Below are positions 1 through 64,000 of a stretch of DNA of 64,000 nt, one piece after another (positions within the stretch are counted from its first letter, which is position 1; every line of letters starts with the position of its first letter). A program made the translations under genes and the position numbers. The DNA is from Candidatus Gastranaerophilaceae bacterium (GTDB lineage Bacteria; Cyanobacteriota; Vampirovibrionia; Gastranaerophilales; Gastranaerophilaceae), in contig JBJEGN010000108.1 in the NCBI GenBank assembly GCA_051875105.1, positions 501 to 64,500 on the forward strand. The letters run 5' to 3'. The notes beneath the pieces were generated by a model. The model searched no databases, was not told the origin of the DNA, and saw only the letters and a list, made by a program, of their open reading frames with translations.

Positions 1-211
1 TTGTACCCATTCTTTTTCTTTTCTTTCCGAGAGCAAAGAAAAAGAACGTGTACCCCAAGAAAAAGAAAAGAATACGGCTCCTGCGGAGTGCCTTAACTCA
101 CTTCGTTCGTTTTTACCGGATTACCCACGTCGCTCCGCTCCTCGTGATGACAAACCATAAAACATGTCATTGAGAGAAAATGGTGCAAATACTTTCAAAT
201 GAAAGCAGATT

Positions 212-240
212 AACTAAACTGAAAGGCAACTTGTTGCCCG
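212..240 (-). terminator. putative intrinsic terminator downstream of dtd
   Basis: GGCAAC/GTTGCC stem (225-230/233-238) followed on the minus strand by TTTCAGTTT. The T-run is weak. Confidence 0.4.
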
Positions 241-266
241 TAGCAATATAAAAGGAAAATTTCAAC

Positions 267-707
267 CTAATGTTTTTCCAAAATAAAAGTTACAGGTCCG
301 TCATTCACCAGAGCAACATCCATCATTTCTCCAAAAACACCTGTCTTAACAGTAAGTCCACTATTTTTCATCATTTTAACAAAGTTATCATACATTACTT
401 CTGCTTCTTTTGGAGCCATAGCTGTATCAAAACTCGGACGAGTACCTTTTCTTATATCGCCCGCAAGTGTAAATTGAGAAACAATAAGAATTTCGCCATT
501 AATATCCTTTACTGACAAATTCATCTTCTGATTTTCGTCTTCAAAAATCCTCAATTTAAGAATTTTCTCACACAAATATTTTGAAAAATCCTCTGTATCG
601 TTTTTTTCAACACCGTATAAAATTAACAGACCGTTATTTATCGATGAATAAAGTTTTTCATCAATAGTAACTGAAGCCTTTTTTACTCTTTGAATTACTA
701 TTTTCAT
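267..707 (-). CDS. dtd: D-aminoacyl-tRNA deacylase
   Basis: 146-aa ORF starting MKIVIQRV with the conserved SQFTLAGD motif and a typical Dtd length. Confidence 0.9.
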   Translation of the reverse strand: MKIVIQRVKKASVTIDEKLYSSINNGLLILYGVEKNDTEDFSKYLCEKILKLRIFEDENQKMNLSVKDINGEILIVSQFTLAGDIRKGTRPSFDTAMAPKEAEVMYDNFVKMMKNSGLTVKTGVFGEMMDVALVNDGPVTFILEKH

Positions 708-777
708 ATTTTAACTATACCAAAATATTACTGACAGTTCAAATTTTAGAGTTATAATTGTCTTGAAGGAAGAAAAT

Positions 778-2172
778 ATGAAAAAATTTGACTATAAAGC
801 TGAGATTATCAGACCGGACATAATTAACGAATTAATAGAAAACAACACTAACAAATCATCAATTGACGACATTTTAAATAAAGCACTAAAATTGAAAGGA
901 CTTGACCTCGATGAATCGGCAAGACTTTTGAACATTGATAACGAAGAAGATGCAGAAAAAATGTTCCATGCTGCAAAAAAACTGAAAGAAATAATTTACG
1001 GAAACAGAATTGTTCTTTTTGCACCGCTTTACGCAGCAAATGTCTGCACAAATAACTGTCTATACTGTGGTTTCAGACACGATAACCAAGAAATAACAAG
1101 ATGTGTTTTAACCCCTGATGAAGTTGCAGAAGAAGCTAAAGCTATAATGAATTTAGGTCACAAACGAATTGTTCTTTTAACTGGTGAAGATTATAAGGAA
1201 ACAGGCTTAGATTATTTAGAAGAATGTATCGATAAAATTTATAAAGCAAAGGTCTTTAACGGTGAAATCAGACGTGTTAACGTCAATATCGCCCCTTTGA
1301 GCGTAGAAGATTTTAAACGACTTGACTCTTTTGGAATAGGTACATACCAACTTTTCCAAGAAACTTACAACGAAGAAGTTTACAAATACGTTCACCCATC
1401 CGGCAAAAAATCAAATTACAGATGGCGGCTTGAAGCTATGGACAGAGCTTTGGAAGCGGGCATGCATGATGTCGGAATAGGACCTTTATTTGGGTTAACA
1501 GATTACAGATTTGAAACACTTGCAACATTAATGCACTCCCACCATTTAGATGCCAAATTTGGTATCGGTCCACATACAATTTCCGTTCCGAGAATTGAAC
1601 CGGCAAAAGGTGTTACATTCAGCGAAAATCCACCTGAAAAAATTGACGAATTTACCTTTAAAAAGATTGTTGCAGTCTTGAGATTATCAGTTCCTTACAC
1701 AGGAATAATTCTTTCAACAAGAGAAACACCTTCTCTACGAAAAGCTCTTTGTGATTTAGGTGCATCCCAAATAAGTGCAGAATCAAGAGTAAACCCCGGC
1801 GGATACTCTGTTCACAAAGAATCCGATTCTCAATTTACAATGAGTGATAATCGTTCGCTTGATGAAATCGTAAAAGCTTTGATAAACGACGGTTATACAC
1901 CAAGTTTCTGTACAGCATGCTATCGAAAAGGCAGAATAGGAAAAGATTTTATGGATTTAGCAAAACCGGGATTGATAAAGAAATTTTGTCAGCCAAATGC
2001 TATTTCAACGCTTGCCGAATATCTTTACGACTATGCTTCTGATGAAACGAAAACAAATGGTTTGAAATTCATAGAAAAACAAATCGCAGAAACAGAAAAC
2101 CCAGCTCTTCAATCTCAACTTACTGATATGATAGCAAAAGTTGCAGCCGGAGAAAGAGATGTTTATAATTAA
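778..2172 (+). CDS. hydG: [FeFe]-hydrogenase maturase HydG (radical SAM tyrosine lyase)
   Basis: CTNNCLYCGF radical-SAM CX3CX2C motif, ~465 aa, and a C-terminal CTAC-X22-C (CX2CX22C) motif that is specific to HydG rather than ThiH. The ATG at 778 follows GAAGGAAG; the track ORF starts at a TTG at 763. Confidence 0.88.
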   Translation: MKKFDYKAEIIRPDIINELIENNTNKSSIDDILNKALKLKGLDLDESARLLNIDNEEDAEKMFHAAKKLKEIIYGNRIVLFAPLYAANVCTNNCLYCGFRHDNQEITRCVLTPDEVAEEAKAIMNLGHKRIVLLTGEDYKETGLDYLEECIDKIYKAKVFNGEIRRVNVNIAPLSVEDFKRLDSFGIGTYQLFQETYNEEVYKYVHPSGKKSNYRWRLEAMDRALEAGMHDVGIGPLFGLTDYRFETLATLMHSHHLDAKFGIGPHTISVPRIEPAKGVTFSENPPEKIDEFTFKKIVAVLRLSVPYTGIILSTRETPSLRKALCDLGASQISAESRVNPGGYSVHKESDSQFTMSDNRSLDEIVKALINDGYTPSFCTACYRKGRIGKDFMDLAKPGLIKKFCQPNAISTLAEYLYDYASDETKTNGLKFIEKQIAETENPALQSQLTDMIAKVAAGERDVYN

Positions 2173-2195
2173 ATTCGCAAACAAATATTTTCTGG

Positions 2196-2226
2196 AAAAA
2201 CCACTGATTTAATTCAGTGGTTTTTA
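2196..2226. terminator. bidirectional intrinsic terminator between hydG and the GtrA-like gene
   Basis: AAAAACCACTGA...TCAGTGGTTTTT hairpin flanked by an A-run and a T-run. Confidence 0.65.
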
Positions 2227-2676
2227 TTAATTATTTTTTTTGAAAACTATAAATTTGTTAATTGAATATCCAACAAACAAGTATATTGCCATAGAAAGAA
2301 TAACGGCAAGATTGTCAACAAGTCTGTCTTGAGGTATTGCAGTGAAAGCATTTAAAAATTCTAAAATGTTTCCGCCAAATCTAAAAGAAAAATGTGCTAT
2401 TTCGTATCCTAACCAATAAGAAACAACATAAGCCGGAAGCATTGTCACGAAAAATTTCAAAAATTGTATTCCTGATTTTCCATTATTTTTAAAAGTAAAT
2501 TTCTTATTCAAATAAAAAGATGTTAAATTACCAAGAATATATGCAATACCGGTAGATGTTGCATAAGACCATAGACAAATATTTAAACTTATAAAAGCTG
2601 CAGATATCCCAACTAATGTATTTACCAACCCAACCAGACAATATTTAATAAATTGTTTTGAAATATATTTTTTCAT
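2227..2676 (-). CDS. GtrA-family membrane protein
   Basis: 149 aa with four predicted TM segments. The N-terminus FIKYCLVGLVNTLVG is typical of the GtrA family. Confidence 0.7.
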   Translation of the reverse strand: MKKYISKQFIKYCLVGLVNTLVGISAAFISLNICLWSYATSTGIAYILGNLTSFYLNKKFTFKNNGKSGIQFLKFFVTMLPAYVVSYWLGYEIAHFSFRFGGNILEFLNAFTAIPQDRLVDNLAVILSMAIYLFVGYSINKFIVFKKNN

Positions 2677-2685
2677 ACTTCCTTC

Positions 2686-3966
2686 TTATGATTTATAGGT
2701 CAAATCTAAATACTGATGAGCAATTCTTGGAGAACGATAACCCCTTGCAATAGCAAATTTTTCAACACCTTTTGCAATTTCTTCAAAAGGAGCAGTAATA
2801 CCTCTATCTTTTGCTATTTGCTTTGTTATTTCAAAAAATTTCTCCCTTGTCGGCATTTGATACGTTATCATTAAACCAAATCTGTCAGATAAAGACATCA
2901 TTTCATCAATAGTGTCTTCTCTATGAAGTTCATCACCTTCTCTGGCAGTAAAAGTTTCTTTTACAATATGTCGTCTGTTTGAAGTTGCATATATTACCGT
3001 ATTATCAGGCTGTGAACATACAGAACCTTCCAAAACAGCCTTCAATGTATTCATATTGTCATCATCTTCACTAAATGTCAAATCATCAATAAAAATAAGA
3101 AATTTTAACGGATTTTCAGCAAGTAATTGCATTATATCCCCCAAAAATTTCAATTTGTTTTTTTCGAGTTGAACTATTCTTAATCCAATTTCAGCATACT
3201 CATTTGCAAGAGCTTTTACACAAGAGGATTTGCCGGTACCTCTATCTCCATACAATAAAACATTGTTGTATGGACTTCTTGATAAAAACGCAACAATATT
3301 TTCGTTAGCTTTTTGTTTTTGAGCTTCATATAACTTCAAATCACTCATTCTTACCGAATCAGGATGAACAACAGGTACAAGTTTTCCGTTTGAATCAACT
3401 CTAAAAGAGTAGTGTTTAGCATATTCGCCGGTACCATTTTTAGCAAAAAATCTTACAAAATCAGGAATATAATCTTCCCAAATATCTTTCTTTCCTGCAT
3501 GTTTAAATGTATTAGAATATTTAGGTAAAGTATCCTTTATCTCCGCAATTTGAGGGTTATTCGTTAACAAATTATCAATAATATCTTCAGAAGTAATTTC
3601 TGATAAAAGTCTAATTGTTTTTATATCCTGTTTGATAGCATTGACAATCTCTTCCGAAAGTTCATGGAATCTATTTTTTGAACAGGTTATAGAAAAAATA
3701 TTTTCATTATACAAAATCAAATCATAAAGATAATCAACCAGACTTGCTTTTGAATTACTTTCAAAAAGCCCTGCACACATTTGAGAATAATATGTCAAAG
3801 CCTCCGGATAAATTTGCTCATTTATATCTTTCCTTGAAAACAATTCTATAATATTGCAAAGAGCATTTGCGACTTTGTCTTTTTTGATATCTTTTAAGAC
3901 GGTCATAGTTTGCGTCATATAAAAAAGTTTTTGAAACGAATTTCTCATCATGCACCTTCTATTCAA
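2686..3966 (-). CDS. AAA-type ATPase, DUF815 family
   Basis: Walker A LLYGDRGTGKSS and Walker B-like FLIFIDDL. Length and layout match DUF815 ATP-binding proteins. The exact start is uncertain because there are several N-terminal Met codons. Confidence 0.7.
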   Translation of the reverse strand: MNRRCMMRNSFQKLFYMTQTMTVLKDIKKDKVANALCNIIELFSRKDINEQIYPEALTYYSQMCAGLFESNSKASLVDYLYDLILYNENIFSITCSKNRFHELSEEIVNAIKQDIKTIRLLSEITSEDIIDNLLTNNPQIAEIKDTLPKYSNTFKHAGKKDIWEDYIPDFVRFFAKNGTGEYAKHYSFRVDSNGKLVPVVHPDSVRMSDLKLYEAQKQKANENIVAFLSRSPYNNVLLYGDRGTGKSSCVKALANEYAEIGLRIVQLEKNKLKFLGDIMQLLAENPLKFLIFIDDLTFSEDDDNMNTLKAVLEGSVCSQPDNTVIYATSNRRHIVKETFTAREGDELHREDTIDEMMSLSDRFGLMITYQMPTREKFFEITKQIAKDRGITAPFEEIAKGVEKFAIARGYRSPRIAHQYLDLTYKS

Positions 3967-4018
3967 TGAATATTATACCGTACATAAGCTATTTTGTTAA
4001 ATAAATTTTTCAAGAATA

Positions 4019-4432
4019 TCAAAAAATCATCAAAATTGTACCAACTGTAATCAAAAGACAAGCCAAAACAACTTTAAAATTTACGACTTCTTTTAAAAAC
4101 AATGCCGAAAAAACTATCACAAGTACAATAGAAAATTTATCAACAGATGCAACTTTAGAAACATCTCCAATTTGTATAGCTTTATAAAAACAAAGCCACG
4201 ACAATCCCGTCATAATACCGGAAATCACCAAAAAAGCCCATGATTTCGTTGATATTGAAGGAAGTTCTTTAAAAGCTCCGGAAAAAAGCACAATTCCGGT
4301 TGCAATAATCAAAACGACCAAAGTTCTGATAGCTGTTCCAAGATTAGAATCTACACCTGTAATACCGACTTTCGCCGTAATTGATGTTAATGCTGCAAAA
4401 ATTGCAGAACCCAATGCATATAAAATCCACAT
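4019..4432 (-). CDS. small EamA/DMT-family membrane transporter
   Basis: 137 aa with 4-5 hydrophobic helices and an EamA-like sequence pattern. Confidence 0.6.
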   Translation of the reverse strand: MWILYALGSAIFAALTSITAKVGITGVDSNLGTAIRTLVVLIIATGIVLFSGAFKELPSISTKSWAFLVISGIMTGLSWLCFYKAIQIGDVSKVASVDKFSIVLVIVFSALFLKEVVNFKVVLACLLITVGTILMIF

Positions 4433-4485
4433 CTTCTTTTCCTTCTAATACCTAATATTATTTTTCAAGAAAAATCAACAAACGT

Positions 4486-6306
4486 TTACTCTTCTTCTAT
4501 TTTAGAAAGTTCGACAAACTCTGCAAACTTAGGATGTTTTTTAGCCAACTCGGAAAAAGTATCAATATCAATAATTTTACCTTTGTCAATATAAATCAGC
4601 CTATCACAAAGTTTAAGTGTACTTAATCGGTGAGAAACTGCTATCATTGTGATTTTACCTTTTTTATCCGCAAGAATATCCATAATTTCATTTTCAGTTT
4701 TGACATCTAATGAAGAAGTAGCCTCATCAAAAATCAAAATTTCAGGATCTCTATAAAAAGCTCTTGCAATACCGATTCTTTGAATTTGCCCTTGTGAAAG
4801 TCCTGTTCCATCCGCATTAATAGTAGTATTTAATTTATTTGGCATTTTTTCAATTTGTTCATACAATTTGGCTTCTTCAAGAGCAGAGATAACTTTTTCA
4901 GCATCAACGTTTCTACTCGATATCCCCCAAGCAACATTAGTAAAAAGATTACCCTGAACCGTATTGGTGTTTTGAGAAACATATCCGATAATATTTTGAT
5001 AAGATTTAATATTTTCAGGAGTAATTTTTCTTCCATCAACTTCAATAGAACCTTTAGCGATTAAAAGCCCTGTTAAGCAATCAGTTAATGTAGTTTTACC
5101 AGAGCCTGAAAGTCCGATTATACCAATATATTCACCTTTGTTAATTTTGAAATTCATATCTGATATAACGATATGCTCTTTGTCATAAGAATAGGATAAA
5201 TCCTTGACTTCAATATATTTTTCAAAAGACATTCTATCTTTTGTTACAACATTCATGTAATCTTCGTACTCTTTAAACGAATCGTATAGTTCAAAAACCT
5301 GCTGAGGATATTCTCGATACATATCCATGTAATTTATACATACCTGACTTTTGTTCATTAAAGGTAAAATTCTGAACAAACCAATTACAATAATACCAAA
5401 AGATAACAAAATTTGTTCTTTGTTCATTCCGTATTCGAGGAAAATTGCACAACATAAAATAATTATTGTTAAAACAAAAATAATTTCCATAAGATATTGA
5501 GGAATAATCGGCAGCAAATTTATTTTTTCGTTTAGAGGAACTAATCTTGCAACAATTTTTTTATACAAATTATAAAAGAATTTTTCAGAGCTTGTAATTT
5601 TAATTTCTTTTAAACATCTTAAACTCGAAAGCAAAGTAGAATAATCACTATTTTGAATTTTATATCTTTCGTCTGCATATTCTTTTGCTTTCATAAAAAT
5701 CCATCTGTTTTGTAAAGAAGCAGAAACGACAAAGAATATCGCAGCAAAAATTGTATATTTTGGCAATAGATAAATCATCCAAAGAAAAATCAACGTCACA
5801 ACTATAGTATTAGTTGTAAAAACAATTACTCTGAATACAAAATTATTAAAAACGTTATCAACGATATCAGAAATTTGGAAAAATCTTTCGCTGTCCGGAT
5901 ATTTAACATTTTGTTCAAAAGGAGAAAATAAATACATTCTCATAAACATTAACTTAATATCAAAAGCCCATTCTTTAAGCAATCTGTTTTGCCAATACAT
6001 GATGAAAATTCCGTAAATATTTTTAGCAATAATTGCCACCACAAGAATAATAGCTGAAAATTTAAAAACTTCTTGAGGATTTTGCAAGTGAAAAAGATTA
6101 ATTGCAATTTTCAAAAAGAAATTGTTCATCATCATAGATGGGTCAATCAACATTATCAAAAAAGGCAGGACAACTGCAACGCTTGCGAATTCAAAAAGAC
6201 TTGTCAGTGCCGTATAAACAGACATCAAAGCAATTTGTTTTCCATGATTTTTTCCAAAATATTTAAGAAATTTCGCAAAAACTGAGTAAAACACGTCTTT
6301 TTCCAA
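4486..6306 (-). CDS. ABC transporter, fused permease/ATP-binding protein (exporter type)
   Basis: N-terminal 6-TM region. Walker A GLSGSGKTT, signature LSQGQIQR, Walker B ILIFDEATS. Confidence 0.88.
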   Translation of the reverse strand: MEKDVFYSVFAKFLKYFGKNHGKQIALMSVYTALTSLFEFASVAVVLPFLIMLIDPSMMMNNFFLKIAINLFHLQNPQEVFKFSAIILVVAIIAKNIYGIFIMYWQNRLLKEWAFDIKLMFMRMYLFSPFEQNVKYPDSERFFQISDIVDNVFNNFVFRVIVFTTNTIVVTLIFLWMIYLLPKYTIFAAIFFVVSASLQNRWIFMKAKEYADERYKIQNSDYSTLLSSLRCLKEIKITSSEKFFYNLYKKIVARLVPLNEKINLLPIIPQYLMEIIFVLTIIILCCAIFLEYGMNKEQILLSFGIIVIGLFRILPLMNKSQVCINYMDMYREYPQQVFELYDSFKEYEDYMNVVTKDRMSFEKYIEVKDLSYSYDKEHIVISDMNFKINKGEYIGIIGLSGSGKTTLTDCLTGLLIAKGSIEVDGRKITPENIKSYQNIIGYVSQNTNTVQGNLFTNVAWGISSRNVDAEKVISALEEAKLYEQIEKMPNKLNTTINADGTGLSQGQIQRIGIARAFYRDPEILIFDEATSSLDVKTENEIMDILADKKGKITMIAVSHRLSTLKLCDRLIYIDKGKIIDIDTFSELAKKHPKFAEFVELSKIEEE

Positions 6307-6328
6307 TCTTCAAAAACATTATATCATA

Positions 6329-7042
6329 TTATTTAAAATAATGATAAACATAAGGATTTGTATCATTTTTCAAAACAATTTTATATTCATCAAACCCTTT
6401 AATACGAGAAAGCAATTTAGCAGCTTTTTCTCTAATTGTATAATCATTGAAAGTATAAGTCTTTTTCAAAATCTCATTTATAGATTTCTCATCATATTCT
6501 AATGTTTCATCAGCTAATAACTCAGATAATGCTTCCATATACCAATACAACTTAAATGTATTTTTAGAAATTTCATGATTTGATAATGTGACAGAATTTT
6601 CTTCATCTAAATCAATGTCAAGAATTCGCCGGATTAATTTGCTCATAAATTTTTCTTTATTTGGAATATAAGAAATAACGTTAATAATATTTCTTGCTAC
6701 AGATGGAATTATATCATTTAGTGCATTTAAAAGTTTCTCTGTAATTTCTTCACTGTCAAAAAAAACTTGATATTTTTTATCAGATAAAAATTCATTTATT
6801 CTAAAAGAACAAACTTCTCTAACAGGTCCGCTTTGCCCTGTTAACACAGAAACAAGACTTTCTGCTTCTTCAGAATTTTCAATGGTTTTGAGCTGAAATA
6901 ATGCAGCTTGCTTAAAAGTATCATCAACAGAGTTTATAGCATCAAAAATCTCATTTCTCGAAAAATCCTTTTGTAAAAGCTCGTAAGTTTTTTCAAGAAC
7001 ATCCGGTGTATATAAAACAAAATAATCTTTTTCGTTATCCAT
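6329..7042 (-). CDS. hypothetical protein (helical repeat-like)
   Basis: Long ORF. I prefer the start at MDNEKDY (7042) because the upstream codons overlap the rpsI terminator hairpin. No recognisable motif. Confidence 0.5.
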   Translation of the reverse strand: MDNEKDYFVLYTPDVLEKTYELLQKDFSRNEIFDAINSVDDTFKQAALFQLKTIENSEEAESLVSVLTGQSGPVREVCSFRINEFLSDKKYQVFFDSEEITEKLLNALNDIIPSVARNIINVISYIPNKEKFMSKLIRRILDIDLDEENSVTLSNHEISKNTFKLYWYMEALSELLADETLEYDEKSINEILKKTYTFNDYTIREKAAKLLSRIKGFDEYKIVLKNDTNPYVYHYFK

Positions 7043-7055
7043 ACCACTATAATAC

Positions 7056-7090
7056 AATAAAAAAACCTCCTGCGAAAACAAGAGGTTTGA
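7056..7090 (-). terminator. intrinsic terminator after rpsI
   Basis: AACCTC/GAGGTT stem followed by a T-run on the minus strand. Confidence 0.55.
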
Positions 7091-7107
7091 TTTTTGAAAA
7101 GTAAAAA

Positions 7108-7503
7108 TTAACGTTTTGAGAATTGGAATCTTTTTCTTGCTCTCTTACGTCCGTATTTTTTACGTTCTTTTTCACGAGCATCACGAGTCAACAATCCTTC
7201 AGCCTTTAATACAGAGCGAAGTTCTTCGTTGTATTCAACCAATGCTCTTGAAATACCGTGTCTGATTGCACCGGATTGTGATGAAACACCGCCACCAACA
7301 ACTTTTACTCTGACATCAAAATTTGCTTGATTGTCAGTAAGTGCCAACGGTCTGAAAATCATCATTTCAAGTGCAGGTCTGTTACCGATATAAGCTGCAA
7401 GTGTCTTTCCATTTACAAAAACACGTCCTTTACCTTTAACAAGTTTAACAACCGCAGTTGAAGTCTTTCTTCTGCCTGTTGCAATATATTCATTAGCGGC
7501 CAT
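7108..7503 (-). CDS. rpsI: 30S ribosomal protein S9
   Basis: 131 aa ending in the RKRFQFSKR tail typical of S9. Confidence 0.95.
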   Translation of the reverse strand: MAANEYIATGRRKTSTAVVKLVKGKGRVFVNGKTLAAYIGNRPALEMMIFRPLALTDNQANFDVRVKVVGGGVSSQSGAIRHGISRALVEYNEELRSVLKAEGLLTRDAREKERKKYGRKRARKRFQFSKR

Positions 7504-7943
7504 TATTTAACCTCCTTATCGTCAAGTAAAATCGGATTTTGAGCCTTATGAGGATGTTCCGGTCCTGCATAAACTTTGAGTTTATTAAATTGTTCTTGAC
7601 CCAAAGTATTATGAGGAAGCATACCTTTTACGGCTTTTTCAATTGCCGCACAGGGATTTTTTGCCATCAAATCCTTAAATGCCGTAGCTTTAAGTCCTCC
7701 CGGATAACCCGAATGAGAATAATAAACTTTATCTGTTTCTTTTTTACCCGTAACAACTACTTTTTCAGCGTTAATAACGATGATAAAATCACCAGTATCA
7801 ACGTGAGGAGTATATTGGGGTTTATGCTTTCCTCTGAGCATATTAGCCGCAAGTACTGCCAATCTGCCGAGAGTTTTACCTTCAGCATCTATAACGTACC
7901 ACTTTCTTTCAACTTCAAGAGGTTTAGCCGAGTATGTTTTCAT
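7503..7943 (-). CDS. rplM: 50S ribosomal protein L13
   Basis: [15 protein letters not shown] and [18 protein letters not shown] motifs. TAATG overlap with rpsI. Confidence 0.95.
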
Positions 7944-8703
7944 ATGCTATCTCCATATTTATATTTTTGTCATATATAACTTTCATAAGTGTAAGTCCTT
8001 CAGGACTTGCTGCCGGACCGGCCTTTGCTCTGTCCCTGCAAGCGAGAATATCCTTTAGTGATTCGGGGCTACGGGATTTTCTCTCGAGATACAAAATCGT
8101 TCCGACTATGGTTCTTACCATTCCGTATAAGAACCTGTTTGCAATTATGTCTATCAAAATTTCATCACCTTTGGCATGACACTTCGCATAATACACATTA
8201 CAAACCTTTGCGGGATTACCTGAACCTGACTTCTTGAAAGATGAAAAATCATGTTCACCTTTTAAAACTTCAAGTGCTTGATTTATAAAACCAATATCAG
8301 GATAATCTCTTATAAAAAGACAATCTTCATCAAATGCCGAACGCTGCTTCCTCGATATTATTTTATATTGATAATATCTCGCAACGGCACTCTTCTGTGC
8401 ATGGAATGTTTCTTCAACTTTTCGTATCTCTGAAACGCTCATATCACTCGGAAGTAATCCATTCAACGAGTATAAGACCTTTGGCTCGGTAAAATCCAAT
8501 TCACTCTCGAAATGAACTACCTGCCCTCTGGCATGAACTCCTGCATCTGTTCTGCCTGAGAAAATTGTCTTTGTATATTGCTTTGTCAATGTACTGATTG
8601 CTTTTTCAAGTTCGCCTTGAACCGTTCTGACTTTCGTCTTCTGTTTCTGGCTCCCTGAAAAATTTGTTCCCTTATATTCAAGATTGAGAACGTATCTTTG
8701 CAT
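7924..8703 (-). CDS. truA: tRNA pseudouridine(38-40) synthase
   Basis: GRTDAGVHA catalytic motif, 259 aa, and the conserved position between rplQ and rplM. Confidence 0.9.
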
Positions 8704-9128
8704 TATACCAATTGGATTAATGCCATTTTTGTTGCATCGCCTCTGCGTGGAGGAAGATTGTAGATACGAGTGTATCCGCCGTTTCTGTCTTGATATTGTT
8801 TTCCTATTTCTGAGAACAATTTTCTTAAAACAGTTTCAGGCATCTTCTTGCATTCAGCTTTTTCATCTACAACTTCTTTTGTTTCAAGATTCATAAATCT
8901 GCCTGTTTCTCTGTCATAGATATATCTGAGAGCTGTTCTGCGTGAATTCAAATCACCTTTCTTCGCAAGAGTTATAATGCTTTCTGCATAAGGCTTCAAT
9001 GCTTTTGCTCTTGAAATTGTAGTCTTGATTTCACCGTGCATGAACAATTCTGTTGCTAATGCTCTAAGTAATGCTTTTCTTTGATCTTGGGCTCTTCCCA
9101 AACGATTTCTTTTACATTGGTGTCTCAT
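8703..9128 (-). CDS. rplQ: 50S ribosomal protein L17
   Basis: MRHQCKRNRLGR N-terminus and GGYTRI motif. At 141 aa it is somewhat longer than a typical L17. Confidence 0.9.
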   Translation of the reverse strand: MRHQCKRNRLGRAQDQRKALLRALATELFMHGEIKTTISRAKALKPYAESIITLAKKGDLNSRRTALRYIYDRETGRFMNLETKEVVDEKAECKKMPETVLRKLFSEIGKQYQDRNGGYTRIYNLPPRRGDATKMALIQLV

Positions 9129-9139
9129 TGTTCGTTCCT

Positions 9140-10117
9140 CTACATTTCATCAGGGTCGAAACCTTCCGGATTCGGTTGTAAACTGAGTCCGACTGCTTGT
9201 AATTTTTCAATTACTTCATCTGAAGATTTCTTTCCGAAATTCTTAATGTTCAATAAATCGTGTTCTGATTTCTTAAGTAATTCAGATAACGAATTGATAC
9301 TTGCTCTCTTTAAACAATTGTATGCTCTTACTGACAATTCCAAATCTTCAATAGAAATCGAAGGTTCAGCTGTTTCAGTAATGTCTTCTTCAATAATCGC
9401 AGGAGAGCTTATTGTAAGCGGTTGTCCTGATATTGATGCGATTTGCATAAAGTGTTCAATTAATATATTAGCTGATTGGCTGAGAGCCGTTGTTACATCA
9501 ATACTTCCGTTTGACCATATTTCAAGAGTCAACTTATCATAGTCAATAACATCTCCAACACGAGTGTTTTCAACATGGTAACTTACTCTCTTTATCGGAA
9601 TGAATGTTGCATCAATCGGTAAAAGGTCAATCGGAAGTTCACCTTGATTTCCCTTTAATACGTCTTTTGCTATGTAACCTTTGCCTGTTTCAACAGCTAT
9701 TTCTGCGTGAATGCTTCCACCTTCAGCAACTGTACAAATGTGCCAGTCAGGGTTAATGATTTTTACACCTGCAGGAAGTTGGATTGCACTTGCAAGTACA
9801 GGTCCTTCTTCTTCTACATCAAGTCTTAATACTTGAGGTTCTTTACTTTCACATTTTACAGTCAAACCCTTAAGGTTCAACATTATATCAATTACATCTT
9901 CCGTAATTCCCGGAATTGATGTGAATTCGTGCGTAATACCTTCTATACGAAGTGACGTTACAGCAGCTCCTTCAAGTGATGAAAGAAGCACTCTGCGGAG
10001 AGCATTTCCGAGTGTAGTACCAAATCCCTTAGCAAGCGGATCTATAGTGAACTTGCCGTATTGAGTACCATCTGAACTCGTCGTCGTATTTACACATTTA
10101 ATTTTTATTGCTTCCAT
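9140..10117 (-). CDS. rpoA: DNA-directed RNA polymerase subunit alpha
   Basis: 325 aa with GNALRRVLLSS in the N-terminal domain and a C-terminal LELSVRAYNCLKRA helix-hairpin-helix. Confidence 0.95.
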   Translation of the reverse strand: MEAIKIKCVNTTTSSDGTQYGKFTIDPLAKGFGTTLGNALRRVLLSSLEGAAVTSLRIEGITHEFTSIPGITEDVIDIMLNLKGLTVKCESKEPQVLRLDVEEEGPVLASAIQLPAGVKIINPDWHICTVAEGGSIHAEIAVETGKGYIAKDVLKGNQGELPIDLLPIDATFIPIKRVSYHVENTRVGDVIDYDKLTLEIWSNGSIDVTTALSQSANILIEHFMQIASISGQPLTISSPAIIEEDITETAEPSISIEDLELSVRAYNCLKRASINSLSELLKKSEHDLLNIKNFGKKSSDEVIEKLQAVGLSLQPNPEGFDPDEM

Positions 10118-10135
10118 TTTATTGCCTCCCTTTAA

Positions 10136-10738
10136 CTACTTGGAATAGTACTCGATTACGAGCTGTTCCTTGAATTCGGGATCCAATTCTTCTCTTTCGG
10201 GTATTCTGTCGTATACAATTTTTTGTTCTGCTTTGTCAATTGTAATCCAAGCCGGATTGATAGCCATATCTATCATTTCTGATACGTTTTTAACAAATTC
10301 TGAACTCTTTTGCTTAACAGTAATTACATCTTGCGGTTTTACAAGATATGACGGAATATCAACTTTCTTTCCGTTTACCAATACATGCCCATGGTTAACA
10401 ATTTGACGAGCTTGTTTTCTTGTAATCGCAAAGCCAGCTCTGAAAAGAATGTTATCAAGTCTTGATTCCAACATTTGGAGAAGAATCGTACCTGTAACAC
10501 CTGTTTTTCTTGCGGCATTTTTATAATATCTGACAAACTGTTTTTCTGAAACTAAATATGTTAAACGAATTTTTTGTTTTTCAGAAAGGTGAACTGCATA
10601 ATCTGAAAGTTTCTTCTTAGCAGCACCATGTTGACCTGAATGATATTGTGTCATTGATGAGGTCAATTTTCTGTTTGATAATTCTTTAACACCGTAGTTA
10701 CGAAATAACTTATTGCCGGGTCCTGTATATCTTGCCAT
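10136..10738 (-). CDS. rpsD: 30S ribosomal protein S4
   Basis: MARYTGP start, an S4 RNA-binding domain (RLDNILFRAGFA), 200 aa. Confidence 0.95.
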   Translation of the reverse strand: MARYTGPGNKLFRNYGVKELSNRKLTSSMTQYHSGQHGAAKKKLSDYAVHLSEKQKIRLTYLVSEKQFVRYYKNAARKTGVTGTILLQMLESRLDNILFRAGFAITRKQARQIVNHGHVLVNGKKVDIPSYLVKPQDVITVKQKSSEFVKNVSEMIDMAINPAWITIDKAEQKIVYDRIPEREELDPEFKEQLVIEYYSK

Positions 10739-10763
10739 TTTTTATGACTCCTTGTTTTTATTA

Positions 10764-11150
10764 CTATACTCTGCGTTTCTTAGGAGGACGGCATCCGTTA
10801 TGCGGAATCGGGGTAACGTCTTTTATCAAAGTGATTTCCAAACCTGCTGCTTGAATTGCTCTGATAGCAGTTTCTCTACCCGTACCGGGTCCTTTAATAT
10901 ATACTTCGACCTTCTTCATTCCTTGGTCGATTGATTTCTTCGCAACCAATTCTGCTGCTGATTGTGCTGCAAAAGGAGTTCCTTTTCTTGCACCTTTGAA
11001 TCCACAGCCACCTGCAGATGCCCATGCAATAGCATTACCTTGGGTATCTGTAGAAGTTACGATTGTATTGTTGAATGTTGATTGAATATGTACAACACCC
11101 TGTAATACATTCTTCTTTTCTTTCTTTTTGGTTTTGACAGGTTTTGCCAT
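10764..11150 (-). CDS. rpsK: 30S ribosomal protein S11
   Basis: C-terminal [18 protein letters not shown] is typical of S11. Confidence 0.95.
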
Positions 11151-11178
11151 TTTATTTTCCTTTTTCGTTATTTATTTA

Positions 11179-11544
11179 CTATTTCTTCTTTGAAACAGGA
11201 CCGGTTTTCTTTCCGCGTCTTGTTCTTGCATTTGTCTTCGTTCTTTGTCCTCTTGCAGGAAGTTTACGTCTGTGACGTAAGCCTCTGTATGAACCAATTT
11301 CACTTAATCTCTTGATAGCAAGTGATTCTTCTCTTCTTAAATCACCTTCGATTGTGTAATTAGCAAGTTCATTTCTGAGTTTCTTAATATCTTCATCCGT
11401 CAAATCGTCCGATCTCAAATCTTCTGAAATTCCGCAAGCAGATAAAATTTTTGCAGAACGAGCAGGACCAATTCCGAATATATAGGTCAATGCTATTATC
11501 ATTCTCTTATTACGAGGTAAATCTACCCCGGCAAGTCTTGCCAT
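11179..11544 (-). CDS. rpsM: 30S ribosomal protein S13
   Basis: [15 protein letters not shown]-terminus, 121 aa. Confidence 0.95.
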
Positions 11545-11596
11545 GTTTGTCTCCTTGTTTCTTTTACTTTTTTTCTGTTACTCTAACAAACAAGAA

Positions 11597-11710
11597 TTAA
11601 CCTTGTCTTTGTTTGTGTTTAGGATTTTCACAAATAACTGCTACTCTTCCTTTTCTCTTAATAATTTTGCATTTTTCGCAAAGTTTCTTTACTGATGCTC
11701 TGACTTTCAT
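11597..11710 (-). CDS. rpmJ: 50S ribosomal protein L36
   Basis: Not in the ORF track because it is under 60 aa. Manual translation gives [37 protein letters not shown], and it sits in the conserved position between infA and rpsM. Confidence 0.9.
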
Positions 11711-11723
11711 AATTTCTTTCCTT

Positions 11724-11939
11724 TTATTTAAGTCTGTATGTGATTCTACCACGGGTAAGATCGTAAGGTGTCATTTCTACCTTTACTTTGTCGCCGGGTA
11801 ATATTCTGATGAAGTTCTTACGAATTTTACCGGAAATATGTGCCAATATCTCATGCCCATTTTCAAGTTCAACTCTAAACATCGCATTTGGCATCGCCTC
11901 TAAAATCGTTCCTTCAAATTCAATTACGTCTTTTGACAT
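11724..11939 (-). CDS. infA: translation initiation factor IF-1
   Basis: 71-aa S1-like OB fold with [34 protein letters not shown]. Confidence 0.95.
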
Positions 11940-12267
11940 CTTATTTTCCGCTATTTTTTATGTGCTTTTTCAAGGCATACTTTGCCTCGTTCCTCTATAC
12001 TACATGTTAAATCTTCTAAATCAAGTATTTTTTCTTGCTTTTCAACTTTTTTATTGAGTTCTCTTAAAATTATTCTTGCATTGTTTTTTTAAACTAAAGA
12101 AATATTCAGTTATTCTAAATCTGTCAAAAAACCCTCCTTTCAGCGCTTTATTATACTTATGTTAATATTTGTAAACACAATATTTGTTTTATATATTTAA
12201 AAAAACAATTTGGTAAAAGATTTTTTCTTTTATAGTCACACATATCGTACAAAACTGTAACTTTACA

Positions 12268-12495
12268 TCAAGAGTTATGCAATTTTGTTTCAAATTCCGC
12301 CAAAAACTCTGACAATGTGAGATTAAAACTTTTTGCTATCTTTGCCAAAATACTTAATTTCGTATCTTGTTTTCCATTTTCTATTCTACTGATTATTGCA
12401 GGGTCTATATCGGCTGATATTGCAAACTTATTCAGAGTCATGCCGCTTTCTAACCGCTTTCGCCTTACAAATTTTCCAAACTCATTCTTTAACAT
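12268..12495 (-). CDS. XRE-family helix-turn-helix transcriptional regulator
   Basis: 75 aa. SGMTLNKFAISADIDPAIISRIENGKQDTKLSILAKIAKSF matches the Cro/C1 HTH pattern. Confidence 0.75.
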   Translation of the reverse strand: MLKNEFGKFVRRKRLESGMTLNKFAISADIDPAIISRIENGKQDTKLSILAKIAKSFNLTLSEFLAEFETKLHNS

Positions 12496-12553
12496 TCATT
12501 TGATTATGAATTATTTTTCTTATAAAATCATTGAGAATTCTCAATACGCAACA

Positions 12554-12805
12554 ATGGTAATCATGGATAAAAAACTTACACTAATTGACTACGACTCTAT
12601 GACAATAAAATGTCATATTTGCAAGAAAAAAGAAAAATTTAAGTTATCAAAATTCCAAACGGAAGAATTATATATTTGCTCCCGAAATCGGTCCTTTGTA
12701 AAGGATTACGAAAAACATGGTAAAAATTTGTGTCTGTTGTGTTTTAAAGATTTTTTAATAGATTGTACAGATTTAGACGGATATGAAATATGGCAAATCA
12801 AATAA
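12554..12805 (+). CDS. small Cys-rich (CxxC...CxxC, zinc-ribbon-like) hypothetical protein
   Basis: This is the 3' part of track ORF 12317-12805. The first ATG outside the antisense overlap with the XRE gene is at 12554. It contains CHIC and CLLC pairs and lies divergent to the XRE gene. Confidence 0.35.
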   Translation: MVIMDKKLTLIDYDSMTIKCHICKKKEKFKLSKFQTEELYICSRNRSFVKDYEKHGKNLCLLCFKDFLIDCTDLDGYEIWQIK

Positions 12806-12806
12806 C

Positions 12807-13607
12807 CTAAATAATATTTTTGCCGTCATCGGAATACATTTTTTTTCTAATAGATTTTATTTCCGTAAGTTTTTGACTATTATATTCTTTTTTCAAACTT
12901 TTTAACTTGTCTATAAATACAGATAAATATTCATCTATATTATTGCCATTAAAAGAAAGCATATCCTTCGCCAAATTCAAATCTGTCATAGCAAGTCTTG
13001 TCGTATCACGAAAACCGCTTGAGGCAAGCATCATAGCAAGTTTATTATCTTTTGCAATATCAAAAAGACACTGTGAAATATACATTGGCATGTGACTGAT
13101 TAATGCAACAGCTTCATCATGCCCTTTTGCGGTTGTAACTATTGTTTTTGCACCCATTTTTTCTATTAAACTTTGTAAAACGTTTATTTCCAAACTATCA
13201 TAGGGAGTTATAACCCATTTTGCACCCTGAAAAAGCTCTTTAAATGAAGAATCATAACCGCTGTTTTCCGTACCTGCCATCGGGTGCGACGGGATAAATT
13301 TATAAGGGCGTTTTTTTTGTGTAACGAAGGTTTTAACGCTCGCAACATCAGTAACTATACAATCTTTCGAAACAATATTTTCAAGTTTATCCAAAGTTTC
13401 CAAAACCTTGTGAATAGGTGTGCAGACAAAAACCGCATCAGCCTCGGAAAGTATTTCATAATCACTCGAGCAATTTAAAACAAGGTCTTTAATTTTGTCT
13501 AAAGTTACTTTATTTCTGGTAACTGCCAATATCTCATGCTCCGTATTTACCAAATTTTTCAATATCGAACCACCGATTAAACCAAGTCCTACTATTCCGA
13601 TTTTCAT
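12807..13607 (-). CDS. tyrA: prephenate/arogenate dehydrogenase
   Basis: MKIGIVGLGLIGGS Rossmann N-terminus and an HPMAG motif. I chose the start at the third Met of the track ORF. Confidence 0.8.
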   Translation of the reverse strand: MKIGIVGLGLIGGSILKNLVNTEHEILAVTRNKVTLDKIKDLVLNCSSDYEILSEADAVFVCTPIHKVLETLDKLENIVSKDCIVTDVASVKTFVTQKKRPYKFIPSHPMAGTENSGYDSSFKELFQGAKWVITPYDSLEINVLQSLIEKMGAKTIVTTAKGHDEAVALISHMPMYISQCLFDIAKDNKLAMMLASSGFRDTTRLAMTDLNLAKDMLSFNGNNIDEYLSVFIDKLKSLKKEYNSQKLTEIKSIRKKMYSDDGKNII

Positions 13608-13810
13608 GCTCATAACCTCGAATATCATCTCTTTTGTAAAGAATTCTTAACGTTTTACTCATTATGAAAAACTTTGAAATGCCTACAAAATCATTGTATC
13701 AGCAATTTTATAGCAAGTAAACATGTAATATTTATTCACATATTTGCATAGTAAACATTTATATGTAATAATTATTTCAATTAATAGTCTAACCATTCCT
13801 TTCTTGACTT

Positions 13811-13836
13811 ATGCGGCAATAAAAGCCGCATTTTTA
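13811..13836 (+). terminator. orphan terminator-like hairpin in a divergent intergenic region
   Basis: ATGCGGC-AATAAAA-GCCGCAT followed by TTTTTATT. There is no annotated plus-strand gene upstream. Confidence 0.4.
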
Positions 13837-13884
13837 TTATGTAAAAATACATTAATTTGATATAATATAAAAAAGGAGTCACAA

Positions 13885-14442
13885 ATGGGCGGAAAATTAT
13901 TTATAATATCAGGTTCGTCAGGAGTCGGGAAAGGCACTGTAATAAAGAAGTTTACAGAAAAAGCTGATGATATTGTTTTATCTGTTTCTTCAACAACAAG
14001 AAAAGCACGCCCCGGAGAAGTTCATGGAATAAATTACTTTTTCATTGACAAAAGTGAATTTGAAAAAGACATAAAAGACGGAAATTTTCTGGAATGGGCA
14101 GAATTTGGCGGAAACAAGTACGGAACAAATAAAAATCGTGTTCAGGAAATTTTGAACAGCGGAAAAAATGTTCTGCTCGAAATAGAAGTTCAAGGAGCAA
14201 AACAAGTTAAAGAAAAAATGCCGGAAGCCGTATCAATATTTATCTTACCTCCTTCAAAAGAAGAAATTGAAAAACGCCTGCGAGGCAGAGGAACTGAAAC
14301 AGAAGAAGCAATTCAAAAGCGTTTACAGGCAATAGAATTCGAGTCAAAAGAATCAACTCACTATGATTTTAAAGTCGTTAACGACGAAGTCGAAAAAGCT
14401 GCAGAAGAAATATTTAAAATTTATACAAACAACAAGGATTGA
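13885..14442 (+). CDS. gmk: guanylate kinase
   Basis: P-loop GSSGVGKGT and STTRKARPGE motifs, 185 aa. Confidence 0.92.
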   Translation: MGGKLFIISGSSGVGKGTVIKKFTEKADDIVLSVSSTTRKARPGEVHGINYFFIDKSEFEKDIKDGNFLEWAEFGGNKYGTNKNRVQEILNSGKNVLLEIEVQGAKQVKEKMPEAVSIFILPPSKEEIEKRLRGRGTETEEAIQKRLQAIEFESKESTHYDFKVVNDEVEKAAEEIFKIYTNNKD

Positions 14443-15179
14443 AGATGCCAAAAGTTAATGACTTAATTGAAAAAATCGAAAATTTTGCCCCGCTCTCAAC
14501 CCAAGAAAAATGGGATAATTCAGGATGGCAAATTAATCTGGGGAATGAATATTTTTCTAAAATAATGACAACTTTGACTGTTACGGAAGAAGTTATAAAT
14601 CAAGCTTATGAAAAACATTGTGACTTCATTTTAGCCCATCATCCACTAATTTTTGAACCACTAAAAGTTATTAACTCAAAGGAGATTATAAAAGCAATCG
14701 AATACGGAATTCAAATATATTCCGCTCATACAAATTTAGATCTCGCAAAAGGCGGAACAACAGATACTTTAGCTGAAAAATGCGGTTTTTCAAATTGTGA
14801 TTTTTCAAACGGTTTTATTGTTGGCAAAAAGCTTGATATTGCTTTACAAGTTGATGAACTTAAAGAAAAAATCAAAAAGAATTTAAAAGTAAATTATATA
14901 AGAGAGATTAATTTAACAGACAAACAATCTATAAAATCGGTAGCTTTTTGTGCAGGAGCCGGCGGCTCGGAAATTTCCAACGTAAATAAAGTGGGGTTTG
15001 ACCTGTTTATCACAGGAGAAGTAAAATTTCATGAAGCTCTTGAAGCAGGCAACACAGTAATTTTTGAAGTCGGACATTTTGACAGCGAAAAATATGCAGG
15101 CGAAATATTTAGAAAAATTATAGGTAATTGCTACGATATTGAGGAAGCTCATGAAAAAAGCCCATTTGAAATTAACTAA
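14439..15179 (+). CDS. Nif3-like dinuclear metal center protein
   Basis: N-terminal APLSTQEKWDNSGWQI and AHHPLIF motifs typical of NIF3/YqfO. ATGA overlap with gmk. Confidence 0.85.
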   Translation: MKMPKVNDLIEKIENFAPLSTQEKWDNSGWQINLGNEYFSKIMTTLTVTEEVINQAYEKHCDFILAHHPLIFEPLKVINSKEIIKAIEYGIQIYSAHTNLDLAKGGTTDTLAEKCGFSNCDFSNGFIVGKKLDIALQVDELKEKIKKNLKVNYIREINLTDKQSIKSVAFCAGAGGSEISNVNKVGFDLFITGEVKFHEALEAGNTVIFEVGHFDSEKYAGEIFRKIIGNCYDIEEAHEKSPFEIN

Positions 15180-15705
15180 GTTTTTCTTTGTTTTTTGTCT
15201 TGTATTTCTACCATCGGAAACCTTTGCAGACAACGTTCTTCCTCCTGATTGGAATTATTTTTCGTACAGAGAAAAATCTATCATTTTTGAAAATGCGGAC
15301 ATAAAAAAATTTGAAAAAATCAGATGTAATTACAATTTTCAAAATAGTTTTGACAAACAGGAGATTACAAGATTTAAAAATTTAAAAAATATTTCACCCA
15401 AAGAACTTGCTAATGCCTATCTTGCAAGAACACTAATGAATGATAATACTTGCGAAAAATATATTATCAAAAATAATAACGACAATTTTGAAGCAATTTT
15501 TTGCTCGGCAAAACAAGAAAAATGCGAAATAATTCGATATTTTACAAGCTTTGACGGAATAATCACAACAAAATATACACATAACAATATTTGGCATTTT
15601 CAAAATAATATCGGCTCTTTCGTCGAATTTCAAAACAGAATTAGGGTTTTTCCGGACTTAAAGATATATGAATTATACGGAAATAAGGAGTTTGTAAAAA
15701 TATAA
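15151..15705 (+). CDS. secreted hypothetical protein
   Basis: The ATG at 15151 gives MKKAHLKLTKFFFVFCLVFLPSETFA, a Sec-type signal peptide. No known domain recognised. Confidence 0.5.
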   Translation: MKKAHLKLTKFFFVFCLVFLPSETFADNVLPPDWNYFSYREKSIIFENADIKKFEKIRCNYNFQNSFDKQEITRFKNLKNISPKELANAYLARTLMNDNTCEKYIIKNNNDNFEAIFCSAKQEKCEIIRYFTSFDGIITTKYTHNNIWHFQNNIGSFVEFQNRIRVFPDLKIYELYGNKEFVKI

Positions 15706-16232
15706 TGAATATTACAGGCGGAAAATACAATTCTCTAAACATAAAAACAGCAAATTTTTCAAACATCAAACCAACACTCTCTAAAATAAGACAAGCAGTA
15801 TTTAACACTCTTTCATCGTTAGGAGAGTTTAAGACATTTTGTGACGTTTTTGCAGGCTCGGGAATTATGTCTTTTGAAGCAATTTCTCGTGATTTTGACG
15901 TTATTTCAATAGAGATAGATAAAAGAAGTGCGGATTTTATCATTGAAAATTCTAAAAATTTAAAAATTCCGATAAATTTAAAAAAATATGATGCAATAAA
16001 ATTTTTAAAACAAACTGATTTAACTTTTGATGTTTTTTACCTTGACCCACCATATCAATCAGGCTTATACGAAAAAGCTTTAAAAGAAATTTTCTCAAGA
16101 AATCTCTTAAATAAAAACGGCATTATTATTTTAGAAAAACCGACAAAACTTGATGTAGAAACAAAAGATTTTGACCTTATAAAAGAAAAAATATACGCAG
16201 ATAAATCAATTATATATCTGAAAAATAAATAA
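15705..16232 (+). CDS. rsmD: 16S rRNA (guanine966-N2)-methyltransferase
   Basis: DVFAGSG SAM-binding motif and the DPPY catalytic motif, 175 aa. Confidence 0.85.
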   Translation: MNITGGKYNSLNIKTANFSNIKPTLSKIRQAVFNTLSSLGEFKTFCDVFAGSGIMSFEAISRDFDVISIEIDKRSADFIIENSKNLKIPINLKKYDAIKFLKQTDLTFDVFYLDPPYQSGLYEKALKEIFSRNLLNKNGIIILEKPTKLDVETKDFDLIKEKIYADKSIIYLKNK

Positions 16233-16285
16233 TATTTATTGCAAGATTGCAACAAATAATAATTTGATAGTATAATAAAGTTACT

Positions 16286-17443
16286 ATGGCTAAGAAAATT
16301 TCAATTATAGGATCGACAGGATCAATAGGTACACAAGCTTTGCAAGTTTTAGAAAAACTTGAAGGCAAATTTGAGGTGCTTGCACTCTCTGCAGGAAGCA
16401 ATATTCCGCTTCTTTCGGAACAAATTGTTAAATTTAAACCGCAAAAAGTTTGCGTGCAATCAATTGAATACGCAAGTATCTTAAAACAAAAATTTAAAGA
16501 TTTAGAAGTTGTTTACGGCGATGATGGTTTAGAAGAACTTTGCTCCGATACAAGAAACGACATAATTTTAGTTTCTGTTTCCGGCAAAATCGGCTTGAAA
16601 CCTACACTTACAGTTATTAAAAATCATATCGACGTTGCTCTTGCAAACAAAGAAACACTTGTTATGGCAGGCGATATCGTCATGAGAGAAGCTGCTTTAA
16701 ACGGGGTAAATATCTTACCCGTTGACAGTGAACACAGTGCAATTCACCAATGTTTAAACAACAAAAAAGGGTTGAGAAGATTAATAATCACTGCATCAGG
16801 CGGCCCGTTTTTACACAAACATGTTGCAGAAATGAAAAAAGCAACGGTTGAACAGGCACTTGCTCACCCTCGTTGGAATATGGGCAAAAAAATCACAATT
16901 GATTCTGCAACACTTATGAATAAAGGTCTTGAAGTCATTGAAGCTCATCATCTTTTCGGAGTGGATTACAAAGATATTAAAACCGTCATTCACCCTCAAA
17001 GTGTTTTACACAGTGCAGTTGAATACAAAGACGGCAGTGTTATAGGACAAATGGGACTTCCGAGCATGCATATTCCTATTCAATATGCAATTTGCTATCC
17101 TGACAGAATTGAAGGTATAAAAACAGATTCTTTCGATTTTGCGAAAATTGCAAAATTGACTTTTGAAGAACCTGATTTTGAAAAATTCCCACTTTTAAAA
17201 CTTGCCGTAGAATGCGGAAAAAAAGGCGGAAGCTATACAATTTGCCTTAATGCGGCTGATGAAGAAGCTGTATATGCTTTTCTCGACGGTAAAATCTCCT
17301 TAGGTCATATTTCAGACATTGTTTCAGATATAATTCAACATCATAAGTCTGTCACGCACCCTGACATTGACACAATTTTTGAAATTGATAAAATCGTAAG
17401 AGAACAAACTCGACAATTAATAAACAATAAATACTTAAAGTAA
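16286..17443 (+). CDS. dxr: 1-deoxy-D-xylulose 5-phosphate reductoisomerase
   Basis: [12 protein letters not shown]-terminus and LANKE, DSEHSA and HPRWNMG motifs. Confidence 0.95.
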
Positions 17444-17454
17444 CGGAGTTTTTG

Positions 17455-17892
17455 ATGAAAATTTTATGCATAAACGGACCTAATTTGAATTTACTCGGGA
17501 CAAGAGAACCGGATAAATACGGAACCGTAACACTTTCACAAATTGAAGAAAACGTCAAATCAAAAGCTCAAGAGCTTGGCATTGAAGTAGATTTTTACCA
17601 AAATAATATAGAGGGTGAAATAGTCAACACAATTCAAGCTGCAAAAAGCATCTATGACGGAATAATCATTAATCCTGCAGCCTATACACACACAAGCGTT
17701 GCAATAAGAGATGCGATTTCGGCAGTTGTGATTCCTTCTGTGGAGATTCATCTTTCTAATATTCATACAAGAGAAGAATTTAGACATAAATCATTCACAG
17801 CACCGGTTTGTATCGGACAAATAACAGGATTTGGAAGCTACGGCTATATCTTAGCATTGTTTGCAATTGTTGATTATTTAAACAATCATTAA
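17455..17892 (+). CDS. aroQ: type II 3-dehydroquinate dehydratase
   Basis: [18 protein letters not shown] and the HLSNIHTRE motif. Confidence 0.92.
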
Positions 17893-17958
17893 AAAATACA
17901 AATTTTGATATGACAAATGAAGTTATTTGCTTTATAATTTTTTACGGCAGGTAACGAA

Positions 17959-19326
17959 ATGCTTAATCTCGAAAATATATCAGACAGAATAAGAGAAGCG
18001 ATAGACAATGAAAATGACAAGGCTTTAAAAGAAATCCTTGACAGCTATCACTGTGCCGATTTGGTCGAGATTTTACAATATTTAAAACCTGAAGAAAGAC
18101 TTATTGCCTTCAAAGCTATTGAAGAAGATAAAGCTGCTGAAATGCTTGAATATGCACCTGCTCAACTTCAAGTTGAAATTTTATCGGAAATCGGTGAAGA
18201 ACAAGCAGCAAGATTGATTGTCAAAATGCCTCACGATGAAGTCGCCGACGTTTTTGCCGAAATGGAAGAGGACGAAAGTGAAGCTTATTTAAACAAACTT
18301 CCTGAAAAAGTTTCGAGCGAAATCAGAGAACTTCTCGCATACAAAGAGGATTCAGCCGGCGGTATTATGACACCGCACGTTTTGACCGTAAACAAGGATA
18401 TGCGGGTTGAAGATGTTCTTTCTTTCATTAAATCAAAAGCGGAACAAGATGAATTTGAACTTTATTATTTATATGTAACCGATGCACAAAAGCACCTTTT
18501 GGGCGTTGTCAGCTTGAGAGCCTTATTAACAAAGCCTTATAAAACAAAAATTGAAGAAATAATGACAACTGATATTGTCAAACTTCACATTGACGACCCA
18601 CAAGATGCGGTTGCGGATATTTTTATGAAATACCAATATTCGGCATTGCCCGTAGTCGATTTATACAATCGATTGAAAGGTATGATTACTTGGGACGACG
18701 CTCAAGATATTGTTGAAGAAGAAACAACCGAAGAAATTTACCAAACATCAGGTATTTCGACAGATTTGGTTGATGAGGACGAAATTATTTTCGGTTCGAC
18801 ATTTGATGCCGTAAGAGCAAGATGTCCTTGGCTTTTCATAACATTAATCGGAGAATTTATTGCTGCTAACGTTGCTAACAAATACGAACATACACTTGAT
18901 GCACTGCCGGTAATAGCGATATTTATGCCTTTACTTGCAGGTTTGGGCGGAAACATCGGAACTCAAAGTATTACTCTTATGGTTCGTGGTTTATCAACAG
19001 GACAAGTTACGGTAAGTTCAGCACTTTATCATATTTGGAAAGAGTTGAGAGTCGGATTATTAATTGGGATGTTTTTTGGTTTGATTGTTTCCCTTGTAAC
19101 TTGGAAATGGCAACATAACGTAGATTTGGGCATTGTTGTCGGTACGGCTATGATGATAAACATGACAATGGCAACTTTACTCGGAACAATAACACCATTC
19201 GTGTTAAAGAAGATGAAAGTTGACCCTGCGATTGCATCCGGTCCTGTAATTGCAACGACGATAGACGTTTTAGGACTGGCTATTTATTTTGGGTTAGTAA
19301 GTTTCTATCTTTTAAAAATTATTTAA
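17959..19326 (+). CDS. mgtE: magnesium transporter MgtE
   Basis: N-terminal MgtE-N domain, two CBS-like segments and a C-terminal 5-TM domain containing GLGGNIGTQS. Confidence 0.9.
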   Translation: MLNLENISDRIREAIDNENDKALKEILDSYHCADLVEILQYLKPEERLIAFKAIEEDKAAEMLEYAPAQLQVEILSEIGEEQAARLIVKMPHDEVADVFAEMEEDESEAYLNKLPEKVSSEIRELLAYKEDSAGGIMTPHVLTVNKDMRVEDVLSFIKSKAEQDEFELYYLYVTDAQKHLLGVVSLRALLTKPYKTKIEEIMTTDIVKLHIDDPQDAVADIFMKYQYSALPVVDLYNRLKGMITWDDAQDIVEEETTEEIYQTSGISTDLVDEDEIIFGSTFDAVRARCPWLFITLIGEFIAANVANKYEHTLDALPVIAIFMPLLAGLGGNIGTQSITLMVRGLSTGQVTVSSALYHIWKELRVGLLIGMFFGLIVSLVTWKWQHNVDLGIVVGTAMMINMTMATLLGTITPFVLKKMKVDPAIASGPVIATTIDVLGLAIYFGLVSFYLLKII

Positions 19327-19339
19327 GTCGGGGTAGTTT

Positions 19340-20599
19340 ATGGCAGATAACAATGTAATCATAATATCTGACAAAAAAGAAACAGCAAAACAATTGGTCG
19401 CAAAAATTCTTTTACTGCGTTCCGTAGACTCTGTAGGATATATGAATTATGAAACTGCTGAAATGCTTTTGAAAACAAAATATCCTGATGTTTTACTCGT
19501 ACATTTGAAAAATTCATCTGATATCAAATTCATAAAGAAAATAAAATCTTATAAAACTTTGGAGCAAACATCTTTTATCGCCTTATTTGACAAGCAAAAC
19601 AACGATTTGTTGTGCGAAGCGTTCGACTCCGGAATAGATGATTTTTTTGATATAAACTCTGATGAATCAGCTGTCATAATGAGAATTATGTGGGGATTAA
19701 AAAGGAAATTATTAAATGATTCATCAAAAGGTAAATCCGATGTTTTATCTTTATTAGAAATTACAGATACCCAAACAGGATTTTACAAAAAAAACTATAC
19801 AAAAAAAGTTTTTAAGAAAAAATATACTAATGCCGCAAATAAAAAGTCAAAATCAATCTTTATGGTTTTATCCTTCGACATAATAAACAAAAGTAAAATA
19901 ACACAAAAAAGCCTAAGTGAAATTATATACAAATGTATTCGTTCAAGTGATGATGCCGGCTTTGCACAAGATGACAAAATCTATCTGCTCCTCAATCAGT
20001 CAAACGAATATGGTGCTAAATGCGTTTATAAAAAAATTAATACTCTTTTAAAAGGAGAAGCAACTGTTTCCGCTGCGGGCATGGATGTTTCATCGTGTTG
20101 TTTTGAAGATGCTGAAAGAATTTTGAAAAAGAATCATACACAAGCCTTAAAACAACAAAATACTTTTATATTTTTAGACGAAGATTTTGATAAAGTTGAA
20201 AACGAAAATTTTGATAAATCTGATTTGAAAGAAAACAATTTTGCTATTTTAAAACGAGTTTTCTTAAACAGAACAGAAAAAATAATAACTCCTGTATTTT
20301 TCAAAATGCAGGCTATATACGAACCAAAATTATACGATACAGTCATAAATCAAAAATTTTCAGAAACAGAAAGTATTTTTTCTGTTAATGGAAAAAATTG
20401 CTCTTTAAATATTTCGATTTTATACAATGATTACACGACAATACATGTTATAATGACAGAAAATGACAAAGGTAAAATTAATATGCAAAAAGCATCGTTT
20501 GCCCCCAAAGAATTAACTGCTGTCAAACTTGAAAACATTATTCAAAAAGCAGTTGAAAAATATCAAAAGAATTTACATGAAAGTGACAAAAATTTATGA
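19340..20599 (+). CDS. pseudo-receiver plus degenerate GGDEF-like domain protein (hypothetical)
   Basis: The N-terminal ~120 aa looks like a REC fold, but the expected phospho-Asp position reads VLLVHL. A central segment starts with a GGDEF-domain-like ITDTQTGFY, but GFAQDDK stands in place of GGDEF. Confidence 0.45.
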   Translation: MADNNVIIISDKKETAKQLVAKILLLRSVDSVGYMNYETAEMLLKTKYPDVLLVHLKNSSDIKFIKKIKSYKTLEQTSFIALFDKQNNDLLCEAFDSGIDDFFDINSDESAVIMRIMWGLKRKLLNDSSKGKSDVLSLLEITDTQTGFYKKNYTKKVFKKKYTNAANKKSKSIFMVLSFDIINKSKITQKSLSEIIYKCIRSSDDAGFAQDDKIYLLLNQSNEYGAKCVYKKINTLLKGEATVSAAGMDVSSCCFEDAERILKKNHTQALKQQNTFIFLDEDFDKVENENFDKSDLKENNFAILKRVFLNRTEKIITPVFFKMQAIYEPKLYDTVINQKFSETESIFSVNGKNCSLNISILYNDYTTIHVIMTENDKGKINMQKASFAPKELTAVKLENIIQKAVEKYQKNLHESDKNL

Positions 20600-21372
20600 A
20601 ATGTTTAATTACATCGTCGGTAAAAAAATCGATTTCAGAAGCTGCAAATTTTGCACAAAAACTCGGAACAGGACTTGAAATAAGCAGACTGCCTAACACC
20701 GACCGGCTTGATGACGATTTCAGCGGTATAATTTCTGATTTAAAAAAATCTATAAAAAATTTTGACGGAGATATAACTTTACACGCTTTGTATTCCGACT
20801 TAAATCCTGCAACAAAAGATACAGCAATAAGAAAAGTCGTTTATAAAAGATATCAGCAATCATTTGAAGCAGCACTTGCAGTTAAAGCACAACATGTAGT
20901 TTTTCACTCAGGACATAAAGGCATGAAACATAAGGGTTCTGTTGAACATTATTTGAAAAATTCGATAATTTTTTGGAAAGAATATATCAAACAATTTGAA
21001 GACAGTGGTATAACGGCCGTTATGGAAAATGTACTTGAAGATGCTCCTGATAACATTTTGCATATCGTTGATGAAGTTAATTCTCCGAATTTGAAAATAT
21101 GTTTAGATACAGGACATGCAAATCTTTGTTCTGACATTCCGCATGCAGAATGGATAAAACGATACGGCAAAAGACTTGCACATATTCACGTTCATAATAA
21201 CTTCAAAACAAATGACGACCACAATGGGGTTAAAAATGGAACAGTCAACTTTTTGAATGTTTTTGAAACAATCAAGTCTGAAGAAATTTCTCCTTACATT
21301 GTTCTCGAAATCTTTGATGAAAACGAATTAAAAGAAAGTTTGGAATATCTCAAAAAATTTAATTATGTGTAA
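20596..21372 (+). CDS. sugar phosphate isomerase/epimerase (xylose isomerase-like TIM barrel)
   Basis: 258 aa with the VVFHSG, MENV, DTGHAN and HVHNN pattern characteristic of the AP-endonuclease-2/xylose-isomerase-like family. Confidence 0.7.
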   Translation: MKCLITSSVKKSISEAANFAQKLGTGLEISRLPNTDRLDDDFSGIISDLKKSIKNFDGDITLHALYSDLNPATKDTAIRKVVYKRYQQSFEAALAVKAQHVVFHSGHKGMKHKGSVEHYLKNSIIFWKEYIKQFEDSGITAVMENVLEDAPDNILHIVDEVNSPNLKICLDTGHANLCSDIPHAEWIKRYGKRLAHIHVHNNFKTNDDHNGVKNGTVNFLNVFETIKSEEISPYIVLEIFDENELKESLEYLKKFNYV

Positions 21373-22516
21373 AATCCAAACGGTAACCGTTTACGGAAAC
21401 CTCAAAATCGTAATCTGTTTCAGACATCAATTCAGAACGTTGATTTTTGTAATCAATACTCCAAGTTCCGAGAAATTTTGAGCCATTATGATCTTTTCCG
21501 TAAACATAAGCATAAGCGATAATTCTATCTTTGTTATATTTATCCCAGCCTATCGGATAAATATCCCACATATAATCAACTAAATCCAAGCCTTTCATAT
21601 TTTTCCAATAATAACGAATTGCTTCCCTAAGAGCAGATAGTTCATAAGCTTTTTGTGTTTCAAAATCGTATGCCCAAAGTTGAGTTTTCCAAGGACCTTG
21701 TGTTTGAGCACCAATTTTTTCCTTGACAGCTATCTTTTGACCATCTTCAGACCAGTCGAGTAAAACCAAAGTTTTTTTCTCATTTGGAGCAAGTCTATCC
21801 GTTCCCGCTCTTAAAATAGGTATCCGTTCCGCTTCCATTGTATAAAAATCACGAAGTGCTGAAAGTCTTGTAGCTCCATCAGGAATGTTAATAATAAACA
21901 TCTCTGATGCAACTTGTGCAGATGAAGGATAAGAATATACGACCGAATATATTAACCGTTTTTCATCAGGAGATAAAACACCTTGTGTAACAAGCTGTCT
22001 TTTCGTCATTAATAATCTTAAATCTAAATCTCTTGAACCGGGGGGATTATTGTATTTTATAATTCTAAGTTCCGGATCAGGCATATTGACAATTTTTTCA
22101 TCCTTTTTAATTGAAGGACGGGGAATATTCATTGATTCACGCTTAACGTCTTTTGACATTTCAAGGTATTGTGCATATGTCAAAGGAGCATTATTCATTT
22201 TTTTTACACGTCTGTATGTATATTTTTTAAGATGTTTTGATTTTTTGAATTTTGGCTCTTTTACTTTTTTTGAACTATGTTTTTTTACCTTTTTTTCTTC
22301 TTTTTGCTTTTTTTTAATTTCTTTTGGAGTTTCAGGCTCAGGCATCAAAATATCAGGCAAATCTTCTTCTTTTTCAAGAGCTTTTTCTGCATTCTTTTTT
22401 GGATTTTCAAGCACGTCAACATTTGGCTTTGACCAAAAACACCATTCAAAAGCATTTGCAGGTAAAACAAAAAAGAGCGTTAATATTGAAATTAACAAAG
22501 CCCTCTTTTTAAACAT
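21359..22516 (-). CDS. secreted hypothetical protein with a Lys-rich linker
   Basis: Signal peptide MFKKRALLISILTLFFVLPANA, then a KKKQKEEKKVKKHSSKK low-complexity stretch and a C-terminal globular part. Its start codon overlaps the stop of the response regulator gene, so the two appear co-transcribed. Confidence 0.5.
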   Translation of the reverse strand: MFKKRALLISILTLFFVLPANAFEWCFWSKPNVDVLENPKKNAEKALEKEEDLPDILMPEPETPKEIKKKQKEEKKVKKHSSKKVKEPKFKKSKHLKKYTYRRVKKMNNAPLTYAQYLEMSKDVKRESMNIPRPSIKKDEKIVNMPDPELRIIKYNNPPGSRDLDLRLLMTKRQLVTQGVLSPDEKRLIYSVVYSYPSSAQVASEMFIINIPDGATRLSALRDFYTMEAERIPILRAGTDRLAPNEKKTLVLLDWSEDGQKIAVKEKIGAQTQGPWKTQLWAYDFETQKAYELSALREAIRYYWKNMKGLDLVDYMWDIYPIGWDKYNKDRIIAYAYVYGKDHNGSKFLGTWSIDYKNQRSELMSETDYDFEVSVNGYRLDFTHN

Positions 22517-23190
22517 TAAACAAGTCCTTCTTGATAAGCTTTTGCAGTTGCTTTGTGTTTATCAGCAACATAAAGTTTACCTAAAACATTGTGAACATGA
22601 GCCCTTGCAGTAGATAAAGTAACAACAAGTTTATCCGCAATTTCCTGATTATCAAGCCCTTCCGCAATTAGACAAAGCACCTCATATTCACGTTTTGTAA
22701 GATTATATTCCTTGTATTTATAAGGATTTACAGATTTATTAGTTTTTTGTTCTGTTGGTTTTTGTTTTTGAATATTAGAGAGAACTAACTTTGCAATAGC
22801 AGGATCAAGCCAAGCTGTTCCTTCAGAAACAGCCGTAATTGCCGCTGTCAATTGTTGTTCATTTGCACCCTTCATAATATATCCGTCAGCACCGGCTCCA
22901 AGAGCTGCAAAAACATCATCACCACAATCTCTTGATGTATAAATCAAAATCCTCGGCTGAATAGAATTATCACTCTTTATAATCTGCGTTGCTTGAATTC
23001 CGTCCATTACAGGCAATCCAATATCCATCAAAATTACATCAGGCAAAAGTTCTTTCGCAAGCTCAACACCCTTTTTACCGTTATCTGCTTCACCGATAAC
23101 TTTGATGTTTTCAGCCTTTTCAAGTACCATTTGAAGTCCGAGCCTTGTCATTGTATGATCTTCTACCAACAAAACTTTGATTTCTGCCAT
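22516..23190 (-). CDS. NarL/LuxR-family response regulator
   Basis: REC domain (DVILMDIGLP) and a C-terminal LuxR HTH (LTKREYEVLCLIAEGLDNQEIADKL). Confidence 0.88.
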   Translation of the reverse strand: MAEIKVLLVEDHTMTRLGLQMVLEKAENIKVIGEADNGKKGVELAKELLPDVILMDIGLPVMDGIQATQIIKSDNSIQPRILIYTSRDCGDDVFAALGAGADGYIMKGANEQQLTAAITAVSEGTAWLDPAIAKLVLSNIQKQKPTEQKTNKSVNPYKYKEYNLTKREYEVLCLIAEGLDNQEIADKLVVTLSTARAHVHNVLGKLYVADKHKATAKAYQEGLV

Positions 23191-23192
23191 AA

Positions 23193-24737
23193 TTACACCT
23201 TATTTTTTACAACAACTGCATCTAAAAGAAGAAAGAAAAACTCACTTCCTTTGTTTTGAACACTCTCAAGCCATATTTTTCCGCCATGAGCCTCTATAAT
23301 TTGCTTTGATAAATACAATCCTAAACCTGTACTTGCAGAGCGTTTTGCTTGTGTTCCCTGTGAAAACCTTTTAAACATTTTATTTATATCTGCATGAGAG
23401 ATGCCCACTCCGTTATCCTTTACAGAAAACATATAATCATTACCATTTTTTGAAGATTTAACAAGAATTTTTCCGTTTTCTTCCGTATAATTAACAGCAT
23501 TTCCGAGTAAATTCATAATAACTCGTCTGATTTCATTTCTATCTGCCAAAATTTCTTCATCATCAGCCATATCAAATTCATTAATCAGCTCAATATTTTT
23601 TGATTTTGCAAGAGATTCGACCTCACCGCAACATTGACGAACTAAATCATTAGGCGAAAATTCAGACTTTGCAAGCGGTATTCCGCCGGATTCATATTTG
23701 TAAACTTCTAATAATGCATTCACTAAGCCTAACATATCTTTATTGCTTTGCATCATTGTTGTTAAAAGTAAATTTTGTTTTTCGGTAAGTTCACCCAATG
23801 AACCGTCTGTAAAGAATTTCAACGTTTGAATTGCCGCAAGCAAAGGTGTTCTTAAATCATGGGTCAATGTTGCAATAAAATCTTCTCGCAATCTTTGAGC
23901 TTCTTTTTGTGCAGAAACATCTCGTATTACACAGACATAATAATCTCCAGGAAGAATTTTTGCATAACTTATTTCTGTTGAAATACAATTGTCATTGACA
24001 ACATTTTTTATTGTCACATCATGAACCATTCCGGAATTCCCAAAATCGCTAAATAACTCAGAAAAAGACTCTTCATTATCCGGATAAAAAAGTTCATCAA
24101 TCGTAAGTTTTTTCAACATTCTTTCTGATTGACCAAACATACTTTCCGCCGCACAATTTGCAGCATCTATAGTTCCTCTGTCTGAAATCAAAACAATTCC
24201 GTCTGCACAATTTGAAATAACAGCATTCAATTTTGAATTAGCTTCAGACAATTCTGCAGTTCTTGCTTTGACCATTTCTTCCAAATGATTTGAATATCTT
24301 CCAAGCTCTTCATTTGCTTTATTTAATTGAATAATTTTTTCTTTCAAAGATGCAATAAGATTACTTCTTTCAATACCATTTCTGATATTAATTATTAAAT
24401 CGTCATTATCCCAAGGTTTTTCAATGTATTTGTAAAGACCAACTTCATTAATTGCACGAACTGCGTTTTCCTTATCAGCATAACCGGTAAGCAAAATTTT
24501 ACACGTATCAGGATAAAGTTCATTCGCTGCCTTCAAAAATTCTAAACCATTCATCTCCGGCATCATAAAATCGGAAATTATCAAATCAGGTTGGTTATCC
24601 TTCAAAAATTCTACCGCTTTTTTTGGCTCATTAAAAAAATGAGTATCCGTAAAACCTTCCAAACTTAACAATGTCTTTAAAGTTGAGGTCACGATTTTTT
24701 CATCGTCAACAATTAATATTTTCTTTGTCTTATACAT
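23193..24737 (-). CDS. hybrid sensor histidine kinase (REC-PAS-HisKA-HATPase)
   Basis: N-terminal receiver (DLIISDFMMPEMNG), a PAS-like segment, H-box ATLTHDLRTPL, N-box LLGNAVNYT, and G-boxes DNGVGI and GLGLYLS. Confidence 0.88.
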   Translation of the reverse strand: MYKTKKILIVDDEKIVTSTLKTLLSLEGFTDTHFFNEPKKAVEFLKDNQPDLIISDFMMPEMNGLEFLKAANELYPDTCKILLTGYADKENAVRAINEVGLYKYIEKPWDNDDLIINIRNGIERSNLIASLKEKIIQLNKANEELGRYSNHLEEMVKARTAELSEANSKLNAVISNCADGIVLISDRGTIDAANCAAESMFGQSERMLKKLTIDELFYPDNEESFSELFSDFGNSGMVHDVTIKNVVNDNCISTEISYAKILPGDYYVCVIRDVSAQKEAQRLREDFIATLTHDLRTPLLAAIQTLKFFTDGSLGELTEKQNLLLTTMMQSNKDMLGLVNALLEVYKYESGGIPLAKSEFSPNDLVRQCCGEVESLAKSKNIELINEFDMADDEEILADRNEIRRVIMNLLGNAVNYTEENGKILVKSSKNGNDYMFSVKDNGVGISHADINKMFKRFSQGTQAKRSASTGLGLYLSKQIIEAHGGKIWLESVQNKGSEFFFLLLDAVVVKNKV

Positions 24738-24874
24738 TGTTTATCCCTTAAATTACAAAAAGGCAGTCACACCACCTCTCCAACATATTAATCTATATGT
24801 TGTCTAATTGCAACTTTATTAAATATTGTAAATCCGGAATTTACATAAATTCAGCTTTTTTAATTTGAAAATTT

Positions 24875-25643
24875 TTATTTAGGTTCGTCCAATATCATAT
24901 CAGGATAAATAAATTTGTATAAAAACTTCGACCAACAAACTATCGTTGTGATAATTATATACGCACTTATCAAATAATAAATACTTATTGTGCCATTTTG
25001 AATAAACACAGGAACTCCATATACAAAAATAAAATGTTCAGCTGCAAATATACATATAAAAATAGAAAATGTCGCAAACAAAAATCCCAAAGACAAAATA
25101 TTATACCCAAATAACTCTTTCCAAAATTTGATATATGTCCAAATTATTCGATTTTCACCAATCGAAAAAGTTATAATTATTCCCGAAGTTAATACAATAT
25201 TGATGAAAGCCATTAACGGTAATATTATGATAAAAAGATAAGAACTTAAATGAAATAAATAAATAAATGAATACAGCCAAAATAAACGAAGAAGTGACAT
25301 TTGTGATAAATGAATAAATAAGAAATAATAATAAATATGCGTTGCTTCTCCAAACTTCTTTAATCTTTAAATACTTTCTCATTAAATGAATAGAATACAA
25401 AATCAACATCGAAACCGACAAATTCATTCCAAAATAGTTATTACCGATAAATAAAGTTACAAACAACACCAACAATGTCATGTATTTATTTGAATCTTCA
25501 ATAGGATAAAATAATAAATCGTTTAATGTCATTTCTTTAGGAACAAGTTTTTCTTGCTCATTTTCCAAAATAAGACTATTCAAATAATAATTATCATCGT
25601 CTTGAAAATCACCGTTTTGATAACAACCACCAAAAAATCCCAT
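24875..25643 (-). pseudogene. multi-pass membrane protein split over two overlapping reading frames (possible frameshift)
   Basis: Track ORFs 25155-25643 and 24875-25300 are both hydrophobic, on the same strand, in different frames, and overlap by 146 nt. Confidence 0.35.
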
Positions 25644-25740
25644 GAAAACTCCTTATGAAAATTATATAATTTTTTGAAATTAAAACAAGAAAAATTTTTC
25701 TAAAAAATATATATAAATACAAAATAAAAACATGTATAAT

Positions 25741-25769
25741 AAAAAACCGGCTCAAAGAACCGGTTTTTT
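25741..25769. terminator. intrinsic terminator downstream of tuf
   Basis: AAAAAACCGG-CTCAAAGAA-CCGGTTTTTT symmetric hairpin. Confidence 0.6.
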
Positions 25770-25793
25770 AAATTTGCTTTCGTTTCTCGGAAA

Positions 25794-27002
25794 CTATGCG
25801 TTGATTTTATCAACAACACCAGCGCCTACTGTACGTCCACCTTCTCTGATTGCAAATCTCATACCTTCTTCGATTGCAACAGGAGCAATAAGTTCAACGT
25901 TCATTACAACGTTGTCACCAGGCATTACCATTTCGCCTTCGAATTGGATAGTACCAGTTACGTCAGTTGTTCTGATGTAGAACTGAGGTCTGTATCCTGG
26001 GAAGAATGGAGTGTGACGTCCGCCTTCGTCCTTTGTTAATACGTAAACGTTAGCTGTAAACTTAGTGTGCGGATGAATTGATCCGATTGCTGCCAAAACT
26101 TGTCCTCTTTGAACGTCTGTTTTATCAACACCACGGAGTAATGCACCAATGTTGTCGCCTGCAAGACCTTCATCGAGTTGTTTTCTGAACATTTCAACAC
26201 CGGTTACAGTTGTTTTCTTAGTTTCGCCGAAACCAACGATTTCAACTTCTTGTCCAACTTTTACACGTCCTCTTTCAACACGGCCTGTTGCTACTGTACC
26301 ACGACCTGTGATTGAGAAAATGTCTTCAATCGGCATAAGGAACGGTTGGTCAACATCACGTTCAGGAGTCGGGATGTAATCATCGATTGCATCCATCAAT
26401 TCCCAAATTTTATCAACCCACTTGTCTTCGCCTCTTTTGATTGAAGCGTTTGCTTGAACTGCTTCTAATGCTTTCAAAGCTGAACCTCTGATGAACGGAA
26501 TGTTGTCACCATCAAATTCATATTGTGATAACAATTCTCTTGCTTCCATTTCTACCAAATCGAGCAATTCTTCGTCATCAACCATATCACATTTGTTCAA
26601 GAATACTACAAGTCTGGGAACACCAACCTGACGTGCCAACAAGATGTGTTCTCTTGTTTGAGGCATCGGACCATCTGTTGCTGCAATAACGAGGATACCA
26701 CCATCCATTTGTGCTGCACCAGTAATCATGTTTTTAACATAGTCAGCGTGACCCGGGCAGTCAACGTGTGCATAGTGTCTTTTTTCTGTTTCATATTCAA
26801 CGTGTGCTGTTGAAATGGTTATACCTCTTGCCTTTTCTTCAGGAGCAGCATCGATTTCATCAAATTTCTTTGCTTGTGCTTGACCAGCTGCTGCCAAAAC
26901 TGCAGTGATAGCTGCTGTCAAAGTTGTCTTACCGTGGTCAACGTGTCCTACGGTACCAATGTTTACGTGCGGTTTCGTACGTTCATATTTTTCACGTGCC
27001 AT
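25794..27002 (-). CDS. tuf: elongation factor Tu
   Basis: [17 protein letters not shown] and NKCD GTPase motifs. 402 aa with strong overall EF-Tu identity. Confidence 0.98.
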
Positions 27003-27068
27003 GAGATTAATCTCCTTTTCTGTATTATCTCTACCGTTTATATCCTAAATAATTATTATAGGCCAATT

Positions 27069-27140
27069 AGCCTTTGACGGGATTTGAACCCGTGGCCTCT
27101 CCCTTACCAAGGGAGTGCGCTACCCCTGCGCCACAAAGGC
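27069..27140 (-). tRNA. tRNA-Thr (anticodon GGU)
   Basis: Manual cloverleaf: acceptor GCCTTTG/CAAAGGC, anticodon loop TTGGTAA, T-loop TTCAAAT. CCA is not encoded. Confidence 0.9.
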
Positions 27141-27155
27141 TTATAAGAAAGAGTT

Positions 27156-27238
27156 TGGGCAGGGGTGGATTCGAACCACCGTACACTCTCGTGAACAGAT
27201 TTACAGTCTGTCGCCTTTAGCCACTCGGCCATCTACCC
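27156..27238 (-). tRNA. tRNA-Tyr (anticodon GUA)
   Basis: Anticodon stem-loop ACAGA-CTGTAAA-TCTGT, a long variable arm, and T-arm GGTGG-TTCGAAT-CCACC. There is one A-C mismatch at the base of the acceptor stem. Confidence 0.88.
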
Positions 27239-27270
27239 ATATTAACTTTTAAAGTGCTAATTAATAAACT

Positions 27271-27342
27271 AGCCGGTGATAGGAATCGAACCTACAACCT
27301 ACGGTTTACAAAACCGTTGCTCTACCGTTGAGCTACACCGGC
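27271..27342 (-). tRNA. tRNA-Thr (anticodon UGU)
   Basis: Acceptor GCCGGTG/CACCGGC, anticodon loop TTTGTAA, T-loop TTCGATT. Confidence 0.9.
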
Positions 27343-27365
27343 ACAACTTCTTAAGTCGTATCTGT

Positions 27366-27394
27366 ATCATATTAGGGACAAACTTTTATGTCAA
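27366..27394 (-). promoter_or_regulatory. sigma70-type promoter of the tRNA-Thr/Tyr/Thr-tuf operon
   Basis: The minus strand reads TTGACA, then 17 nt, then TATGAT. The -10 element ends 23 nt before the first tRNA 5' end. Confidence 0.6.
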
Positions 27395-27461
27395 GTATTT
27401 CTTTTTTATTCTTTTTTTTTGTTACTTTTTTTTATATACTTCCTCGCAAACCTGCGTATTA

Positions 27462-27490
27462 TTTACATGCTCTTTTCATTGTGTTATATT
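27462..27490 (+). promoter_or_regulatory. sigma70-type promoter of trxA
   Basis: TTTACA, then 17 nt, then TATATT with an upstream TG extension. It is followed by RBS ACAGGAGGG and the ATG at 27515. Confidence 0.55.
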
Positions 27491-27514
27491 ATTAAAAAAC
27501 ACAGGAGGGCTATT

Positions 27515-27838
27515 ATGGCTGATATTCAAGAAATTAATGATTCTAATTTTAAAGATAATGTTATTGACTCTGAAAATGTTACAGTTGTCGATTTTTTTGC
27601 TCCCTGGTGCGGACCTTGCAGAAAAATGGCTGATGTAATTGCTCAACTTGCAGACGAATATCAAGGTAAAATCTCTGTTTACAAATTAAACACTGATGAC
27701 AACATAAAAACTGCTAAAGAATACTCTATCAGCAGTTTACCGAGCATTCTTATCTTTAAAAACGGTGAAGCTAAAGAAAGACTTGTTGGTCTTATGCCAA
27801 AATCTTCTTTAATAAACAACATCGAAAAATATCTTTAA
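27515..27838 (+). CDS. trxA: thioredoxin
   Basis: 107 aa from MADIQEINDSNF with the WCGPC active site. The track ORF starts further upstream at a non-ATG codon. Confidence 0.92.
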   Translation: MADIQEINDSNFKDNVIDSENVTVVDFFAPWCGPCRKMADVIAQLADEYQGKISVYKLNTDDNIKTAKEYSISSLPSILIFKNGEAKERLVGLMPKSSLINNIEKYL

Positions 27839-27854
27839 TTTTGTTTACATAATA

Positions 27855-27886
27855 AAAAAGACTTCCTAAAAAGGAAGTCTTTTTTA
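27855..27886. terminator. intrinsic terminator after trxA
   Basis: AAAAAGACTTCC-TAAAAA-GGAAGTCTTTTT hairpin with a T-run. Confidence 0.7.
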
Positions 27887-27919
27887 TTTGTTCTATATTC
27901 AAAAGGCATGCCCGCCTTA

Positions 27920-28390
27920 TTATTTTGTTTCATTCAATTCTTTTCTGATATCATCTACCGTAACATGCACGAGCGGTGAATTTTCGTCTTTTCGAAGATA
28001 TACATCTTTTATACCTGCTTGAACGATAAATCTTTTACACAAAATACATATAAAATTATGCCCCCAAATATACATTGTAGCATTTTGGCATCTATCTTGA
28101 CCTGCCTGAATTATAGCATTTTGTTCGGCATGAATGCTGCGGCATGTTTCATACCTTGTCCCGGACTGAATGTTATTTTCTATACGATAACAAGTACCTC
28201 TTTCGTGGCATGATTCAACTTTAGACGGAGTACCATTGTAGCCTGTTGCTTTAATTTTTTTGTCTTCTCCGACAATTACCGCTCCGACTTGCGAACGCAA
28301 ACAATTTGACCTTGTTGCACAAGTTTTTGCCATATCCAAAAAGTAATCGTTCCATTCTTTAATTTTATTTTTTTCTTTTAATTCTTGCAT
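27920..28390 (-). CDS. deoxycytidylate (dCMP) deaminase, ComEB-like
   Basis: HAEQNAI zinc-binding motif plus a downstream C-x-x-C (CILC), 156 aa. Confidence 0.85.
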   Translation of the reverse strand: MQELKEKNKIKEWNDYFLDMAKTCATRSNCLRSQVGAVIVGEDKKIKATGYNGTPSKVESCHERGTCYRIENNIQSGTRYETCRSIHAEQNAIIQAGQDRCQNATMYIWGHNFICILCKRFIVQAGIKDVYLRKDENSPLVHVTVDDIRKELNETK

Positions 28391-28399
28391 AGCATGCTC

Positions 28400-29767
28400 C
28401 TAATTATTCAAACTATGAATCGGGGCAGGAATTCTGCCGCCTCGTTTTACAAATCCTGTTGAGGATAAATTATTTACAGGCATAATCGGTGCTTCGCCGA
28501 GCAAACCGCCATAAACCGCATAATCACCGACTTTTTTATGTGGAACGGGAATAATTCTGACTGCCGTTGTTTTTTTATTAATCATTCCGATTGCCATTTC
28601 ATCAGCAATAATTCCGGCAATTGTATCAACAGGTGTTGCACCGGGAATTGCAATCATATCAAGTCCTACCGAGCATACGCATGTCATAGCTTCAAGTTTA
28701 TCAAAAGTCAAATAGCCATATTTTGCAGCTTCTATCATTTCAGCATCTTCAGAAACAGGAATAAAAGCTCCCGATAATCCGCCGACGTGCGAACTTGCCA
28801 TAATACCGCCTTTTTTAACGGCATCATTCAACATCGCAAGTGCAGCCGTCGTTCCATGAGCACCTGCATGCTCTAATCCCATCGCTCTAAAAATTCCTGC
28901 AACACTATCTCCGATTGCAGGTGTCGGAGCCAAGGACAAATCTATAATTCCAAAAGGTATTCCGAGTTTTTGTGCAAGTTCATGCCCGATTAACTCACCA
29001 GTCGAAGTAATCTTATACGCAATTTGTTTAATTTTATTAGCAACTTCTCCAAGCGGAGTATCTTTCGGCAAAGAATCCACTGCCGCTCTAACAACCCCCG
29101 GCCCTGAAACACCGATATTTAAAGCACATTCAGGCTCGCCTATTCCATGAAAAGCTCCTGCCATAAAAGGATTATCTCCCGGTGCATTACAGAAACATAC
29201 GAGTTTTGCCGCACCGATACCGTCTTGTTTTGCCGTCAAATCAGCCGATAATTTAATTATTTCTGCCATCATGTTTACAGCATCCATATTAATTCCTGCT
29301 TTTGATGAAGCTAAATTAATTGAAGAACAAATTTTATTTGTACAAGCAAGTGCCTCAGGAATGCTCGACATCAAAAGTCTGTCACCGTTTGTCAAACCTT
29401 TTTCGACCAAAGCACCAAATCCGCCAATAAAATCCACACCGACCTCATCTGCAACTTTATCCAAAACTTTTGCTAAATAAACATAATCCGGATTTTTGCA
29501 AGACTCACCCACCAAAGATATCGGAGTCACAGCAATTCTTTTATTCACAATCGGAATAGAATATTCAGATTCGATTTCGTCCGCATAATGTCTTAAATAC
29601 TGGGCATATCGAACAATTTTTTCATGGATTTTTTCACCCACGCATTTCACATCAGAATCCATACAATCTCTTAAACTCAAAGCAAGTGTCACCGTCCTGA
29701 TATCGAGATTGTGGACTCTTATCATATTTATTGTTTCGAGAATTGAATCCTCATTAAAAAAATTCAT
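28400..29767 (-). CDS. UPF0210 (DUF711, PFL-like) family protein
   Basis: 455 aa with [10 protein letters not shown] near the N-terminus. It is paired with an upstream ACT-domain gene, which is the conserved UPF0237/UPF0210 arrangement. Confidence 0.85.
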
Positions 29768-29779
29768 TGTTTTTCCTCG

Positions 29780-30064
29780 CTAAATTGTGTGCATCTTATC
29801 GAAAATAGCCTTCTTTTGAACCCAGATTTCCATTTTCATTTCTTCTCCGGCTTTTGTTAATTTGTCCTTAATTTCATTGAAAGACAAAGATGTACGGCTT
29901 GTTTCAGCAAGCATAAACATTACAAAAAAGTCCTGCATAATCGATTGTTTAATATCCTCGATATTAACTTCACATTCTGCTAAAATCGCCGTAATTTTGG
30001 CAACAATACCGATTTTATCAGCACCGATTATGGTAATTATCATTTTATTATCTTCATTATTCAT
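29780..30064 (-). CDS. ACT domain protein (UPF0237 family)
   Basis: About 90 aa with IITIIGADKIGIVAKIT, an ACT fold pattern. It lies immediately upstream of the UPF0210 gene. Confidence 0.8.
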   Translation of the reverse strand: MNNEDNKMIITIIGADKIGIVAKITAILAECEVNIEDIKQSIMQDFFVMFMLAETSRTSLSFNEIKDKLTKAGEEMKMEIWVQKKAIFDKMHTI

Positions 30065-30152
30065 AAATAAACTCCGTTTTTATAAACAATATTATCATAC
30101 TTATTTTTATATTGTCGATAATTTATTAAATACAGCTTTTCTAAACACAAAT

Positions 30153-30179
30153 CAGCAGCCAAAAATATTTCGGCTGCCG
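30153..30179 (-). terminator. putative terminator after the 5'-nucleotidase gene
   Basis: GCAGCC/GGCTGC stem (30155-30160/30172-30177). The T-run is weak. Confidence 0.4.
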
Positions 30180-30201
30180 ATGAAATAAGACGCTTTCTAT
30201 A

Positions 30202-31950
30202 TTAAACAATTTTTATTCTGCCGTCATTCTTGATTTCAACACCGTCAGGTGAATTCTTTATATATTCAACTGCAATATCTTTCAAAGATTCATCAATCAA
30301 TTTTGTTGTCGGCTCATCAATCTTATTCAACATTGTAAATCCGTCTAAACCTTTTGCGATAAACGATGGTAATGCCATTGAATATGTTTTGCTTTCGTCA
30401 GGATTGTTTATGTCAATAAGTACATCTTTTCCGTTTTTGTCCGTTACAAAAAGATTTACCAATTCGCCGCTTTTTGAAACGGAATACTTCATGCCCGCAA
30501 CCTGAACAAGCCCCGGTTTTCCATCTTTTTGAGCAATAGAAGTTGCTGAATATTTCAAAGTTTCAACAAGTTCTTTTTCTGAAACATTAATCAAAGAGAG
30601 TTTATCCGCAAACGGGAAGATTTCGCCAATATCTCTTAATGAAATTTCACCGGGCATAAATGCACCTCTGACGGTTCCTGCATTTACAAGTGCTATATCT
30701 GTGTTATATTTTTGCTTCAAAGCATCTGCCACCATAGACACATGAGGATTTAACTCTTTCAAATTATTGGTTGGAGCAGGTTCTGACGATTTAATATTCC
30801 CTATAATTTCAGGCTTACCCAAAATCTTATTGAATTTGGCATTCATTTTTTGGCTTCTTTCAAGTGAAGCTGTTGATTTAACAATATTTTCAGCCTTAAC
30901 GATTTCATCATCATCATTAAATTCAACATTCAAAATGCCATAATAATTACCGTCACGACCCGCTTGCGTAATTACTGTCGGAGCACCTGTTTTCTTGGAA
31001 ATTATCAAATTTTCTCCGACAGAAACATCTTCTACCAAATCGTGAGAATGTCCGCCTACAATAATATCTATACCCTCAACGGATTTTGCAATATCTATGT
31101 CGTTTTCATAGCCGATGTGAGATAAAACGATAATTCTGTTGACACCTTTTTCTTTGTAATCGTCAATTTGCTGTTGCAAATATTTTTTAGTTTCTTCTTT
31201 TTGTTCAATTTCCAAACCGTCAAACAATTCTTTATTGGAAGAACGCATAGCCAAATCAAACGGCATCAACGCAATAATTCCGTATTTGTTTTTATCGGAA
31301 TCTTCTTGAACATAAGAATCAATAATTCTGTTATACAATTTATGGGATTTATCCATTTCAGCATTAGAACCCATTATTTTATACAAAGCATGTTTTGTTG
31401 AAGCAAGGAAATCCCCCATATTTTGGTCAACTTCGTGATTTCCGACAACACTTGCCATAAAATTGTTAGCATTCAGAAACGAATTAGCAGCCTTATTAAC
31501 ATTTACGTTTGAACCCAACATAATGTCGCCTGCGGAAAGTTTCAGTTTATCAACATAAGACGGCATAAGTCTATCAAAATCAGTAGATGCGGTTGTAATT
31601 CTTTCCATATTTGACAATCTGCCATGAATATCATTTACATAAAAAATACTCGTAACATTGCCCTTTTTACCTGCCTGCATCGTTTGGCTTATCATCGGGT
31701 TTTCCTGTTTAGTATCAAGGTTTTTCATAGTCTTATCAGAGTCTTTTATGCAAGAAAGTGAAGGCTTGCAAAAAGTCGCTAATGCCAAACCAGCACCGAC
31801 TCTTGCTAATTTTTGTTCAATTTTTTGAGGAACAGTCTGTTTTTCAACAGTTTTCTGTCCGTTAACTCCTTGATTTTGAATTTTCGGCGAAATCCATGTT
31901 TTGATTCCGCTAACATCGTAGTGAATACTCATTTTCTCTCTTTTAAACAC
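30202..31950 (-). CDS. bifunctional metallophosphatase/5'-nucleotidase, membrane-anchored
   Basis: Calcineurin-like motifs VNDIHGR, GDIMLGS, GNHEVD and GGHSH, plus a C-terminal 5'-nucleotidase domain. A polar ~45-aa N-terminus precedes a hydrophobic anchor. The start could instead be at 31932. Confidence 0.78.
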   Translation of the reverse strand: MFKREKMSIHYDVSGIKTWISPKIQNQGVNGQKTVEKQTVPQKIEQKLARVGAGLALATFCKPSLSCIKDSDKTMKNLDTKQENPMISQTMQAGKKGNVTSIFYVNDIHGRLSNMERITTASTDFDRLMPSYVDKLKLSAGDIMLGSNVNVNKAANSFLNANNFMASVVGNHEVDQNMGDFLASTKHALYKIMGSNAEMDKSHKLYNRIIDSYVQEDSDKNKYGIIALMPFDLAMRSSNKELFDGLEIEQKEETKKYLQQQIDDYKEKGVNRIIVLSHIGYENDIDIAKSVEGIDIIVGGHSHDLVEDVSVGENLIISKKTGAPTVITQAGRDGNYYGILNVEFNDDDEIVKAENIVKSTASLERSQKMNAKFNKILGKPEIIGNIKSSEPAPTNNLKELNPHVSMVADALKQKYNTDIALVNAGTVRGAFMPGEISLRDIGEIFPFADKLSLINVSEKELVETLKYSATSIAQKDGKPGLVQVAGMKYSVSKSGELVNLFVTDKNGKDVLIDINNPDESKTYSMALPSFIAKGLDGFTMLNKIDEPTTKLIDESLKDIAVEYIKNSPDGVEIKNDGRIKIV

Positions 31951-32039
31951 ACTGTCTAAGCTAATTTATAGTATCAAATAAAAAAAGTTTTTCAATTCTC
32001 TTTTAATATTTTGAAACAAATTCCTTGCGGTAAAGACGG

Positions 32040-32861
32040 TTAATCACCTTTTTGCTTTTCACCATCTTTATTTGCCTCGTGGATTAAAACCCCGACAGCA
32101 GGTCCCATAACACCCAAAGTACCGACCGCTATGCCAGCAATTCCTTTATTAAAGTTGTCATTTGCCTCGTTGCGTTCTTCCTCTGTTTTGTAAGTACAAG
32201 AACCTATAAAATTACCGCTTTCATCATAAACATTAAAGGTTTTTCCATCTTCTGCAAGTTCGACATAATCACCGTTTTTTGCAGTTGTTTCTTCAAATTT
32301 TTGACCGATTTTAACTTGAGCAGAATTGTGTTCGGACTTTGTTTCAAGGTCAAAAGAATTCACCGCCTCATAAACGTTTTTGTATTTATTTGCTTTAGAC
32401 AAATTATTAGAAGCTCTTTCTCGAGATACATCATAGAATGTCAAAATGCCGTCATCTGAAATGTCAGAAGCTTTATAATTTCTCTCACCTTCTGTCATTT
32501 CACCCGTACAAGAAACTTTATTTGCCGTATACAAATCAGAAACTTTATTGTTCATCGCTTCATCAACAGCAGCTTCTATTTCCGTTGAAGCAACTGCCAC
32601 TTCCGCTTGCTGAGAAACTGATGTTTGATTTTCGGGAATATTATTTTCATTCGCCTTAGCTGGTGCTGCTTTTGCCCCTGTCGCAATACCTGCCGCAAGA
32701 ATAACGCCTAACGCAATACCTTTCAATGCATTTGCAGCCTTTGAAGAACAATGTTCTTTTAATTGCGGCTTCACTTCCGCCTGCGGTTTATTTTCTTTTA
32801 CAGCTTTTGTTTCTCTTAAATTCGATTGAGAATTCATCCCATTTAAATTAATTTTGTCCAT
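32040..32861 (-). CDS. hypothetical membrane-anchored protein
   Basis: 273-aa ORF with a polar N-terminus (MDKINLNGMNSQSNL), a TM segment (GIALGVILAAGIATG) and a second hydrophobic segment near the C-terminus. Confidence 0.5.
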   Translation of the reverse strand: MDKINLNGMNSQSNLRETKAVKENKPQAEVKPQLKEHCSSKAANALKGIALGVILAAGIATGAKAAPAKANENNIPENQTSVSQQAEVAVASTEIEAAVDEAMNNKVSDLYTANKVSCTGEMTEGERNYKASDISDDGILTFYDVSRERASNNLSKANKYKNVYEAVNSFDLETKSEHNSAQVKIGQKFEETTAKNGDYVELAEDGKTFNVYDESGNFIGSCTYKTEEERNEANDNFNKGIAGIAVGTLGVMGPAVGVLIHEANKDGEKQKGD

Positions 32862-32964
32862 ACGTCAAATCTTCACTACACTCTCTCAACTTTTATGTCG
32901 ACCAAAATTTCAAAAAATTAAATTTTTCAACAAAATGTTTACAATACTTAATAATCAGAGATAC

Positions 32965-33642
32965 TTACAAAAGTGAATAAATCGCAAAATAGTGCATTAT
33001 TGCACCTGCCAAAACGAACAGATGCCATATTGCGTGCATATATTTTTTATCCTTCATGTAAAAAACACTTCCCAAAGTATATGCTAAACCACCTGCAAGC
33101 AAGTACCAAAATGCTTCTTTTGAAACATTCCAAAGAGAATAAAATAAAAATGCCGACATCCAACCCATTAATATGTATAAACCTGTCGACAAGCCCTTAA
33201 ATTTAAGTGTTAAACAAGAAAAAACAATACCTGTCACCGCAAGATACCAAACTATAGCCATAATAATTACGGAATATGGAAAATCAACAACAAGCATTAA
33301 TAACGGAGTATAAGTTCCTGCTATCAAAAGATAAATCGCACTGTGATCAATTTTACGAAAAACTTTTTTAGCTGTTTCATTAGTCATAGCATGATAACAG
33401 GTCGAAGACTGAAACAAAATAAACAACATCGCTCCATAAACAGCTGTAGTCGCAGCTTCCAAAGGAGAAGAAGAATGTACGGCAAGCATTACTATCGCAT
33501 ATATCGCAAACATCGCCCCTAAAGCATGAGAAAATGCGTTAAAAAACTCCTCTTTGGGAGTATATTTTTTGCCCTCTTGAACAATAGTAGGCTTTGTCAA
33601 ATCATTATCATATGTTTTTTCTGTTGTTTCTGCTAAATTCAT
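32965..33642 (-). CDS. hemolysin III / PAQR-family membrane protein
   Basis: 7-TM layout with conserved HAxxH-type motifs (FSHALGA, CYHAM, AIWHLFVLAGAIMHY). Confidence 0.85.
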   Translation of the reverse strand: MNLAETTEKTYDNDLTKPTIVQEGKKYTPKEEFFNAFSHALGAMFAIYAIVMLAVHSSSPLEAATTAVYGAMLFILFQSSTCYHAMTNETAKKVFRKIDHSAIYLLIAGTYTPLLMLVVDFPYSVIIMAIVWYLAVTGIVFSCLTLKFKGLSTGLYILMGWMSAFLFYSLWNVSKEAFWYLLAGGLAYTLGSVFYMKDKKYMHAIWHLFVLAGAIMHYFAIYSLL

Positions 33643-33726
33643 ATCACTCTCATTTATCGTTTTATATTAAATTTAAGTCAATTTTAGCACAAAAAGAAAA
33701 GATAAACAATAAATTCTTCAAACAAA

Positions 33727-34410
33727 TCAAATACGTAACAAATATAATAAAACAGGAATAATGACTGCTGTAATTATTCCAACGGTCACAAGAGCTAAAG
33801 TACTCATCACTACCTGCTTTTCACGACCTTGTTCAAGACATTTTGCAGTCCCGATAACATGACTTGCCGCCCCAATTGCAAGACCTATTGCAATATCATT
33901 TTTGACTTTTAAAAATTTCAAAATTTTATGACCGGTTAAAGCTCCAAAAACACCGGTTAAAACCACTGTACAAATTGTAAATTCCGGAATCCCTCCGGAA
34001 GTTTTTGATATTTCAATAGCAATTGGAGCCGTAACAGATTTAGGTAACATTGAAATCAAAACATTCATATCTACATTACAAAATTTTCCAACAATATAAG
34101 TTGCAATTACTGCACAAAACGCAGCCAAAAAAAACATGGGATAAATAACTCTTTTATTTTTAGAGAGAATTTTAATATTTTTATACAATGGATATCCAAG
34201 AGCAACTGTCGCTGGCATTAACAAAAAGGTTAACCAAGATGCACTTTCATTATATTTTTCAAAATCAATATGAAAAGCAGACAACATAATTATAATTAGT
34301 ATTCCTGAAATCAACATAGGCGGAAAATACTTTAAAAAAGGTAAATTTTTATATTTTTCCGCAATTTTATATAGAGAAACGCTCAAAACAAACCCAAAAG
34401 GACTAATCAT
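33727..34410 (-). CDS. lrgB: LrgB/CidB-family membrane protein
   Basis: 227-aa multi-pass membrane protein immediately downstream of, and overlapping, an LrgA-like gene. PKSVTAPIA motif. Confidence 0.82.
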   Translation of the reverse strand: MISPFGFVLSVSLYKIAEKYKNLPFLKYFPPMLISGILIIIMLSAFHIDFEKYNESASWLTFLLMPATVALGYPLYKNIKILSKNKRVIYPMFFLAAFCAVIATYIVGKFCNVDMNVLISMLPKSVTAPIAIEISKTSGGIPEFTICTVVLTGVFGALTGHKILKFLKVKNDIAIGLAIGAASHVIGTAKCLEQGREKQVVMSTLALVTVGIITAVIIPVLLYLLRI

Positions 34411-34795
34411 GATGCCCCCTTTTTATCTTCCAAAGTCTGACAAATTTAATTCCGTATTCTACCAAAAGTCCCGTAAAAACAATTGTAAAAATCGTTGTTA
34501 TCAAAACAACAAGTAATATCGGTATAAAATTTTTCATCAAAAACGATTTATAAACACTCAGACCTACCACAAACGGAACGAAAAGAAGAGCCATGTTTTT
34601 TAGTAAAAAATTAACACTTAATTCAATCCATTCCTCTTTTATAATTCCAATGATTAAAGATAAAGCAAACAAAATTAAGCCCAAAACGGCAGCCGGAAAT
34701 TTGATATTAAATATTTTCACAATAAAAAAACTCAAATAATAAAAAATAAATAATATAGTAAATCCTAATAAAAATTTAAAAAAATTCTTCATCAT
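34403..34795 (-). CDS. lrgA: CidA/LrgA-family holin-like protein
   Basis: 130 aa with four TM helices. 8-nt overlap with lrgB. Confidence 0.78.
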   Translation of the reverse strand: MMKNFFKFLLGFTILFIFYYLSFFIVKIFNIKFPAAVLGLILFALSLIIGIIKEEWIELSVNFLLKNMALLFVPFVVGLSVYKSFLMKNFIPILLVVLITTIFTIVFTGLLVEYGIKFVRLWKIKRGHHD

Positions 34796-34864
34796 AACAA
34801 ATAAAATTTATCACAAAAACGCAACTCATTTGCAAAAATTTTAAGCCTGTTTTACCATGTTAAA

Positions 34865-35416
34865 ATGGACGAAAAAATTATACAATACATTAAAAATTCA
34901 ATGATAAATAACAAAGTATGCCGATTTTCCAAAAATATTATAAAATTTTATATCTCAAAAATTTCAGCACCACTTTCTGACAACGAAAAATATAAATACT
35001 ATAAAATAATAGAAACTGCCGCCTATACATATAATGCTCTCGGAATATTCCGATACGAAAACACTCAAAATCCAGCCGATGCAGAAATTATCGTAAATTG
35101 GGTCAAAACCGGTAGAGTCTTTGAAGGAATGTGCAAATATCGAAGTATAGTCGCCTCAGAAATCAAGGCAATTACCATCGAAATAGGCCTTCCTAATCCA
35201 TTATCACCAAAAATAATTACAGATGAATCAATTAAGCACGCAGCAATTCACGAATTCGGGCATGCTGCAGGACTCGGACATGGAACAGACCCTAATGACA
35301 TTATGTTTGTACCTCATACAAGAACTTTATTTAAACTAAGTCAAAACGACACTGAAGTTTTGAAAATTTTATACAAAAATCCAATCGGAACAAATTTCAA
35401 CGATATAAAATACTAA
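34865..35416 (+). CDS. matrixin-like zinc metalloprotease
   Basis: HEFGHAAGLGH (HExxHxxGxxH) zinc-binding motif, 183 aa. Confidence 0.7.
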   Translation: MDEKIIQYIKNSMINNKVCRFSKNIIKFYISKISAPLSDNEKYKYYKIIETAAYTYNALGIFRYENTQNPADAEIIVNWVKTGRVFEGMCKYRSIVASEIKAITIEIGLPNPLSPKIITDESIKHAAIHEFGHAAGLGHGTDPNDIMFVPHTRTLFKLSQNDTEVLKILYKNPIGTNFNDIKY

Positions 35417-35625
35417 AACAACGTATTTTCCCCTAATAAAAAGATAAAAAATGTGTATGAGGTTATAAGACACAAAACAAAGTAAAAACACTCCACGAAC
35501 AAATAAAAAGCTTGTTTAAAGCTAAAACCTCTTATATTACAAACTATTAAAGATGTGTTAAAAAGTTGCCAATATGCAAAATTATATGTATCCTAAACAA
35601 TAAGGGGTAGTATAGGAGAGTGAAC

Positions 35626-37299
35626 ATGGAACAAGGTAAGAATGGTTTTTACCTTGAATTGCTTAATGTTTTAAAACAAGATTCAAAAAAAAGATTTTAT
35701 GCTGATAATGGCGATTTATTGAGGAATAAAGTAGCTGAATGTGCTATGAATTTGGATAAGGGTTTAATCAAATTACTTTTATCCAATGACAAGGTCAAAA
35801 ACAAATTTTTCACTAAAGTAGATGACCTGCTAATTTTTGATAAAATGGCTTTTATTTGGGCTGTTAACAACAAAGCTTTCCTAAAAGATTCTTATACAAG
35901 ATTCAAGAACAATATTGGCTTAATTGACGGTCACGAGCAGTTCTTATCGTCAAAAAATGATGTTGTTTTATCTTTTCCATACAAAGACTGTATTTTAGAG
36001 GGTGGACAAACAAAAGAAGATCAAAAAAGGCAGGAAATATATTATAATGAATTGCTTGCTCCTGATGATATAGATAAGCTTTTAGCCCCTAAAGTATTTA
36101 CAAACGCCAAAAGATATACAAAAAATGGAATACAAAATAATATTACAGATTTTAATGATAAAGATAATCTTTTGATAAAAGGTAACAATTTACTTGCTTT
36201 ATCATCAATTCTAAAAAGGTATGAAGGTAAAGTTAAATGTATTTACATCGATCCTCCGTTTAATACCGACAAGGATTCTTTTAAGTATAATGATAGTTTT
36301 AATCAATCAACGTGGTTAGTTTTTATGAAAAATCGATTAGAACTTGCAAAAAAATTATTAGCAAATAATGGTAGTATATTAGTACATTTGGATTTTAACG
36401 AAAGTCATTATTGTAAAATTTTAATGGACGAAATCTTTGGAAAAGATAATTTTAAAAATAATATTGTATGGTGTTACACAGGACCTGCAGGTGCAACTGA
36501 TTTTTTACCACGAAAGCATGATGATATTTTATTTTACGGAAAGACAAAAGAATCTAAAATAAAGATGCCATATATTACACACAAAAGTGGAGTTCATAAT
36601 ACTGGACAGTTATTTGGAAGTACAGAAACTAACAAAACTTTTAAAGAAGAAATTGAAGCAAGAGGTAAAAAATTAGAAGACTGGTGGATTGATATTTACT
36701 CTACAGATAGGTATCGAAGAGAATTAGTTGGTTTTTCCGGTCAAAAACCTGAAAAATTGTTACAGCGTGTTATTGAAATGTGTACTGATGAACAAGACAT
36801 CGTTTTGGATTTCCATTTTGGAACAGGGACGACGGGGGCTGTCGCCCAAAAAATAAATCGACAATGGATTGGAATTGAACAATTAAACTACGGAGAGATA
36901 GATAGTGTCAAAAGGATAGAAAAGGTTATAAAGGGTGATACCACCGGAATATCAAAAGACGTAAACTGGCAAGGTGGTGGAAGTTTTGTTTACTGTGAAC
37001 TTAAAGAATTGAATCAAAAATTTGTCGATGAAATTAAAATTGCAAATGATAAAAAACTGAATGAACTTTATAATTCAATCATAAATTCTGAATTTATAAG
37101 CTATAAGGCAGAGATAAACAAACTGAAAGACAGTGAACAAGAATTTGAACAACTTTCAATAGATGATAAAAAGAAATTTTTAATTGAAGTATTAGACAAA
37201 AATATGCTTTATGTAAACTATTGTGATATTGATGATAATGATTTTGAAATTACAGAACAAGAAAAAGCATTTACAAAAAGTTTTTATGGAGATAAGTAA
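35626..37299 (+). CDS. mod: Type III restriction-modification system methyltransferase (Mod, N6-adenine)
   Basis: Motif IV IYIDPPFNT lies upstream of motif I VLDFHFGTGTTG, which is the beta-class order. It sits immediately upstream of a Res helicase-nuclease gene, and an AGGAG RBS precedes the ATG at 35626. Confidence 0.85.
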   Translation: MEQGKNGFYLELLNVLKQDSKKRFYADNGDLLRNKVAECAMNLDKGLIKLLLSNDKVKNKFFTKVDDLLIFDKMAFIWAVNNKAFLKDSYTRFKNNIGLIDGHEQFLSSKNDVVLSFPYKDCILEGGQTKEDQKRQEIYYNELLAPDDIDKLLAPKVFTNAKRYTKNGIQNNITDFNDKDNLLIKGNNLLALSSILKRYEGKVKCIYIDPPFNTDKDSFKYNDSFNQSTWLVFMKNRLELAKKLLANNGSILVHLDFNESHYCKILMDEIFGKDNFKNNIVWCYTGPAGATDFLPRKHDDILFYGKTKESKIKMPYITHKSGVHNTGQLFGSTETNKTFKEEIEARGKKLEDWWIDIYSTDRYRRELVGFSGQKPEKLLQRVIEMCTDEQDIVLDFHFGTGTTGAVAQKINRQWIGIEQLNYGEIDSVKRIEKVIKGDTTGISKDVNWQGGGSFVYCELKELNQKFVDEIKIANDKKLNELYNSIINSEFISYKAEINKLKDSEQEFEQLSIDDKKKFLIEVLDKNMLYVNYCDIDDNDFEITEQEKAFTKSFYGDK

Positions 37300-39888
37300 A
37301 TGACTTTTTTATATGAAAAATTAGACACTTTAAATTCTGCAGGCTTTTGTAAAGAATTTTCTAAATTTATTGAAGAAAATCTAACCACATCACTTGAACT
37401 GCGTGCATACCAGAAAAAAGCTTTTCAGAACTTTGTAACATACTACGAAAACGATAATTTGCGTAATCAAGATAAAAACTATCCTCTACAAGTTCTATTC
37501 CACATGGCAACAGGTAGTGGAAAAACTGTCATTATGGCAGGATTAATCATTTATTTGTATAGTCGTGGATATAGAAATTTTTTATTCTTTGTAAATTCAG
37601 ACAACATTATAAAAAAAACAAAAGAAAATTTCTTAAATGCAACATCATCAAAATATCTTTTCAATAATTCTATCAATATTGACGGAACTTATATAAAAAT
37701 CCGAGAAGTCGATAATTTTCAAGATACAAATGCAGATGATATAAATATATGTTTCACTACAATTCAAGGATTACATACAAAACTAACTACAATATATGAA
37801 AATAGTATTACTTTTGATGATTTCAGAGATAAAAAAGTGGTATTTATTGCAGATGAGGCTCATCACCTAAATGTAGAAACACGCAAAAAAGGGAAAACCA
37901 ATGTTAATGAACCAAATTGGGAGAATACAGTTGGTACTATTTTAAAATCAAATGTAGATAATGTTCTTTTGGAATTTACGGCTACATGTGATTTAGAAAA
38001 TCAAAACATCAAACAAGCTTATGAAAATAAAATTATTATGGATTATTCCCTTAAAAATTTTAGGAATGACAAATATTCAAAAGAAGTTGAAACCTTATCT
38101 GTTGGTTTAAATTTAGATGATAGAGTTATTCAAGCTGTTTTACTAAATCAATATAGGTTAAAACTCTTTCAGAAAAACAAACTAACAATAAAACCAGTTA
38201 TTATGTTTAAACATAAAACTGTAAAAGAAAGTTCGGACTACAAAAAACATTTCCATGAACTGATAACAAATTTAACCCCTCAAAGAATACAACACATCCG
38301 AGATTTATCTACTGCTCCAATTGTGCAAAAGATGTTTTCATTTTTTGATAAAGAAACAACTTTTGAAAATCTTATTTATGAGATAAAACAAGATTTTGCA
38401 GAGGACAAATGCGCTTCTGCTAATGAAGAAAAAGACGTCAAAAATTTACAAATACAAATCAACACTTTAGAAGATAGAAACAATCTTATAAGATGTGTTT
38501 TTGCTGTAAATAAGCTAAATGAGGGTTGGGATGTTCTAAATTTATTTGACATTGTAAGACTATATGAAACCCGAAGTGCAAAGCCTGACGGAACACCCGA
38601 AAAACAAACCATTCAAGAAGCCCAACTAATTGGAAGAGGTGCAAGATACTGTCCTTTTGTTTTACCCAATTATGAAGATAAATTCAGACGTAAATTTGAC
38701 AGCGATTTAAATAACGAATTACGAATTTGCGAAACTCTTTATTATCACTGCCAACATAATCCTTTATATATAAGAGAATTACGCAGAGCAATGCAAGATA
38801 TTGGATTACAAGATTCAAATACCAAAACAATTACATACGAACTTAAAGAAAGCTTCAAACAAACTGAAATATACAATAATGGTGTAGTTTTTGAAAATTC
38901 TCAACAAATAAAAAATTCTAATGATTTAACAGAAGATTTTCCTTACCTAAAAGATAAACCAATAAACATCCTACTTCCAAGTGGAGAAAGCACATCGATA
39001 GTTTTATTGGATGATACAAATAACAAAGATAAAGAATTAAGTGTTGCAAAATATTCAACTGAAATTCTTTTCAAAAATATTGATTATAGAATTTTACATA
39101 AAGCATTAAGAAAATACGATAACTTAGCCTTTAACAAATTAAAAGGAAAATACGAAAAATTACAATCTACAAAAGAATTTTTAACAGATGATAAGTACTT
39201 AGGTAACATCAAAATTATCATAAACTCTAAACAAAAAGAAGATGAAATCACTCAAAATCAATATTTTTATGCCACTAAAAACGTTCTTAATAAAGTGTCA
39301 ACATTAATTATGCAAAAAGACAATAAATATATTGGAACTAAGGATTTCAAAGCTAAAAAGCTAAAAGATATTATTACTGACAAAAAGATACAAATTGCGG
39401 TCAAAGAAAATGACAGTTGTGGGGTATCGCAAAAAGAATGTAATGATGAAGAACTAAGATTAGATTTGTCAAATAAGTCTTGGTTTGTATTTAAAGATAA
39501 TTTTGGAACAACTGAAGAAAAAGCTTTTGTTAAATATTTTGATAGCTTCATTAATAAAATCCAAGACAAATATGATGAAATTCATTTAATTAGAAATGAA
39601 CGTCAGCTAAAATTATTTTCTTTTGATGAAGGAAAACACTTTGAACCCGACTACCTTTTGATTCTTAATAAAAAAGATAGGGAACCTAAATATTACCATG
39701 TATTTATAGAAGTAAAAGGAACGATTTATTTGCAACCAGATAAATGGAAAGAAGATTTTTTGCTACAAATAGAAAAACTTGGAACAATCACAATTGCAGA
39801 TGATGAAAAATATAGAATTATAGGATTACCATTTTTTAATTTAGCAAAACGTTTTGCTCTTTTTGACACAGCTCTCAAAAAGTTTTAA
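37300..39888 (+). CDS. res: Type III restriction enzyme Res subunit (SF2 helicase plus PD-ExK nuclease)
   Basis: Motif I MATGSGKT, motif II ADEAHH, motif III FTAT, a QLIGRGAR motif VI-like segment, and a C-terminal EPDYLL...IEVKG nuclease motif. The start abuts the mod stop. Confidence 0.85.
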   Translation: MTFLYEKLDTLNSAGFCKEFSKFIEENLTTSLELRAYQKKAFQNFVTYYENDNLRNQDKNYPLQVLFHMATGSGKTVIMAGLIIYLYSRGYRNFLFFVNSDNIIKKTKENFLNATSSKYLFNNSINIDGTYIKIREVDNFQDTNADDINICFTTIQGLHTKLTTIYENSITFDDFRDKKVVFIADEAHHLNVETRKKGKTNVNEPNWENTVGTILKSNVDNVLLEFTATCDLENQNIKQAYENKIIMDYSLKNFRNDKYSKEVETLSVGLNLDDRVIQAVLLNQYRLKLFQKNKLTIKPVIMFKHKTVKESSDYKKHFHELITNLTPQRIQHIRDLSTAPIVQKMFSFFDKETTFENLIYEIKQDFAEDKCASANEEKDVKNLQIQINTLEDRNNLIRCVFAVNKLNEGWDVLNLFDIVRLYETRSAKPDGTPEKQTIQEAQLIGRGARYCPFVLPNYEDKFRRKFDSDLNNELRICETLYYHCQHNPLYIRELRRAMQDIGLQDSNTKTITYELKESFKQTEIYNNGVVFENSQQIKNSNDLTEDFPYLKDKPINILLPSGESTSIVLLDDTNNKDKELSVAKYSTEILFKNIDYRILHKALRKYDNLAFNKLKGKYEKLQSTKEFLTDDKYLGNIKIIINSKQKEDEITQNQYFYATKNVLNKVSTLIMQKDNKYIGTKDFKAKKLKDIITDKKIQIAVKENDSCGVSQKECNDEELRLDLSNKSWFVFKDNFGTTEEKAFVKYFDSFINKIQDKYDEIHLIRNERQLKLFSFDEGKHFEPDYLLILNKKDREPKYYHVFIEVKGTIYLQPDKWKEDFLLQIEKLGTITIADDEKYRIIGLPFFNLAKRFALFDTALKKF

Positions 39889-39939
39889 AAAGATGAATGT
39901 TATAAATCTTCAGAGTATAAAAATGTAGCAAATCGAAAA

Positions 39940-40083
39940 CTATTTTTCATATCCATTTTTTGAAAAAATTTCTAAAATTTTAAAACATAGCTTTCGATTA
40001 CCTGTTTCAATACAATAGATATAAGAAGTTGACAATTCAAACAATTCAAAAGATTTTTCTTGAGTTAAAATACTTTTACTCAC
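39940..40083 (-). pseudogene. truncated XRE-type HTH remnant (47 codons, GTG start)
   Basis: Manual translation gives VSKSILTQEKSFELFELSTSYIYCIETGNRKLCFKILEIFSKNGYEK. This matches helices 2-3 of Cro/C1 HTH proteins but lacks helix 1, and an in-frame stop lies two codons upstream. Confidence 0.3.
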
Positions 40084-40325
40084 AGATTTTCAAGTTTTTA
40101 TCCCAATTTTTCGTAATTAATTGTTGTAATAAAATCCTCCGATTATAGGGTTTCTATTTCAACTTAATAAAAAAGATTTTTTATTTTTTTTAAACAAAAT
40201 TTATACTATTTATGATTGTATATTCATTGTTCAAACTCGTAAATTTTTAACAAAAAGAGTTATTCATAAATTCAATTTTATACAACAAAAAAATTTCAAA
40301 CTCTATTTCTCTGTGATTCACAGAA

Positions 40326-40829
40326 TTAGTCATTAACTAAATCTGCCCAATATCCATGATTAAGATTATGATACAAAATTTCATATAGCCTTGTTAATTT
40401 GTAAATATGGTCATCTTCTTTACTTAATTTCTTTGACAAATCACACTCGTATTTACTCTTACATTTATTGCAATTATAAAGTGCTTGCGAACAATCTTGA
40501 TTGTATTTGGTAAAACAGCCTTGTTTCTTCACAAAAATTCTTCTTGCCAAAATACGATGTTTTCTCAACTCTTGCATTGGTCGAATATATCCGTTAAAAT
40601 ATCTGTCAAATTCTTTTAGAAAAAGAGTATCGTCTATGATTGTAAGACATAACCGCTTAGAAAAACCTCGTTTGCAAACATACCTTGGACAAGGAATATC
40701 AATTTTTATATTTTTTACATCAAAATCCCATTTATGTTGCTCATAATCTCTTATCATTCTTCTGAAATAATGAAGATAATCAATTTTTCCAAAATTTTTA
40801 TAAACAGCATGTCTTAATGATGAAACCAT
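40326..40829 (-). CDS. Cys-rich hypothetical protein (orphan)
   Basis: 167-aa ORF with a strong AGGAGG RBS and about ten scattered Cys residues, including C-N-K-C. No family recognised. Confidence 0.5.
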   Translation of the reverse strand: MVSSLRHAVYKNFGKIDYLHYFRRMIRDYEQHKWDFDVKNIKIDIPCPRYVCKRGFSKRLCLTIIDDTLFLKEFDRYFNGYIRPMQELRKHRILARRIFVKKQGCFTKYNQDCSQALYNCNKCKSKYECDLSKKLSKEDDHIYKLTRLYEILYHNLNHGYWADLVND

Positions 40830-41063
40830 ACAAGCCTCCTTTTTATAAATTTTATAAAAAGCAAGACTTATTTTGAAGAAGAATTATTAATAGAATTTAT
40901 ATGAAGCTTAATTTTTATGAAAACTTCCGATTTATATATCAAACTCGTTATACTTTATGTCGAAATTTCTGTTAATAAAAAAATCTCACACAAAAATACT
41001 ATAAAAAATTTTTATTAAATATGGTCTTCGATGAAAACTATACTCTTTAGATTCTCTTAAAAA

Positions 41064-41129
41064 TAATCGAACCCTTAAAATTAAATCAAGACAATAAAAA
41101 AGAGCCTTTAAAGGCTCTTATGTTTTAAA
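41064..41129 (-). repeat. ~66-nt tRNA 3'-trailer module, copy A (homologous to 50877-50942)
   Basis: The reverse complement aligns with the tRNA-Ala trailer. The first 41 nt are identical except one position (TTAAAACATAAGAGCC[T/A]TTAAAGGCTCTTTTTTATTGTCTT), followed by about 25 nt of partial identity. Confidence 0.85.
41094..41120 (-). terminator. intrinsic terminator after tRNA-Met
   Basis: AAGAGCC-TTTAA-AGGCTCTT hairpin followed by TTTTTT on the minus strand. Confidence 0.7.
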
Positions 41130-41204
41130 TGGTGGGCCCGGTAGGATTCGAACCTACGACCAAAGGATTATGAGTCCTCTGCGCTACCGCTGCGCCACAA
41201 GCCC
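41130..41204 (-). tRNA. tRNA-Met or tRNA-Ile2 (anticodon CAU), CCA encoded
   Basis: Acceptor GGGCTTG/CGGGCCC with a paired 1-72 position (so not an initiator), anticodon loop CTCATAA, T-loop TTCGAAT, terminal CCA. Confidence 0.9.
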
Positions 41205-41521
41205 ATCATTCGTTATTCAATTTTTTTAAAGATGCGGTAGCTTCTGCGCTACCTACCTCTCGGGACGCCGATACTCAATCGGCTGTTGCTTTTATTTTTT
41301 ACTATCAGAGCCTGTACTTTTATCTGCTTCTCAGCAACCCCTCGGCAGAGTGCCACAAGCCCATCATTCGTTATTCAATTTTTTTAAAGATGCGGTAGCT
41401 TCTGCGCTACCTACCTCTCGGGACGCCGATATTCAATCGGCTGTTGCTTTTATTTTTTACTATCAGAGCCTGTACCTTTTATCTGCTTCTCAGCAACCCC
41501 TCGGCAGAGTGCCACAAGCCC
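41194..41521 (-). repeat. tandem direct repeat, two units of 158/159 nt plus an 11-nt partial, upstream of tRNA-Met
   Basis: GCCACAAGCCC occurs at 41194, 41352 and 41511. The units differ by one C/T substitution and a 1-nt indel. Each unit begins (minus strand) with tRNA positions 1-11 and also contains tRNA positions 17-27 (GGTAGCGCAGA). Confidence 0.92.
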
Positions 41522-41534
41522 TTCCGGTAATTTA

Positions 41535-41563
41535 AAATTATCATAAAGGCTTTGCTAAGTCAA
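41535..41563 (-). promoter_or_regulatory. near-consensus sigma70-type promoter driving the repeat array and tRNA-Met
   Basis: The minus strand reads TTGACT, then 17 nt, then TAATTT with a TG extension. The -10 element ends 14 nt before the first GGGCTTGTGGC. Confidence 0.55.
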
Positions 41564-41612
41564 GTGTATTCATACTCCTGTTATTTCATCATAAATATCA
41601 ATCATTCTAAAA

Positions 41613-41915
41613 CTATTTTTTGAAATATTTTGTTAAATATTCCATAATTTGATATTTCGTATGAAATCCGGAAAATCTTCCACTTTCTTTTCCATTTTGA
41701 AAAACAATAAATGTTGGATATCCTGTTATTCCATATCGCATGACTATTTCCGGAGTTTCCTCCGCATTTAGCATTCCAAATTCAATTTCTTTCATTTCGT
41801 TTAATACAGAAAATTGTTTTGAGCAGTATCCACACCAAATAGCATAAAATTCAACAATTTTAAGACCTGTAGATATATAATTATCAAATGTAGTACCATT
41901 TAATTTTGTTATCAT
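41613..41915 (-). CDS. thioredoxin-family protein
   Basis: WCGYC active-site motif. I set the start at MITKLNG, which is preceded by AAAGGAGAAAAG. Confidence 0.75.
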   Translation of the reverse strand: MITKLNGTTFDNYISTGLKIVEFYAIWCGYCSKQFSVLNEMKEIEFGMLNAEETPEIVMRYGITGYPTFIVFQNGKESGRFSGFHTKYQIMEYLTKYFKK

Positions 41916-41979
41916 CTTTTCTCCTTTTTGGGGAAAGTATAACAAAATCAATGATTGAAACTATCAGTCAAATGGATAC

Positions 41980-42465
41980 CTATATCTCGGTTATATTATC
42001 TTCAATAAGATATTTCATTTCTTCGTGAAAGTCTGCTTGAGCAATCTTTTCGATAGGAAGTTTTATATATTTGACAATGCCATCGGCATATACTATTCCT
42101 TCTTTATCCATAATCGAAACTTCTGCAATAAAGAATTTCGACAAATCTTTTACTACAATCCCTTTGCCGATTAAATCAGTTTCATAGGGAACAGGTTTAC
42201 GAAATTTTGTTTCCATTGACATTGTTGCACCAAGCATTGTTTCGTCTTTACACCAATAAGCTCTAAATGCAAGTTCATCTATCATTGTAGCTATTAAGCC
42301 GCCATGAACTCTTTGAGGAAAACTTTGATGGACCTTTCTATATTGAAATTTTGTCATTACAGAGCCATCTTCCATATTGTAAAACTGTGCTTTTAAACCT
42401 TCCGGATTTTCCATTCCGCAAATATAACACATCTTGCTGTTTCTTTGTTTACCTACAACCTTCAT
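41980..42465 (-). CDS. PaaI-family (hotdog fold) thioesterase
   Basis: 161 aa with VHGGLIATMIDE, typical of the PaaI/YbgC-like hotdog fold. Confidence 0.7.
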   Translation of the reverse strand: MKVVGKQRNSKMCYICGMENPEGLKAQFYNMEDGSVMTKFQYRKVHQSFPQRVHGGLIATMIDELAFRAYWCKDETMLGATMSMETKFRKPVPYETDLIGKGIVVKDLSKFFIAEVSIMDKEGIVYADGIVKYIKLPIEKIAQADFHEEMKYLIEDNITEI

Positions 42466-42478
42466 TTTGACCTATTTT

Positions 42479-43636
42479 CTACTGAGAAATATCATCTGTA
42501 TCTTCCGCTTGTTGAACCGATTTTTCCAAAAATTCATTTCTGTTGTCTTCATCAACTGTAAGCATTCCTAACTCACTTCTATCAGAATTATTAAAAATTT
42601 CCGCATAATCATACGTATAAATCCTGCCAAAGTCAATTTTTCCGTTCGTCATTGACTCCAAAACAATTCTACCGACAATCGGAGTCGGCATTGTTATACC
42701 TGAAAAATATTTCATATTGGGGGAAATTGCCTCATTTGTAATGGGACAAGGATATTCAAAGTCAAAGACAGGGGCAAATTTACTTATTTCATCTTTCCAT
42801 TCAAAATATGTATTATATATACCAATTTTTTTCATTAATTGCATATTCATTAAATGAGAAGGCATTATAAATACATACAAATCCTTTTCCTGTTCGGCAC
42901 AAATTCTTTGAAGTTCTTCTACTACATTAACAAAAGTTTTGTCGTATTGAAAATTTTCATAAATTCCTGTATATTCTATAACGGAATTTTCCATTGTATT
43001 TTTTATATTTTCATCAGGGCAAACTATTTTTATCCCATTAAAATCAAACATACCCGATTTTTTTCCAATGGCATTGATGAAAAGAGTATAAATAGATTCT
43101 CTCACACCGGATAAAGAGAACAATGACGTATAAATTTCCGATAACGTTAAATATCCATTTTTAACAGTTTTGAACTTTTTTATTTTTTTATTTTTTTCTT
43201 TATCAAAAGTCACAAAATCCAAGTTTACAAATACATTTTTAATTTCAGGATGAATTTTCAATGCAGATTGCAAAACGGCAGGATAGTCTTTTATTGAATA
43301 CCCGGAACTCGCCAAATTTACAGCATCTAATCCTGTTATATTTTTATATTCATTTACGTCAATAGAAAAATCAGCCTTTTGAGAACCGATAAAAACCGTA
43401 TTTATTTTTCTTGAATCCAATTTTAAAGAAATAATTTTCGATTTAATCAAATGTTTTTTAGCCATTGGTTTTATTGATATTGCAGCATTTTTTTGCAAAG
43501 GAAAAATATTATAAGGATTTACAAAAAAATTTATTGTAGCAGAAAATAATAAATAAATGACGAAAATTATAAAAATTTTCACCTTATACCTGTTAATTTT
43601 GTTCCATACTACAATACAAAAATTTTTCATAAGCAA
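42479..43636 (-). CDS. membrane-anchored hypothetical protein (possibly a DltD/SGNH-like acyl-transfer accessory protein)
   Basis: An N-terminal TM anchor followed by a ~340-aa extracytoplasmic domain. The resemblance to DltD-type proteins rests only on size and topology. Confidence 0.45.
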   Translation of the reverse strand: MLMKNFCIVVWNKINRYKVKIFIIFVIYLLFSATINFFVNPYNIFPLQKNAAISIKPMAKKHLIKSKIISLKLDSRKINTVFIGSQKADFSIDVNEYKNITGLDAVNLASSGYSIKDYPAVLQSALKIHPEIKNVFVNLDFVTFDKEKNKKIKKFKTVKNGYLTLSEIYTSLFSLSGVRESIYTLFINAIGKKSGMFDFNGIKIVCPDENIKNTMENSVIEYTGIYENFQYDKTFVNVVEELQRICAEQEKDLYVFIMPSHLMNMQLMKKIGIYNTYFEWKDEISKFAPVFDFEYPCPITNEAISPNMKYFSGITMPTPIVGRIVLESMTNGKIDFGRIYTYDYAEIFNNSDRSELGMLTVDEDNRNEFLEKSVQQAEDTDDISQ

Positions 43637-43648
43637 TTTATCAATATT

Positions 43649-43684
43649 AAAAAATAAAACCCCGCAAGAACAAAAATTGCGGGG
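43649..43684 (-). terminator. intrinsic terminator after skp
   Basis: CCCCGCAA...TTGCGGGG stem followed by TTTTATTTTTT on the minus strand. Confidence 0.75.
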
Positions 43685-43698
43685 TCAAAATGAATAAA

Positions 43699-44160
43699 CT
43701 ATTTTACAACCTTGATTACGTCATTTGTAATATCTGTACCTTGAGTTGAATATAAAACAACACCTTTAGCAAGTACAAGGTCATATCCTTTTGCTTTTGC
43801 TTGTTGAGCAATAACAGCAGAAATATTTTTATCTATACCTGCAAGTTGCGCAGCGTAATTCTTTTCCATAGCTACTTTTTTGTCATTCAATTCTTTGTTC
43901 AACTTAGTTTCAAGAGCTTTTTTCTTGTCAGCATTCTTTTCTGCTTGTAATTGTTTTTGTGCATTTTGTACAAAATTTGCTAATTCTTGAATTTTTACAT
44001 TTTGTTGATTTTTCAAGTTGTTTACTTGTTTTGAAGCAGCAACAACTTGCGGAACATCAACAACCGCATATTTCAAATCAGCAGAAAACGCAGCATTTTG
44101 CATTGAAAAAACTACTGCAACTGCAGCTAATGATGTCATAATTTTTGAAAACTTCTTCAT
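43699..44160 (-). CDS. skp: OmpH/Skp-family periplasmic chaperone
   Basis: Signal peptide, then a DLKYAVVDVPQVV start and a coiled-coil body. 153 aa. Confidence 0.8.
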   Translation of the reverse strand: MKKFSKIMTSLAAVAVVFSMQNAAFSADLKYAVVDVPQVVAASKQVNNLKNQQNVKIQELANFVQNAQKQLQAEKNADKKKALETKLNKELNDKKVAMEKNYAAQLAGIDKNISAVIAQQAKAKGYDLVLAKGVVLYSTQGTDITNDVIKVVK

Positions 44161-44352
44161 GAATGTCCCTCACTTTCTTATGCTTATTCTACATTTTTTT
44201 ATTCTCTTTAGCAAAGATTTAACATTTTTTATAATTATTTTCTTTTAATATTGTTAATAAATGTTACAAAAGTGCATTTTTTCACAATAAAACAGCAAAA
44301 TATATTTTTAGGGATTTTAAACTAAATGTAGTGTGTTAGAAAGTGTGGATAA

Positions 44353-45528
44353 ATGTTTGTAAATGCTATTAATGCGGCTAATGTTGTATTTTCTCAAAAT
44401 TCTATAAAGAAATCAAAAGAAGTTACAAATCCTATAACAGCCGTTTCAAAAGAACCTAAAGTTTCAGCAGATGCAGCATTGAAATCATACTTTTTAGGCG
44501 GTCAAGCGGTAGCATTTAAAGGTTTTGGCTGTTCTACAAGTGATTTTGCAATTAAAAAATTAGATGATGTGCCTTGTTGCTGCTGTGGTGACAGAATGAT
44601 TAGAGGGGAAGAAATTCCGAATGTTGTTCGTAGTTTCACTGCATTGAAGGGAGAGAAACTTGCTGACAAGATTGATAAAGACAAAGATTATTTCAGAGCA
44701 AGCCAAAGAGTTGTTGCTACATTAATGGCGGATGAAGCAAGAAAAAACAACTCATTGGGTGTATCTGGTGCATTTGCAAAAGCTAAACAAAATTTACCGG
44801 AAAAAGTTCAAAATTATTGTATAAATGTTTTAAATGAAGTTTCAGAAGCAGCAAAAACCGCTTACGGAAAAGACGAAAACCCGATGTCAAAGGTTGTCGA
44901 ACAAGAAATTAAAAAAGTTCAATCAGGAAAAATTGAAAGAATTCCTTTCACAGAAAAACTGGAAGCTTTAAAAGGTGATTTGTCACTTGAACAATATGAA
45001 ACAGTTTTAGACAAAGCTATGAACATACCTGAAGGATATAAATCAGTTGAAAAACTTTTCAGTAAGAAAAAGGGAAATGATTCTGATTCAGGAATTATGA
45101 ATAACCTTTTGAAAGGTGCATTACACACAGCAGAACACGTTCATCCGAAATCACTCGGTGGTCCGAATGCTACATCAAATTATCTTGGTGAATGTGCTTT
45201 ATGTAACAATCCGAGAGGAAGCATGTCTTATGCTCAATGGTTAAAAGTTCATCCTGAATACCCGATTAAAGTACAATCACACATTGAATATGTTGAACAA
45301 AAAATCGTAGACGGCGAAATTCCTGCATCTTATGACAGCTATCCCGTTGATATAAACAAAACTTTAACAAAGGAATCAAATGGAGTTATGACCTTGAAAG
45401 TTCTTAATCCTGAAACAATCAAAGAATTAAGAGAACGAAAACAAGCAGGTGAAGATGTAAATGTTTCAGAAGTTACAGCTGAGGTTTACGGTGAAGATAA
45501 AGAAGAAAAAACCGAGGAAGCAGCATAA
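44353..45528 (+). CDS. HNH/His-Me-finger-like protein, paralog A
   Basis: 391 aa with DVPCCCCG plus TAEHVHPKSLGGPNATSNYLGECALCNNPR (CxxC...H...N...CxxC-like). Clear paralog of 53872-55041. Confidence 0.6.
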   Translation: MFVNAINAANVVFSQNSIKKSKEVTNPITAVSKEPKVSADAALKSYFLGGQAVAFKGFGCSTSDFAIKKLDDVPCCCCGDRMIRGEEIPNVVRSFTALKGEKLADKIDKDKDYFRASQRVVATLMADEARKNNSLGVSGAFAKAKQNLPEKVQNYCINVLNEVSEAAKTAYGKDENPMSKVVEQEIKKVQSGKIERIPFTEKLEALKGDLSLEQYETVLDKAMNIPEGYKSVEKLFSKKKGNDSDSGIMNNLLKGALHTAEHVHPKSLGGPNATSNYLGECALCNNPRGSMSYAQWLKVHPEYPIKVQSHIEYVEQKIVDGEIPASYDSYPVDINKTLTKESNGVMTLKVLNPETIKELRERKQAGEDVNVSEVTAEVYGEDKEEKTEEAA

Positions 45529-45562
45529 TTTCGAACATAGCGAGAGAATGAGAATATAAATA

Positions 45563-45592
45563 AACCGCTTTTTTCAAAGCGGCTTTTTTTTA
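45563..45592. terminator. bidirectional intrinsic terminator
   Basis: CCGCTTT-TTTCA-AAGCGG stem with a downstream T-run, between convergent genes. Confidence 0.65.
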
Positions 45593-45838
45593 TTTTAATA
45601 AATCATTATACATTTGAGAATTTTTATATTGAAGTTCTCGTGCCTTTTGGTATTGATTTTGGGTGTTAACAACTTTTTTACGAACTTTATACATATCATT
45701 TATGGGCATAGGAGTTTGAGTTGCTTGAACGGCTGCACTATATTGCTTGTATGTTGCAGGTGAATTTTTTGCATTTGTGTTTACACTTGCTACAAGTACA
45801 AAAATCATAAATAAGTTTATAAAAATCTTTTTATTCAT
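45590..45838 (-). CDS. small secreted hypothetical protein
   Basis: 82 aa with a Sec signal peptide (MNKKIFINLFMIFVLVASVNTNA). Confidence 0.45.
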   Translation of the reverse strand: MNKKIFINLFMIFVLVASVNTNAKNSPATYKQYSAAVQATQTPMPINDMYKVRKKVVNTQNQYQKARELQYKNSQMYNDLLK

Positions 45839-45850
45839 TTTTACTCCTTC

Positions 45851-47557
45851 TTAATAAGGTTTTACAAAACACTGCATTGTATTTGTATCAGCTTTATCAG
45901 CTCTGTTGAAATATTGTGTTTCCCAATCAAGTTTATAATTATTCTTTATGAATTCATAAACAGGATTTCCATCGGAATAAACAAAGGGCTTTCCAAAATT
46001 TGTTAATCCATGTCCATGAGCAATCAAAATCATTTCATAGTCCGTATTCTTAATACTTTCTATAATTTTTTCAGCTCCGATAGCATCGTAATAAAGTCTG
46101 TCTGCCATTGGTAATTTATAATCCAAATCTCTTTGCGTTAAAAAATTTATTGCCATACCTTCAGGGAGTACAAGAATTTTAGATTTTGGAGAAGAGAATT
46201 GATTTATATAATTGATAGCATAAGTAAGAACATCAGCTTCTTTTCTCGGAATTTGAATCATTCCTCGAGGAGTTATAATAGGTGTATCATTTCTTGTTTG
46301 TTGCCATATTGTAAAAACTCCAAAAAATACGAGATAAACAATAAGCATATATTTTGTAAATTGTTTTAAATCATCTTTGCTTAAATATTTGTATTCAGGC
46401 AAATACTTAAATAATAAGACGACAAAAGCTAAAAGTAGTATATGAGCCGTATGTATTCCGTAAGTTGATAAAACCAAAGCCCAAAACATTCTTAAATTTA
46501 AGCCGAGAGCAGCAAGAATTAATATAAATAATGGCTTATCCGAATATATATCAGTTGCCTTAAAAAGTAAAACAGCCAACACTGTTAACGGTAAAAGCAA
46601 AGTATTCATACCAATATTTGTAAAATTAGCCAGACATGCAGAAACTGTAATTGCCAAAATTACCCAAAACGTACCTTTTGTCTTTTTAAACAAAAAATAA
46701 GAAACCAGGTATAATCCTATAGCTTTCGGAATATATTCAAAATACATATTAAAATCACCAATCCTGAATATTCCGCCTGTTTTGCTAATATGATAAATCA
46801 TTGAATCCGTTGTGAAGAATTTTCGCATAAAATTAAAAGAATTAATTAAATCATTAATTGAAACACCTTGTAAAAAAAGAATGCCAAAAGAAATCACCGG
46901 AAAAATTAACGATACTAAAATATTCATAATATTTTGTTTGATACTACAAGGTTTTACGACAAATGTAGTCAATAACAAAATAACCATGAAAATTCCAAAT
47001 TCACTTTTGCAAGCAACGGAAAAACCTGCAATAAGATAACAATACGGTAAAAATTTTACATTATCCGTTTTAAGATATTTTATTAATAAAAATAATGCAA
47101 TTAAATAAGCAGAAATTCCATACGTGAAAGAACAAGAGTACGGTAATTGTAAATTGAACAACGTTCCGTTAAAAGTAGCCCCCACAGCCGTTAAAACTGC
47201 AAATAAAAATGCGAAATTTTTGGATAGAAATTCTCTTGTTATAAAATACAAAGCAAAACAAGTAATTAAAGCATTAATTGTATTGAACATTTCCAATGTC
47301 TGAACATTAATACCAAACAGTTTGTAACCTATTGCATTTATCTGAAAAGCCAATGGAAAATAAATACATAAAATGTCTTTGTATAAAATTTTTCCATCAA
47401 GTATAGCTGCAGGGAAAAGCATTTCTCTGCCTTTATCCGTCAAAATACCGTTAAAACAACCATGAAACAATAAAGAACCGACAACAATCAATACGCTTAT
47501 TATCAATAGATTTATTAAATCAGTTTTCTCGTTATAAATATTTTTTATTTTTTCCAC
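45851..47557 (-). CDS. polytopic membrane protein, GT-C/ArnT-PMT-like glycosyltransferase (putative)
   Basis: 568 aa with more than 10 TM helices and a C-terminal soluble domain. The family assignment is from topology only. Confidence 0.5.
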   Translation of the reverse strand: MEKIKNIYNEKTDLINLLIISVLIVVGSLLFHGCFNGILTDKGREMLFPAAILDGKILYKDILCIYFPLAFQINAIGYKLFGINVQTLEMFNTINALITCFALYFITREFLSKNFAFLFAVLTAVGATFNGTLFNLQLPYSCSFTYGISAYLIALFLLIKYLKTDNVKFLPYCYLIAGFSVACKSEFGIFMVILLLTTFVVKPCSIKQNIMNILVSLIFPVISFGILFLQGVSINDLINSFNFMRKFFTTDSMIYHISKTGGIFRIGDFNMYFEYIPKAIGLYLVSYFLFKKTKGTFWVILAITVSACLANFTNIGMNTLLLPLTVLAVLLFKATDIYSDKPLFILILAALGLNLRMFWALVLSTYGIHTAHILLLAFVVLLFKYLPEYKYLSKDDLKQFTKYMLIVYLVFFGVFTIWQQTRNDTPIITPRGMIQIPRKEADVLTYAINYINQFSSPKSKILVLPEGMAINFLTQRDLDYKLPMADRLYYDAIGAEKIIESIKNTDYEMILIAHGHGLTNFGKPFVYSDGNPVYEFIKNNYKLDWETQYFNRADKADTNTMQCFVKPY

Positions 47558-47580
47558 AACTTTTTCCTATTCTATAAACA

Positions 47581-47610
47581 AAAAAAGCGGAACTTTACGT
47601 TCCGCCTTTT
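47581..47610 (-). terminator. intrinsic terminator after the GH57 gene
   Basis: GCGGAAC-TTTAC-GTTCCGC stem followed by TTTTTT on the minus strand. Confidence 0.7.
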
Positions 47611-47623
47611 AAAATTTCAAAGA

Positions 47624-49342
47624 CTATTTGAGTAATTGAACTTTTTCAACATCTTGAGGGTATTTGCCTTCCGGAATGGTTTTGTAAACTCTGTAATTGA
47701 TGTCTGCAAAGCAGTTATCAATATTTTCAATTTCCGCAAGTTTTTCTTCATTGATGCAGTTAGTTTCAATCATATCAGCGATAAGTTCAAATCTGTGAAC
47801 ATGTTCGTTGAAACGTTCTGTTGCATAATCTTTAGCCTGCCATGTTGTGATAAGGAACGGCCAGTCTGAACTTTGAAGCAAAAGGTTTTCCCTTGCGAGC
47901 TGAGCCAATGCTCTTTGCATAAGTTTATCTTCCGGCATTTTATCGTATTCATCAGCAATTGCAGACATTCTCTTTTCACAACCGTGAATAATAGGCCACA
48001 TCCATTCTGTTAAGTGGTTTTGCCATACATAGAAGTGTCCGCCTTGTCCCCAAGAGCTTTCAGGAATTTGGATAGCTTCTTTTGGCGGGTGTTTTTCGAT
48101 GTATTCACCTGCTGTCATCATTTCAACATCAGGAAGATATTGATTTAATTTTTTGATAACTTGCTTGATGAATTCAACACCTTCAAACCACCAGTGTCCA
48201 AATAATTCAGTATCGAATGATACCATTACCAAACCTTCTTTACCTTTTGCGTTTTTGTAATCATTGAGCAAGTGGTAAATCAATGTTGTATAGTGATCTG
48301 AATTCAAATTAATTTGTGACATAGCAAGAACAGGGTCATAAAGCATTTTTTCACCCAAACCTGCAGATGCAGAAGTAATTCTCCAATAGTGCATGCCCGA
48401 CTTGTCGTCTTTTTTGTGGAATTCTCTGTAGCAGCCATCACCGGGGTAACCATCAGCAGCTGACCAAACTTGATAGCCGGCTCTTTCGTTTCTGCCCATA
48501 ACAGCAACTTGAGCATCAGGAAGCCAATATGCAGAATATGTATCATATCCGGTTGCTTCTCTTTCCGGTAACGGAATGTATTCGATGTTACCGTAAACAC
48601 CTACGACACGTCTGTTACCGATTGAACTGCCGCCTTCGATAACGTGAGATTCAGTGAAGAAGTATTCAATATCGTTATTTTGGAGAGTCAATTCGATAGC
48701 CGGACGCCATTTTTTTTGACCGTCTTTTCCGATATATTCGTAACCTTGTCTGTATGCACATTCAGGCAACCAGCAGCCTTTAGCTTTTTTACCAAAAAGT
48801 TTTTTAGTTGTTTGAGAACCAACCGCAAATTGAGCATTGAGGTTTGCATCTGTTGCCAAAAGCGGTGAAAATCCATGCGTTGCACCTGATGTAGTAATTT
48901 CGATACAGCCTAAATCTTGGTATTTTTTGAAGGCTGAAATCAAATCTTTATTATATTTGTTGATAAAACTGTTTTTAATATGAGTAAACCAATCAAAATA
49001 ATATTTTGCTAAATATTTCAAATGTTGTGAGTTTGCAACATTCGGGTTCGGATATCTTTCCAAATCTTCGGAAACTTGTTTAATTCTTGAATCCAAATAT
49101 TCGACAAATCCGTTTTGTAAGTGTTCATCGATAAGTTGTTCAGCCAAAATCGGAGTAATACCAACCGTTAATTTAGCCTTAATACCTTCTTCTTCGTACA
49201 ATTCCGAAATAGCGTTTAATAACGGAACGTAAGTTTCGCACATACATTCATATAAGTTTTCTTCACCAAACGGCCACATTCCCGCTTTTCTGTAGTACGG
49301 CAAATGGCTGTGAAGCATGAAAACAAATTGTCCGACTGTCAT
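47624..49342 (-). CDS. GH57-family 1,4-alpha-glucan branching enzyme
   Basis: N-terminal FVFMLHSHLPYYRKAG, ~570 aa, and WWFEG and SSDWPF motifs typical of GH57 branching enzymes. Confidence 0.85.
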   Translation of the reverse strand: MTVGQFVFMLHSHLPYYRKAGMWPFGEENLYECMCETYVPLLNAISELYEEEGIKAKLTVGITPILAEQLIDEHLQNGFVEYLDSRIKQVSEDLERYPNPNVANSQHLKYLAKYYFDWFTHIKNSFINKYNKDLISAFKKYQDLGCIEITTSGATHGFSPLLATDANLNAQFAVGSQTTKKLFGKKAKGCWLPECAYRQGYEYIGKDGQKKWRPAIELTLQNNDIEYFFTESHVIEGGSSIGNRRVVGVYGNIEYIPLPEREATGYDTYSAYWLPDAQVAVMGRNERAGYQVWSAADGYPGDGCYREFHKKDDKSGMHYWRITSASAGLGEKMLYDPVLAMSQINLNSDHYTTLIYHLLNDYKNAKGKEGLVMVSFDTELFGHWWFEGVEFIKQVIKKLNQYLPDVEMMTAGEYIEKHPPKEAIQIPESSWGQGGHFYVWQNHLTEWMWPIIHGCEKRMSAIADEYDKMPEDKLMQRALAQLARENLLLQSSDWPFLITTWQAKDYATERFNEHVHRFELIADMIETNCINEEKLAEIENIDNCFADINYRVYKTIPEGKYPQDVEKVQLLK

Positions 49343-49500
49343 TATAATCCTCCTAATTGTTTTTGTTAGTTAATTTTTATATGAAATGCCTGATTAAGTA
49401 GTTAATATTATTTTTATAACACAAACACGAAAAAAATGTTACCCTGACGAAGTAATACCATAGTACTATTTACAAATAGTAACATTAATAATAATAAGGG

Positions 49501-49529
49501 TTTACAGATTTTAAAAAAAACGTTATAAT
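49501..49529 (+). promoter_or_regulatory. candidate promoter upstream of ssrA
   Basis: TTTACA, then 17 nt, then TATAAT, about 100 nt upstream of the mature tmRNA 5' end. Confidence 0.4.
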
Positions 49530-49637
49530 ACTTAACAAATAGTAAAAAAGTTGCCCAAACGAAGAAAAAACCTATTCAAAAAGGTGAAAAAAGTAAGGCG
49601 GGCATGCTTAATCGAACATTAACAATAGAATAGAAAT

Positions 49638-50027
49638 GGGGACGCTTTGGATTTGACGGGGCGATTGAGGTAATCGTGCTGCGGGTTCCGGCGCTGTTCC
49701 GGGTTATCAACGAGCAAACGATTTACATGCTAACAATGTAATCAAAGCTGACTTCTCAAGAGCAAGAGCTCTTGCTGCTTAGTATTTAAGCAGGTCACCT
49801 CTGTACGACCAGCTTGCCGTTTTGCAGGGGAAATTATGCAAGTTGCTGCGTATGACGGCTGTAAATACGCCTAAGACAACAGCCAAACTCGGCAGAGTAT
49901 AAAGTGCTTTATCGTTATGTAGGGAATTGGTTCGAGCCGCAATAACGATGAGAAAAACAGACCTACATCCGTAGATGTACGATTGTTTCCGTTTCGGACG
50001 TGAGTTCGACTCTCACCGTCTCCACCA
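49638..50027 (+). ncRNA. ssrA: tmRNA (SsrA)
   Basis: The 5' GGGGACG pairs with the 3' CGTCTCC-ACCA, giving a G3:U70 pair. T-arm-like GAGTTCGACTCTC. The tag reading frame at 49729-49782 encodes ANNVIKADFSRARALAA followed by a stop. Confidence 0.93.
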
Positions 50028-50175
50028 TTAAAATTTAATAGTAATGTTTTATAAAAGAGGGCTTTTTTGAAGCTCTTTTTTTTGTAAAAAAATATTTCAA
50101 AAACTATTTTTGTTAAAATTTGCAAAAGCAAAAATACTTTATATTTATATAACAACAATACAAAGGAGATTTGAT

Positions 50176-50547
50176 ATGATTAATCCGGCTATGATAAAGA
50201 AGGGCATACAAGTTGCAGGTCAAGTTGTAGATACGGCAAATACGGTTAATACGGTATCAAAAGCTGCAGGAATAAACCAAGACAGTATTTTTGCAGAAGC
50301 AGAAAAAGAAGGCAAAGGCGGACCGCTTAACAGTGTATTTCAGGCTGCAGATACAATAAGTGGCGGTAAAATCGGTAAAAAAGTCGAAAATATTAATGAT
50401 ACAACCGGTGGCATGGCTATGAAATGTTTGCAGACTGCGGATAAGATAGCAGAACCTGTTTTAGATGTTGCAGGTGCTGCTGATGGGGAAATTGATATTG
50501 AAAATTTGCAGAAAAAAAGCAAAAAAATGCAGGATTTAAACGCTTAA
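50176..50547 (+). CDS. small hypothetical protein (Gly/Ala/Lys-rich)
   Basis: 123 aa from the ATG at 50176, preceded by AAAGGAG and followed by a strong terminator. Confidence 0.5.
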   Translation: MINPAMIKKGIQVAGQVVDTANTVNTVSKAAGINQDSIFAEAEKEGKGGPLNSVFQAADTISGGKIGKKVENINDTTGGMAMKCLQTADKIAEPVLDVAGAADGEIDIENLQKKSKKMQDLNA

Positions 50548-50570
50548 TAACTAATTAAAATCGATTTTTA

Positions 50571-50599
50571 AAAAGCATATCCAAAGGGTATGCTTTTTT
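50571..50599 (+). terminator. intrinsic terminator
   Basis: AAAAGCATA-TCCAAAGGG-TATGCTTTT hairpin with a T-run. Confidence 0.7.
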
Positions 50600-50800
50600 A
50601 TTGTTAGGTTGAAACTTTTGAAAAAATATTTGTTGTGAAAACAATTTTGACAAATTTATTTTTGTGAAAAACCTTAAAAACAAGGGGTCTAAATAAATAG
50701 AGCCAAATTAATAAAAAATTTTTTATAAGAAAAGTAAAAAAAATAATAAAAAAGGTATTGATTTTTTTTTATGGTTATATTAGTATAAAAACACAACCGG

Positions 50801-50876
50801 GGGGGATTAACTCAGTTGGTAGAGTGCCTGTTTTGCACGCAGGATGTCAGGAGTTCGAATCTCCTATCCTCCACCA
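50801..50876 (+). tRNA. tRNA-Ala (anticodon UGC), CCA encoded
   Basis: Acceptor GGGGGAT/ATCCTCC with the G3:U70 identity pair, anticodon loop TTTGCAC, T-loop TTCGAAT, terminal ACCA. Confidence 0.93.
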
Positions 50877-50942
50877 GTTAAAACATAAGAGCCATTAAAG
50901 GCTCTTTTTTATTGTCTTAATTAAATTTCAGAAGTTCAAATA
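50877..50942 (+). repeat. ~66-nt tRNA 3'-trailer module, copy B (homologous to 41064-41129, inverted)
   Basis: See copy A. About 57 of 66 positions are identical by eye, including the terminator hairpin. Confidence 0.85.
50887..50911 (+). terminator. intrinsic terminator after tRNA-Ala
   Basis: AAGAGCC-ATTAA-AGGCTCTT hairpin followed by TTTTTT. Confidence 0.7.
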
Positions 50943-50986
50943 GTAAATAAACAAATATTGGTATTCTTTCTTTTTTCTGTACATAA

Positions 50987-51272
50987 CCTGTATTCCTTGC
51001 AAATTTTATAAAAAATTTCCTAACAGTTAGATTGAAACAAAAAAAATTAGCAAAAGTTGAAAATTTTAGATTTCACAATTTGAAAAAGTCCTATGTTGAT
51101 TTAATTTTATCAAGCAATCTTTCTGCTAAATTTGCTCAACAACAAGCAGTACATTCTGACATACCCACAACATTAAACGTATGCAAGGAACAATCTTGAT
51201 ATGGTAAAAATGCTATGAAAAAATTAGATGAAGTATTTTATGAGCAAAATGAAAGCAAAAACAGACATAAAT
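50987..51272 (+). pseudogene. decayed C-terminal remnant of a tyrosine recombinase (phage-type integrase)
   Basis: Manual translation gives ...LAKVENFRFHNLKKSYVDLILSSNLSAKFAQQQAVHSDIPTTLNVCKEQS*. This follows the box II pattern HxLRH...LGHs..tT..Y, but with R/H changed to K/K and the catalytic Y changed to C. A shifted-frame tail follows (YGKNAMKKLDEVF). There is no room for the ~300 N-terminal codons. Confidence 0.55.
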
Positions 51273-51321
51273 AAAAAACAATATTTTATCATTTCTCGAA
51301 ATACGCAAAAATATTGGATAA

Positions 51322-51345
51322 AAAAAATCGGGACGACAGGATTTG
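51322..51345. repeat. 24-bp direct repeat, distal copy (duplicate of the tRNA-Pro 3' end)
   Basis: AAAAAATCGGGACGACAGGATTTG is identical to 51437-51460. Confidence 0.9.
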
Positions 51346-51436
51346 TAGCGAGTTGTAGGCGAAAAATGAGCCATACAAATCGATATGCCCTTTTGGGTAA
51401 ACCGTAGGTTCAACCTGGAGAACGATTTTTTGCAAT

Positions 51437-51460
51437 AAAAAATCGGGACGACAGGATTTG
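51437..51460. repeat. 24-bp direct repeat, tRNA-proximal copy
   Basis: Covers the last 18 nt of tRNA-Pro plus a 6-nt flank. Identical to 51322-51345. Confidence 0.9.
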
Positions 51461-51516
51461 AACCTGCGACCCCCTGCTCCCAAAGCAGGTGCGCTACCAA
51501 ACTGCGCTACGTCCCG
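51443..51516 (-). tRNA. tRNA-Pro (anticodon UGG)
   Basis: Acceptor CGGGACG/CGTCCCG, anticodon loop TTTGGGA, T-arm GCAGG-TTCAAAT-CCTGT. CCA is not encoded. Confidence 0.9.
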
Positions 51517-51700
51517 ATTAAACTTATTTGATTTTTCTCCATCTAAGAAAGATTGAAGCAATATAATAATATCAACAAATATTTATAAAATCAATTTAAT
51601 TTGTAAAAATATGTTACAATTTCGTTAAAAATTTTCTAAAAATCGGCAAAAAAACATGTTTAGCAGGCTTAAACAACTGTGTTTGACGAAAGGGGTTCAC

Positions 51701-53002
51701 ATGGAAATAAATGTAAACAATACAAACAGCATTCTTTTCAACAAAAAAGATATATCGAAAAATTCGGATGCAAAACAAGCTAATGTTCAGACGGGCAGAG
51801 AGAATTATAATCAAAGTTCTTTAGACAAAATGGCTGCTTTTAACCGTTCTATGGTTAAACAAGTTTCTTTTGGCGGATGGAAGCCGGAATCCAAAGAAAA
51901 TGCTGAAGTTATAAAACAAATGGTTGATGTTATCAAAAACCCCGACATACAAAAGATTGCTGTATCCGGTCACATGTCGCCTGATGGTGATAGTATCGGT
52001 TCTTGTATTGCCGCATCGTCAATGCTTCATCAAGCAACAGGAAAAGACGTTGATTGCTTTATTTTTGGCGGTTTACCCAAAAGATATGAGTACCTTAGAG
52101 AAGGTTTAGAAGGTGTTAATATTATCGATTTGAAGGGTAAGAGCGATGCTAAATTTGCGGACAAATTGGCAGAAAGACATGGCAAGTATGATTTGGCTGT
52201 TTCTGTAGATACTTCCGTTCCCAAAATGATTTCTCAGGATTATTATGAAGGTATTTTCAAAAGAGCTGACCATACATTAAAAATTGACCACCACCCATAC
52301 ATAGAAGAACAAGTTGATGGCAAAACAGTCAACAACAAATATGCTGATTTGAATTTGATTGATACAAATTGTGGTGCTGCAACCCAGCTTATGATGCAAT
52401 TTGCAGAACCTTTAGGTTTTGATCCTAAAGAGCTTTCAAAAACATTTAATAATGCTGTATATACAGGTCTTTTAACTGACACTGGCGGATTGAAATTTTC
52501 ACAAAATGTTCTTCCGTTTACCGATGCTGCATTACTTATTGAAAATGGTGTAAATAACAGAGAAATGCAAAATAATGCTCTTGGTAATACTCCACAATGT
52601 GTTTTGAATGTAAGAAATCTTGCACAACAAAAAATTCAATATTCTGACAATGGTAAAATTGCCTTTATGATTGAAGATAAAGAAATTGCAGATGCAAAAA
52701 AAGTTGCAAAACAAGAAGGTTATTTCCAAGAAGCAAAAGATGCAATTAAGGCTGTTGCCGGTGGCATGCCTGAAATTCAAGGTGTAGAAGTCGGATTTAA
52801 AGTTTCTCCTTGGAAAGATCAAGCAAGTTTCAGCGTGAGAAGTTTACATGCCGATGTAAGTGAAATTGCTCGCAAGCATGGTGGTGGCGGTCACAAAAAT
52901 GCTTCCGCATTTTCTATTGAACTTAACGGAAGAACAATTGAAGAGGCTGTTCAAGACGTAATTCAAGAATACAATGAAACGATTGAAGAACAAGGTTATT
53001 AA
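51701..53002 (+). CDS. DHH/DHHA1 phosphoesterase (NrnA-like) with a ~60-aa N-terminal extension
   Basis: SPDGDSIGS, DHH (KIDHHPY) and GGGHKNASAF motifs. I set the start at the ATG at 51701, preceded by AAAGGGG. Confidence 0.8.
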   Translation: MEINVNNTNSILFNKKDISKNSDAKQANVQTGRENYNQSSLDKMAAFNRSMVKQVSFGGWKPESKENAEVIKQMVDVIKNPDIQKIAVSGHMSPDGDSIGSCIAASSMLHQATGKDVDCFIFGGLPKRYEYLREGLEGVNIIDLKGKSDAKFADKLAERHGKYDLAVSVDTSVPKMISQDYYEGIFKRADHTLKIDHHPYIEEQVDGKTVNNKYADLNLIDTNCGAATQLMMQFAEPLGFDPKELSKTFNNAVYTGLLTDTGGLKFSQNVLPFTDAALLIENGVNNREMQNNALGNTPQCVLNVRNLAQQKIQYSDNGKIAFMIEDKEIADAKKVAKQEGYFQEAKDAIKAVAGGMPEIQGVEVGFKVSPWKDQASFSVRSLHADVSEIARKHGGGGHKNASAFSIELNGRTIEEAVQDVIQEYNETIEEQGY

Positions 53003-53031
53003 TAATAAGTTAAACCATTAGGACTAACTTC

Positions 53032-53063
53032 CGGAGAATATTTTATATTCTCCGTTTTTTTTT
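53032..53063 (+). terminator. intrinsic terminator
   Basis: CGGAGAATAT-TTT-ATATTCTCCG perfect 10-bp stem followed by nine T residues. Confidence 0.8.
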
Positions 53064-53107
53064 GAACTTTTTAATTTGTTTTTCGTTATAAACAAAAAGG
53101 AGTCAAA

Positions 53108-53800
53108 ATGAAAAAGTTTTTTGCAATTTTAGTAATTTCAATGTTGGGCATGCCCGCATTTTCAGCACAGAATTTCACACTCAAAGCAACACCGACAATG
53201 CCAGCAAGAACAAACACAACAGCAAATACCACGAATAGTATTAATAATTTTTCTGATGCAGTTGGTTTTGGAATAAGAAATACGATTGGTTATACAGGAG
53301 CAATTGGAATGGCATCCGGCGTGGCAGGAAGAAGTAAAAACCAATCTGTTTCAAGAAGTGTTGACCCTTATTTTATTGAAGTTGACGGAAACAAGTATAT
53401 TTTTATCAAGGATAATCACGACAACGTTTTAGACTCTAACGATATTTTAGGAATAAATGATACAAAAGAAAATGTTTTTGCATCATTAAGACCGCTTGAT
53501 AAAAACGGAGATAATCGTTTATCGGGTGATGAGTTGGCTTCTGCCGGAATAAGAATTGTCAGACTAAATTCGAATGGCAAACTTATCTATAATGACAAAT
53601 CAAAAGATTTTAAAAATTCTGATGTCGTATTTATCTATATGTCGGGACTTCGTAAATCTTATCAAAATGATAAAAACATTGGTGAATTCGGACTTTTTGA
53701 TGTTGTTGTGAAACGCCCCGACAACACGAAAAAAATCGTTACCGGTATTGTTACCTTTGAAAACGAAAAACAAATAAAAAAATATCTTCCAAATAGTTAA
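53108..53800 (+). CDS. secreted protein with an EF-hand-like calcium-binding loop
   Basis: Signal peptide MKKFFAILVISMLGMPAFSA. DKNGDNRLSGDE fits the 12-residue EF-hand loop. Confidence 0.55.
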   Translation: MKKFFAILVISMLGMPAFSAQNFTLKATPTMPARTNTTANTTNSINNFSDAVGFGIRNTIGYTGAIGMASGVAGRSKNQSVSRSVDPYFIEVDGNKYIFIKDNHDNVLDSNDILGINDTKENVFASLRPLDKNGDNRLSGDELASAGIRIVRLNSNGKLIYNDKSKDFKNSDVVFIYMSGLRKSYQNDKNIGEFGLFDVVVKRPDNTKKIVTGIVTFENEKQIKKYLPNS

Positions 53801-53871
53801 GAATTCTTTATAAATAGGCAATTTCAAATCTTGTTCTGTTTTAACAAGAACAAGTGTAAGGAATGTGCTTA

Positions 53872-55041
53872 ATGAATATCAATTTAATAAATGCAAATAG
53901 TTTAGAATTTTCTATAAAAAACACTCAACAACAAAAAAAAGTTGTTGCATCAAAGCCGGATTTTTCAAATTCAACAGAAAAGTTTGAAAAATCTTTTGAA
54001 AAATATTCAAAAGCTCAATACACTTATTTTCAAGGAATTAATTCTGTTAATTTTGGAGGAGCAACTACAAATTTCAGAATAAAAAAACTTGAAGATGTGC
54101 CATGCCCGTGTTGCGGACAAATAATGCTTACAGAAAACAGTATTGACAAGCATGTTAACAGATTGAACAAAGCAAAGGGCAATAAGCTTGCGGATAGAAT
54201 TTATAATGAAGAAGCAAAGTTTTTGAGAAGTAACCAAAGAGCAGCTGCATTTATTATTGCAGATTGTGCCAAAGGAACAGAGTTAAGCATTACGCAAGCG
54301 GCACGCAAAGCTAATGAAAATTTACCAAGCAAGTTTATTTCATATTGCAAAGATGTTCTTATGAATGCAGCTATTTTAGCTGATGAACAGTCAGGTGAAA
54401 ATTCTGAATTAGGACAAATTCTTTTTGATAAAGCAGATAAACTTGAAGATGCCCAAAGTTTCTATAGACCTGATTTAACAGAAGAGTTATCTGCTTTTCG
54501 AGCAGTTATTGGAGATGAAAAATACAACAAAATTGAAGATATTTTGATGACATTACCTTTGAATTTTAAAGAAGTTAATCGTGTGATGTCAGAAGCTAAA
54601 AATTCATCGCCAACGGACTTTGCCAAGCTTCTGTTTAAACCGTCGCTTGCTACGGCAGAACACATTAAGCCAAAATCTTTAGGCGGTGAAAATTCCCCAT
54701 CGAATTTTCTATCGGAATGTGCAGGCTGCAATAATCCAAGAAGTAGTTTGTCTTATGTTGATTGGATAAAAGTTCATCCTGAATTTACCAGAAATCCGCA
54801 AACTTATATTGAACATGTTGAAAAACGTATTGTAAACGGTGAACTTCCGCCGGTTTATGATTCTTATCCGATTGATGTGAAAGAAACTTTGACTAATGAA
54901 TCTCAAGGACATATTAAACTTACAGTTTTGAATAAAGAAAAAATTCATGAACTTAAAGAAGCAAAGAAAAACGGTCAAGACGTTAATATATCTGAAGAAA
55001 CCGCTAAGGTCAAAAATAAGGATGCAGAACAGGCTGAATAA
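53872..55041 (+). CDS. HNH/His-Me-finger-like protein, paralog B
   Basis: DVPCPCCG plus TAEHIKPKSLGGENSPSNFLSECAGCNNPR. Collinear similarity to paralog A throughout. I prefer the ATG at 53872 (AAGGA 9 nt upstream) over the one at 53863. Confidence 0.6.
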   Translation: MNINLINANSLEFSIKNTQQQKKVVASKPDFSNSTEKFEKSFEKYSKAQYTYFQGINSVNFGGATTNFRIKKLEDVPCPCCGQIMLTENSIDKHVNRLNKAKGNKLADRIYNEEAKFLRSNQRAAAFIIADCAKGTELSITQAARKANENLPSKFISYCKDVLMNAAILADEQSGENSELGQILFDKADKLEDAQSFYRPDLTEELSAFRAVIGDEKYNKIEDILMTLPLNFKEVNRVMSEAKNSSPTDFAKLLFKPSLATAEHIKPKSLGGENSPSNFLSECAGCNNPRSSLSYVDWIKVHPEFTRNPQTYIEHVEKRIVNGELPPVYDSYPIDVKETLTNESQGHIKLTVLNKEKIHELKEAKKNGQDVNISEETAKVKNKDAEQAE

Positions 55042-55142
55042 TTTCAATAGAGATGGATTTTTACCTGTTTTGTTGAAACATTAGAATTTTTTTATTTAAA
55101 GTTCGTGCTAAAATTAGATGGTATTACAAACGGAAGTTTTTT

Positions 55143-56144
55143 ATGAAATATATCAGCTGCGAACTTTTGGAACACAGTGTCTGTTTTATGCGGGATTTAA
55201 TTTTAACCTGCTGTTATTCACCTGCGGACAGAAGATATAAAGTTATGGATGATATTGTTCTTGATAGAAATTTTGATGGGATAAATGTTAATATAGATGA
55301 TATTATTCAGCAAACTAAGAAATTAAAAGAAAATGCTAAAAAAGGATTTCTCCCGGAATCTTGTAAAAATTGCTATCACTTACAAGAAAAAGAGTGGGAT
55401 AATGAAGATTATTACTCTAATATTTATATTTCGCAGTTTGAAAATTGTAATGCCGATTGTATATATTGTACATCTTACGGTGGAATTCACACAAATACAG
55501 ATAAAAAACCTTATAAAATAATTCCTCTTTTAAAAGAACTTGATAAAAAAGGCCTATTAAAAAATGAAATAGAAATCCATGTCGGCGGCGGAGAACCTCT
55601 TTTATATGACGAATTTGAAGATATTATAAAACATTTTTGCTTTACAGGCAGAGCAAAAATGTTTGCTGTTCCTACTTCAGGGATTGAATATTCTGAAATA
55701 CTTGCAAAAGGCATGACTTTAGATAACAAGATTTCCTTTGTTATGCCTATCATATCGATTGATTCCGGTTCACCTGAAATTTATAAAAAAATTAAAAAAG
55801 TTGATAAATATTACAATGTTGTTGAAAATATTCAAAAATATGTTCAACATTGTGATTATAAAACACAGGTTAAATATATTGTTATACCTCATATAAACGA
55901 TAATATCGAAGAATTTACAAAATTTCTTGATATGTGTCAATCCGTTGGGGTTTCAAATATCGGATTGGATATTGATGCAAATTATGCAAGGAAGTTTGAT
56001 TTCAATATTGATACTGTATTGATTAATTTAATTAATGACATGACAGTTTTAGCTAAAGAAAGAGGTTTCTATACAGAATTATTTATGTTTTTTAAACATG
56101 TTTTAAGTTATTATAAAAATCAAAAGAAAGATTGTGAGAAATAA
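55143..56144 (+). CDS. radical SAM enzyme with an N-terminal Cys-rich (SPASM/twitch-like) domain
   Basis: CNADCIYC (CX3CX2C) and the GGGEP SAM-binding motif. N-terminal C...CC and CKNC cysteines lie upstream of the core. Confidence 0.75.
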   Translation: MKYISCELLEHSVCFMRDLILTCCYSPADRRYKVMDDIVLDRNFDGINVNIDDIIQQTKKLKENAKKGFLPESCKNCYHLQEKEWDNEDYYSNIYISQFENCNADCIYCTSYGGIHTNTDKKPYKIIPLLKELDKKGLLKNEIEIHVGGGEPLLYDEFEDIIKHFCFTGRAKMFAVPTSGIEYSEILAKGMTLDNKISFVMPIISIDSGSPEIYKKIKKVDKYYNVVENIQKYVQHCDYKTQVKYIVIPHINDNIEEFTKFLDMCQSVGVSNIGLDIDANYARKFDFNIDTVLINLINDMTVLAKERGFYTELFMFFKHVLSYYKNQKKDCEK

Positions 56145-56147
56145 TAT

Positions 56148-57575
56148 ATGCTTTTCAATTCAATAGAGTTTCTATTTATTTTTTTACCAATAGTTTTTGT
56201 TATTTATTTTCTGTTAAATAATTTTAAATTTTATACTGCTTCAAAAATTTGGTTAATTATTGCATCTTTGTTTTTCTACGCTATTTACAAATTTAATTAT
56301 TTACACATAATACTTTCTTCTGTGATTTTTAATTTCTTTATGGGAAAAATTCTTCAAAAAAATATTTCAGAATTCGTGAATAAGAAAATAGTTTTAGCTT
56401 TTACTTTGGTTTGTAATTTATTACTTTTATGCTATTTCAAATATTTTGATTTTTTGATAGAAATATTAAATACAAATTTGCACACACAATTTAACACAAT
56501 GAATCTGCTTTTACCTTTGGGAATAAGTTTCTTTACATTCCAACAAATTTCCTATATTGTGGATTGCTATAAGGGTGAAATTAAAGATACAAATTTTATA
56601 GATTATATTTTATTTGTAACATTTTTCCCTCAATTGGTTGCAGGACCGATTATCCAGTACCGGGAAATTGTCCCTCAATTTCAAGATAATTCTAAAAAAA
56701 ATATTAATTCTCAAAATATTTCAGCCGGATTCTTCTTAATCACAATAGGACTTGCTAAAAAAGTTCTGCTGGCTGATAATTTCGCTCCGTTTATTTCTCA
56801 AACATTAAATGGTCTTTCTAATCTGGATTTTCTAAATTCCTGGTTTTTGGCTTTATCAATAGGTAGTCAGGGATATTTCGATTTTTCCGGATATTGCGAT
56901 ATGGCTCTTGGTATTGCATTACTTTTCAATATAACTATTTTGCCAAATTTCAATTCCCCATACCAATCTGTTGATATTTCCGATTTTTGGAGAAGATGGC
57001 ATATTTCTCTCGGAAAATTCATGAAATATTATGTCTATATTCCTCTTGGCGGAAGTAGAGTCGGGACTCTTAAAACATATAGAAACCTCTTTTTCGTTTT
57101 TTTATTAATCGGTGTTTGGCATGGAGCTAATATTCCTTGTATTATGTACGGTGTCGTAAATGGTATACTCGTATGCTTTAACAAATTTTGGAAATCTCTA
57201 AAAATAGAAATGAATAAATATCTCGCAATTGCTATTACTTATGCAACAATGATTTTTATTTGTCCTCTCGTACTCGTTAAATCCTTCCATGAGTTTTTAA
57301 AAGTATTTTATGCTATGACGGGCATGCAAACTGTATTTAAACTTCCTTCTGTATCAGAATTCTCATTAGTTTTCAACAATGGTTCTGCGTTGAACATATT
57401 TCTCATTTCAATATCTTTAATTATTGTTTTATTTGTTCAAAATTCTAACGAATTATGTGAAAAATATTTAAAAGGAAACAAAGAGATAATTTCGTTAGCT
57501 GTAATATTGTTATTTATAATTTCAACTCTATGTATAAACCGTTGCCCAAATGAATTCATATATTTTCAGTTCTAA
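56148..57575 (+). CDS. MBOAT-family membrane O-acyltransferase (AlgI/DltB-like)
   Basis: 475 aa, polytopic, with FWRRWHISL and GVWHGAN conserved His motifs. Starts 4 nt after the radical SAM gene. Confidence 0.87.
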   Translation: MLFNSIEFLFIFLPIVFVIYFLLNNFKFYTASKIWLIIASLFFYAIYKFNYLHIILSSVIFNFFMGKILQKNISEFVNKKIVLAFTLVCNLLLLCYFKYFDFLIEILNTNLHTQFNTMNLLLPLGISFFTFQQISYIVDCYKGEIKDTNFIDYILFVTFFPQLVAGPIIQYREIVPQFQDNSKKNINSQNISAGFFLITIGLAKKVLLADNFAPFISQTLNGLSNLDFLNSWFLALSIGSQGYFDFSGYCDMALGIALLFNITILPNFNSPYQSVDISDFWRRWHISLGKFMKYYVYIPLGGSRVGTLKTYRNLFFVFLLIGVWHGANIPCIMYGVVNGILVCFNKFWKSLKIEMNKYLAIAITYATMIFICPLVLVKSFHEFLKVFYAMTGMQTVFKLPSVSEFSLVFNNGSALNIFLISISLIIVLFVQNSNELCEKYLKGNKEIISLAVILLFIISTLCINRCPNEFIYFQF

Positions 57576-57610
57576 TATCGTTACTGTTATTAGAATAAAA
57601 TAAGGATTTT

Positions 57611-57958
57611 TTATTCAATAATTTTTATTTTAAAATTTTGAATAGGTTGTTTTTGAATTATTTTTTTCTGATTTTCTAAAGTATTTTTTATCGCAAAAAT
57701 CCAACCATTATCAGGATTTATAAATAGGAAAAAAGCTGCTTGGCTTTCTACAATTTTTCCAACATCATCAATTAATAGTTCACCCTTCGGAGAAAGCTCA
57801 AATACAGTAAAAGACAAAGGTTCTGAAATTGTACTGTCTATATAACCATCAAATTTTATATTATAAACCTTCGATGTATCTTTTAAAATTGGTTTACCTT
57901 TAAATGTCGTTATCCATTTATAAAGTGCAGTTAAAAGATGGTCATTATTCTGTTTCAT
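57611..57958 (-). CDS. hypothetical protein
   Basis: 115-aa ORF overlapping the 3' end of the upstream GGDEF/HD-GYP gene by 14 nt. Confidence 0.45.
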   Translation of the reverse strand: MKQNNDHLLTALYKWITTFKGKPILKDTSKVYNIKFDGYIDSTISEPLSFTVFELSPKGELLIDDVGKIVESQAAFFLFINPDNGWIFAIKNTLENQKKIIQKQPIQNFKIKIIE

Positions 57959-59792
57959 CGTGGCTGACCAATTCTATGAATTTTTCTACAAGGTCTTTAC
58001 TCCATTTTGAGCCTGCTCCCTGATGAATTATCTCTATTGCCTTTTGGATGTCAAAAGCTTTGCGATATGGTCTGTCTTGAGTCAATGCATAATAAGCATC
58101 AACAAGAAGAATAATTTGCGAACTTAACGGAATATCTTTTCCGGAAGATTTACCGGGATAACCGGTTCCATCCCAATTTTCGTGGTGTTTTTCTATAATT
58201 GGGATAACATCTTGGATGCTGCTTATCGGACGCAAAATATCTCTTGCCGCAATTACCGGATGCGATTTTATCATATTCTTTTCTTCTTCCGTTAAAGCAT
58301 CTTCCTTTTTGAAAATATTTTCCGGTAACATAATATTTCCGATATCATAAAGCAATACCGCAATTTTTAATTTGTCGATTTCTTCCTTTGGCATATCCAT
58401 TTTTTTTGCAAGTTTTACTGCCAAGAGAAGTTTTGATTTTGTAAATCCTGATTGATAAGTTGAGTTATATGATTGAGTGATAATGTCTACAACCGAGTAA
58501 ATTGTTTCTTTTGCATCTTTTTCTGAGGCGGAAACAGAACTCAATCGAGCCGTAATATCACCGGCAAGTTCTGCCGGTATTTGAACTCTTTGTTTTGAAA
58601 CAATATCCAAAAATGCGTTGACCGCAATTTTTTGCCAATTTGTTTCTTTTTGTTTTTGTGTAAGTTGAACTTGATTTCGACCGTTTATTTTGGCTCGATA
58701 CATAGCTTGATCGGCAAGTTCTGTTAAATCATAAACATTTTTACTGTGCTCCAAAAAGGTTGCAACACCAATACTTGCGGTAACATTCCCTATTTTCTCA
58801 AGAGGTGTTGCCTCAATTGCCGCTCGCATTCTTTCTGCTGCAATCATAGCTCCGTATGAATCAATTCCAGGCAATAAAACATTGAACTCTTCTCCGCCTA
58901 TTCTTGCAGGAACGTCTATTGAACGAGCTCTTGATTTTAACACGTCTGAAATTGCTTTTATTGCAATATCTCCATACTGGTGACCGTATGTATCATTAAT
59001 CGTTTTTAAATGGTCAAGATCAAGTGACACTAAGGAAAAAGGTTGTCCTAATCTCAATGCTCTTTCTGCTTCTCGATTGATATTTTCTTCAAAATATCTT
59101 CTGTTATACAAACCTGTTAATGGATCTGTAACTGCTTGTTTACGAACTTCCTCAAATAAACCGGCTATTGTTATTGCAAGTTCTATCTGATTGGCAAATA
59201 GAGTTAAAAAATTAATTTCTGTATCTCGTATGTTCTCTCTGTCAGAAAATACCAACATACAACCAAATTCTTTCGATTCTGTCATACTTTCATTTTGTTT
59301 GCGATATAAAGGTACAACAATAACTGATTTACTCGGTGTATTTTTTATGATGTTTCTTACGTAATCGTGTGATAAATCCGCTAAAATACTGAAAAAAACA
59401 TTCTCTATGTCACTTGAACTCTGTATTTGTTTTTCTTTAAGAGCTTTTGCAAGGATAAAATTTTCACTGTACGGAATTCTATATTCCTTTATTTTTATAA
59501 AATCAATTTCTTTTAATGATTTTTCTAAAATTTTGCTTTCAGCATGGGCTTTTACCTGAAAATATAATCCGTTTTTGTCTGATTCTTTCGTTAAAACAAG
59601 AGTGTTTAAATAGCCCATTTGCGTTTGCAAAGAATTTACAATTGTGTCTAAAACACTCGTCAAAGGCTCTGATGAATTCATCATCTCCCAAATATTGCTC
59701 ATTGTGAGCATTGTATTATTTGCTTTGTTAAGTTCTTCTGTTTTTTCTTTAATTTCTTGCTCTAATTCGAGGTTTCTTTTGTATACGTCCAT
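57945..59792 (-). CDS. GAF-GGDEF-HD-GYP signalling protein (c-di-GMP synthase/phosphodiesterase)
   Basis: DPLTGLYNRR and GGEEF motifs, then an HD-GYP domain with LLYDIG and HHENWDGTGYP. Confidence 0.85.
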   Translation of the reverse strand: MDVYKRNLELEQEIKEKTEELNKANNTMLTMSNIWEMMNSSEPLTSVLDTIVNSLQTQMGYLNTLVLTKESDKNGLYFQVKAHAESKILEKSLKEIDFIKIKEYRIPYSENFILAKALKEKQIQSSSDIENVFFSILADLSHDYVRNIIKNTPSKSVIVVPLYRKQNESMTESKEFGCMLVFSDRENIRDTEINFLTLFANQIELAITIAGLFEEVRKQAVTDPLTGLYNRRYFEENINREAERALRLGQPFSLVSLDLDHLKTINDTYGHQYGDIAIKAISDVLKSRARSIDVPARIGGEEFNVLLPGIDSYGAMIAAERMRAAIEATPLEKIGNVTASIGVATFLEHSKNVYDLTELADQAMYRAKINGRNQVQLTQKQKETNWQKIAVNAFLDIVSKQRVQIPAELAGDITARLSSVSASEKDAKETIYSVVDIITQSYNSTYQSGFTKSKLLLAVKLAKKMDMPKEEIDKLKIAVLLYDIGNIMLPENIFKKEDALTEEEKNMIKSHPVIAARDILRPISSIQDVIPIIEKHHENWDGTGYPGKSSGKDIPLSSQIILLVDAYYALTQDRPYRKAFDIQKAIEIIHQGAGSKWSKDLVEKFIELVSHDETE

Positions 59793-59910
59793 CGCATGTG
59801 ATGAAGATATAGTATTATCAACCTGTTGAAGTTTATCAAAAAATCCTTTAATCTGTGAAAAAATGATACTGCCCTCACAACATAATAACTCTTTAAATTA
59901 TACAACTTTA

Positions 59911-60960
59911 TTACCCAATTTGTAATACTTTATTCAAAAGTTTTACGATTTTTTGCGAATTTATAAAATTGATACATTTGTTAATTTCTTTATTAAGGCA
60001 TTTTTTCTTCATACAAGGCGAGCATTCACAATCTGATTGAACAGAATAATATTTTTCACCAAAAGGTGCAGTTCTTTCTGCTGAGGTTGCGAAAAACATC
60101 GTAATAACAAAAGGTTTACCAATTGCCCAAGCAATATGTGCTGAACCGGAATCAGGAGAAATAACAACGTCTGCATATTTAAAAACTTCTGCTAATTCGA
60201 CAAGATTTGTTAATCCTCGCAAATTTATTATATCTTTTTCGCTAAACTCAGATAGTATTGCAACACTCAAACCCTTGTCATTAGTTGTTCCTGTATAAAT
60301 TATATTGACCTTACCGATAAATTCTTTTATAATTTCTCGCCAGCTATTTACAGTCCAATGTTTGTTATCCCAAGTTGTTTCCGGAGAAATAACAATTGTT
60401 TTTTTATTTTTATCCAAATCTTTTAAAAGTTCCTTAACTTTCAATTTTGTATCAGATTTTATTTCAGGTAGAACAAATTCGATATTTCCTGTATCACAGC
60501 CTAAATATTTTGCAATTTCAAGATTTCTTTTTACAACATGGTAATGAATATCAAATTGTTTTCGATTAGTTTTAATTATTTCATTTGCAAAAATGCCGGA
60601 AAATTCCCTGCCGTCAGACAAGGTTATTTTTCTTTTTCCTCCTGAAAAACCCATAATAAAAGCACTTTTCAAAAGCTGTTGAGTATCTATTACTATATCG
60701 TATTTTTCTTTTCTAATATTTTTTATTAATGTGAAAAAATCTCTTATTCCGTCTGTTTTCTTATGAATTACATAAACTTTATTCAAAAGAGGATTATTCA
60801 ATACAAATTGTGCTGCTTTATCTTCTACAACCCAATCAATTTGGGCATCCGGATACTTGTTTCTTAAGGCTTTTGCAAGCGGAAGTGTGTGTATCGTATC
60901 GCCTAATGCACTTCTTCTTATTATTAATATTTTTTTTGATATGTTATTCATTGTATTCAT
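59911..60960 (-). CDS. glycosyltransferase family 9 (LPS heptosyltransferase-like)
   Basis: ILIIRRSALGDTIHTLPLAKAL N-terminus and DSGSAHIAWA motif typical of GT9. Confidence 0.85.
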   Translation of the reverse strand: MNTMNNISKKILIIRRSALGDTIHTLPLAKALRNKYPDAQIDWVVEDKAAQFVLNNPLLNKVYVIHKKTDGIRDFFTLIKNIRKEKYDIVIDTQQLLKSAFIMGFSGGKRKITLSDGREFSGIFANEIIKTNRKQFDIHYHVVKRNLEIAKYLGCDTGNIEFVLPEIKSDTKLKVKELLKDLDKNKKTIVISPETTWDNKHWTVNSWREIIKEFIGKVNIIYTGTTNDKGLSVAILSEFSEKDIINLRGLTNLVELAEVFKYADVVISPDSGSAHIAWAIGKPFVITMFFATSAERTAPFGEKYYSVQSDCECSPCMKKKCLNKEINKCINFINSQKIVKLLNKVLQIG

Positions 60961-61079
60961 TTATTTGTTGATAAGTCGTTTAAAGTATATTATCACATTA
61001 TAATCTTTTTGGGTGAACTTTTTTTTCTAACTTTTGTTATTATTAAAATACAAACACAATAAACAGTCAGGGTAAACGG

Positions 61080-61319
61080 ATGAACAGAGAGATGACAGAA
61101 AGAACAAAATCGGCTATTAATTTATGTAAAGTAAAATTGGAAAATTTAAAATCAAGATTAGATGAATCAAGAGAAGCAAATATTGTTTTTAATCGTATTT
61201 TAATCGAAAAAGCTGTCCTTGAAAGTTCAATGAAAAAAAGACCTTTTGACTTTTTGTTGAAATTTAAACAAAAATTTGTTAAAATCGAGAACAAAAGAAT
61301 ATGTGACTTCTTTAAATAG
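61080..61319 (+). CDS. questionable small ORF (79 aa) upstream of the radical SAM trio
   Basis: Open frame ending 8 nt before the first radical SAM gene. The RBS is weak and an equally long antisense ORF exists, so this may be non-coding leader sequence. Confidence 0.25.
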   Translation: MNREMTERTKSAINLCKVKLENLKSRLDESREANIVFNRILIEKAVLESSMKKRPFDFLLKFKQKFVKIENKRICDFFK

Positions 61320-61327
61320 GTGAAATA

Positions 61328-62356
61328 ATGCTTTTTTGCAAAAGACCTTTTGAAAATTTTGAAATGAACGGTAATTTTGAGGTTTTTACTTGCTGCCCGA
61401 ATTATTTCAAAGAAAGTCAAATTCTCGGAAATCTTTTGCAAGACTCACCGGAAAACATTTGGAATTCCAAAGTCGCTCAAAATTTAAGGCAGCATATTTT
61501 AAACGGTGATTTTTCTTTATGTAACAAGGAAAGATGTTGTAACTACCCTTCAATAGAAGATGTTTCTGAAGAAGAATTAAAAAAATATTCCGTAATTTGT
61601 ACCCAAAAGCCCAAAAATGTTTGGTTGTACTATGACGGATGTTGTAATGCAAGGTGTACAATTTGTCGTGATGAATTTCATGGTAATAATGAAGCTTGGG
61701 CAGATTTTGTTAATGATGTTGCAGATGAAAAAATTTTACCTTTTTTAAAAAATGCAGAAAAAATTTATTTAAACGGAGCCGGAGAAGTTTTCTTCTCTAT
61801 GCATACTAAATATTTGATAAAAAGAGCAAATGAACTTTACCCTAACTTAAAATATGATTTAGTCACAAACGGATTTTTATGCAACAGAGAGAATATAAAA
61901 AGTTTAGGATTAGAAAATAAAATTGAAAGGCTTACTATTTCAATTCATGCCGCAACGGAAGAAACTCATAAAAAAATCTTTCGAACAGGATCTTTACAAA
62001 CTGTTTTAAAAAACCTTAAAGAATTAAAAGAAATGAAAGATAATGGAGAAATTCCTTTTATCCAGTTGATTTTTGTTGTTACATCAGTAAATTACAAAGA
62101 AATGCCTGCCTTTGTACGATTGGCACAAGAGTTGAACATGGTTGCTGTTTTTTGTGACTATGTAGCTTATGATTACACAGAGATGGGTAAAAATGAAAAG
62201 GAATACAATATTATAAAACCCGAACATCCTTTACATAATGCTTTGCTGGAAGTTTTGAAATCAGATGAAATTTCAGACGGAAAACATTGTTTTTTAAATC
62301 CTATAATCCTGTCACTAAGAAATAAAGCTTTTTCTGAGCAAGAAAAGAAGGTGTAA
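61328..62356 (+). CDS. radical SAM enzyme, N-terminal SPASM/twitch-like domain, paralog 1
   Basis: FCKRPFENFEMNGNFEVFTCCP...ENIWNS...LCNKERCC, followed by CNARCTIC (CX3CX2C) and NGAGEVF. Confidence 0.78.
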   Translation: MLFCKRPFENFEMNGNFEVFTCCPNYFKESQILGNLLQDSPENIWNSKVAQNLRQHILNGDFSLCNKERCCNYPSIEDVSEEELKKYSVICTQKPKNVWLYYDGCCNARCTICRDEFHGNNEAWADFVNDVADEKILPFLKNAEKIYLNGAGEVFFSMHTKYLIKRANELYPNLKYDLVTNGFLCNRENIKSLGLENKIERLTISIHAATEETHKKIFRTGSLQTVLKNLKELKEMKDNGEIPFIQLIFVVTSVNYKEMPAFVRLAQELNMVAVFCDYVAYDYTEMGKNEKEYNIIKPEHPLHNALLEVLKSDEISDGKHCFLNPIILSLRNKAFSEQEKKV

Positions 62357-62358
62357 TA

Positions 62359-63387
62359 ATGCATTTTTGCAAAAGACCTTTTGAAAATTTTGAAATTAAT
62401 TCAGCCGGAGAAGTTTATACATGTTGTCCATCATACATAAACAATTATAGTATAGGTAACATTTGGTATAATTCTGCAGTTGAAATATGGAATTCTGAAA
62501 AAATTCAAAATTTGAGAAAAAGAATTTTGAATAATGACTATTCCTTGTGTAACAAGGAAAGTTGTTATTGTTACCAATATAGAGAAGATATTTTTGAAGA
62601 AGAAATTTTACAAAACTATTCTTCAATTTACAATAAACACCCCAAAAATATTTGGCTTTACTATGATGAAATTTGTAATGCAAAATGTGGAATGTGTAGA
62701 AATGATTTTTGCAGAAACGACCCTGAAAAAGTTGAAAAATTAAATAAAATTGCAGAAGAAAAAATTCTTCCTTTGCTACAAGGTGCAGAAACAATTTTTC
62801 TCAATGGTGGCGGAGAATTATTTTATTCTGAACATTCAAAATATTTGGTAAAACGTATAAATGAGCTTTATAATAAAGTTAAATTTGAAATAACAACAAA
62901 CGGAATTCTTTGTAATAGAAAAAATATTTTTGATTTACATTTAGAAAATAAGATAAAAACTCTTTGGATATCTATACATTCAGCAACAGAAGAAACTTAT
63001 AAAAGGATATTTAACGTTAATTGTTTTCAAAATGTGATGAACAATCTTGCAGAAATAAAGCAAATGAAAGACGAAAAATTCTTTGATAATGTTCAGCTTG
63101 TATTTGTAGTAAGTTCGTTAAATTTCAGAGAAATGCCGGATTTCGTTGATATCGCAAAGAAATTTAATATGAAAGCTTCTTTTCGAGAATATGTTCCTTG
63201 GCTTCATACAGAAATGGGGCAAAATGGAGAAAAATATACCGTTCTATCCGAAAAAAACCCAATGCACAAAGAACTTTTAGAGGTATTGAAAGATAAAAGA
63301 CTAAAAACTTCAGAATATTGCGTGTTTAATTCAATGATAGATGAATTAAGAAAAAAAGCCCAAAGTGAAGATGGAGTAGTTCTATGA
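62359..63387 (+). CDS. radical SAM enzyme, N-terminal SPASM/twitch-like domain, paralog 2
   Basis: FCKRPFENFEINSAGEVYTCCP...EIWNS...LCNKESCYC, then CNAKCGMC and NGGGELF. Starts 2 nt after paralog 1. Confidence 0.78.
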   Translation: MHFCKRPFENFEINSAGEVYTCCPSYINNYSIGNIWYNSAVEIWNSEKIQNLRKRILNNDYSLCNKESCYCYQYREDIFEEEILQNYSSIYNKHPKNIWLYYDEICNAKCGMCRNDFCRNDPEKVEKLNKIAEEKILPLLQGAETIFLNGGGELFYSEHSKYLVKRINELYNKVKFEITTNGILCNRKNIFDLHLENKIKTLWISIHSATEETYKRIFNVNCFQNVMNNLAEIKQMKDEKFFDNVQLVFVVSSLNFREMPDFVDIAKKFNMKASFREYVPWLHTEMGQNGEKYTVLSEKNPMHKELLEVLKDKRLKTSEYCVFNSMIDELRKKAQSEDGVVL

Positions 63388-64000
63388 TTTTTTGTAAAAA
63401 ACCGTTTGAGCATGTTGAAATAGACGGAAGAATGGACTGTTTTCTGTGCTGTCCACCTGTGACAAATTATCTTTCTGTAGGAAATATTGAAAATAAAGAT
63501 ATTAACGAGGTTTGGAATTCTGAAACTGCACAAAAGATTAGAGCAAGTATTTTAGATGGCTCTTTTAAGTATTGTAATCTTGGAAAATGCACTGAATATC
63601 CAAAGTTTAAAGATAAAAATGTTACAGAAATTTCATCAGAGTATAAGATTCAAATGGAAAAAATGCCGAAAGAAATTTACCTCGATTACGATTATTTCTG
63701 TAATGCAAGATGTATTTTTTGTCGAGATAACTGGTATGTAAACAATAAAAATGATCTTGATTTGTTTAACAGAATTGCCGATAATAAAATTTTACCATTG
63801 TTAAAAGATGCTGAAATTGTTTATTTGAATGGTTTTGGGGAAGTTTTTTACTCCGAGCATGCAAAATATTTTATAAACAAAGTGAGCGAACTGTACCCTA
63901 AAATAGTTTTTAATATCAGTTCAAACGGAATTTTATGCACAAAAGAAAATATGGTTAAAATGGGATTACTCGGCAAAATAAATGATTTAACAATTTCTGT
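63384..64000 (+). CDS. radical SAM enzyme, N-terminal SPASM/twitch-like domain, paralog 3 (partial, runs off the window)
   Basis: Not in the ORF track because there is no stop within the window. Manual translation gives MIFCKKPFEHVEIDGRMDCFLCCP...EVWNS...CNLGKC...CNARCIFC...NGFGEVF. ATGA overlap with paralog 2. Confidence 0.72.
   Translation, partial: MIFCKKPFEHVEIDGRMDCFLCCPPVTNYLSVGNIENKDINEVWNSETAQKIRASILDGSFKYCNLGKCTEYPKFKDKNVTEISSEYKIQMEKMPKEIYLDYDYFCNARCIFCRDNWYVNNKNDLDLFNRIADNKILPLLKDAEIVYLNGFGEVFYSEHAKYFINKVSELYPKIVFNISSNGILCTKENMVKMGLLGKINDLTIS

What the first reader, a model, noticed from the sequence alone, without database searches (positions are those of the whole stretch)
41194..41563. 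A promoter, two near-identical ~158-nt units built around tRNA-Met fragments, and then tRNA-Met: candidate tRNA-linked structured RNA array
Seen directly:
- The first 11 nt of the minus-strand tRNA(CAU) gene (GGGCTTGTGGC) occur three times at 158 and 159-nt spacing. The last occurrence is the tRNA itself.
- The two intervening units differ only by one C/T substitution and a 1-nt indel.
- About 105 nt after its 5' tRNA fragment, each unit contains a second tRNA-derived 11-mer, GGTAGCGCAGA (tRNA positions 17-27). Each unit therefore looks like a tRNA 5' third interrupted in the D-loop.
- Each unit has obvious hairpins: GCCGAT-TGA(G/A)T-ATCGGC, where the only substitution falls in the loop; GGTAGC-GCAGAA-GCTACC; and long-range GTTGCT...AGCAAC.
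- The only good promoter (TTGACT, 17 nt, TAATTT with a TG extension) sits just upstream of the first unit, at the distance expected for a tRNA promoter. No promoter is evident directly upstream of the real tRNA.

Inference: the array is probably transcribed as a ~330-nt leader and released by RNase P processing of the tRNA. It may be an undescribed tRNA-derived or tRNA-linked ncRNA. Alternatively it may be the footprint of an insertion flanked by an 11-bp duplication that was then tandemly duplicated.
Basis: partly seen in the sequence, partly recalled or inferred. Interest (0 to 1): 0.65.

Follow-up and report, generated by a model that had tools for sequence, protein, structure and literature searches.

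The report
Pseudo-tRNA leader repeats before tRNA-Met
Two tandem 158/159-nt copies of a cut-down tRNA-Met gene, each carrying a conserved structured hairpin where the D-loop should be, lie between the promoter and the real tRNA; they belong to an undescribed repeat family found in front of tRNA genes throughout gut Melainabacteria (Gastranaerophilales), and its function is unknown.

Summary
On the minus strand there is a promoter, unit A (41521-41363), unit B (41362-41205), tRNA(CAU) (41204-41130) and a terminator.

The units are not a one-off. More than 100 Gastranaerophilales MAGs carry 1-5 tandem units of mostly ~100-130 nt upstream of tRNA-Met. Rarer units stand upstream of tRNA-Lys, Leu, Val and Ala.

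Each unit contains:
- the cognate tRNA's first 11 nt;
- a conserved hairpin module, ACUCUGCCGA-[covarying stem, U-R-A-R-U loop]-GAGAGGNAGG;
- the tRNA's GGUAG D-loop segment;
- a short hairpin, often followed by an acceptor-like complement.

Canonical units fold as a cloverleaf-like mini-tRNA (z about -5). The window's subfamily adds a nested ~54-nt insert and folds less decisively (z -2).

The same module also occurs in other settings: inside a full second tRNA-Met copy, mirrored at the tRNA 3' end, and at the tips of GC-rich hairpins. It is also homogenised within genomes, so it is mobile or gene-converted.

Copy number varies within the window's own species (1 or 2). There is no Rfam, phage-contig or literature match.

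Best reading: a co-transcribed, RNase-P-removed pseudo-tRNA leader carrying an RNA module under selection. Transcription and processing are inferred, not shown.

The parts
41535..41563 (-). Promoter-like site: -35 TTGACT (41563-41558), 17-nt spacer, TG-extended -10 TGATAATTT (41543-41535). Unit A starts 13 nt after the -10.
   Evidence: Read directly. The same TTGACT...TATGATAATTT is conserved in L001 and L074. Analogous TTGAC-17-TAnnnT sites lie just upstream of the first unit, or of the tRNA where no unit exists, in other species. The simple consensus scan does not call it.
41363..41521 (-). Unit A (159 nt), promoter-proximal pseudo-tRNA leader unit.
   Evidence: CM R1 hit of 43.3 bits, E 3.5e-9.
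41205..41362 (-). Unit B (158 nt), tRNA-proximal leader unit. It differs from A by one loop transition and a 1-nt indel.
   Evidence: CM R1 hit of 43.4 bits.
41511..41521 (-). Unit A 5' fragment GGGCTTGTGGC, equal to tRNA nt 1-11. The unit B copy is at 41352-41362.
   Evidence: In other species the fragment follows the cognate tRNA's own 5' end.
41410..41510 (-). Unit A hairpin module. It comprises foot ACTCTGCCGA (41510-41501), lower stem GGGG/(G)TCCC, a nested ~54-nt insert (41496-41443), the upper hairpin GCCGAT-TGAAT-ATCGGC (41441-41425) and foot GAGAGGTAGG (41419-41410).
   Evidence: Module consensus and covariation come from relatives.
41252..41351 (-). Unit B hairpin module. Same parts as unit A: insert 41337-41285, upper hairpin 41283-41267 with loop TGAGT, feet 41351-41342 and 41261-41252.
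41466..41474 (-). UACAGGCUC inside the nested insert, complementary to the unit's (and the tRNA's) 5' GGGCUUGUG. The unit B copy is at 41308-41316.
   Evidence: The MFE folds of the window, L001 and L074 units all use this pairing. Shuffle p is 0.005-0.06. Suggestive only.
41394..41411 (-). Hairpin P4, GGTAGC-GCAGAA-GCTACC. Its 5' strand equals the tRNA D-loop/stem nt 17-22. The unit B copy is at 41236-41253.
   Evidence: The stem is kept in 95.8% of cells across relatives while the loop varies.
41363..41393 (-). Pyrimidine tail GCATCTTT (can pair with GAGAGG) plus the A-rich spacer AAAAAAATTGAATAACGAATGAT. The unit B copy is at 41205-41235.
   Evidence: The spacer motif TTGAmAAyTrAATA recurs before units and tRNAs in other species.
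41130..41204 (-). tRNA(CAU) with encoded CCA. G1:C72 and a GAGGA/UCCUU anticodon stem make it elongator-type: Met by ARAGORN, with tRNA-Ile2 not excluded.
41092..41119 (-). Intrinsic terminator of the tRNA transcription unit (8-bp stem, then TTTTTTATTG).

Best explanation
Each unit is a cut-down copy of the tRNA gene. It keeps nt 1-11 and about nt 17-27, and in canonical relatives also a remnant of the 3' acceptor strand. Where the D-loop should be it carries a conserved ~45-nt hairpin module; in this lineage the module is enlarged by a nested ~54-nt insert.

Proposed mechanism:
1. The two units are transcribed from the single promoter together with the tRNA, as a ~330-nt 5' leader.
2. The leader is detached when RNase P matures the tRNA 5' end. 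In canonical ~100-nt relatives the unit folds as a cloverleaf-like mini-tRNA, in which the acceptor-like helix P1 stacks on hairpin P4. RNase P could therefore also cut at each unit boundary and release tRNA-sized RNAs.
3. The selected part is the module as a single-stranded hairpin: an invariant foot with a GA/GAGA internal loop, a freely covarying upper stem, and a U-R-A-R-U loop. It is most likely a binding site for a conserved cellular factor.
4. Arrays grow, shrink and move between tRNA loci by unequal recombination or gene conversion across the short tRNA-identical segments. This keeps each unit's 5' 11-mer identical to its tRNA.

Shown: the anatomy, the family, covariation, copy-number dynamics and multi-tRNA association.
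Inferred: transcription, RNase P processing, and any trans function.
For: Family and position:
- 62 GTDB species share the tRNA 5' 40-mer. About 25 of them have 1-3 units between a TTGAC-17-TAnnnT promoter and the tRNA. Syntenic relatives without units have the promoter directly at the tRNA.
- A metagenome scan gave arrays of up to 5 units.

Structure:
- All 10 P3 pairs covary and 92.9% of cells are paired. P4 is 95.8% paired. 0 of 500 shuffles reach the observed values.
- G-U/U-G pairs number 70 against 13 A-C/C-A in paired cells, so the hairpins are kept on the tRNA-sense strand.
- Canonical units have cloverleaf-like MFE folds with z from -3.6 to -5.9.

Generality:
- Units with the cognate 5' fragment and the same module stand upstream of tRNA-Lys, Leu, Val and Ala.
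- About 120 sense copies against 8 mirrored copies.

Dynamics:
- The same species carries one unit in runs X1 and X5, and the unit-unit junction in X8.
- In L080/L082 the tRNA-proximal units share the tRNA's C5 variant while the distal unit does not.
- Modules at different loci of one MAG are nearly identical.

Other:
- Metatranscriptome contigs from two gut runs hold unit plus tRNA on one contig.
- No other module copy occurs in the 64-kb window.
Against: - There is no clean RNA evidence. The RNA-run contigs also span promoter or upstream DNA and may be DNA carry-over.
- The window's own units fold weakly (z -2.0, MFE frequency 0.02) and lack the canonical P1 tail.
- P1 is often uncompensated. 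25 of 42 units whose 5' end carries C5 keep CAAGC. The cognate-versus-noncognate duplex test fails for the Lys units.
- Units are absent from most species that share the tRNA, and copy number varies within a species, so any function is dispensable.
- The module also occurs mirrored at the tRNA 3' end, where the tRNA transcript would carry its reverse complement. It also occurs in GC-rich hairpins and nested in other inserts. This points to a DNA-level step.
- No binding partner has been identified.
Confidence: 0.5

Rival explanations
1. Selfish or neutral DNA. The module is a small non-autonomous mobile hairpin (REPIN/MITE/SDR-like) that lands in hairpin-forming DNA such as tRNA-gene ends. The units are disrupted, internally deleted tRNA duplicates, and the arrays are recombination by-products. 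The RNA has no function beyond being a removable leader.
For: - The module occurs in several unrelated flanks and in both orientations relative to the tRNA.
- There are nested insertions (L068, L031b, the window insert) and serial modules (L081, L041).
- Four identical copies sit in GC-rich hairpins of one MAG, and P3 is similar within a genome across loci.
- Presence is patchy among close relatives, decayed copies exist, and copy number is polymorphic.
- All genuine copies are intergenic.
- G-T is also tolerated in ssDNA hairpins, so the GU>AC bias does not exclude a strand-specific ssDNA intermediate.
Against:
- There is no target-site duplication and no conserved target word at the left flank.
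- The foot and the purine-rich GA/GAGA loop are invariant across an order while the stem is saturated with compensatory changes. This is more typical of an RNA motif bound by a conserved host factor.
- More than 90% of tRNA-linked copies are sense to the tRNA and inside its transcription unit.
- No transposase association was seen, though none was systematically searched for.
Confidence: 0.3
2. Cis-regulatory leader. The unit is an aptamer- or sensor-like three- or four-way junction that modulates transcription, folding or processing of the downstream tRNA. One possible route is competition between its tRNA-identical 5' strand, or the anti-5' segment, and the tRNA acceptor stem.
For: - It lies in the 5' leader of the tRNA gene.
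- The junction nucleotides are conserved.
- Its 5' strand is identical to the tRNA's.
- In the window subfamily a segment is complementary to that strand.
Against: - There is no terminator or other expression platform after the unit. P4 is not followed by a U-run.
- Up to 5 near-identical copies occur in series, and many close relatives have none.
- The module also occurs outside leaders.
- There is no Rfam riboswitch or T-box hit even at E<=10.
Confidence: 0.08
3. Decaying tRNA pseudogene copies with no selection on the units at all.
For: - The units are visibly tRNA-derived (nt 1-11, nt 17-27, and CUACCG + acceptor-like 3' strand).
- Truncated and degenerate copies exist (L036 upstream, L045, L062, L065, L066).
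Against: - P3 shows compensatory changes at all 10 pairs, and GU exceeds AC.
- The non-tRNA foot sequences are invariant across >100 MAGs.
- Two units in one array (L085a/b) differ by four compensated pairs.
Confidence: 0.05
4. Each unit is a small self-cleaving ribozyme that processes the multimeric leader. Its three-way junction has hammerhead-like topology: P1/P3/P4 correspond to stems I/II/III, CUGCCGA...GAGA resembles CUGANGA...GAAA, and a GA tandem closes P3.
For: - Tandem unit arrays.
- Conserved purine-rich junction strands.
- The topology and partial core resemblance are read from the consensus.
Against: - The core positions that are invariant in hammerheads differ (A6->C, A14->G), and the junction strands are much longer.
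- There is no hit to any Rfam ribozyme family at E<=10.
- The module occurs without P1 and P4 in other contexts.
- P1 is frequently absent.
Confidence: 0.04
5. Assembly artefact or chance repeat.
For: Short-read assemblers can mis-handle tandem repeats. Logan contigs of X1 and X5 show a single unit.
Against: - The two copies differ at two sites.
- The junction k-mers are present in an independent run (X8).
- Tandem arrays recur in dozens of independent MAGs.
- Shuffles give 0 expected matches.
Confidence: 0.01

Closest known systems
E. coli tyrT operon 178-bp repeats / rtT RNA (rttR; Rfam RF00391). The repeat structure is from my own knowledge; the function summary is as cited in bioRxiv 10.1101/2024.07.17.603846.
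   Same: - Tandem repeats inside a tRNA transcription unit.
- Each repeat carries a terminal fragment of the adjacent tRNA.
- The RNA is thought to be released as a by-product of tRNA processing.
- The function is obscure.
- The mirrored arrays here (L027, L176), between the tRNA 3' end and its terminator, resemble the tyrT layout even more closely.
   Different: - Here the repeats are mostly upstream and carry the 5' fragment.
- They contain an additional conserved hairpin module.
- They occur at several tRNA genes.
- They are restricted to Gastranaerophilales.
- There is no sequence or structure match to RF00391.
tRNA-like processing elements: plant mitochondrial t-elements, MALAT1 mascRNA (own knowledge).
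   Same: They are truncated or divergent tRNA-shaped structures within longer transcripts that RNase P and/or RNase Z can recognise. The canonical units have acceptor-like P1 (7 bp) stacked on P4 (6 bp), close to the 12-bp acceptor/T minihelix.
   Different: - No T-loop or D-loop consensus.
- No CCA or discriminator.
- Processing has not been tested.
- They sit in front of a tRNA that is processed by RNase P anyway.
Small hairpin repeats: REP/REPIN (PMC3116915), GTAG-tagged palindromes (PMC3733652), cyanobacterial small dispersed repeats (cited in PMC3116915).
   Same: - A short imperfect palindrome.
- Intergenic location.
- Nested insertions.
- Near-identity of copies within a genome.
- Presence/absence differences between relatives.
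- A hairpin kept on one strand.
   Different: - Very low copy number.
- Strong bias to tRNA leaders in the sense orientation.
- An invariant purine-rich internal loop.
- No mobilising gene identified.
- No fixed target word or duplication.
Engineered 'tRNA scaffold' for expressing structured RNAs (own knowledge).
   Same: A foreign structured hairpin is displayed from a tRNA-derived frame that supplies RNase P processing and stability. L049 and L179 carry the module in an otherwise complete tRNA-Met.
   Different: - This is a natural case.
- The insertion is in the D-loop rather than the anticodon arm.
- Most copies have lost the anticodon and T arms.
- Stability and processing are untested.
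Partial tRNA duplicates at integration sites of phages and genomic islands (own knowledge).
   Same: A short tRNA-identical fragment is repeated next to an intact tRNA gene.
   Different: - Those are 3' fragments separated by kilobases of integrated DNA carrying an integrase.
- Here 11-nt 5' fragments recur every 100-160 nt.
- There were 0 hits in viral contigs.

Membership tests
tRNA (RF00005) | Cloverleaf with conserved D- and T-loop nucleotides, detected by ARAGORN or the Rfam tRNA model. | tested here: not met
   Only 41130-41204 is called. The units give no tRNA hit, even at E<=10. Canonical relatives fold into a cloverleaf-like shape but lack T- and D-loop consensus.
rtT RNA / tyrT repeats (RF00391) | Tandem repeats in a tRNA operon, each holding a terminal tRNA fragment. 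| tested here: met
   The 11-nt 5' fragment occurs in every unit, and the arrangement is tandem. The fragment is 5' rather than 3', except in the mirrored arrays.
rtT RNA / tyrT repeats (RF00391) | Sequence and structure homology to the Rfam model. | tested here: not met
   No RF00391 hit in the window or the region at E<=10.
rtT RNA / tyrT repeats (RF00391) | Release of a discrete RNA by processing of the tRNA transcript. | not testable with these tools
   Only assembled contigs of RNA runs were available, and they are ambiguous.
REP / REPIN | Dispersed at tens to hundreds of copies per genome. | tested here: inconclusive
   Two copies occur in the 64-kb window, both in the array. No complete genome could be censused.
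REP / REPIN | Associated RAYT (TnpA-REP) gene. | not tested
   No protein search was made for it.
MITE | Terminal inverted repeats flanked by a target-site duplication. | tested here: not met
   The flanks of the module differ on the two sides and between contexts. There is no duplicated word.
Hammerhead ribozyme | Core CUGANGA ... GAAA ... UH at a three-way junction. | tested here: not met
   The consensus has CUGCCGA and GAGAGG, and the junction strands are longer. There is no Rfam hammerhead hit.
Kink-turn | C-stem, 3-nt bulge, tandem sheared G.A/A.G, NC-stem on the correct strands. | tested here: inconclusive
   GA (5' strand) and GAGA (3' strand) flank P3, so tandem G.A pairs are possible. 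By reading the consensus, the unpaired nucleotides are a 4-nt bulge or lie on the opposite strand, depending on which lower stem forms. No 3D or probing data are available.
Riboswitch / T-box leader | An aptamer followed by an expression platform (terminator/antiterminator or RBS sequestration), and a match to a known family. | tested here: not met
   No terminator-like site follows the units on the minus strand. There is no Rfam cis-regulatory hit.

The most novel reading that the evidence does not exclude
The conserved hairpin is a new kind of mobile structured-RNA module that colonises the D-loop position of tRNA-gene copies. It would use the tRNA-derived frame as a natural 'tRNA scaffold', with RNase P-defined ends, stability and tRNA-promoter-coupled dosage through 1-5 tandem units. 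The product would be a small RNA with a trans function, for example titrating a conserved protein, in an uncultivated bacterial order.
Probability: 0.25. Interest if true: 0.85.

Novelty: new variant of a known kind. Interest (0 to 1): 0.62.

Why it matters
If the units are expressed and stable, this is an order-wide, undescribed family of tRNA-derived structured RNAs. It has strong covariation and a built-in, naturally variable gene dosage that is tied to tRNA promoters.

It would be the first bacterial example I know of where a conserved RNA module is displayed from a tRNA frame at several different tRNA loci. It would also give a comparative handle on the poorly understood E. coli rtT-type tRNA-linked repeats.

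If instead it is selfish DNA, it is an unusual low-copy hairpin element with tRNA-end specificity.

Practically, the units explain long 'empty' tRNA leaders in Melainabacteria MAGs, and they are a likely cause of assembly breaks and copy-number errors there.

Tried and rejected
- Tandem Repeats Finder found nothing at 40000-43000 although the repeat is obvious. I treat this as a tool miss.
- Rfam gave only tRNAs and tmRNA at gathering thresholds, and only junk hits on the units at E<=10. There were also no hits on five relatives' loci. T-box, riboswitch, ribozyme, 5S and tmRNA-like readings were therefore dropped. Short word resemblances to 5S rRNA (GAGAGUAGG, GUAGCGC, UGCCGAAC, from memory) are in a different order and were set aside.
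- Synteny search with the upstream thioredoxin (Pfam PF00085) returned only the same Melainabacteria contig. The unit travels with the tRNA, not with the gene.
- Intron reading: removing the module does not restore nt 12-16 of the tRNA. Rejected.
- Integrative-element att duplication: it has the wrong end, the wrong scale and no phage hits.
- RNAalifold on the raw MAFFT alignment mis-paired P3. This was solved by building CM R1 and realigning.
- Alignment A2 contained a hand-made chimera and a mistyped row. It was discarded and never used.
- P1 tests gave mixed results. Per-unit shuffle tests are mostly non-significant because the G/U-rich 5' strand pairs promiscuously. Cognate-versus-noncognate duplex energies favour cognate overall (Wilcoxon p 6e-8) but not for the Lys-type units. 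C5 units mostly keep CAAGC. I therefore do not claim P1 as proven.
- The simple promoter scan did not list the minus-strand promoter.
- RNA runs provided only assembled contigs, with no read ends.
- Orientation of non-tRNA module copies relative to neighbouring ORFs was mixed and uninformative.
- Literature searches for Melainabacteria/Gastranaerophilales structured RNAs and tRNA-linked repeats found nothing relevant.
Full report
**1. What is in the window.**

On the minus strand the region reads as follows:
- a thioredoxin gene (41915-41613; Pfam PF00085);
- a promoter-like site: TTGACT at 41563-41558, 17 nt, then TG-n-TAATTT at 41543-41535;
- unit A (41521-41363, 159 nt);
- unit B (41362-41205, 158 nt);
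- tRNA(CAU) (41204-41130, CCA encoded);
- a hairpin plus T-run terminator (41119-41100).

The repeat is exact apart from one loop transition (41432 versus 41274) and one extra G (41475). Unit probes hit only these two places in 64 kb, with 0 expected by chance.

The tRNA has G1:C72 and a GAGGA/UCCUU anticodon stem, so it is an elongator type. ARAGORN calls it Met; tRNA-Ile2 is not excluded.

**2. It is a family, not a local accident.**

- A 22-nt unit probe found one GTDB genome, a Melainabacteria MAG. There the same thioredoxin, promoter and tRNA enclose a single 154-nt unit.
- Searching the tRNA's first 40 nt found 62 species, nearly all Gastranaerophilales.
- About 25 of these have 1-3 tandem units immediately upstream of the tRNA, always downstream of a TTGAC-17-TAnnnT promoter.
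- Syntenic relatives without units have the promoter directly at the tRNA. For example L022, L064, L040 and L055 lack units, while L019, L050 and L052 have them.
- One metagenome scan added 19 contigs. These include an array of five units (L085) and a close relative of the window with two 153-nt units (L074).
- In strict counts over everything fetched, array sizes were 1 (64 arrays), 2 (26), 3 (5) and 5 (1).

**3. Anatomy of the canonical unit (~100 nt).**

The consensus is GGGCUUGUGGC | ACUCUGCCGA - P3 hairpin - GAGAGGNA | GGUAGC - loop - GCUACC - G - (CAAGCC or another complement of the 5' end) - A-rich spacer.

- The first 11 nt and GGUAGCGCAG are tRNA nt 1-11 and 17-27.
- CUACCG followed by the acceptor-like strand resembles the tRNA's T-stem/acceptor 3' side.
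- The unit therefore reads as a tRNA copy with an insert in the D-loop and with the anticodon and T region deleted.

A covariance model (P1, P3, P4) found 71 matches in 622 kb of loci plus the window. Only the two units matched in the window. On the model-derived alignment:
- all ten P3 pairs show double-sided changes (92.9% paired);
- P4 is 95.8% paired and P1 is 83.6% paired;
- no shuffle in 500 reaches the observed values, and slid controls collapse to about 40% paired.

The alignment is fitted to the model. However, P3 covariation is also obvious by eye: CGAU/AUCG, UGAC/GUCA, AAAC/GUUU, GGUU/AACC. Two units of one array (L085a/b) differ by four compensated pairs.

G-U/U-G cells outnumber A-C/C-A cells 70 to 13. 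The helices are therefore maintained on the tRNA-sense strand, as RNA or as that strand's ssDNA.

Canonical units fold into a four-helix, cloverleaf-like MFE structure: P1 is 7 bp, then a 4-bp mini-arm or an alternative lower stem, then P3 and P4. Z-scores run from -3.6 to -5.9.

The foot of the module (ACUCUGCCGA / GAGAGGNAGG, leaving GA opposite GAGA next to P3) is invariant. The apical loop is U-R-A-R-U.

**4. The window's subfamily.**

The window, L001 and L074 share three changes:
- a ~54-nt insert inside the 5' side of P3 (41496-41443 and 41337-41285);
- loss of the canonical P1 tail;
- a pyrimidine tail complementary to GAGAGG.

The insert contains a segment complementary to the 5' fragment: UACAGGCUC in the window, CACAAGUU in L001, ACAAGUUC in L074. 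All three MFE folds use this pairing. Shuffle p is 0.005-0.06. Because the 5' strand is G/U-rich, transitions in the partner are automatically tolerated, so I rate this pairing as suggestive only.

The window units fold much less decisively than canonical ones (z -2.0).

**5. The module is a separable, spreading element.**

These are overwhelmingly Gastranaerophilales/Melainabacteria MAGs, plus a few chance hits without stem complementarity.

Among 187 stem-complementary copies:
- 94 stand before tRNA-Met with the same 5' end;
- 10 stand before tRNA-Lys(CUU), 3 before tRNA-Leu(UAA) and 3 before tRNA-Val(GAC);
- the tRNA-Ala(GGC) cases were read;
- each carries the cognate tRNA's own 5' fragment and its own GGUAG(C/A) segment.

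The module also occurs in other settings:
- inside complete second tRNA-Met copies with their own terminators (L049, L179);
- mirrored, attached to the antisense of the tRNA 3' end, between the tRNA and its terminator (8 copies in 6 MAGs, e.g. L027, L176);
- at the tip of GC-rich CCCUCCC...GGGAGGG hairpins, with four identical copies in one MAG;
- inside or around other unknown inserts (L036, L068);
- in series (L081, L041).

Within one MAG, modules at different tRNA loci share almost the same P3, whereas orthologous loci of other MAGs differ. All genuine non-tRNA copies are intergenic, with mixed orientation to neighbours. None was found in viral contigs.

**6. Dynamics.**

Logan contigs of two gut metagenomes (X1, X5) run unbroken from thioredoxin into the tRNA with exactly one unit, at 0-2 differences from the window. 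A pig-gut run (X8) has a contig across the unit-unit junction. Copy number is therefore polymorphic within the species, and the duplication is real.

In L080/L082 the tRNA and the tRNA-proximal units read GGGCCUG, while the promoter-proximal unit keeps GGGCUUG. This indicates conversion or unequal crossing-over between the tRNA and the units.

That process seems to outrun compensation. 25 of 42 C5 units keep CAAGC. A cognate-versus-noncognate duplex test favours cognate overall but not for the Lys units.

**7. Expression.**

No raw-read RNA data were available.
- A wastewater RNA-run contig covers 41471-41644, which includes the promoter.
- Two gut metatranscriptome runs contain contigs joining a related unit to the tRNA, but these also extend upstream.

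This is compatible with co-transcription and equally with DNA carry-over. I count transcription and processing as inferred. The inference rests on the conserved promoter position, the absence of a terminator between units and tRNA, and the established role of RNase P in removing tRNA 5' leaders.

**8. Interpretation.**

Most likely (about 0.5): a co-transcribed pseudo-tRNA leader whose selected core is the hairpin module acting as an RNA. The units are removed by RNase P. In the canonical form they are possibly released as tRNA-sized RNAs, because P1 plus P4 mimic the acceptor/T minihelix. Arrays are shaped by recombination across the tRNA-identical segments.

Main rival (about 0.3): the module is a low-copy selfish DNA hairpin, and the units are its debris.

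The mirrored copies, nested insertions and within-genome homogenisation require a DNA-level step under either view. The sense bias, the GU>AC asymmetry, the purine-rich invariant loop and the order-wide invariance at low copy number favour an RNA-level constraint.

Minor rivals are a cis-regulator, neutral pseudogenes, a self-cleaving ribozyme and an artefact. They are scored in their own sections.

**9. Comparison and novelty.**

The nearest known system is the E. coli tyrT repeat/rtT RNA. Others are tRNA-like processing elements (t-elements, mascRNA), REP/REPIN-type hairpin repeats, and the engineered tRNA scaffold.

None of the defining sequence or structure models match. Searches of the paper library found no description.

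I file it as a new variant of known kinds (tRNA-linked repeats / tRNA-derived structured RNA), with an undescribed conserved module.

Noticed in passing
window 49638-50027 (+): The tmRNA gene scores well (Rfam 110 bits), but ARAGORN's predicted tag peptide AAYDGCKYA* is unlike the usual ...ALAA ending. The tag call or the resume codon may be wrong, or the lineage may have an unusual tag.
   Followed up: no
window 41205-41220 and 41363-41378 (-); many loci, e.g. L053, L042, L012, L060: An A/T-rich motif, TTGA(A/C)AA(C/T)T(A/G)AATA, lies 8-20 nt upstream of tRNA starts and of every internal unit. It also occurs in species that have long leaders but no units. Its spacing is wrong for a sigma-70 promoter, and its function is unknown.
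   Followed up: partly
L042, L048, L007, L086:302-384, L081, L041:6301-6393: A second module type, ACGCGAG-[hairpin]-CGAGUUAG, occupies the same D-loop position. In L041 and L081 the two types, or two copies, sit in series within one unit.
   Followed up: partly
L049:1647-1765; L179 about 838-955: A complete second tRNA-Met copy with the module in its D-loop and its own terminator lies ~95 nt after the normal tRNA-Met. This arrangement is conserved in two species. It may be a recombinant, or a functional tRNA with an extra arm.
   Followed up: partly
L027 about 2480-2640; L176; L097, L133, L150, L153: Mirrored arrays: the module plus the antisense of the tRNA 3' fragment (TGGGCCCGGAG) is repeated between the tRNA 3' end and its terminator. 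This layout is like the E. coli tyrT/rtT repeats.
   Followed up: partly
L107:1729 and 3928, L182, L187 (one MAG); L108, L109, L090, L127, L131, L186: GC-rich hairpin repeats (CCCTCCC...GGGAGGG) carry the module at their tip, and some are followed by T-runs. Four copies in one MAG have identical modules. This looks like a REP-like family in these AT-rich genomes.
   Followed up: partly
L036:27-200 (+); L068:2120-2270; L053:6515-6595: An unknown structured sequence with closing helix GGAUUUGC/GCAAAUCC hosts the module. A related ~150-nt piece is nested inside a module in L068. There is no Rfam match.
   Followed up: partly
L091 about 2108 (-): A leader unit is followed by a tRNA-Met that lacks nt 1-21, and ARAGORN calls no tRNA there. 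It is probably a recombinational deletion between unit and tRNA, or a mis-assembly.
   Followed up: no
window 41267-41283 and 41425-41441 (+): On the plus strand, the reverse complement of the P3 hairpin followed by TGTTGCTTTT scores as terminator-like. It could stop antisense transcription into the thioredoxin gene.
   Followed up: no
window 41350-41535 (+): A 61-aa ORF lies entirely inside the repeat on the opposite strand. It is almost certainly spurious, but it could be mis-annotated as a gene.
   Followed up: no
L024, L033, L035, L039, L045, L060, L096, L104, L169: Several contigs with typical Gastranaerophilales tRNA-Met loci are deposited under other labels (Muribaculaceae, Heliobacteriaceae, Gammaproteobacteria, Brachyspira). 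This suggests mis-binned or mislabelled MAGs.
   Followed up: no

Follow-up and report, generated by a model that had tools for sequence, protein, structure and literature searches.

Tandem radical-SAM paralogs with a predicted N-terminal twitch domain in a Gastranaerophilaceae genome and their possible role in tailoring surface sugars

Introduction

BtrN, the 2-deoxy-scyllo-inosamine dehydrogenase of the butirosin pathway, is the prototype twitch radical-SAM enzyme (PDB 4M7T/4M7S). Among the other SPASM/twitch enzymes, AlbA, SkfB and CteB are peptide maturases making thioether or C-C crosslinks. DesII and BlsE act on nucleotide-linked or nucleoside sugars, and we know of no N-terminal auxiliary-cluster domain in either. 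In the SPASM/twitch radical-SAM enzymes characterized so far, the core carries the auxiliary domain as a C-terminal extension (PMC9012708). The auxiliary cluster of BtrN has four Cys ligands and is the proposed electron acceptor in the two-electron oxidation of its substrate, a small aminocyclitol (PMC9012708).

Here, we analyzed a stretch of 64,000 nucleotides (the window) from a contig of Candidatus Gastranaerophilaceae bacterium, at the end of which lay three radical-SAM genes (the trio) with the two domains in the reverse order. Our literature search found no paper naming NF033640/N_Twi_rSAM or an N-terminal SPASM/twitch architecture, no relevant paper linking SPASM/twitch radical-SAM enzymes to glycans or polysaccharides, and nothing relevant on radical SAM in Melainabacteria/Gastranaerophilales.

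Results

Organization of the trio locus

The stop codon of paralog 1 was separated from paralog 2 by a 2-nt gap, paralogs 2 and 3 overlapped in an ATGA at 63384-63387, and Shine-Dalgarno-like aggtg/ggag stood upstream of all three starts (Table 1). Identity was 52% between paralogs 1 and 2 (BLASTP, E 8e-126), 43% between paralogs 3 and 2 (BLASTP, E 2e-58) and 45% between paralogs 1 and 3 (MAFFT alignment), showing that the initial annotation had correctly described three tandem, coupled plus-strand paralogs. The motifs it quoted, namely FCK(R/K)PFE, CCP, GN(L/I), (I/V)WNS, CX3CX2C (as CNARCTIC, CNAKCGMC and CNARCIFC) and a GGE-like motif, were all found in the translations.

Table 1. Features of the trio locus and its upstream neighbours, with window coordinates and the motifs of each paralog
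Feature	Position (nt)	Strand	Length	Position in protein	Details
Upstream second-family radical-SAM enzyme	55143..56144	+	333 aa		Pfam Radical_SAM only
MBOAT membrane O-acyltransferase	56148..57575	+			PF03062, E 1.3e-34
GT9 glycosyltransferase (heptosyltransferase family)	59911..60960	-			PF01075, E 2.5e-43
Conserved small ORF	61080..61319	+	79 aa		Stops 8 nt before paralog 1
Radical-SAM paralog 1	61328..62356	+	342 aa		ORF and Pfam
Paralog 1, twitch-like domain				aa 4-71	Cys 4, 22, 23, 65, 70, 71
Paralog 1, CX3CX2C	61643-61666			aa 106-113	
Paralog 1, GAGE				from aa 150	
Radical-SAM paralog 2	62359..63387	+	342 aa		ORF and Pfam
Paralog 2, twitch-like domain				aa 4-71	Cys 4, 22, 23, 64, 69, 71
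Paralog 2, CX3CX2C	62674-62697			aa 106-113	
Paralog 2, GGGE				from aa 150	
Radical-SAM paralog 3	63384..64000	+	205 codons		No stop, cut at window end; translation and Pfam
Paralog 3, twitch-like domain					Cys 4, 19, 22, 23, 64, 69
Paralog 3, CX3CX2C	63699-63722			aa 106-113	
Paralog 3, GFGE				from aa 150	

An exact look-up of paralog 2 in the assembly collection found no record, and syntenic relatives were used to judge what follows the window end. Genomes were scanned for family loci with a 13-sequence alignment, the 46-sequence family alignment being too diverse. Orthologs of paralog 1 in loci L001 and L010 were 79-80% identical, the paralog 2 ortholog (P0001) was 89% identical, and the paralog 3 ortholog (P0015, 335 aa) was 65% identical. 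The number of radical-SAM copies at the locus varied, with none in L081 and L083, one in L005, two in L001 and L010 and three in the window. In the relatives a convergent fliR directly followed the array, 17 nt after P0015 in that case. Because the relatives' arrays of one to three copies end at this convergent gene, the operon probably ends with paralog 3, and the suggestion that it continues past the window is unlikely.

An N-terminal domain of the twitch type

The SPASM model of Pfam (PF13186, gathering score 21.5) matched aa 4-66/69 of paralogs 1, 2 and 3 with 29.7, 44.4 and 33.4 bits, so that the profile scan proposed for the N-terminal ~100 aa came out above the gathering score in all three. 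Radical_SAM (PF04055, threshold 29.5) matched aa 106-265 of paralog 1 with 43.6 bits and paralog 2 with 34.1 bits, placing the core of the two complete copies at about aa 105-265, downstream of the SPASM match. The truncated paralog 3 had the radical-SAM motifs and no PF04055 match in the Pfam scan. Of 27 family representatives scanned in other organisms, 26 had SPASM ahead of Radical_SAM, and the remaining one (P0057) was without a SPASM match. Since the domain (aa 4-69) precedes the core (aa 105-265), the trio departs from the rule of a C-terminal extension.

A full SPASM domain is defined by the seven-Cys motif CX9-15GX4C...CX2CX5CX3C...C and a TIGR04085 score of at least 27 bits. TIGR04085 gave 17.5 bits in paralog 2 and did not match paralogs 1 and 3, and the CX2CX5CX3C part of the motif was absent from the trio and from the family alignment. 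In the 46-sequence alignment, the only conserved Cys of the N-terminal domain were C4, C22, C23, C64 and C69; those of the core were 106, 110 and 113. Since only four to five Cys are conserved, the domain appears to be a one-cluster twitch domain, with cluster binding predicted, and does not amount to a full SPASM domain.

The AF2 model of paralog 2 was of high quality (pLDDT 93.2, pTM 0.89). Foldseek with the whole protein returned core matches only (viperin, SuiB, BlsE and DesII) because a sequential aligner is blind to permutation, and the N-terminal domain was therefore modelled alone (pLDDT 95). When this isolated domain was searched, BtrN (4M7S, 4M7T) ranked first with a probability of 0.99 and a TM of 0.54, and all 13 matches were SPASM/twitch enzymes. 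BtrN was also the best match of the family profile in the PDB (E 8e-14): profile positions 4-83 aligned to BtrN 184-261 (domain E 3e-6) and positions 93-218 to BtrN 20-145, i.e., in swapped order. The Pfam scan, the swapped BtrN alignment and the Foldseek result agree with the earlier placement of a SPASM/twitch-like domain ahead of the core, and the architecture is a permutation of the BtrN domain order.

Comparison with characterized enzymes

BtrN resembled the trio most closely: it came first in the profile search, with both halves aligned, and in the structure search with the isolated domain, has (as predicted for the trio) a single auxiliary cluster site of about four Cys, and acts on a carbohydrate-like substrate. 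The two differ in that the twitch domain is C-terminal in BtrN and N-terminal in the trio, the trio proteins have about 340 aa whereas the BtrN chains in the PDB have 269-270, and the last Cys pair is C-x4-C in the trio family but C-x2-C in BtrN. Unlike BtrN, the trio has no butirosin/aminoglycoside gene context around it. DesII and BlsE ranked high when the whole protein was searched by structure (TM about 0.5), but the match was limited to the core and identity was 15-18%. The peptide and protein maturases anSME, AlbA, PqqE, SuiB, CteB and SkfB share with the trio the Pfam SPASM match and the SPASM-group core type, and SPASM maturases were found among the Foldseek matches. By contrast, the trio has one predicted cluster site in an N-terminal domain, and its locus lacks the RRE, precursor peptide and exporter of peptide-maturase systems.

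A large family related to NF033640

The permuted architecture already has a database entry: NF033640 (N_Twi_rSAM, NCBIfam) describes the same domain order. The trio's own family is large, and grouping at 50% identity gives 2,377 clusters at E<=1e-30. NF033640 scored 37.3, 55.9 and 38.2 bits on paralogs 1, 2 and 3 (cutoff 170), and its alignment to paralog 2 was nearly full length (aa 2-331, 55.9 bits). At E<=0.001 it matched 22 of 23 family members, the best relative with E 1.5e-20. In 10 sampled family representatives, seven scored 60-83 bits, below the 170 cutoff, and three had no match at E<=1e-15. Because the alignment is full length but the scores fall far under the cutoff, the trio appears to belong to an unnamed sister family of NF033640 with the same architecture. 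One homolog was labelled by PGAP merely as 'radical SAM protein'. The family is heavily expanded in Gastranaerophilales, with 5-15 diverged paralogs per genome.

The nearest NCBIfam core matches were to cofactor/protein maturases, TIGR04317 (W_rSAM_matur, E 2e-20) and TIGR04311 (rSAM_Geo_metal), which speaks against a glycan function, if far under the cutoffs. The enzymes could accordingly be read as maturases in the style of anSME or of tungsten-cofactor or metalloenzyme maturases, whose target would be an unlinked protein in which, for instance, a residue is oxidised. That many Gastranaerophilales copies are orphans among housekeeping genes would fit such a role. However, the two models gave 63-95 bits against cutoffs of 380-400 with the generic core alone aligned, neither a sulfatase nor a tungsten enzyme nor any further candidate target was found nearby, and 5-15 diverged paralogs per genome fit poorly with a single maturation target. 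We regard this role as quite improbable.

Neighbouring genes and fusions

As previously annotated, Pfam placed a GT9 gene divergent from the trio and, further upstream, a radical-SAM gene beside an MBOAT. The GT9 gene (TIGR02193, 145 bits, under the 185 cutoff) was syntenic in L001, L005, L010 and L083. Its link to the trio, one of the pointers to a glycan function, is weak because it is transcribed divergently and is retained in L083, where the radical-SAM genes are absent. The upstream 333-aa enzyme carries N-terminal C6, C23 and C74-x2-C77 ahead of CNADCIYC (aa 102-109). Pfam SPASM found nothing in it, and the four Cys (C6, C23, C74 and C77) were invariant in the second-family alignment (A6). 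Aligned by hhalign, the trio and second-family profiles (A2 vs A6) matched over their full length with 99% probability (E 6.5e-18); together with the invariant Cys, this supports the earlier view that the upstream enzyme is of the same build. The MBOAT gene, starting 3 nt after it, scored 145 bits with TIGR04091 (DltB, cutoff 375). It was missing at this position in the syntenic, 89%-identical relative L001, and is a strain-variable insertion.

Fusions of family members to GT2, GT1, methyltransferases (class-I and FkbM), sulfotransferases, polysaccharide pyruvyl transferase and a B12 radical-SAM domain were found. In one of them, P0076, an N-twitch radical-SAM unit is joined to GT2 and GT1, and the product of the glycosyltransferase would be the likely substrate. 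Locus L006 had about 14 radical-SAM genes in one array, among them a B12-binding one, with an epimerase/dehydratase, a DegT aminotransferase and a GT2 on its flanks. In L013 a family gene overlapped a 1071-aa GT1, after which came a GT2 and then a methyltransferase. On a Paracoccus plasmid (L085) the neighbours on the two sides of a homolog were a GT25, a second glycosyltransferase and a nucleotide-sugar dehydrogenase. Against a glycan role, most Gastranaerophilales loci had housekeeping neighbours (NusB/FtsY, NusA/RimP, SIMPL) and no adjoining glycan genes, and the recurrent-neighbour analysis in this order returned housekeeping genes only, with no functional lead.

These neighbourhoods also bear on a substrate that is not a glycan, such as lipid A, a membrane lipid or a diffusible metabolite. 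Tailoring of a lipid or small molecule would be in keeping with the coupling of the second-family enzyme to an MBOAT acyltransferase, with tetraether lipid synthase GDGT-MAS as the best PDB sequence match of the second family (E 1.7e-9), with the work of GT9 enzymes on the lipid A-core and with the small aminocyclitol used by BtrN. We nevertheless consider it unlikely: the closest relative lacks the MBOAT, the GDGT-MAS match is confined to the generic core, and the GT2, GT1, pyruvyl- and sulfotransferase fusions suggest polysaccharides.

The conserved 79-aa ORF

The small ORF ahead of the trio, which is probably in the same transcript, had homologs in 23 clusters at 62-96% identity (96% in L001) and no Pfam match. 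It was found in L081 and L083, beside GGDEF-HD or GT9 genes, where radical-SAM genes are lacking, and is no obligate partner of them. The small-ORF screen around all arrays returned, besides this ORF, only low-complexity out-of-frame artefacts.

A RiPP system, in which the trio would introduce thioether or C-C crosslinks into the 79-aa product as its precursor, would draw on several features of the locus. The ORF lies on the same strand and ends 8 nt ahead of paralog 1; in L005 its identity is 77%, as against 49% for the radical-SAM gene; it has two Cys, including that of a conserved C-terminal ICD(F/Y)F; and the trio has weak NCBIfam similarity to sactipeptide maturases. However, the occurrence of the ORF in L081 and L083 led us to reject it as a precursor peptide. 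It is conserved over its whole length, unlike a leader-plus-core precursor, and other family loci have no conserved small ORF ahead of the radical-SAM genes. A Pfam search found no RRE/PqqD, peptidase or ABC exporter in the locus, and the enzymes to which family members are fused act on glycans. A RiPP role, one of the two functions first proposed, was thus left unsupported, and we judge it very improbable. The other, envelope glycan tailoring, fared better through the fusions and sugar clusters, and is the favoured one of the two.

Discussion

We lean, with modest confidence, towards a family that tailors surface sugars, in which N-terminal twitch enzymes carry out BtrN-like C-H chemistry on a nucleotide-sugar or surface glycan. 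CX3CX2C would bind the SAM-cleaving [4Fe-4S] cluster, and the N-terminal domain would carry another [4Fe-4S] cluster with Cys ligands only. The 5'-deoxyadenosyl radical would abstract an H atom from a sugar carbon of a nucleotide-sugar or of a surface glycan, lipid-linked or polymerised (LPS, capsule or flagellar glycan). The substrate radical would then be resolved by passing an electron to the auxiliary cluster, and the two-electron oxidation, as in BtrN, would yield a keto-sugar. Epimerisation or dehydration would be less likely outcomes, an ordering taken only from the analogy with BtrN. The diverged paralogs may act on different positions or sugars, and strains that gain or lose copies may thereby diversify their surface glycan.

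A wider proposal is that the N-terminal-twitch family is an unrecognised polysaccharide-tailoring class, performing oxidation, epimerisation or crosslinking directly on surface glycans. Gut Melainabacteria would have amplified it to 5-15 diverged copies per genome, with copies won and lost from strain to strain, for diversity of surface glycans and antigens. We regard this as conceivable but doubtful.

SPASM/twitch enzymes are usually described with C-terminal extensions, and the trio belongs to a family, thousands strong, with the reverse order. With a family model of its own and the biochemistry of a single member, thousands of genes would be annotated. If the family is glycan-active, as its fusions suggest, radical C-H chemistry would join the known polysaccharide-tailoring reactions, and the family would contribute to explaining why surfaces are so diverse among uncultured gut Melainabacteria.

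The tandem paralogs in the window

The three tandem, coupled radical-SAM paralogs described in the initial annotation were real and far above chance (BLASTP: 52% identity between paralogs 1 and 2, E 8e-126, and 43% between paralogs 3 and 2, E 2e-58; MAFFT alignment: 45% between paralogs 1 and 3). Paralogs 1 and 2 lay 2 nt apart, paralogs 2 and 3 shared an ATGA overlap, and a Shine-Dalgarno-like sequence lay 5' of each start. Every motif listed in the initial annotation was recovered. The CX3CX2C motif occupied aa 106-113 and a GGE-like motif began at aa 150 in all three proteins.

Features of the window
Feature	Position	Strand	Description
Type III restriction-modification pair	35620-39888	+	mod methylase, 559 aa; res helicase-nuclease, 862 aa
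PMT_2/ArnT-like membrane glycosyltransferase and GH57 glucan branching enzyme	45851-49342	-	adjoining genes; glycosyltransferase of 567 aa
392-aa protein	53863-55041	+	lone short HNH-like match PF14279, 27.1 bits, slightly below cutoff
Upstream radical-SAM enzyme	55143-56144	+	333 aa
MBOAT gene	56148-57575	+	3-nt gap to upstream radical-SAM gene
115-aa ORF	57611-57958	-	no Pfam match; starts within the last 14 nt of the next feature
GAF-GGDEF-HD(HD_5) gene	57945-59792	-	overlapped by start of 115-aa ORF
79-aa ORF	61080-61319	+	conserved, helical-looking, no Pfam family
Paralog 1	61328-62356	+	complete ORF, 342 aa
Paralog 2	62359-63387	+	complete ORF, 342 aa
Paralog 3	63384 to window end	+	frame unclosed after 205 codons

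A twitch domain ahead of the radical-SAM core

Pfam SPASM matched aa 4-66/69 of all three paralogs, with 29.7, 44.4 and 33.4 bits respectively (gathering score 21.5), and Radical_SAM followed at approximately aa 105-265 in the two complete copies, in agreement with the earlier placement of a SPASM/twitch-like Cys domain N-terminal to the core. When a profile of 46 family members was compared with PDB sequences, the top match was BtrN, the twitch enzyme of the butirosin pathway (E 8e-14). The match consisted of two stretches in reversed order: profile positions 4-83 corresponded to BtrN 184-261, and positions 93-218 to BtrN 20-145. The AlphaFold2 model of paralog 2 was confident (pLDDT 93.2, pTM 0.89). 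Foldseek searches with the whole model matched only the cores of other enzymes (viperin, SuiB, BlsE, DesII, SkfB, NifB and MoaA), as expected from a sequential aligner. When residues 1-99 were modelled alone (pLDDT 95.0), BtrN was the top match (probability 0.99, TM 0.54) and all 13 matches were SPASM/twitch enzymes, with anSME, SuiB, CteB and PqqE following BtrN.

The SPASM/twitch assignment held for twitch but not for full SPASM. TIGR04085 matched paralog 2 only, and below its threshold (17.5 bits; cutoff 27); the CX2CX5CX3C block of full SPASM was absent from the N-terminal domain, where only C4, C22, C23, C64 and C69 were conserved across the 46 sequences. A single auxiliary cluster is therefore predicted for the domain, as in BtrN, where four Cys residues ligate the auxiliary [4Fe-4S] cluster (PMC9012708). 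The family resembles BtrN in a domain with one predicted cluster site, whereas its two halves stand in the opposite order. Since SPASM/twitch domains are described as C-terminal extensions (PMC9012708), this order is a genuine departure from the characterised enzymes.

The permuted build proved to be already catalogued. The NCBIfam model NF033640 ('N_Twi_rSAM, twitch domain-containing radical SAM protein') aligned with paralog 2 over aa 2-331, but the three window proteins scored only 37-56 bits against a cutoff of 170, which none of 23 relatives attained. Seven of 10 further representatives scored 60-83 bits, and three had no match at E<=1e-15. By profile score, the window proteins therefore fall into a sister family that shares this build but has no name. 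A Paracoccus homolog was labelled merely 'radical SAM protein' by PGAP, and no paper on the N-terminal-twitch architecture was found in the literature searched. The family is abundant: when 1.84 billion representatives were searched exhaustively by HMM, 2,377 clusters matched at E<=1e-30, and among the best 150 (E<=4e-85) nearly all covered almost the entire profile. SPASM preceded Radical_SAM in 26 of 27 Pfam-scanned representatives; the remaining one, P0057, had no SPASM match. Five homologs (P0056, P0057, P0064, P0082 and P0124) carried 2-4 separate family-profile matches per polypeptide, at least partial tandem units, and P0056 had two SPASM and two Radical_SAM matches; such polypeptides would be protein-level counterparts of the window's tandem genes.

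The locus in relatives

Gut metagenome assemblies under the names Candidatus Melainabacteria or Gastranaerophilales supplied the nearest relatives, among them an 89%-identical ortholog on a syntenic contig (L001/L016). In this clade, the minus strand carried GGDEF-HD and GT9 genes. The plus strand carried the 79-aa ORF and, after it, 1-3 radical-SAM paralogs, with a convergent fliR-fliQ-fliP-fliO-fliN block past the array. Copy number rose from one (L005) through two (L001 and L010) to three (the window), and the window paralogs formed a separate subfamily with their orthologs. The operon had been thought to run on past the window. The paralog 3 ortholog P0015 (65% identical, 335 aa) was followed by fliR after 17 nt, indicating that the operon most probably ends with paralog 3, approximately 135 codons past the window. 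The 115-aa ORF and its overlapping GAF-GGDEF-HD(HD_5) gene were kept as a pair in L001, L005 and L081.

A RiPP-like peptide system, also suggested initially, would have the 79-aa ORF as candidate precursor. This ORF has two conserved Cys, C16 and that of a C-terminal ICD(F/Y)F, and its homologs (23 clusters, 62-96% identity) occurred only in Gastranaerophilaceae-type genomes. A divergent GT9 gene, a GGDEF-HD gene or both always adjoined them, whether or not radical-SAM genes lay downstream; L081 and L083 retained the ORF and a GGDEF-HD or GT9 neighbour and had no radical-SAM genes. No conserved small ORF was found beside arrays at other loci, and no RRE, peptidase or exporter at this one. The RiPP reading was therefore unsupported.

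The upstream enzyme matched only Radical_SAM in Pfam, and a profile search with its single sequence aligned the core alone. In 14 homologs, however, C6, C23, C74 and C77 were invariant, N-terminal of C102/C106/C109, and profile-profile comparison with the paralog family (99% probability, E 6.5e-18) aligned the two from end to end, N-terminal domain included, supporting the predicted fourth enzyme of the same build. The adjacent MBOAT gene was missing in the 89%-identical syntenic relative (L001 4260-5601), a strain-level insertion or deletion. The 392-aa protein was kept in L001.

Expansion and putative function

Among GTDB species representatives, a pattern-limited scan detected 65 loci, mainly from Gastranaerophilales and frequently several per genome, in which tandem arrays of 2-4 family genes were common. 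Two subfamily pairs (clusters 9+10 and 5+13) were repeatedly adjacent as hetero-pairs at different genomic sites with housekeeping neighbours (L019-L024, L027, L031-L033, L036, L042 and L053), which suggests that they function as pairs. An unusually dense cluster, L006 (GCA_015152515.1 SUTV01000003.1), held approximately 14 radical-SAM genes of about 330 aa each, beside genes for a B12-binding radical-SAM protein, an epimerase/dehydratase, a DegT aminotransferase and a GT2. L057 and L058 had 7-15 family matches, also in genes of about 330 aa, and all three arrays mixed the paralog family with that of the upstream enzyme. The radical-SAM expansion in gut Melainabacteria is striking and strain-variable. 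Five loci titled 'uncultured Muribaculaceae' (L026, L029, L033, L035 and L039) carried genes closely related to the Gastranaerophilales loci, including an LrgAB-adjacent copy, and may be mis-binned or mislabelled MAGs.

Fusion partners of family units included GT2, GT1, class-I and FkbM methyltransferases, sulfotransferases, polysaccharide pyruvyl transferase and a B12 radical-SAM domain, and glycan clusters were present at L006, L013 and L085. BtrN, the closest solved relative, oxidises an aminocyclitol (PMC9012708). Support was weaker at the window locus, where the GT9 is divergent and stays where radical-SAM genes are missing, and most Gastranaerophilales copies have housekeeping neighbours. 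On balance, a role in glycan or sugar tailoring is slightly favoured for the paralogs. The chemistry can be proposed only by analogy: the preferred candidate would be a two-electron oxidation like that of BtrN, in which the fully ligated auxiliary cluster would accept electrons, with epimerisation or dehydration as second choices. The remaining interest lies in a large, biochemically untouched family with suggestive links to glycan enzymes.
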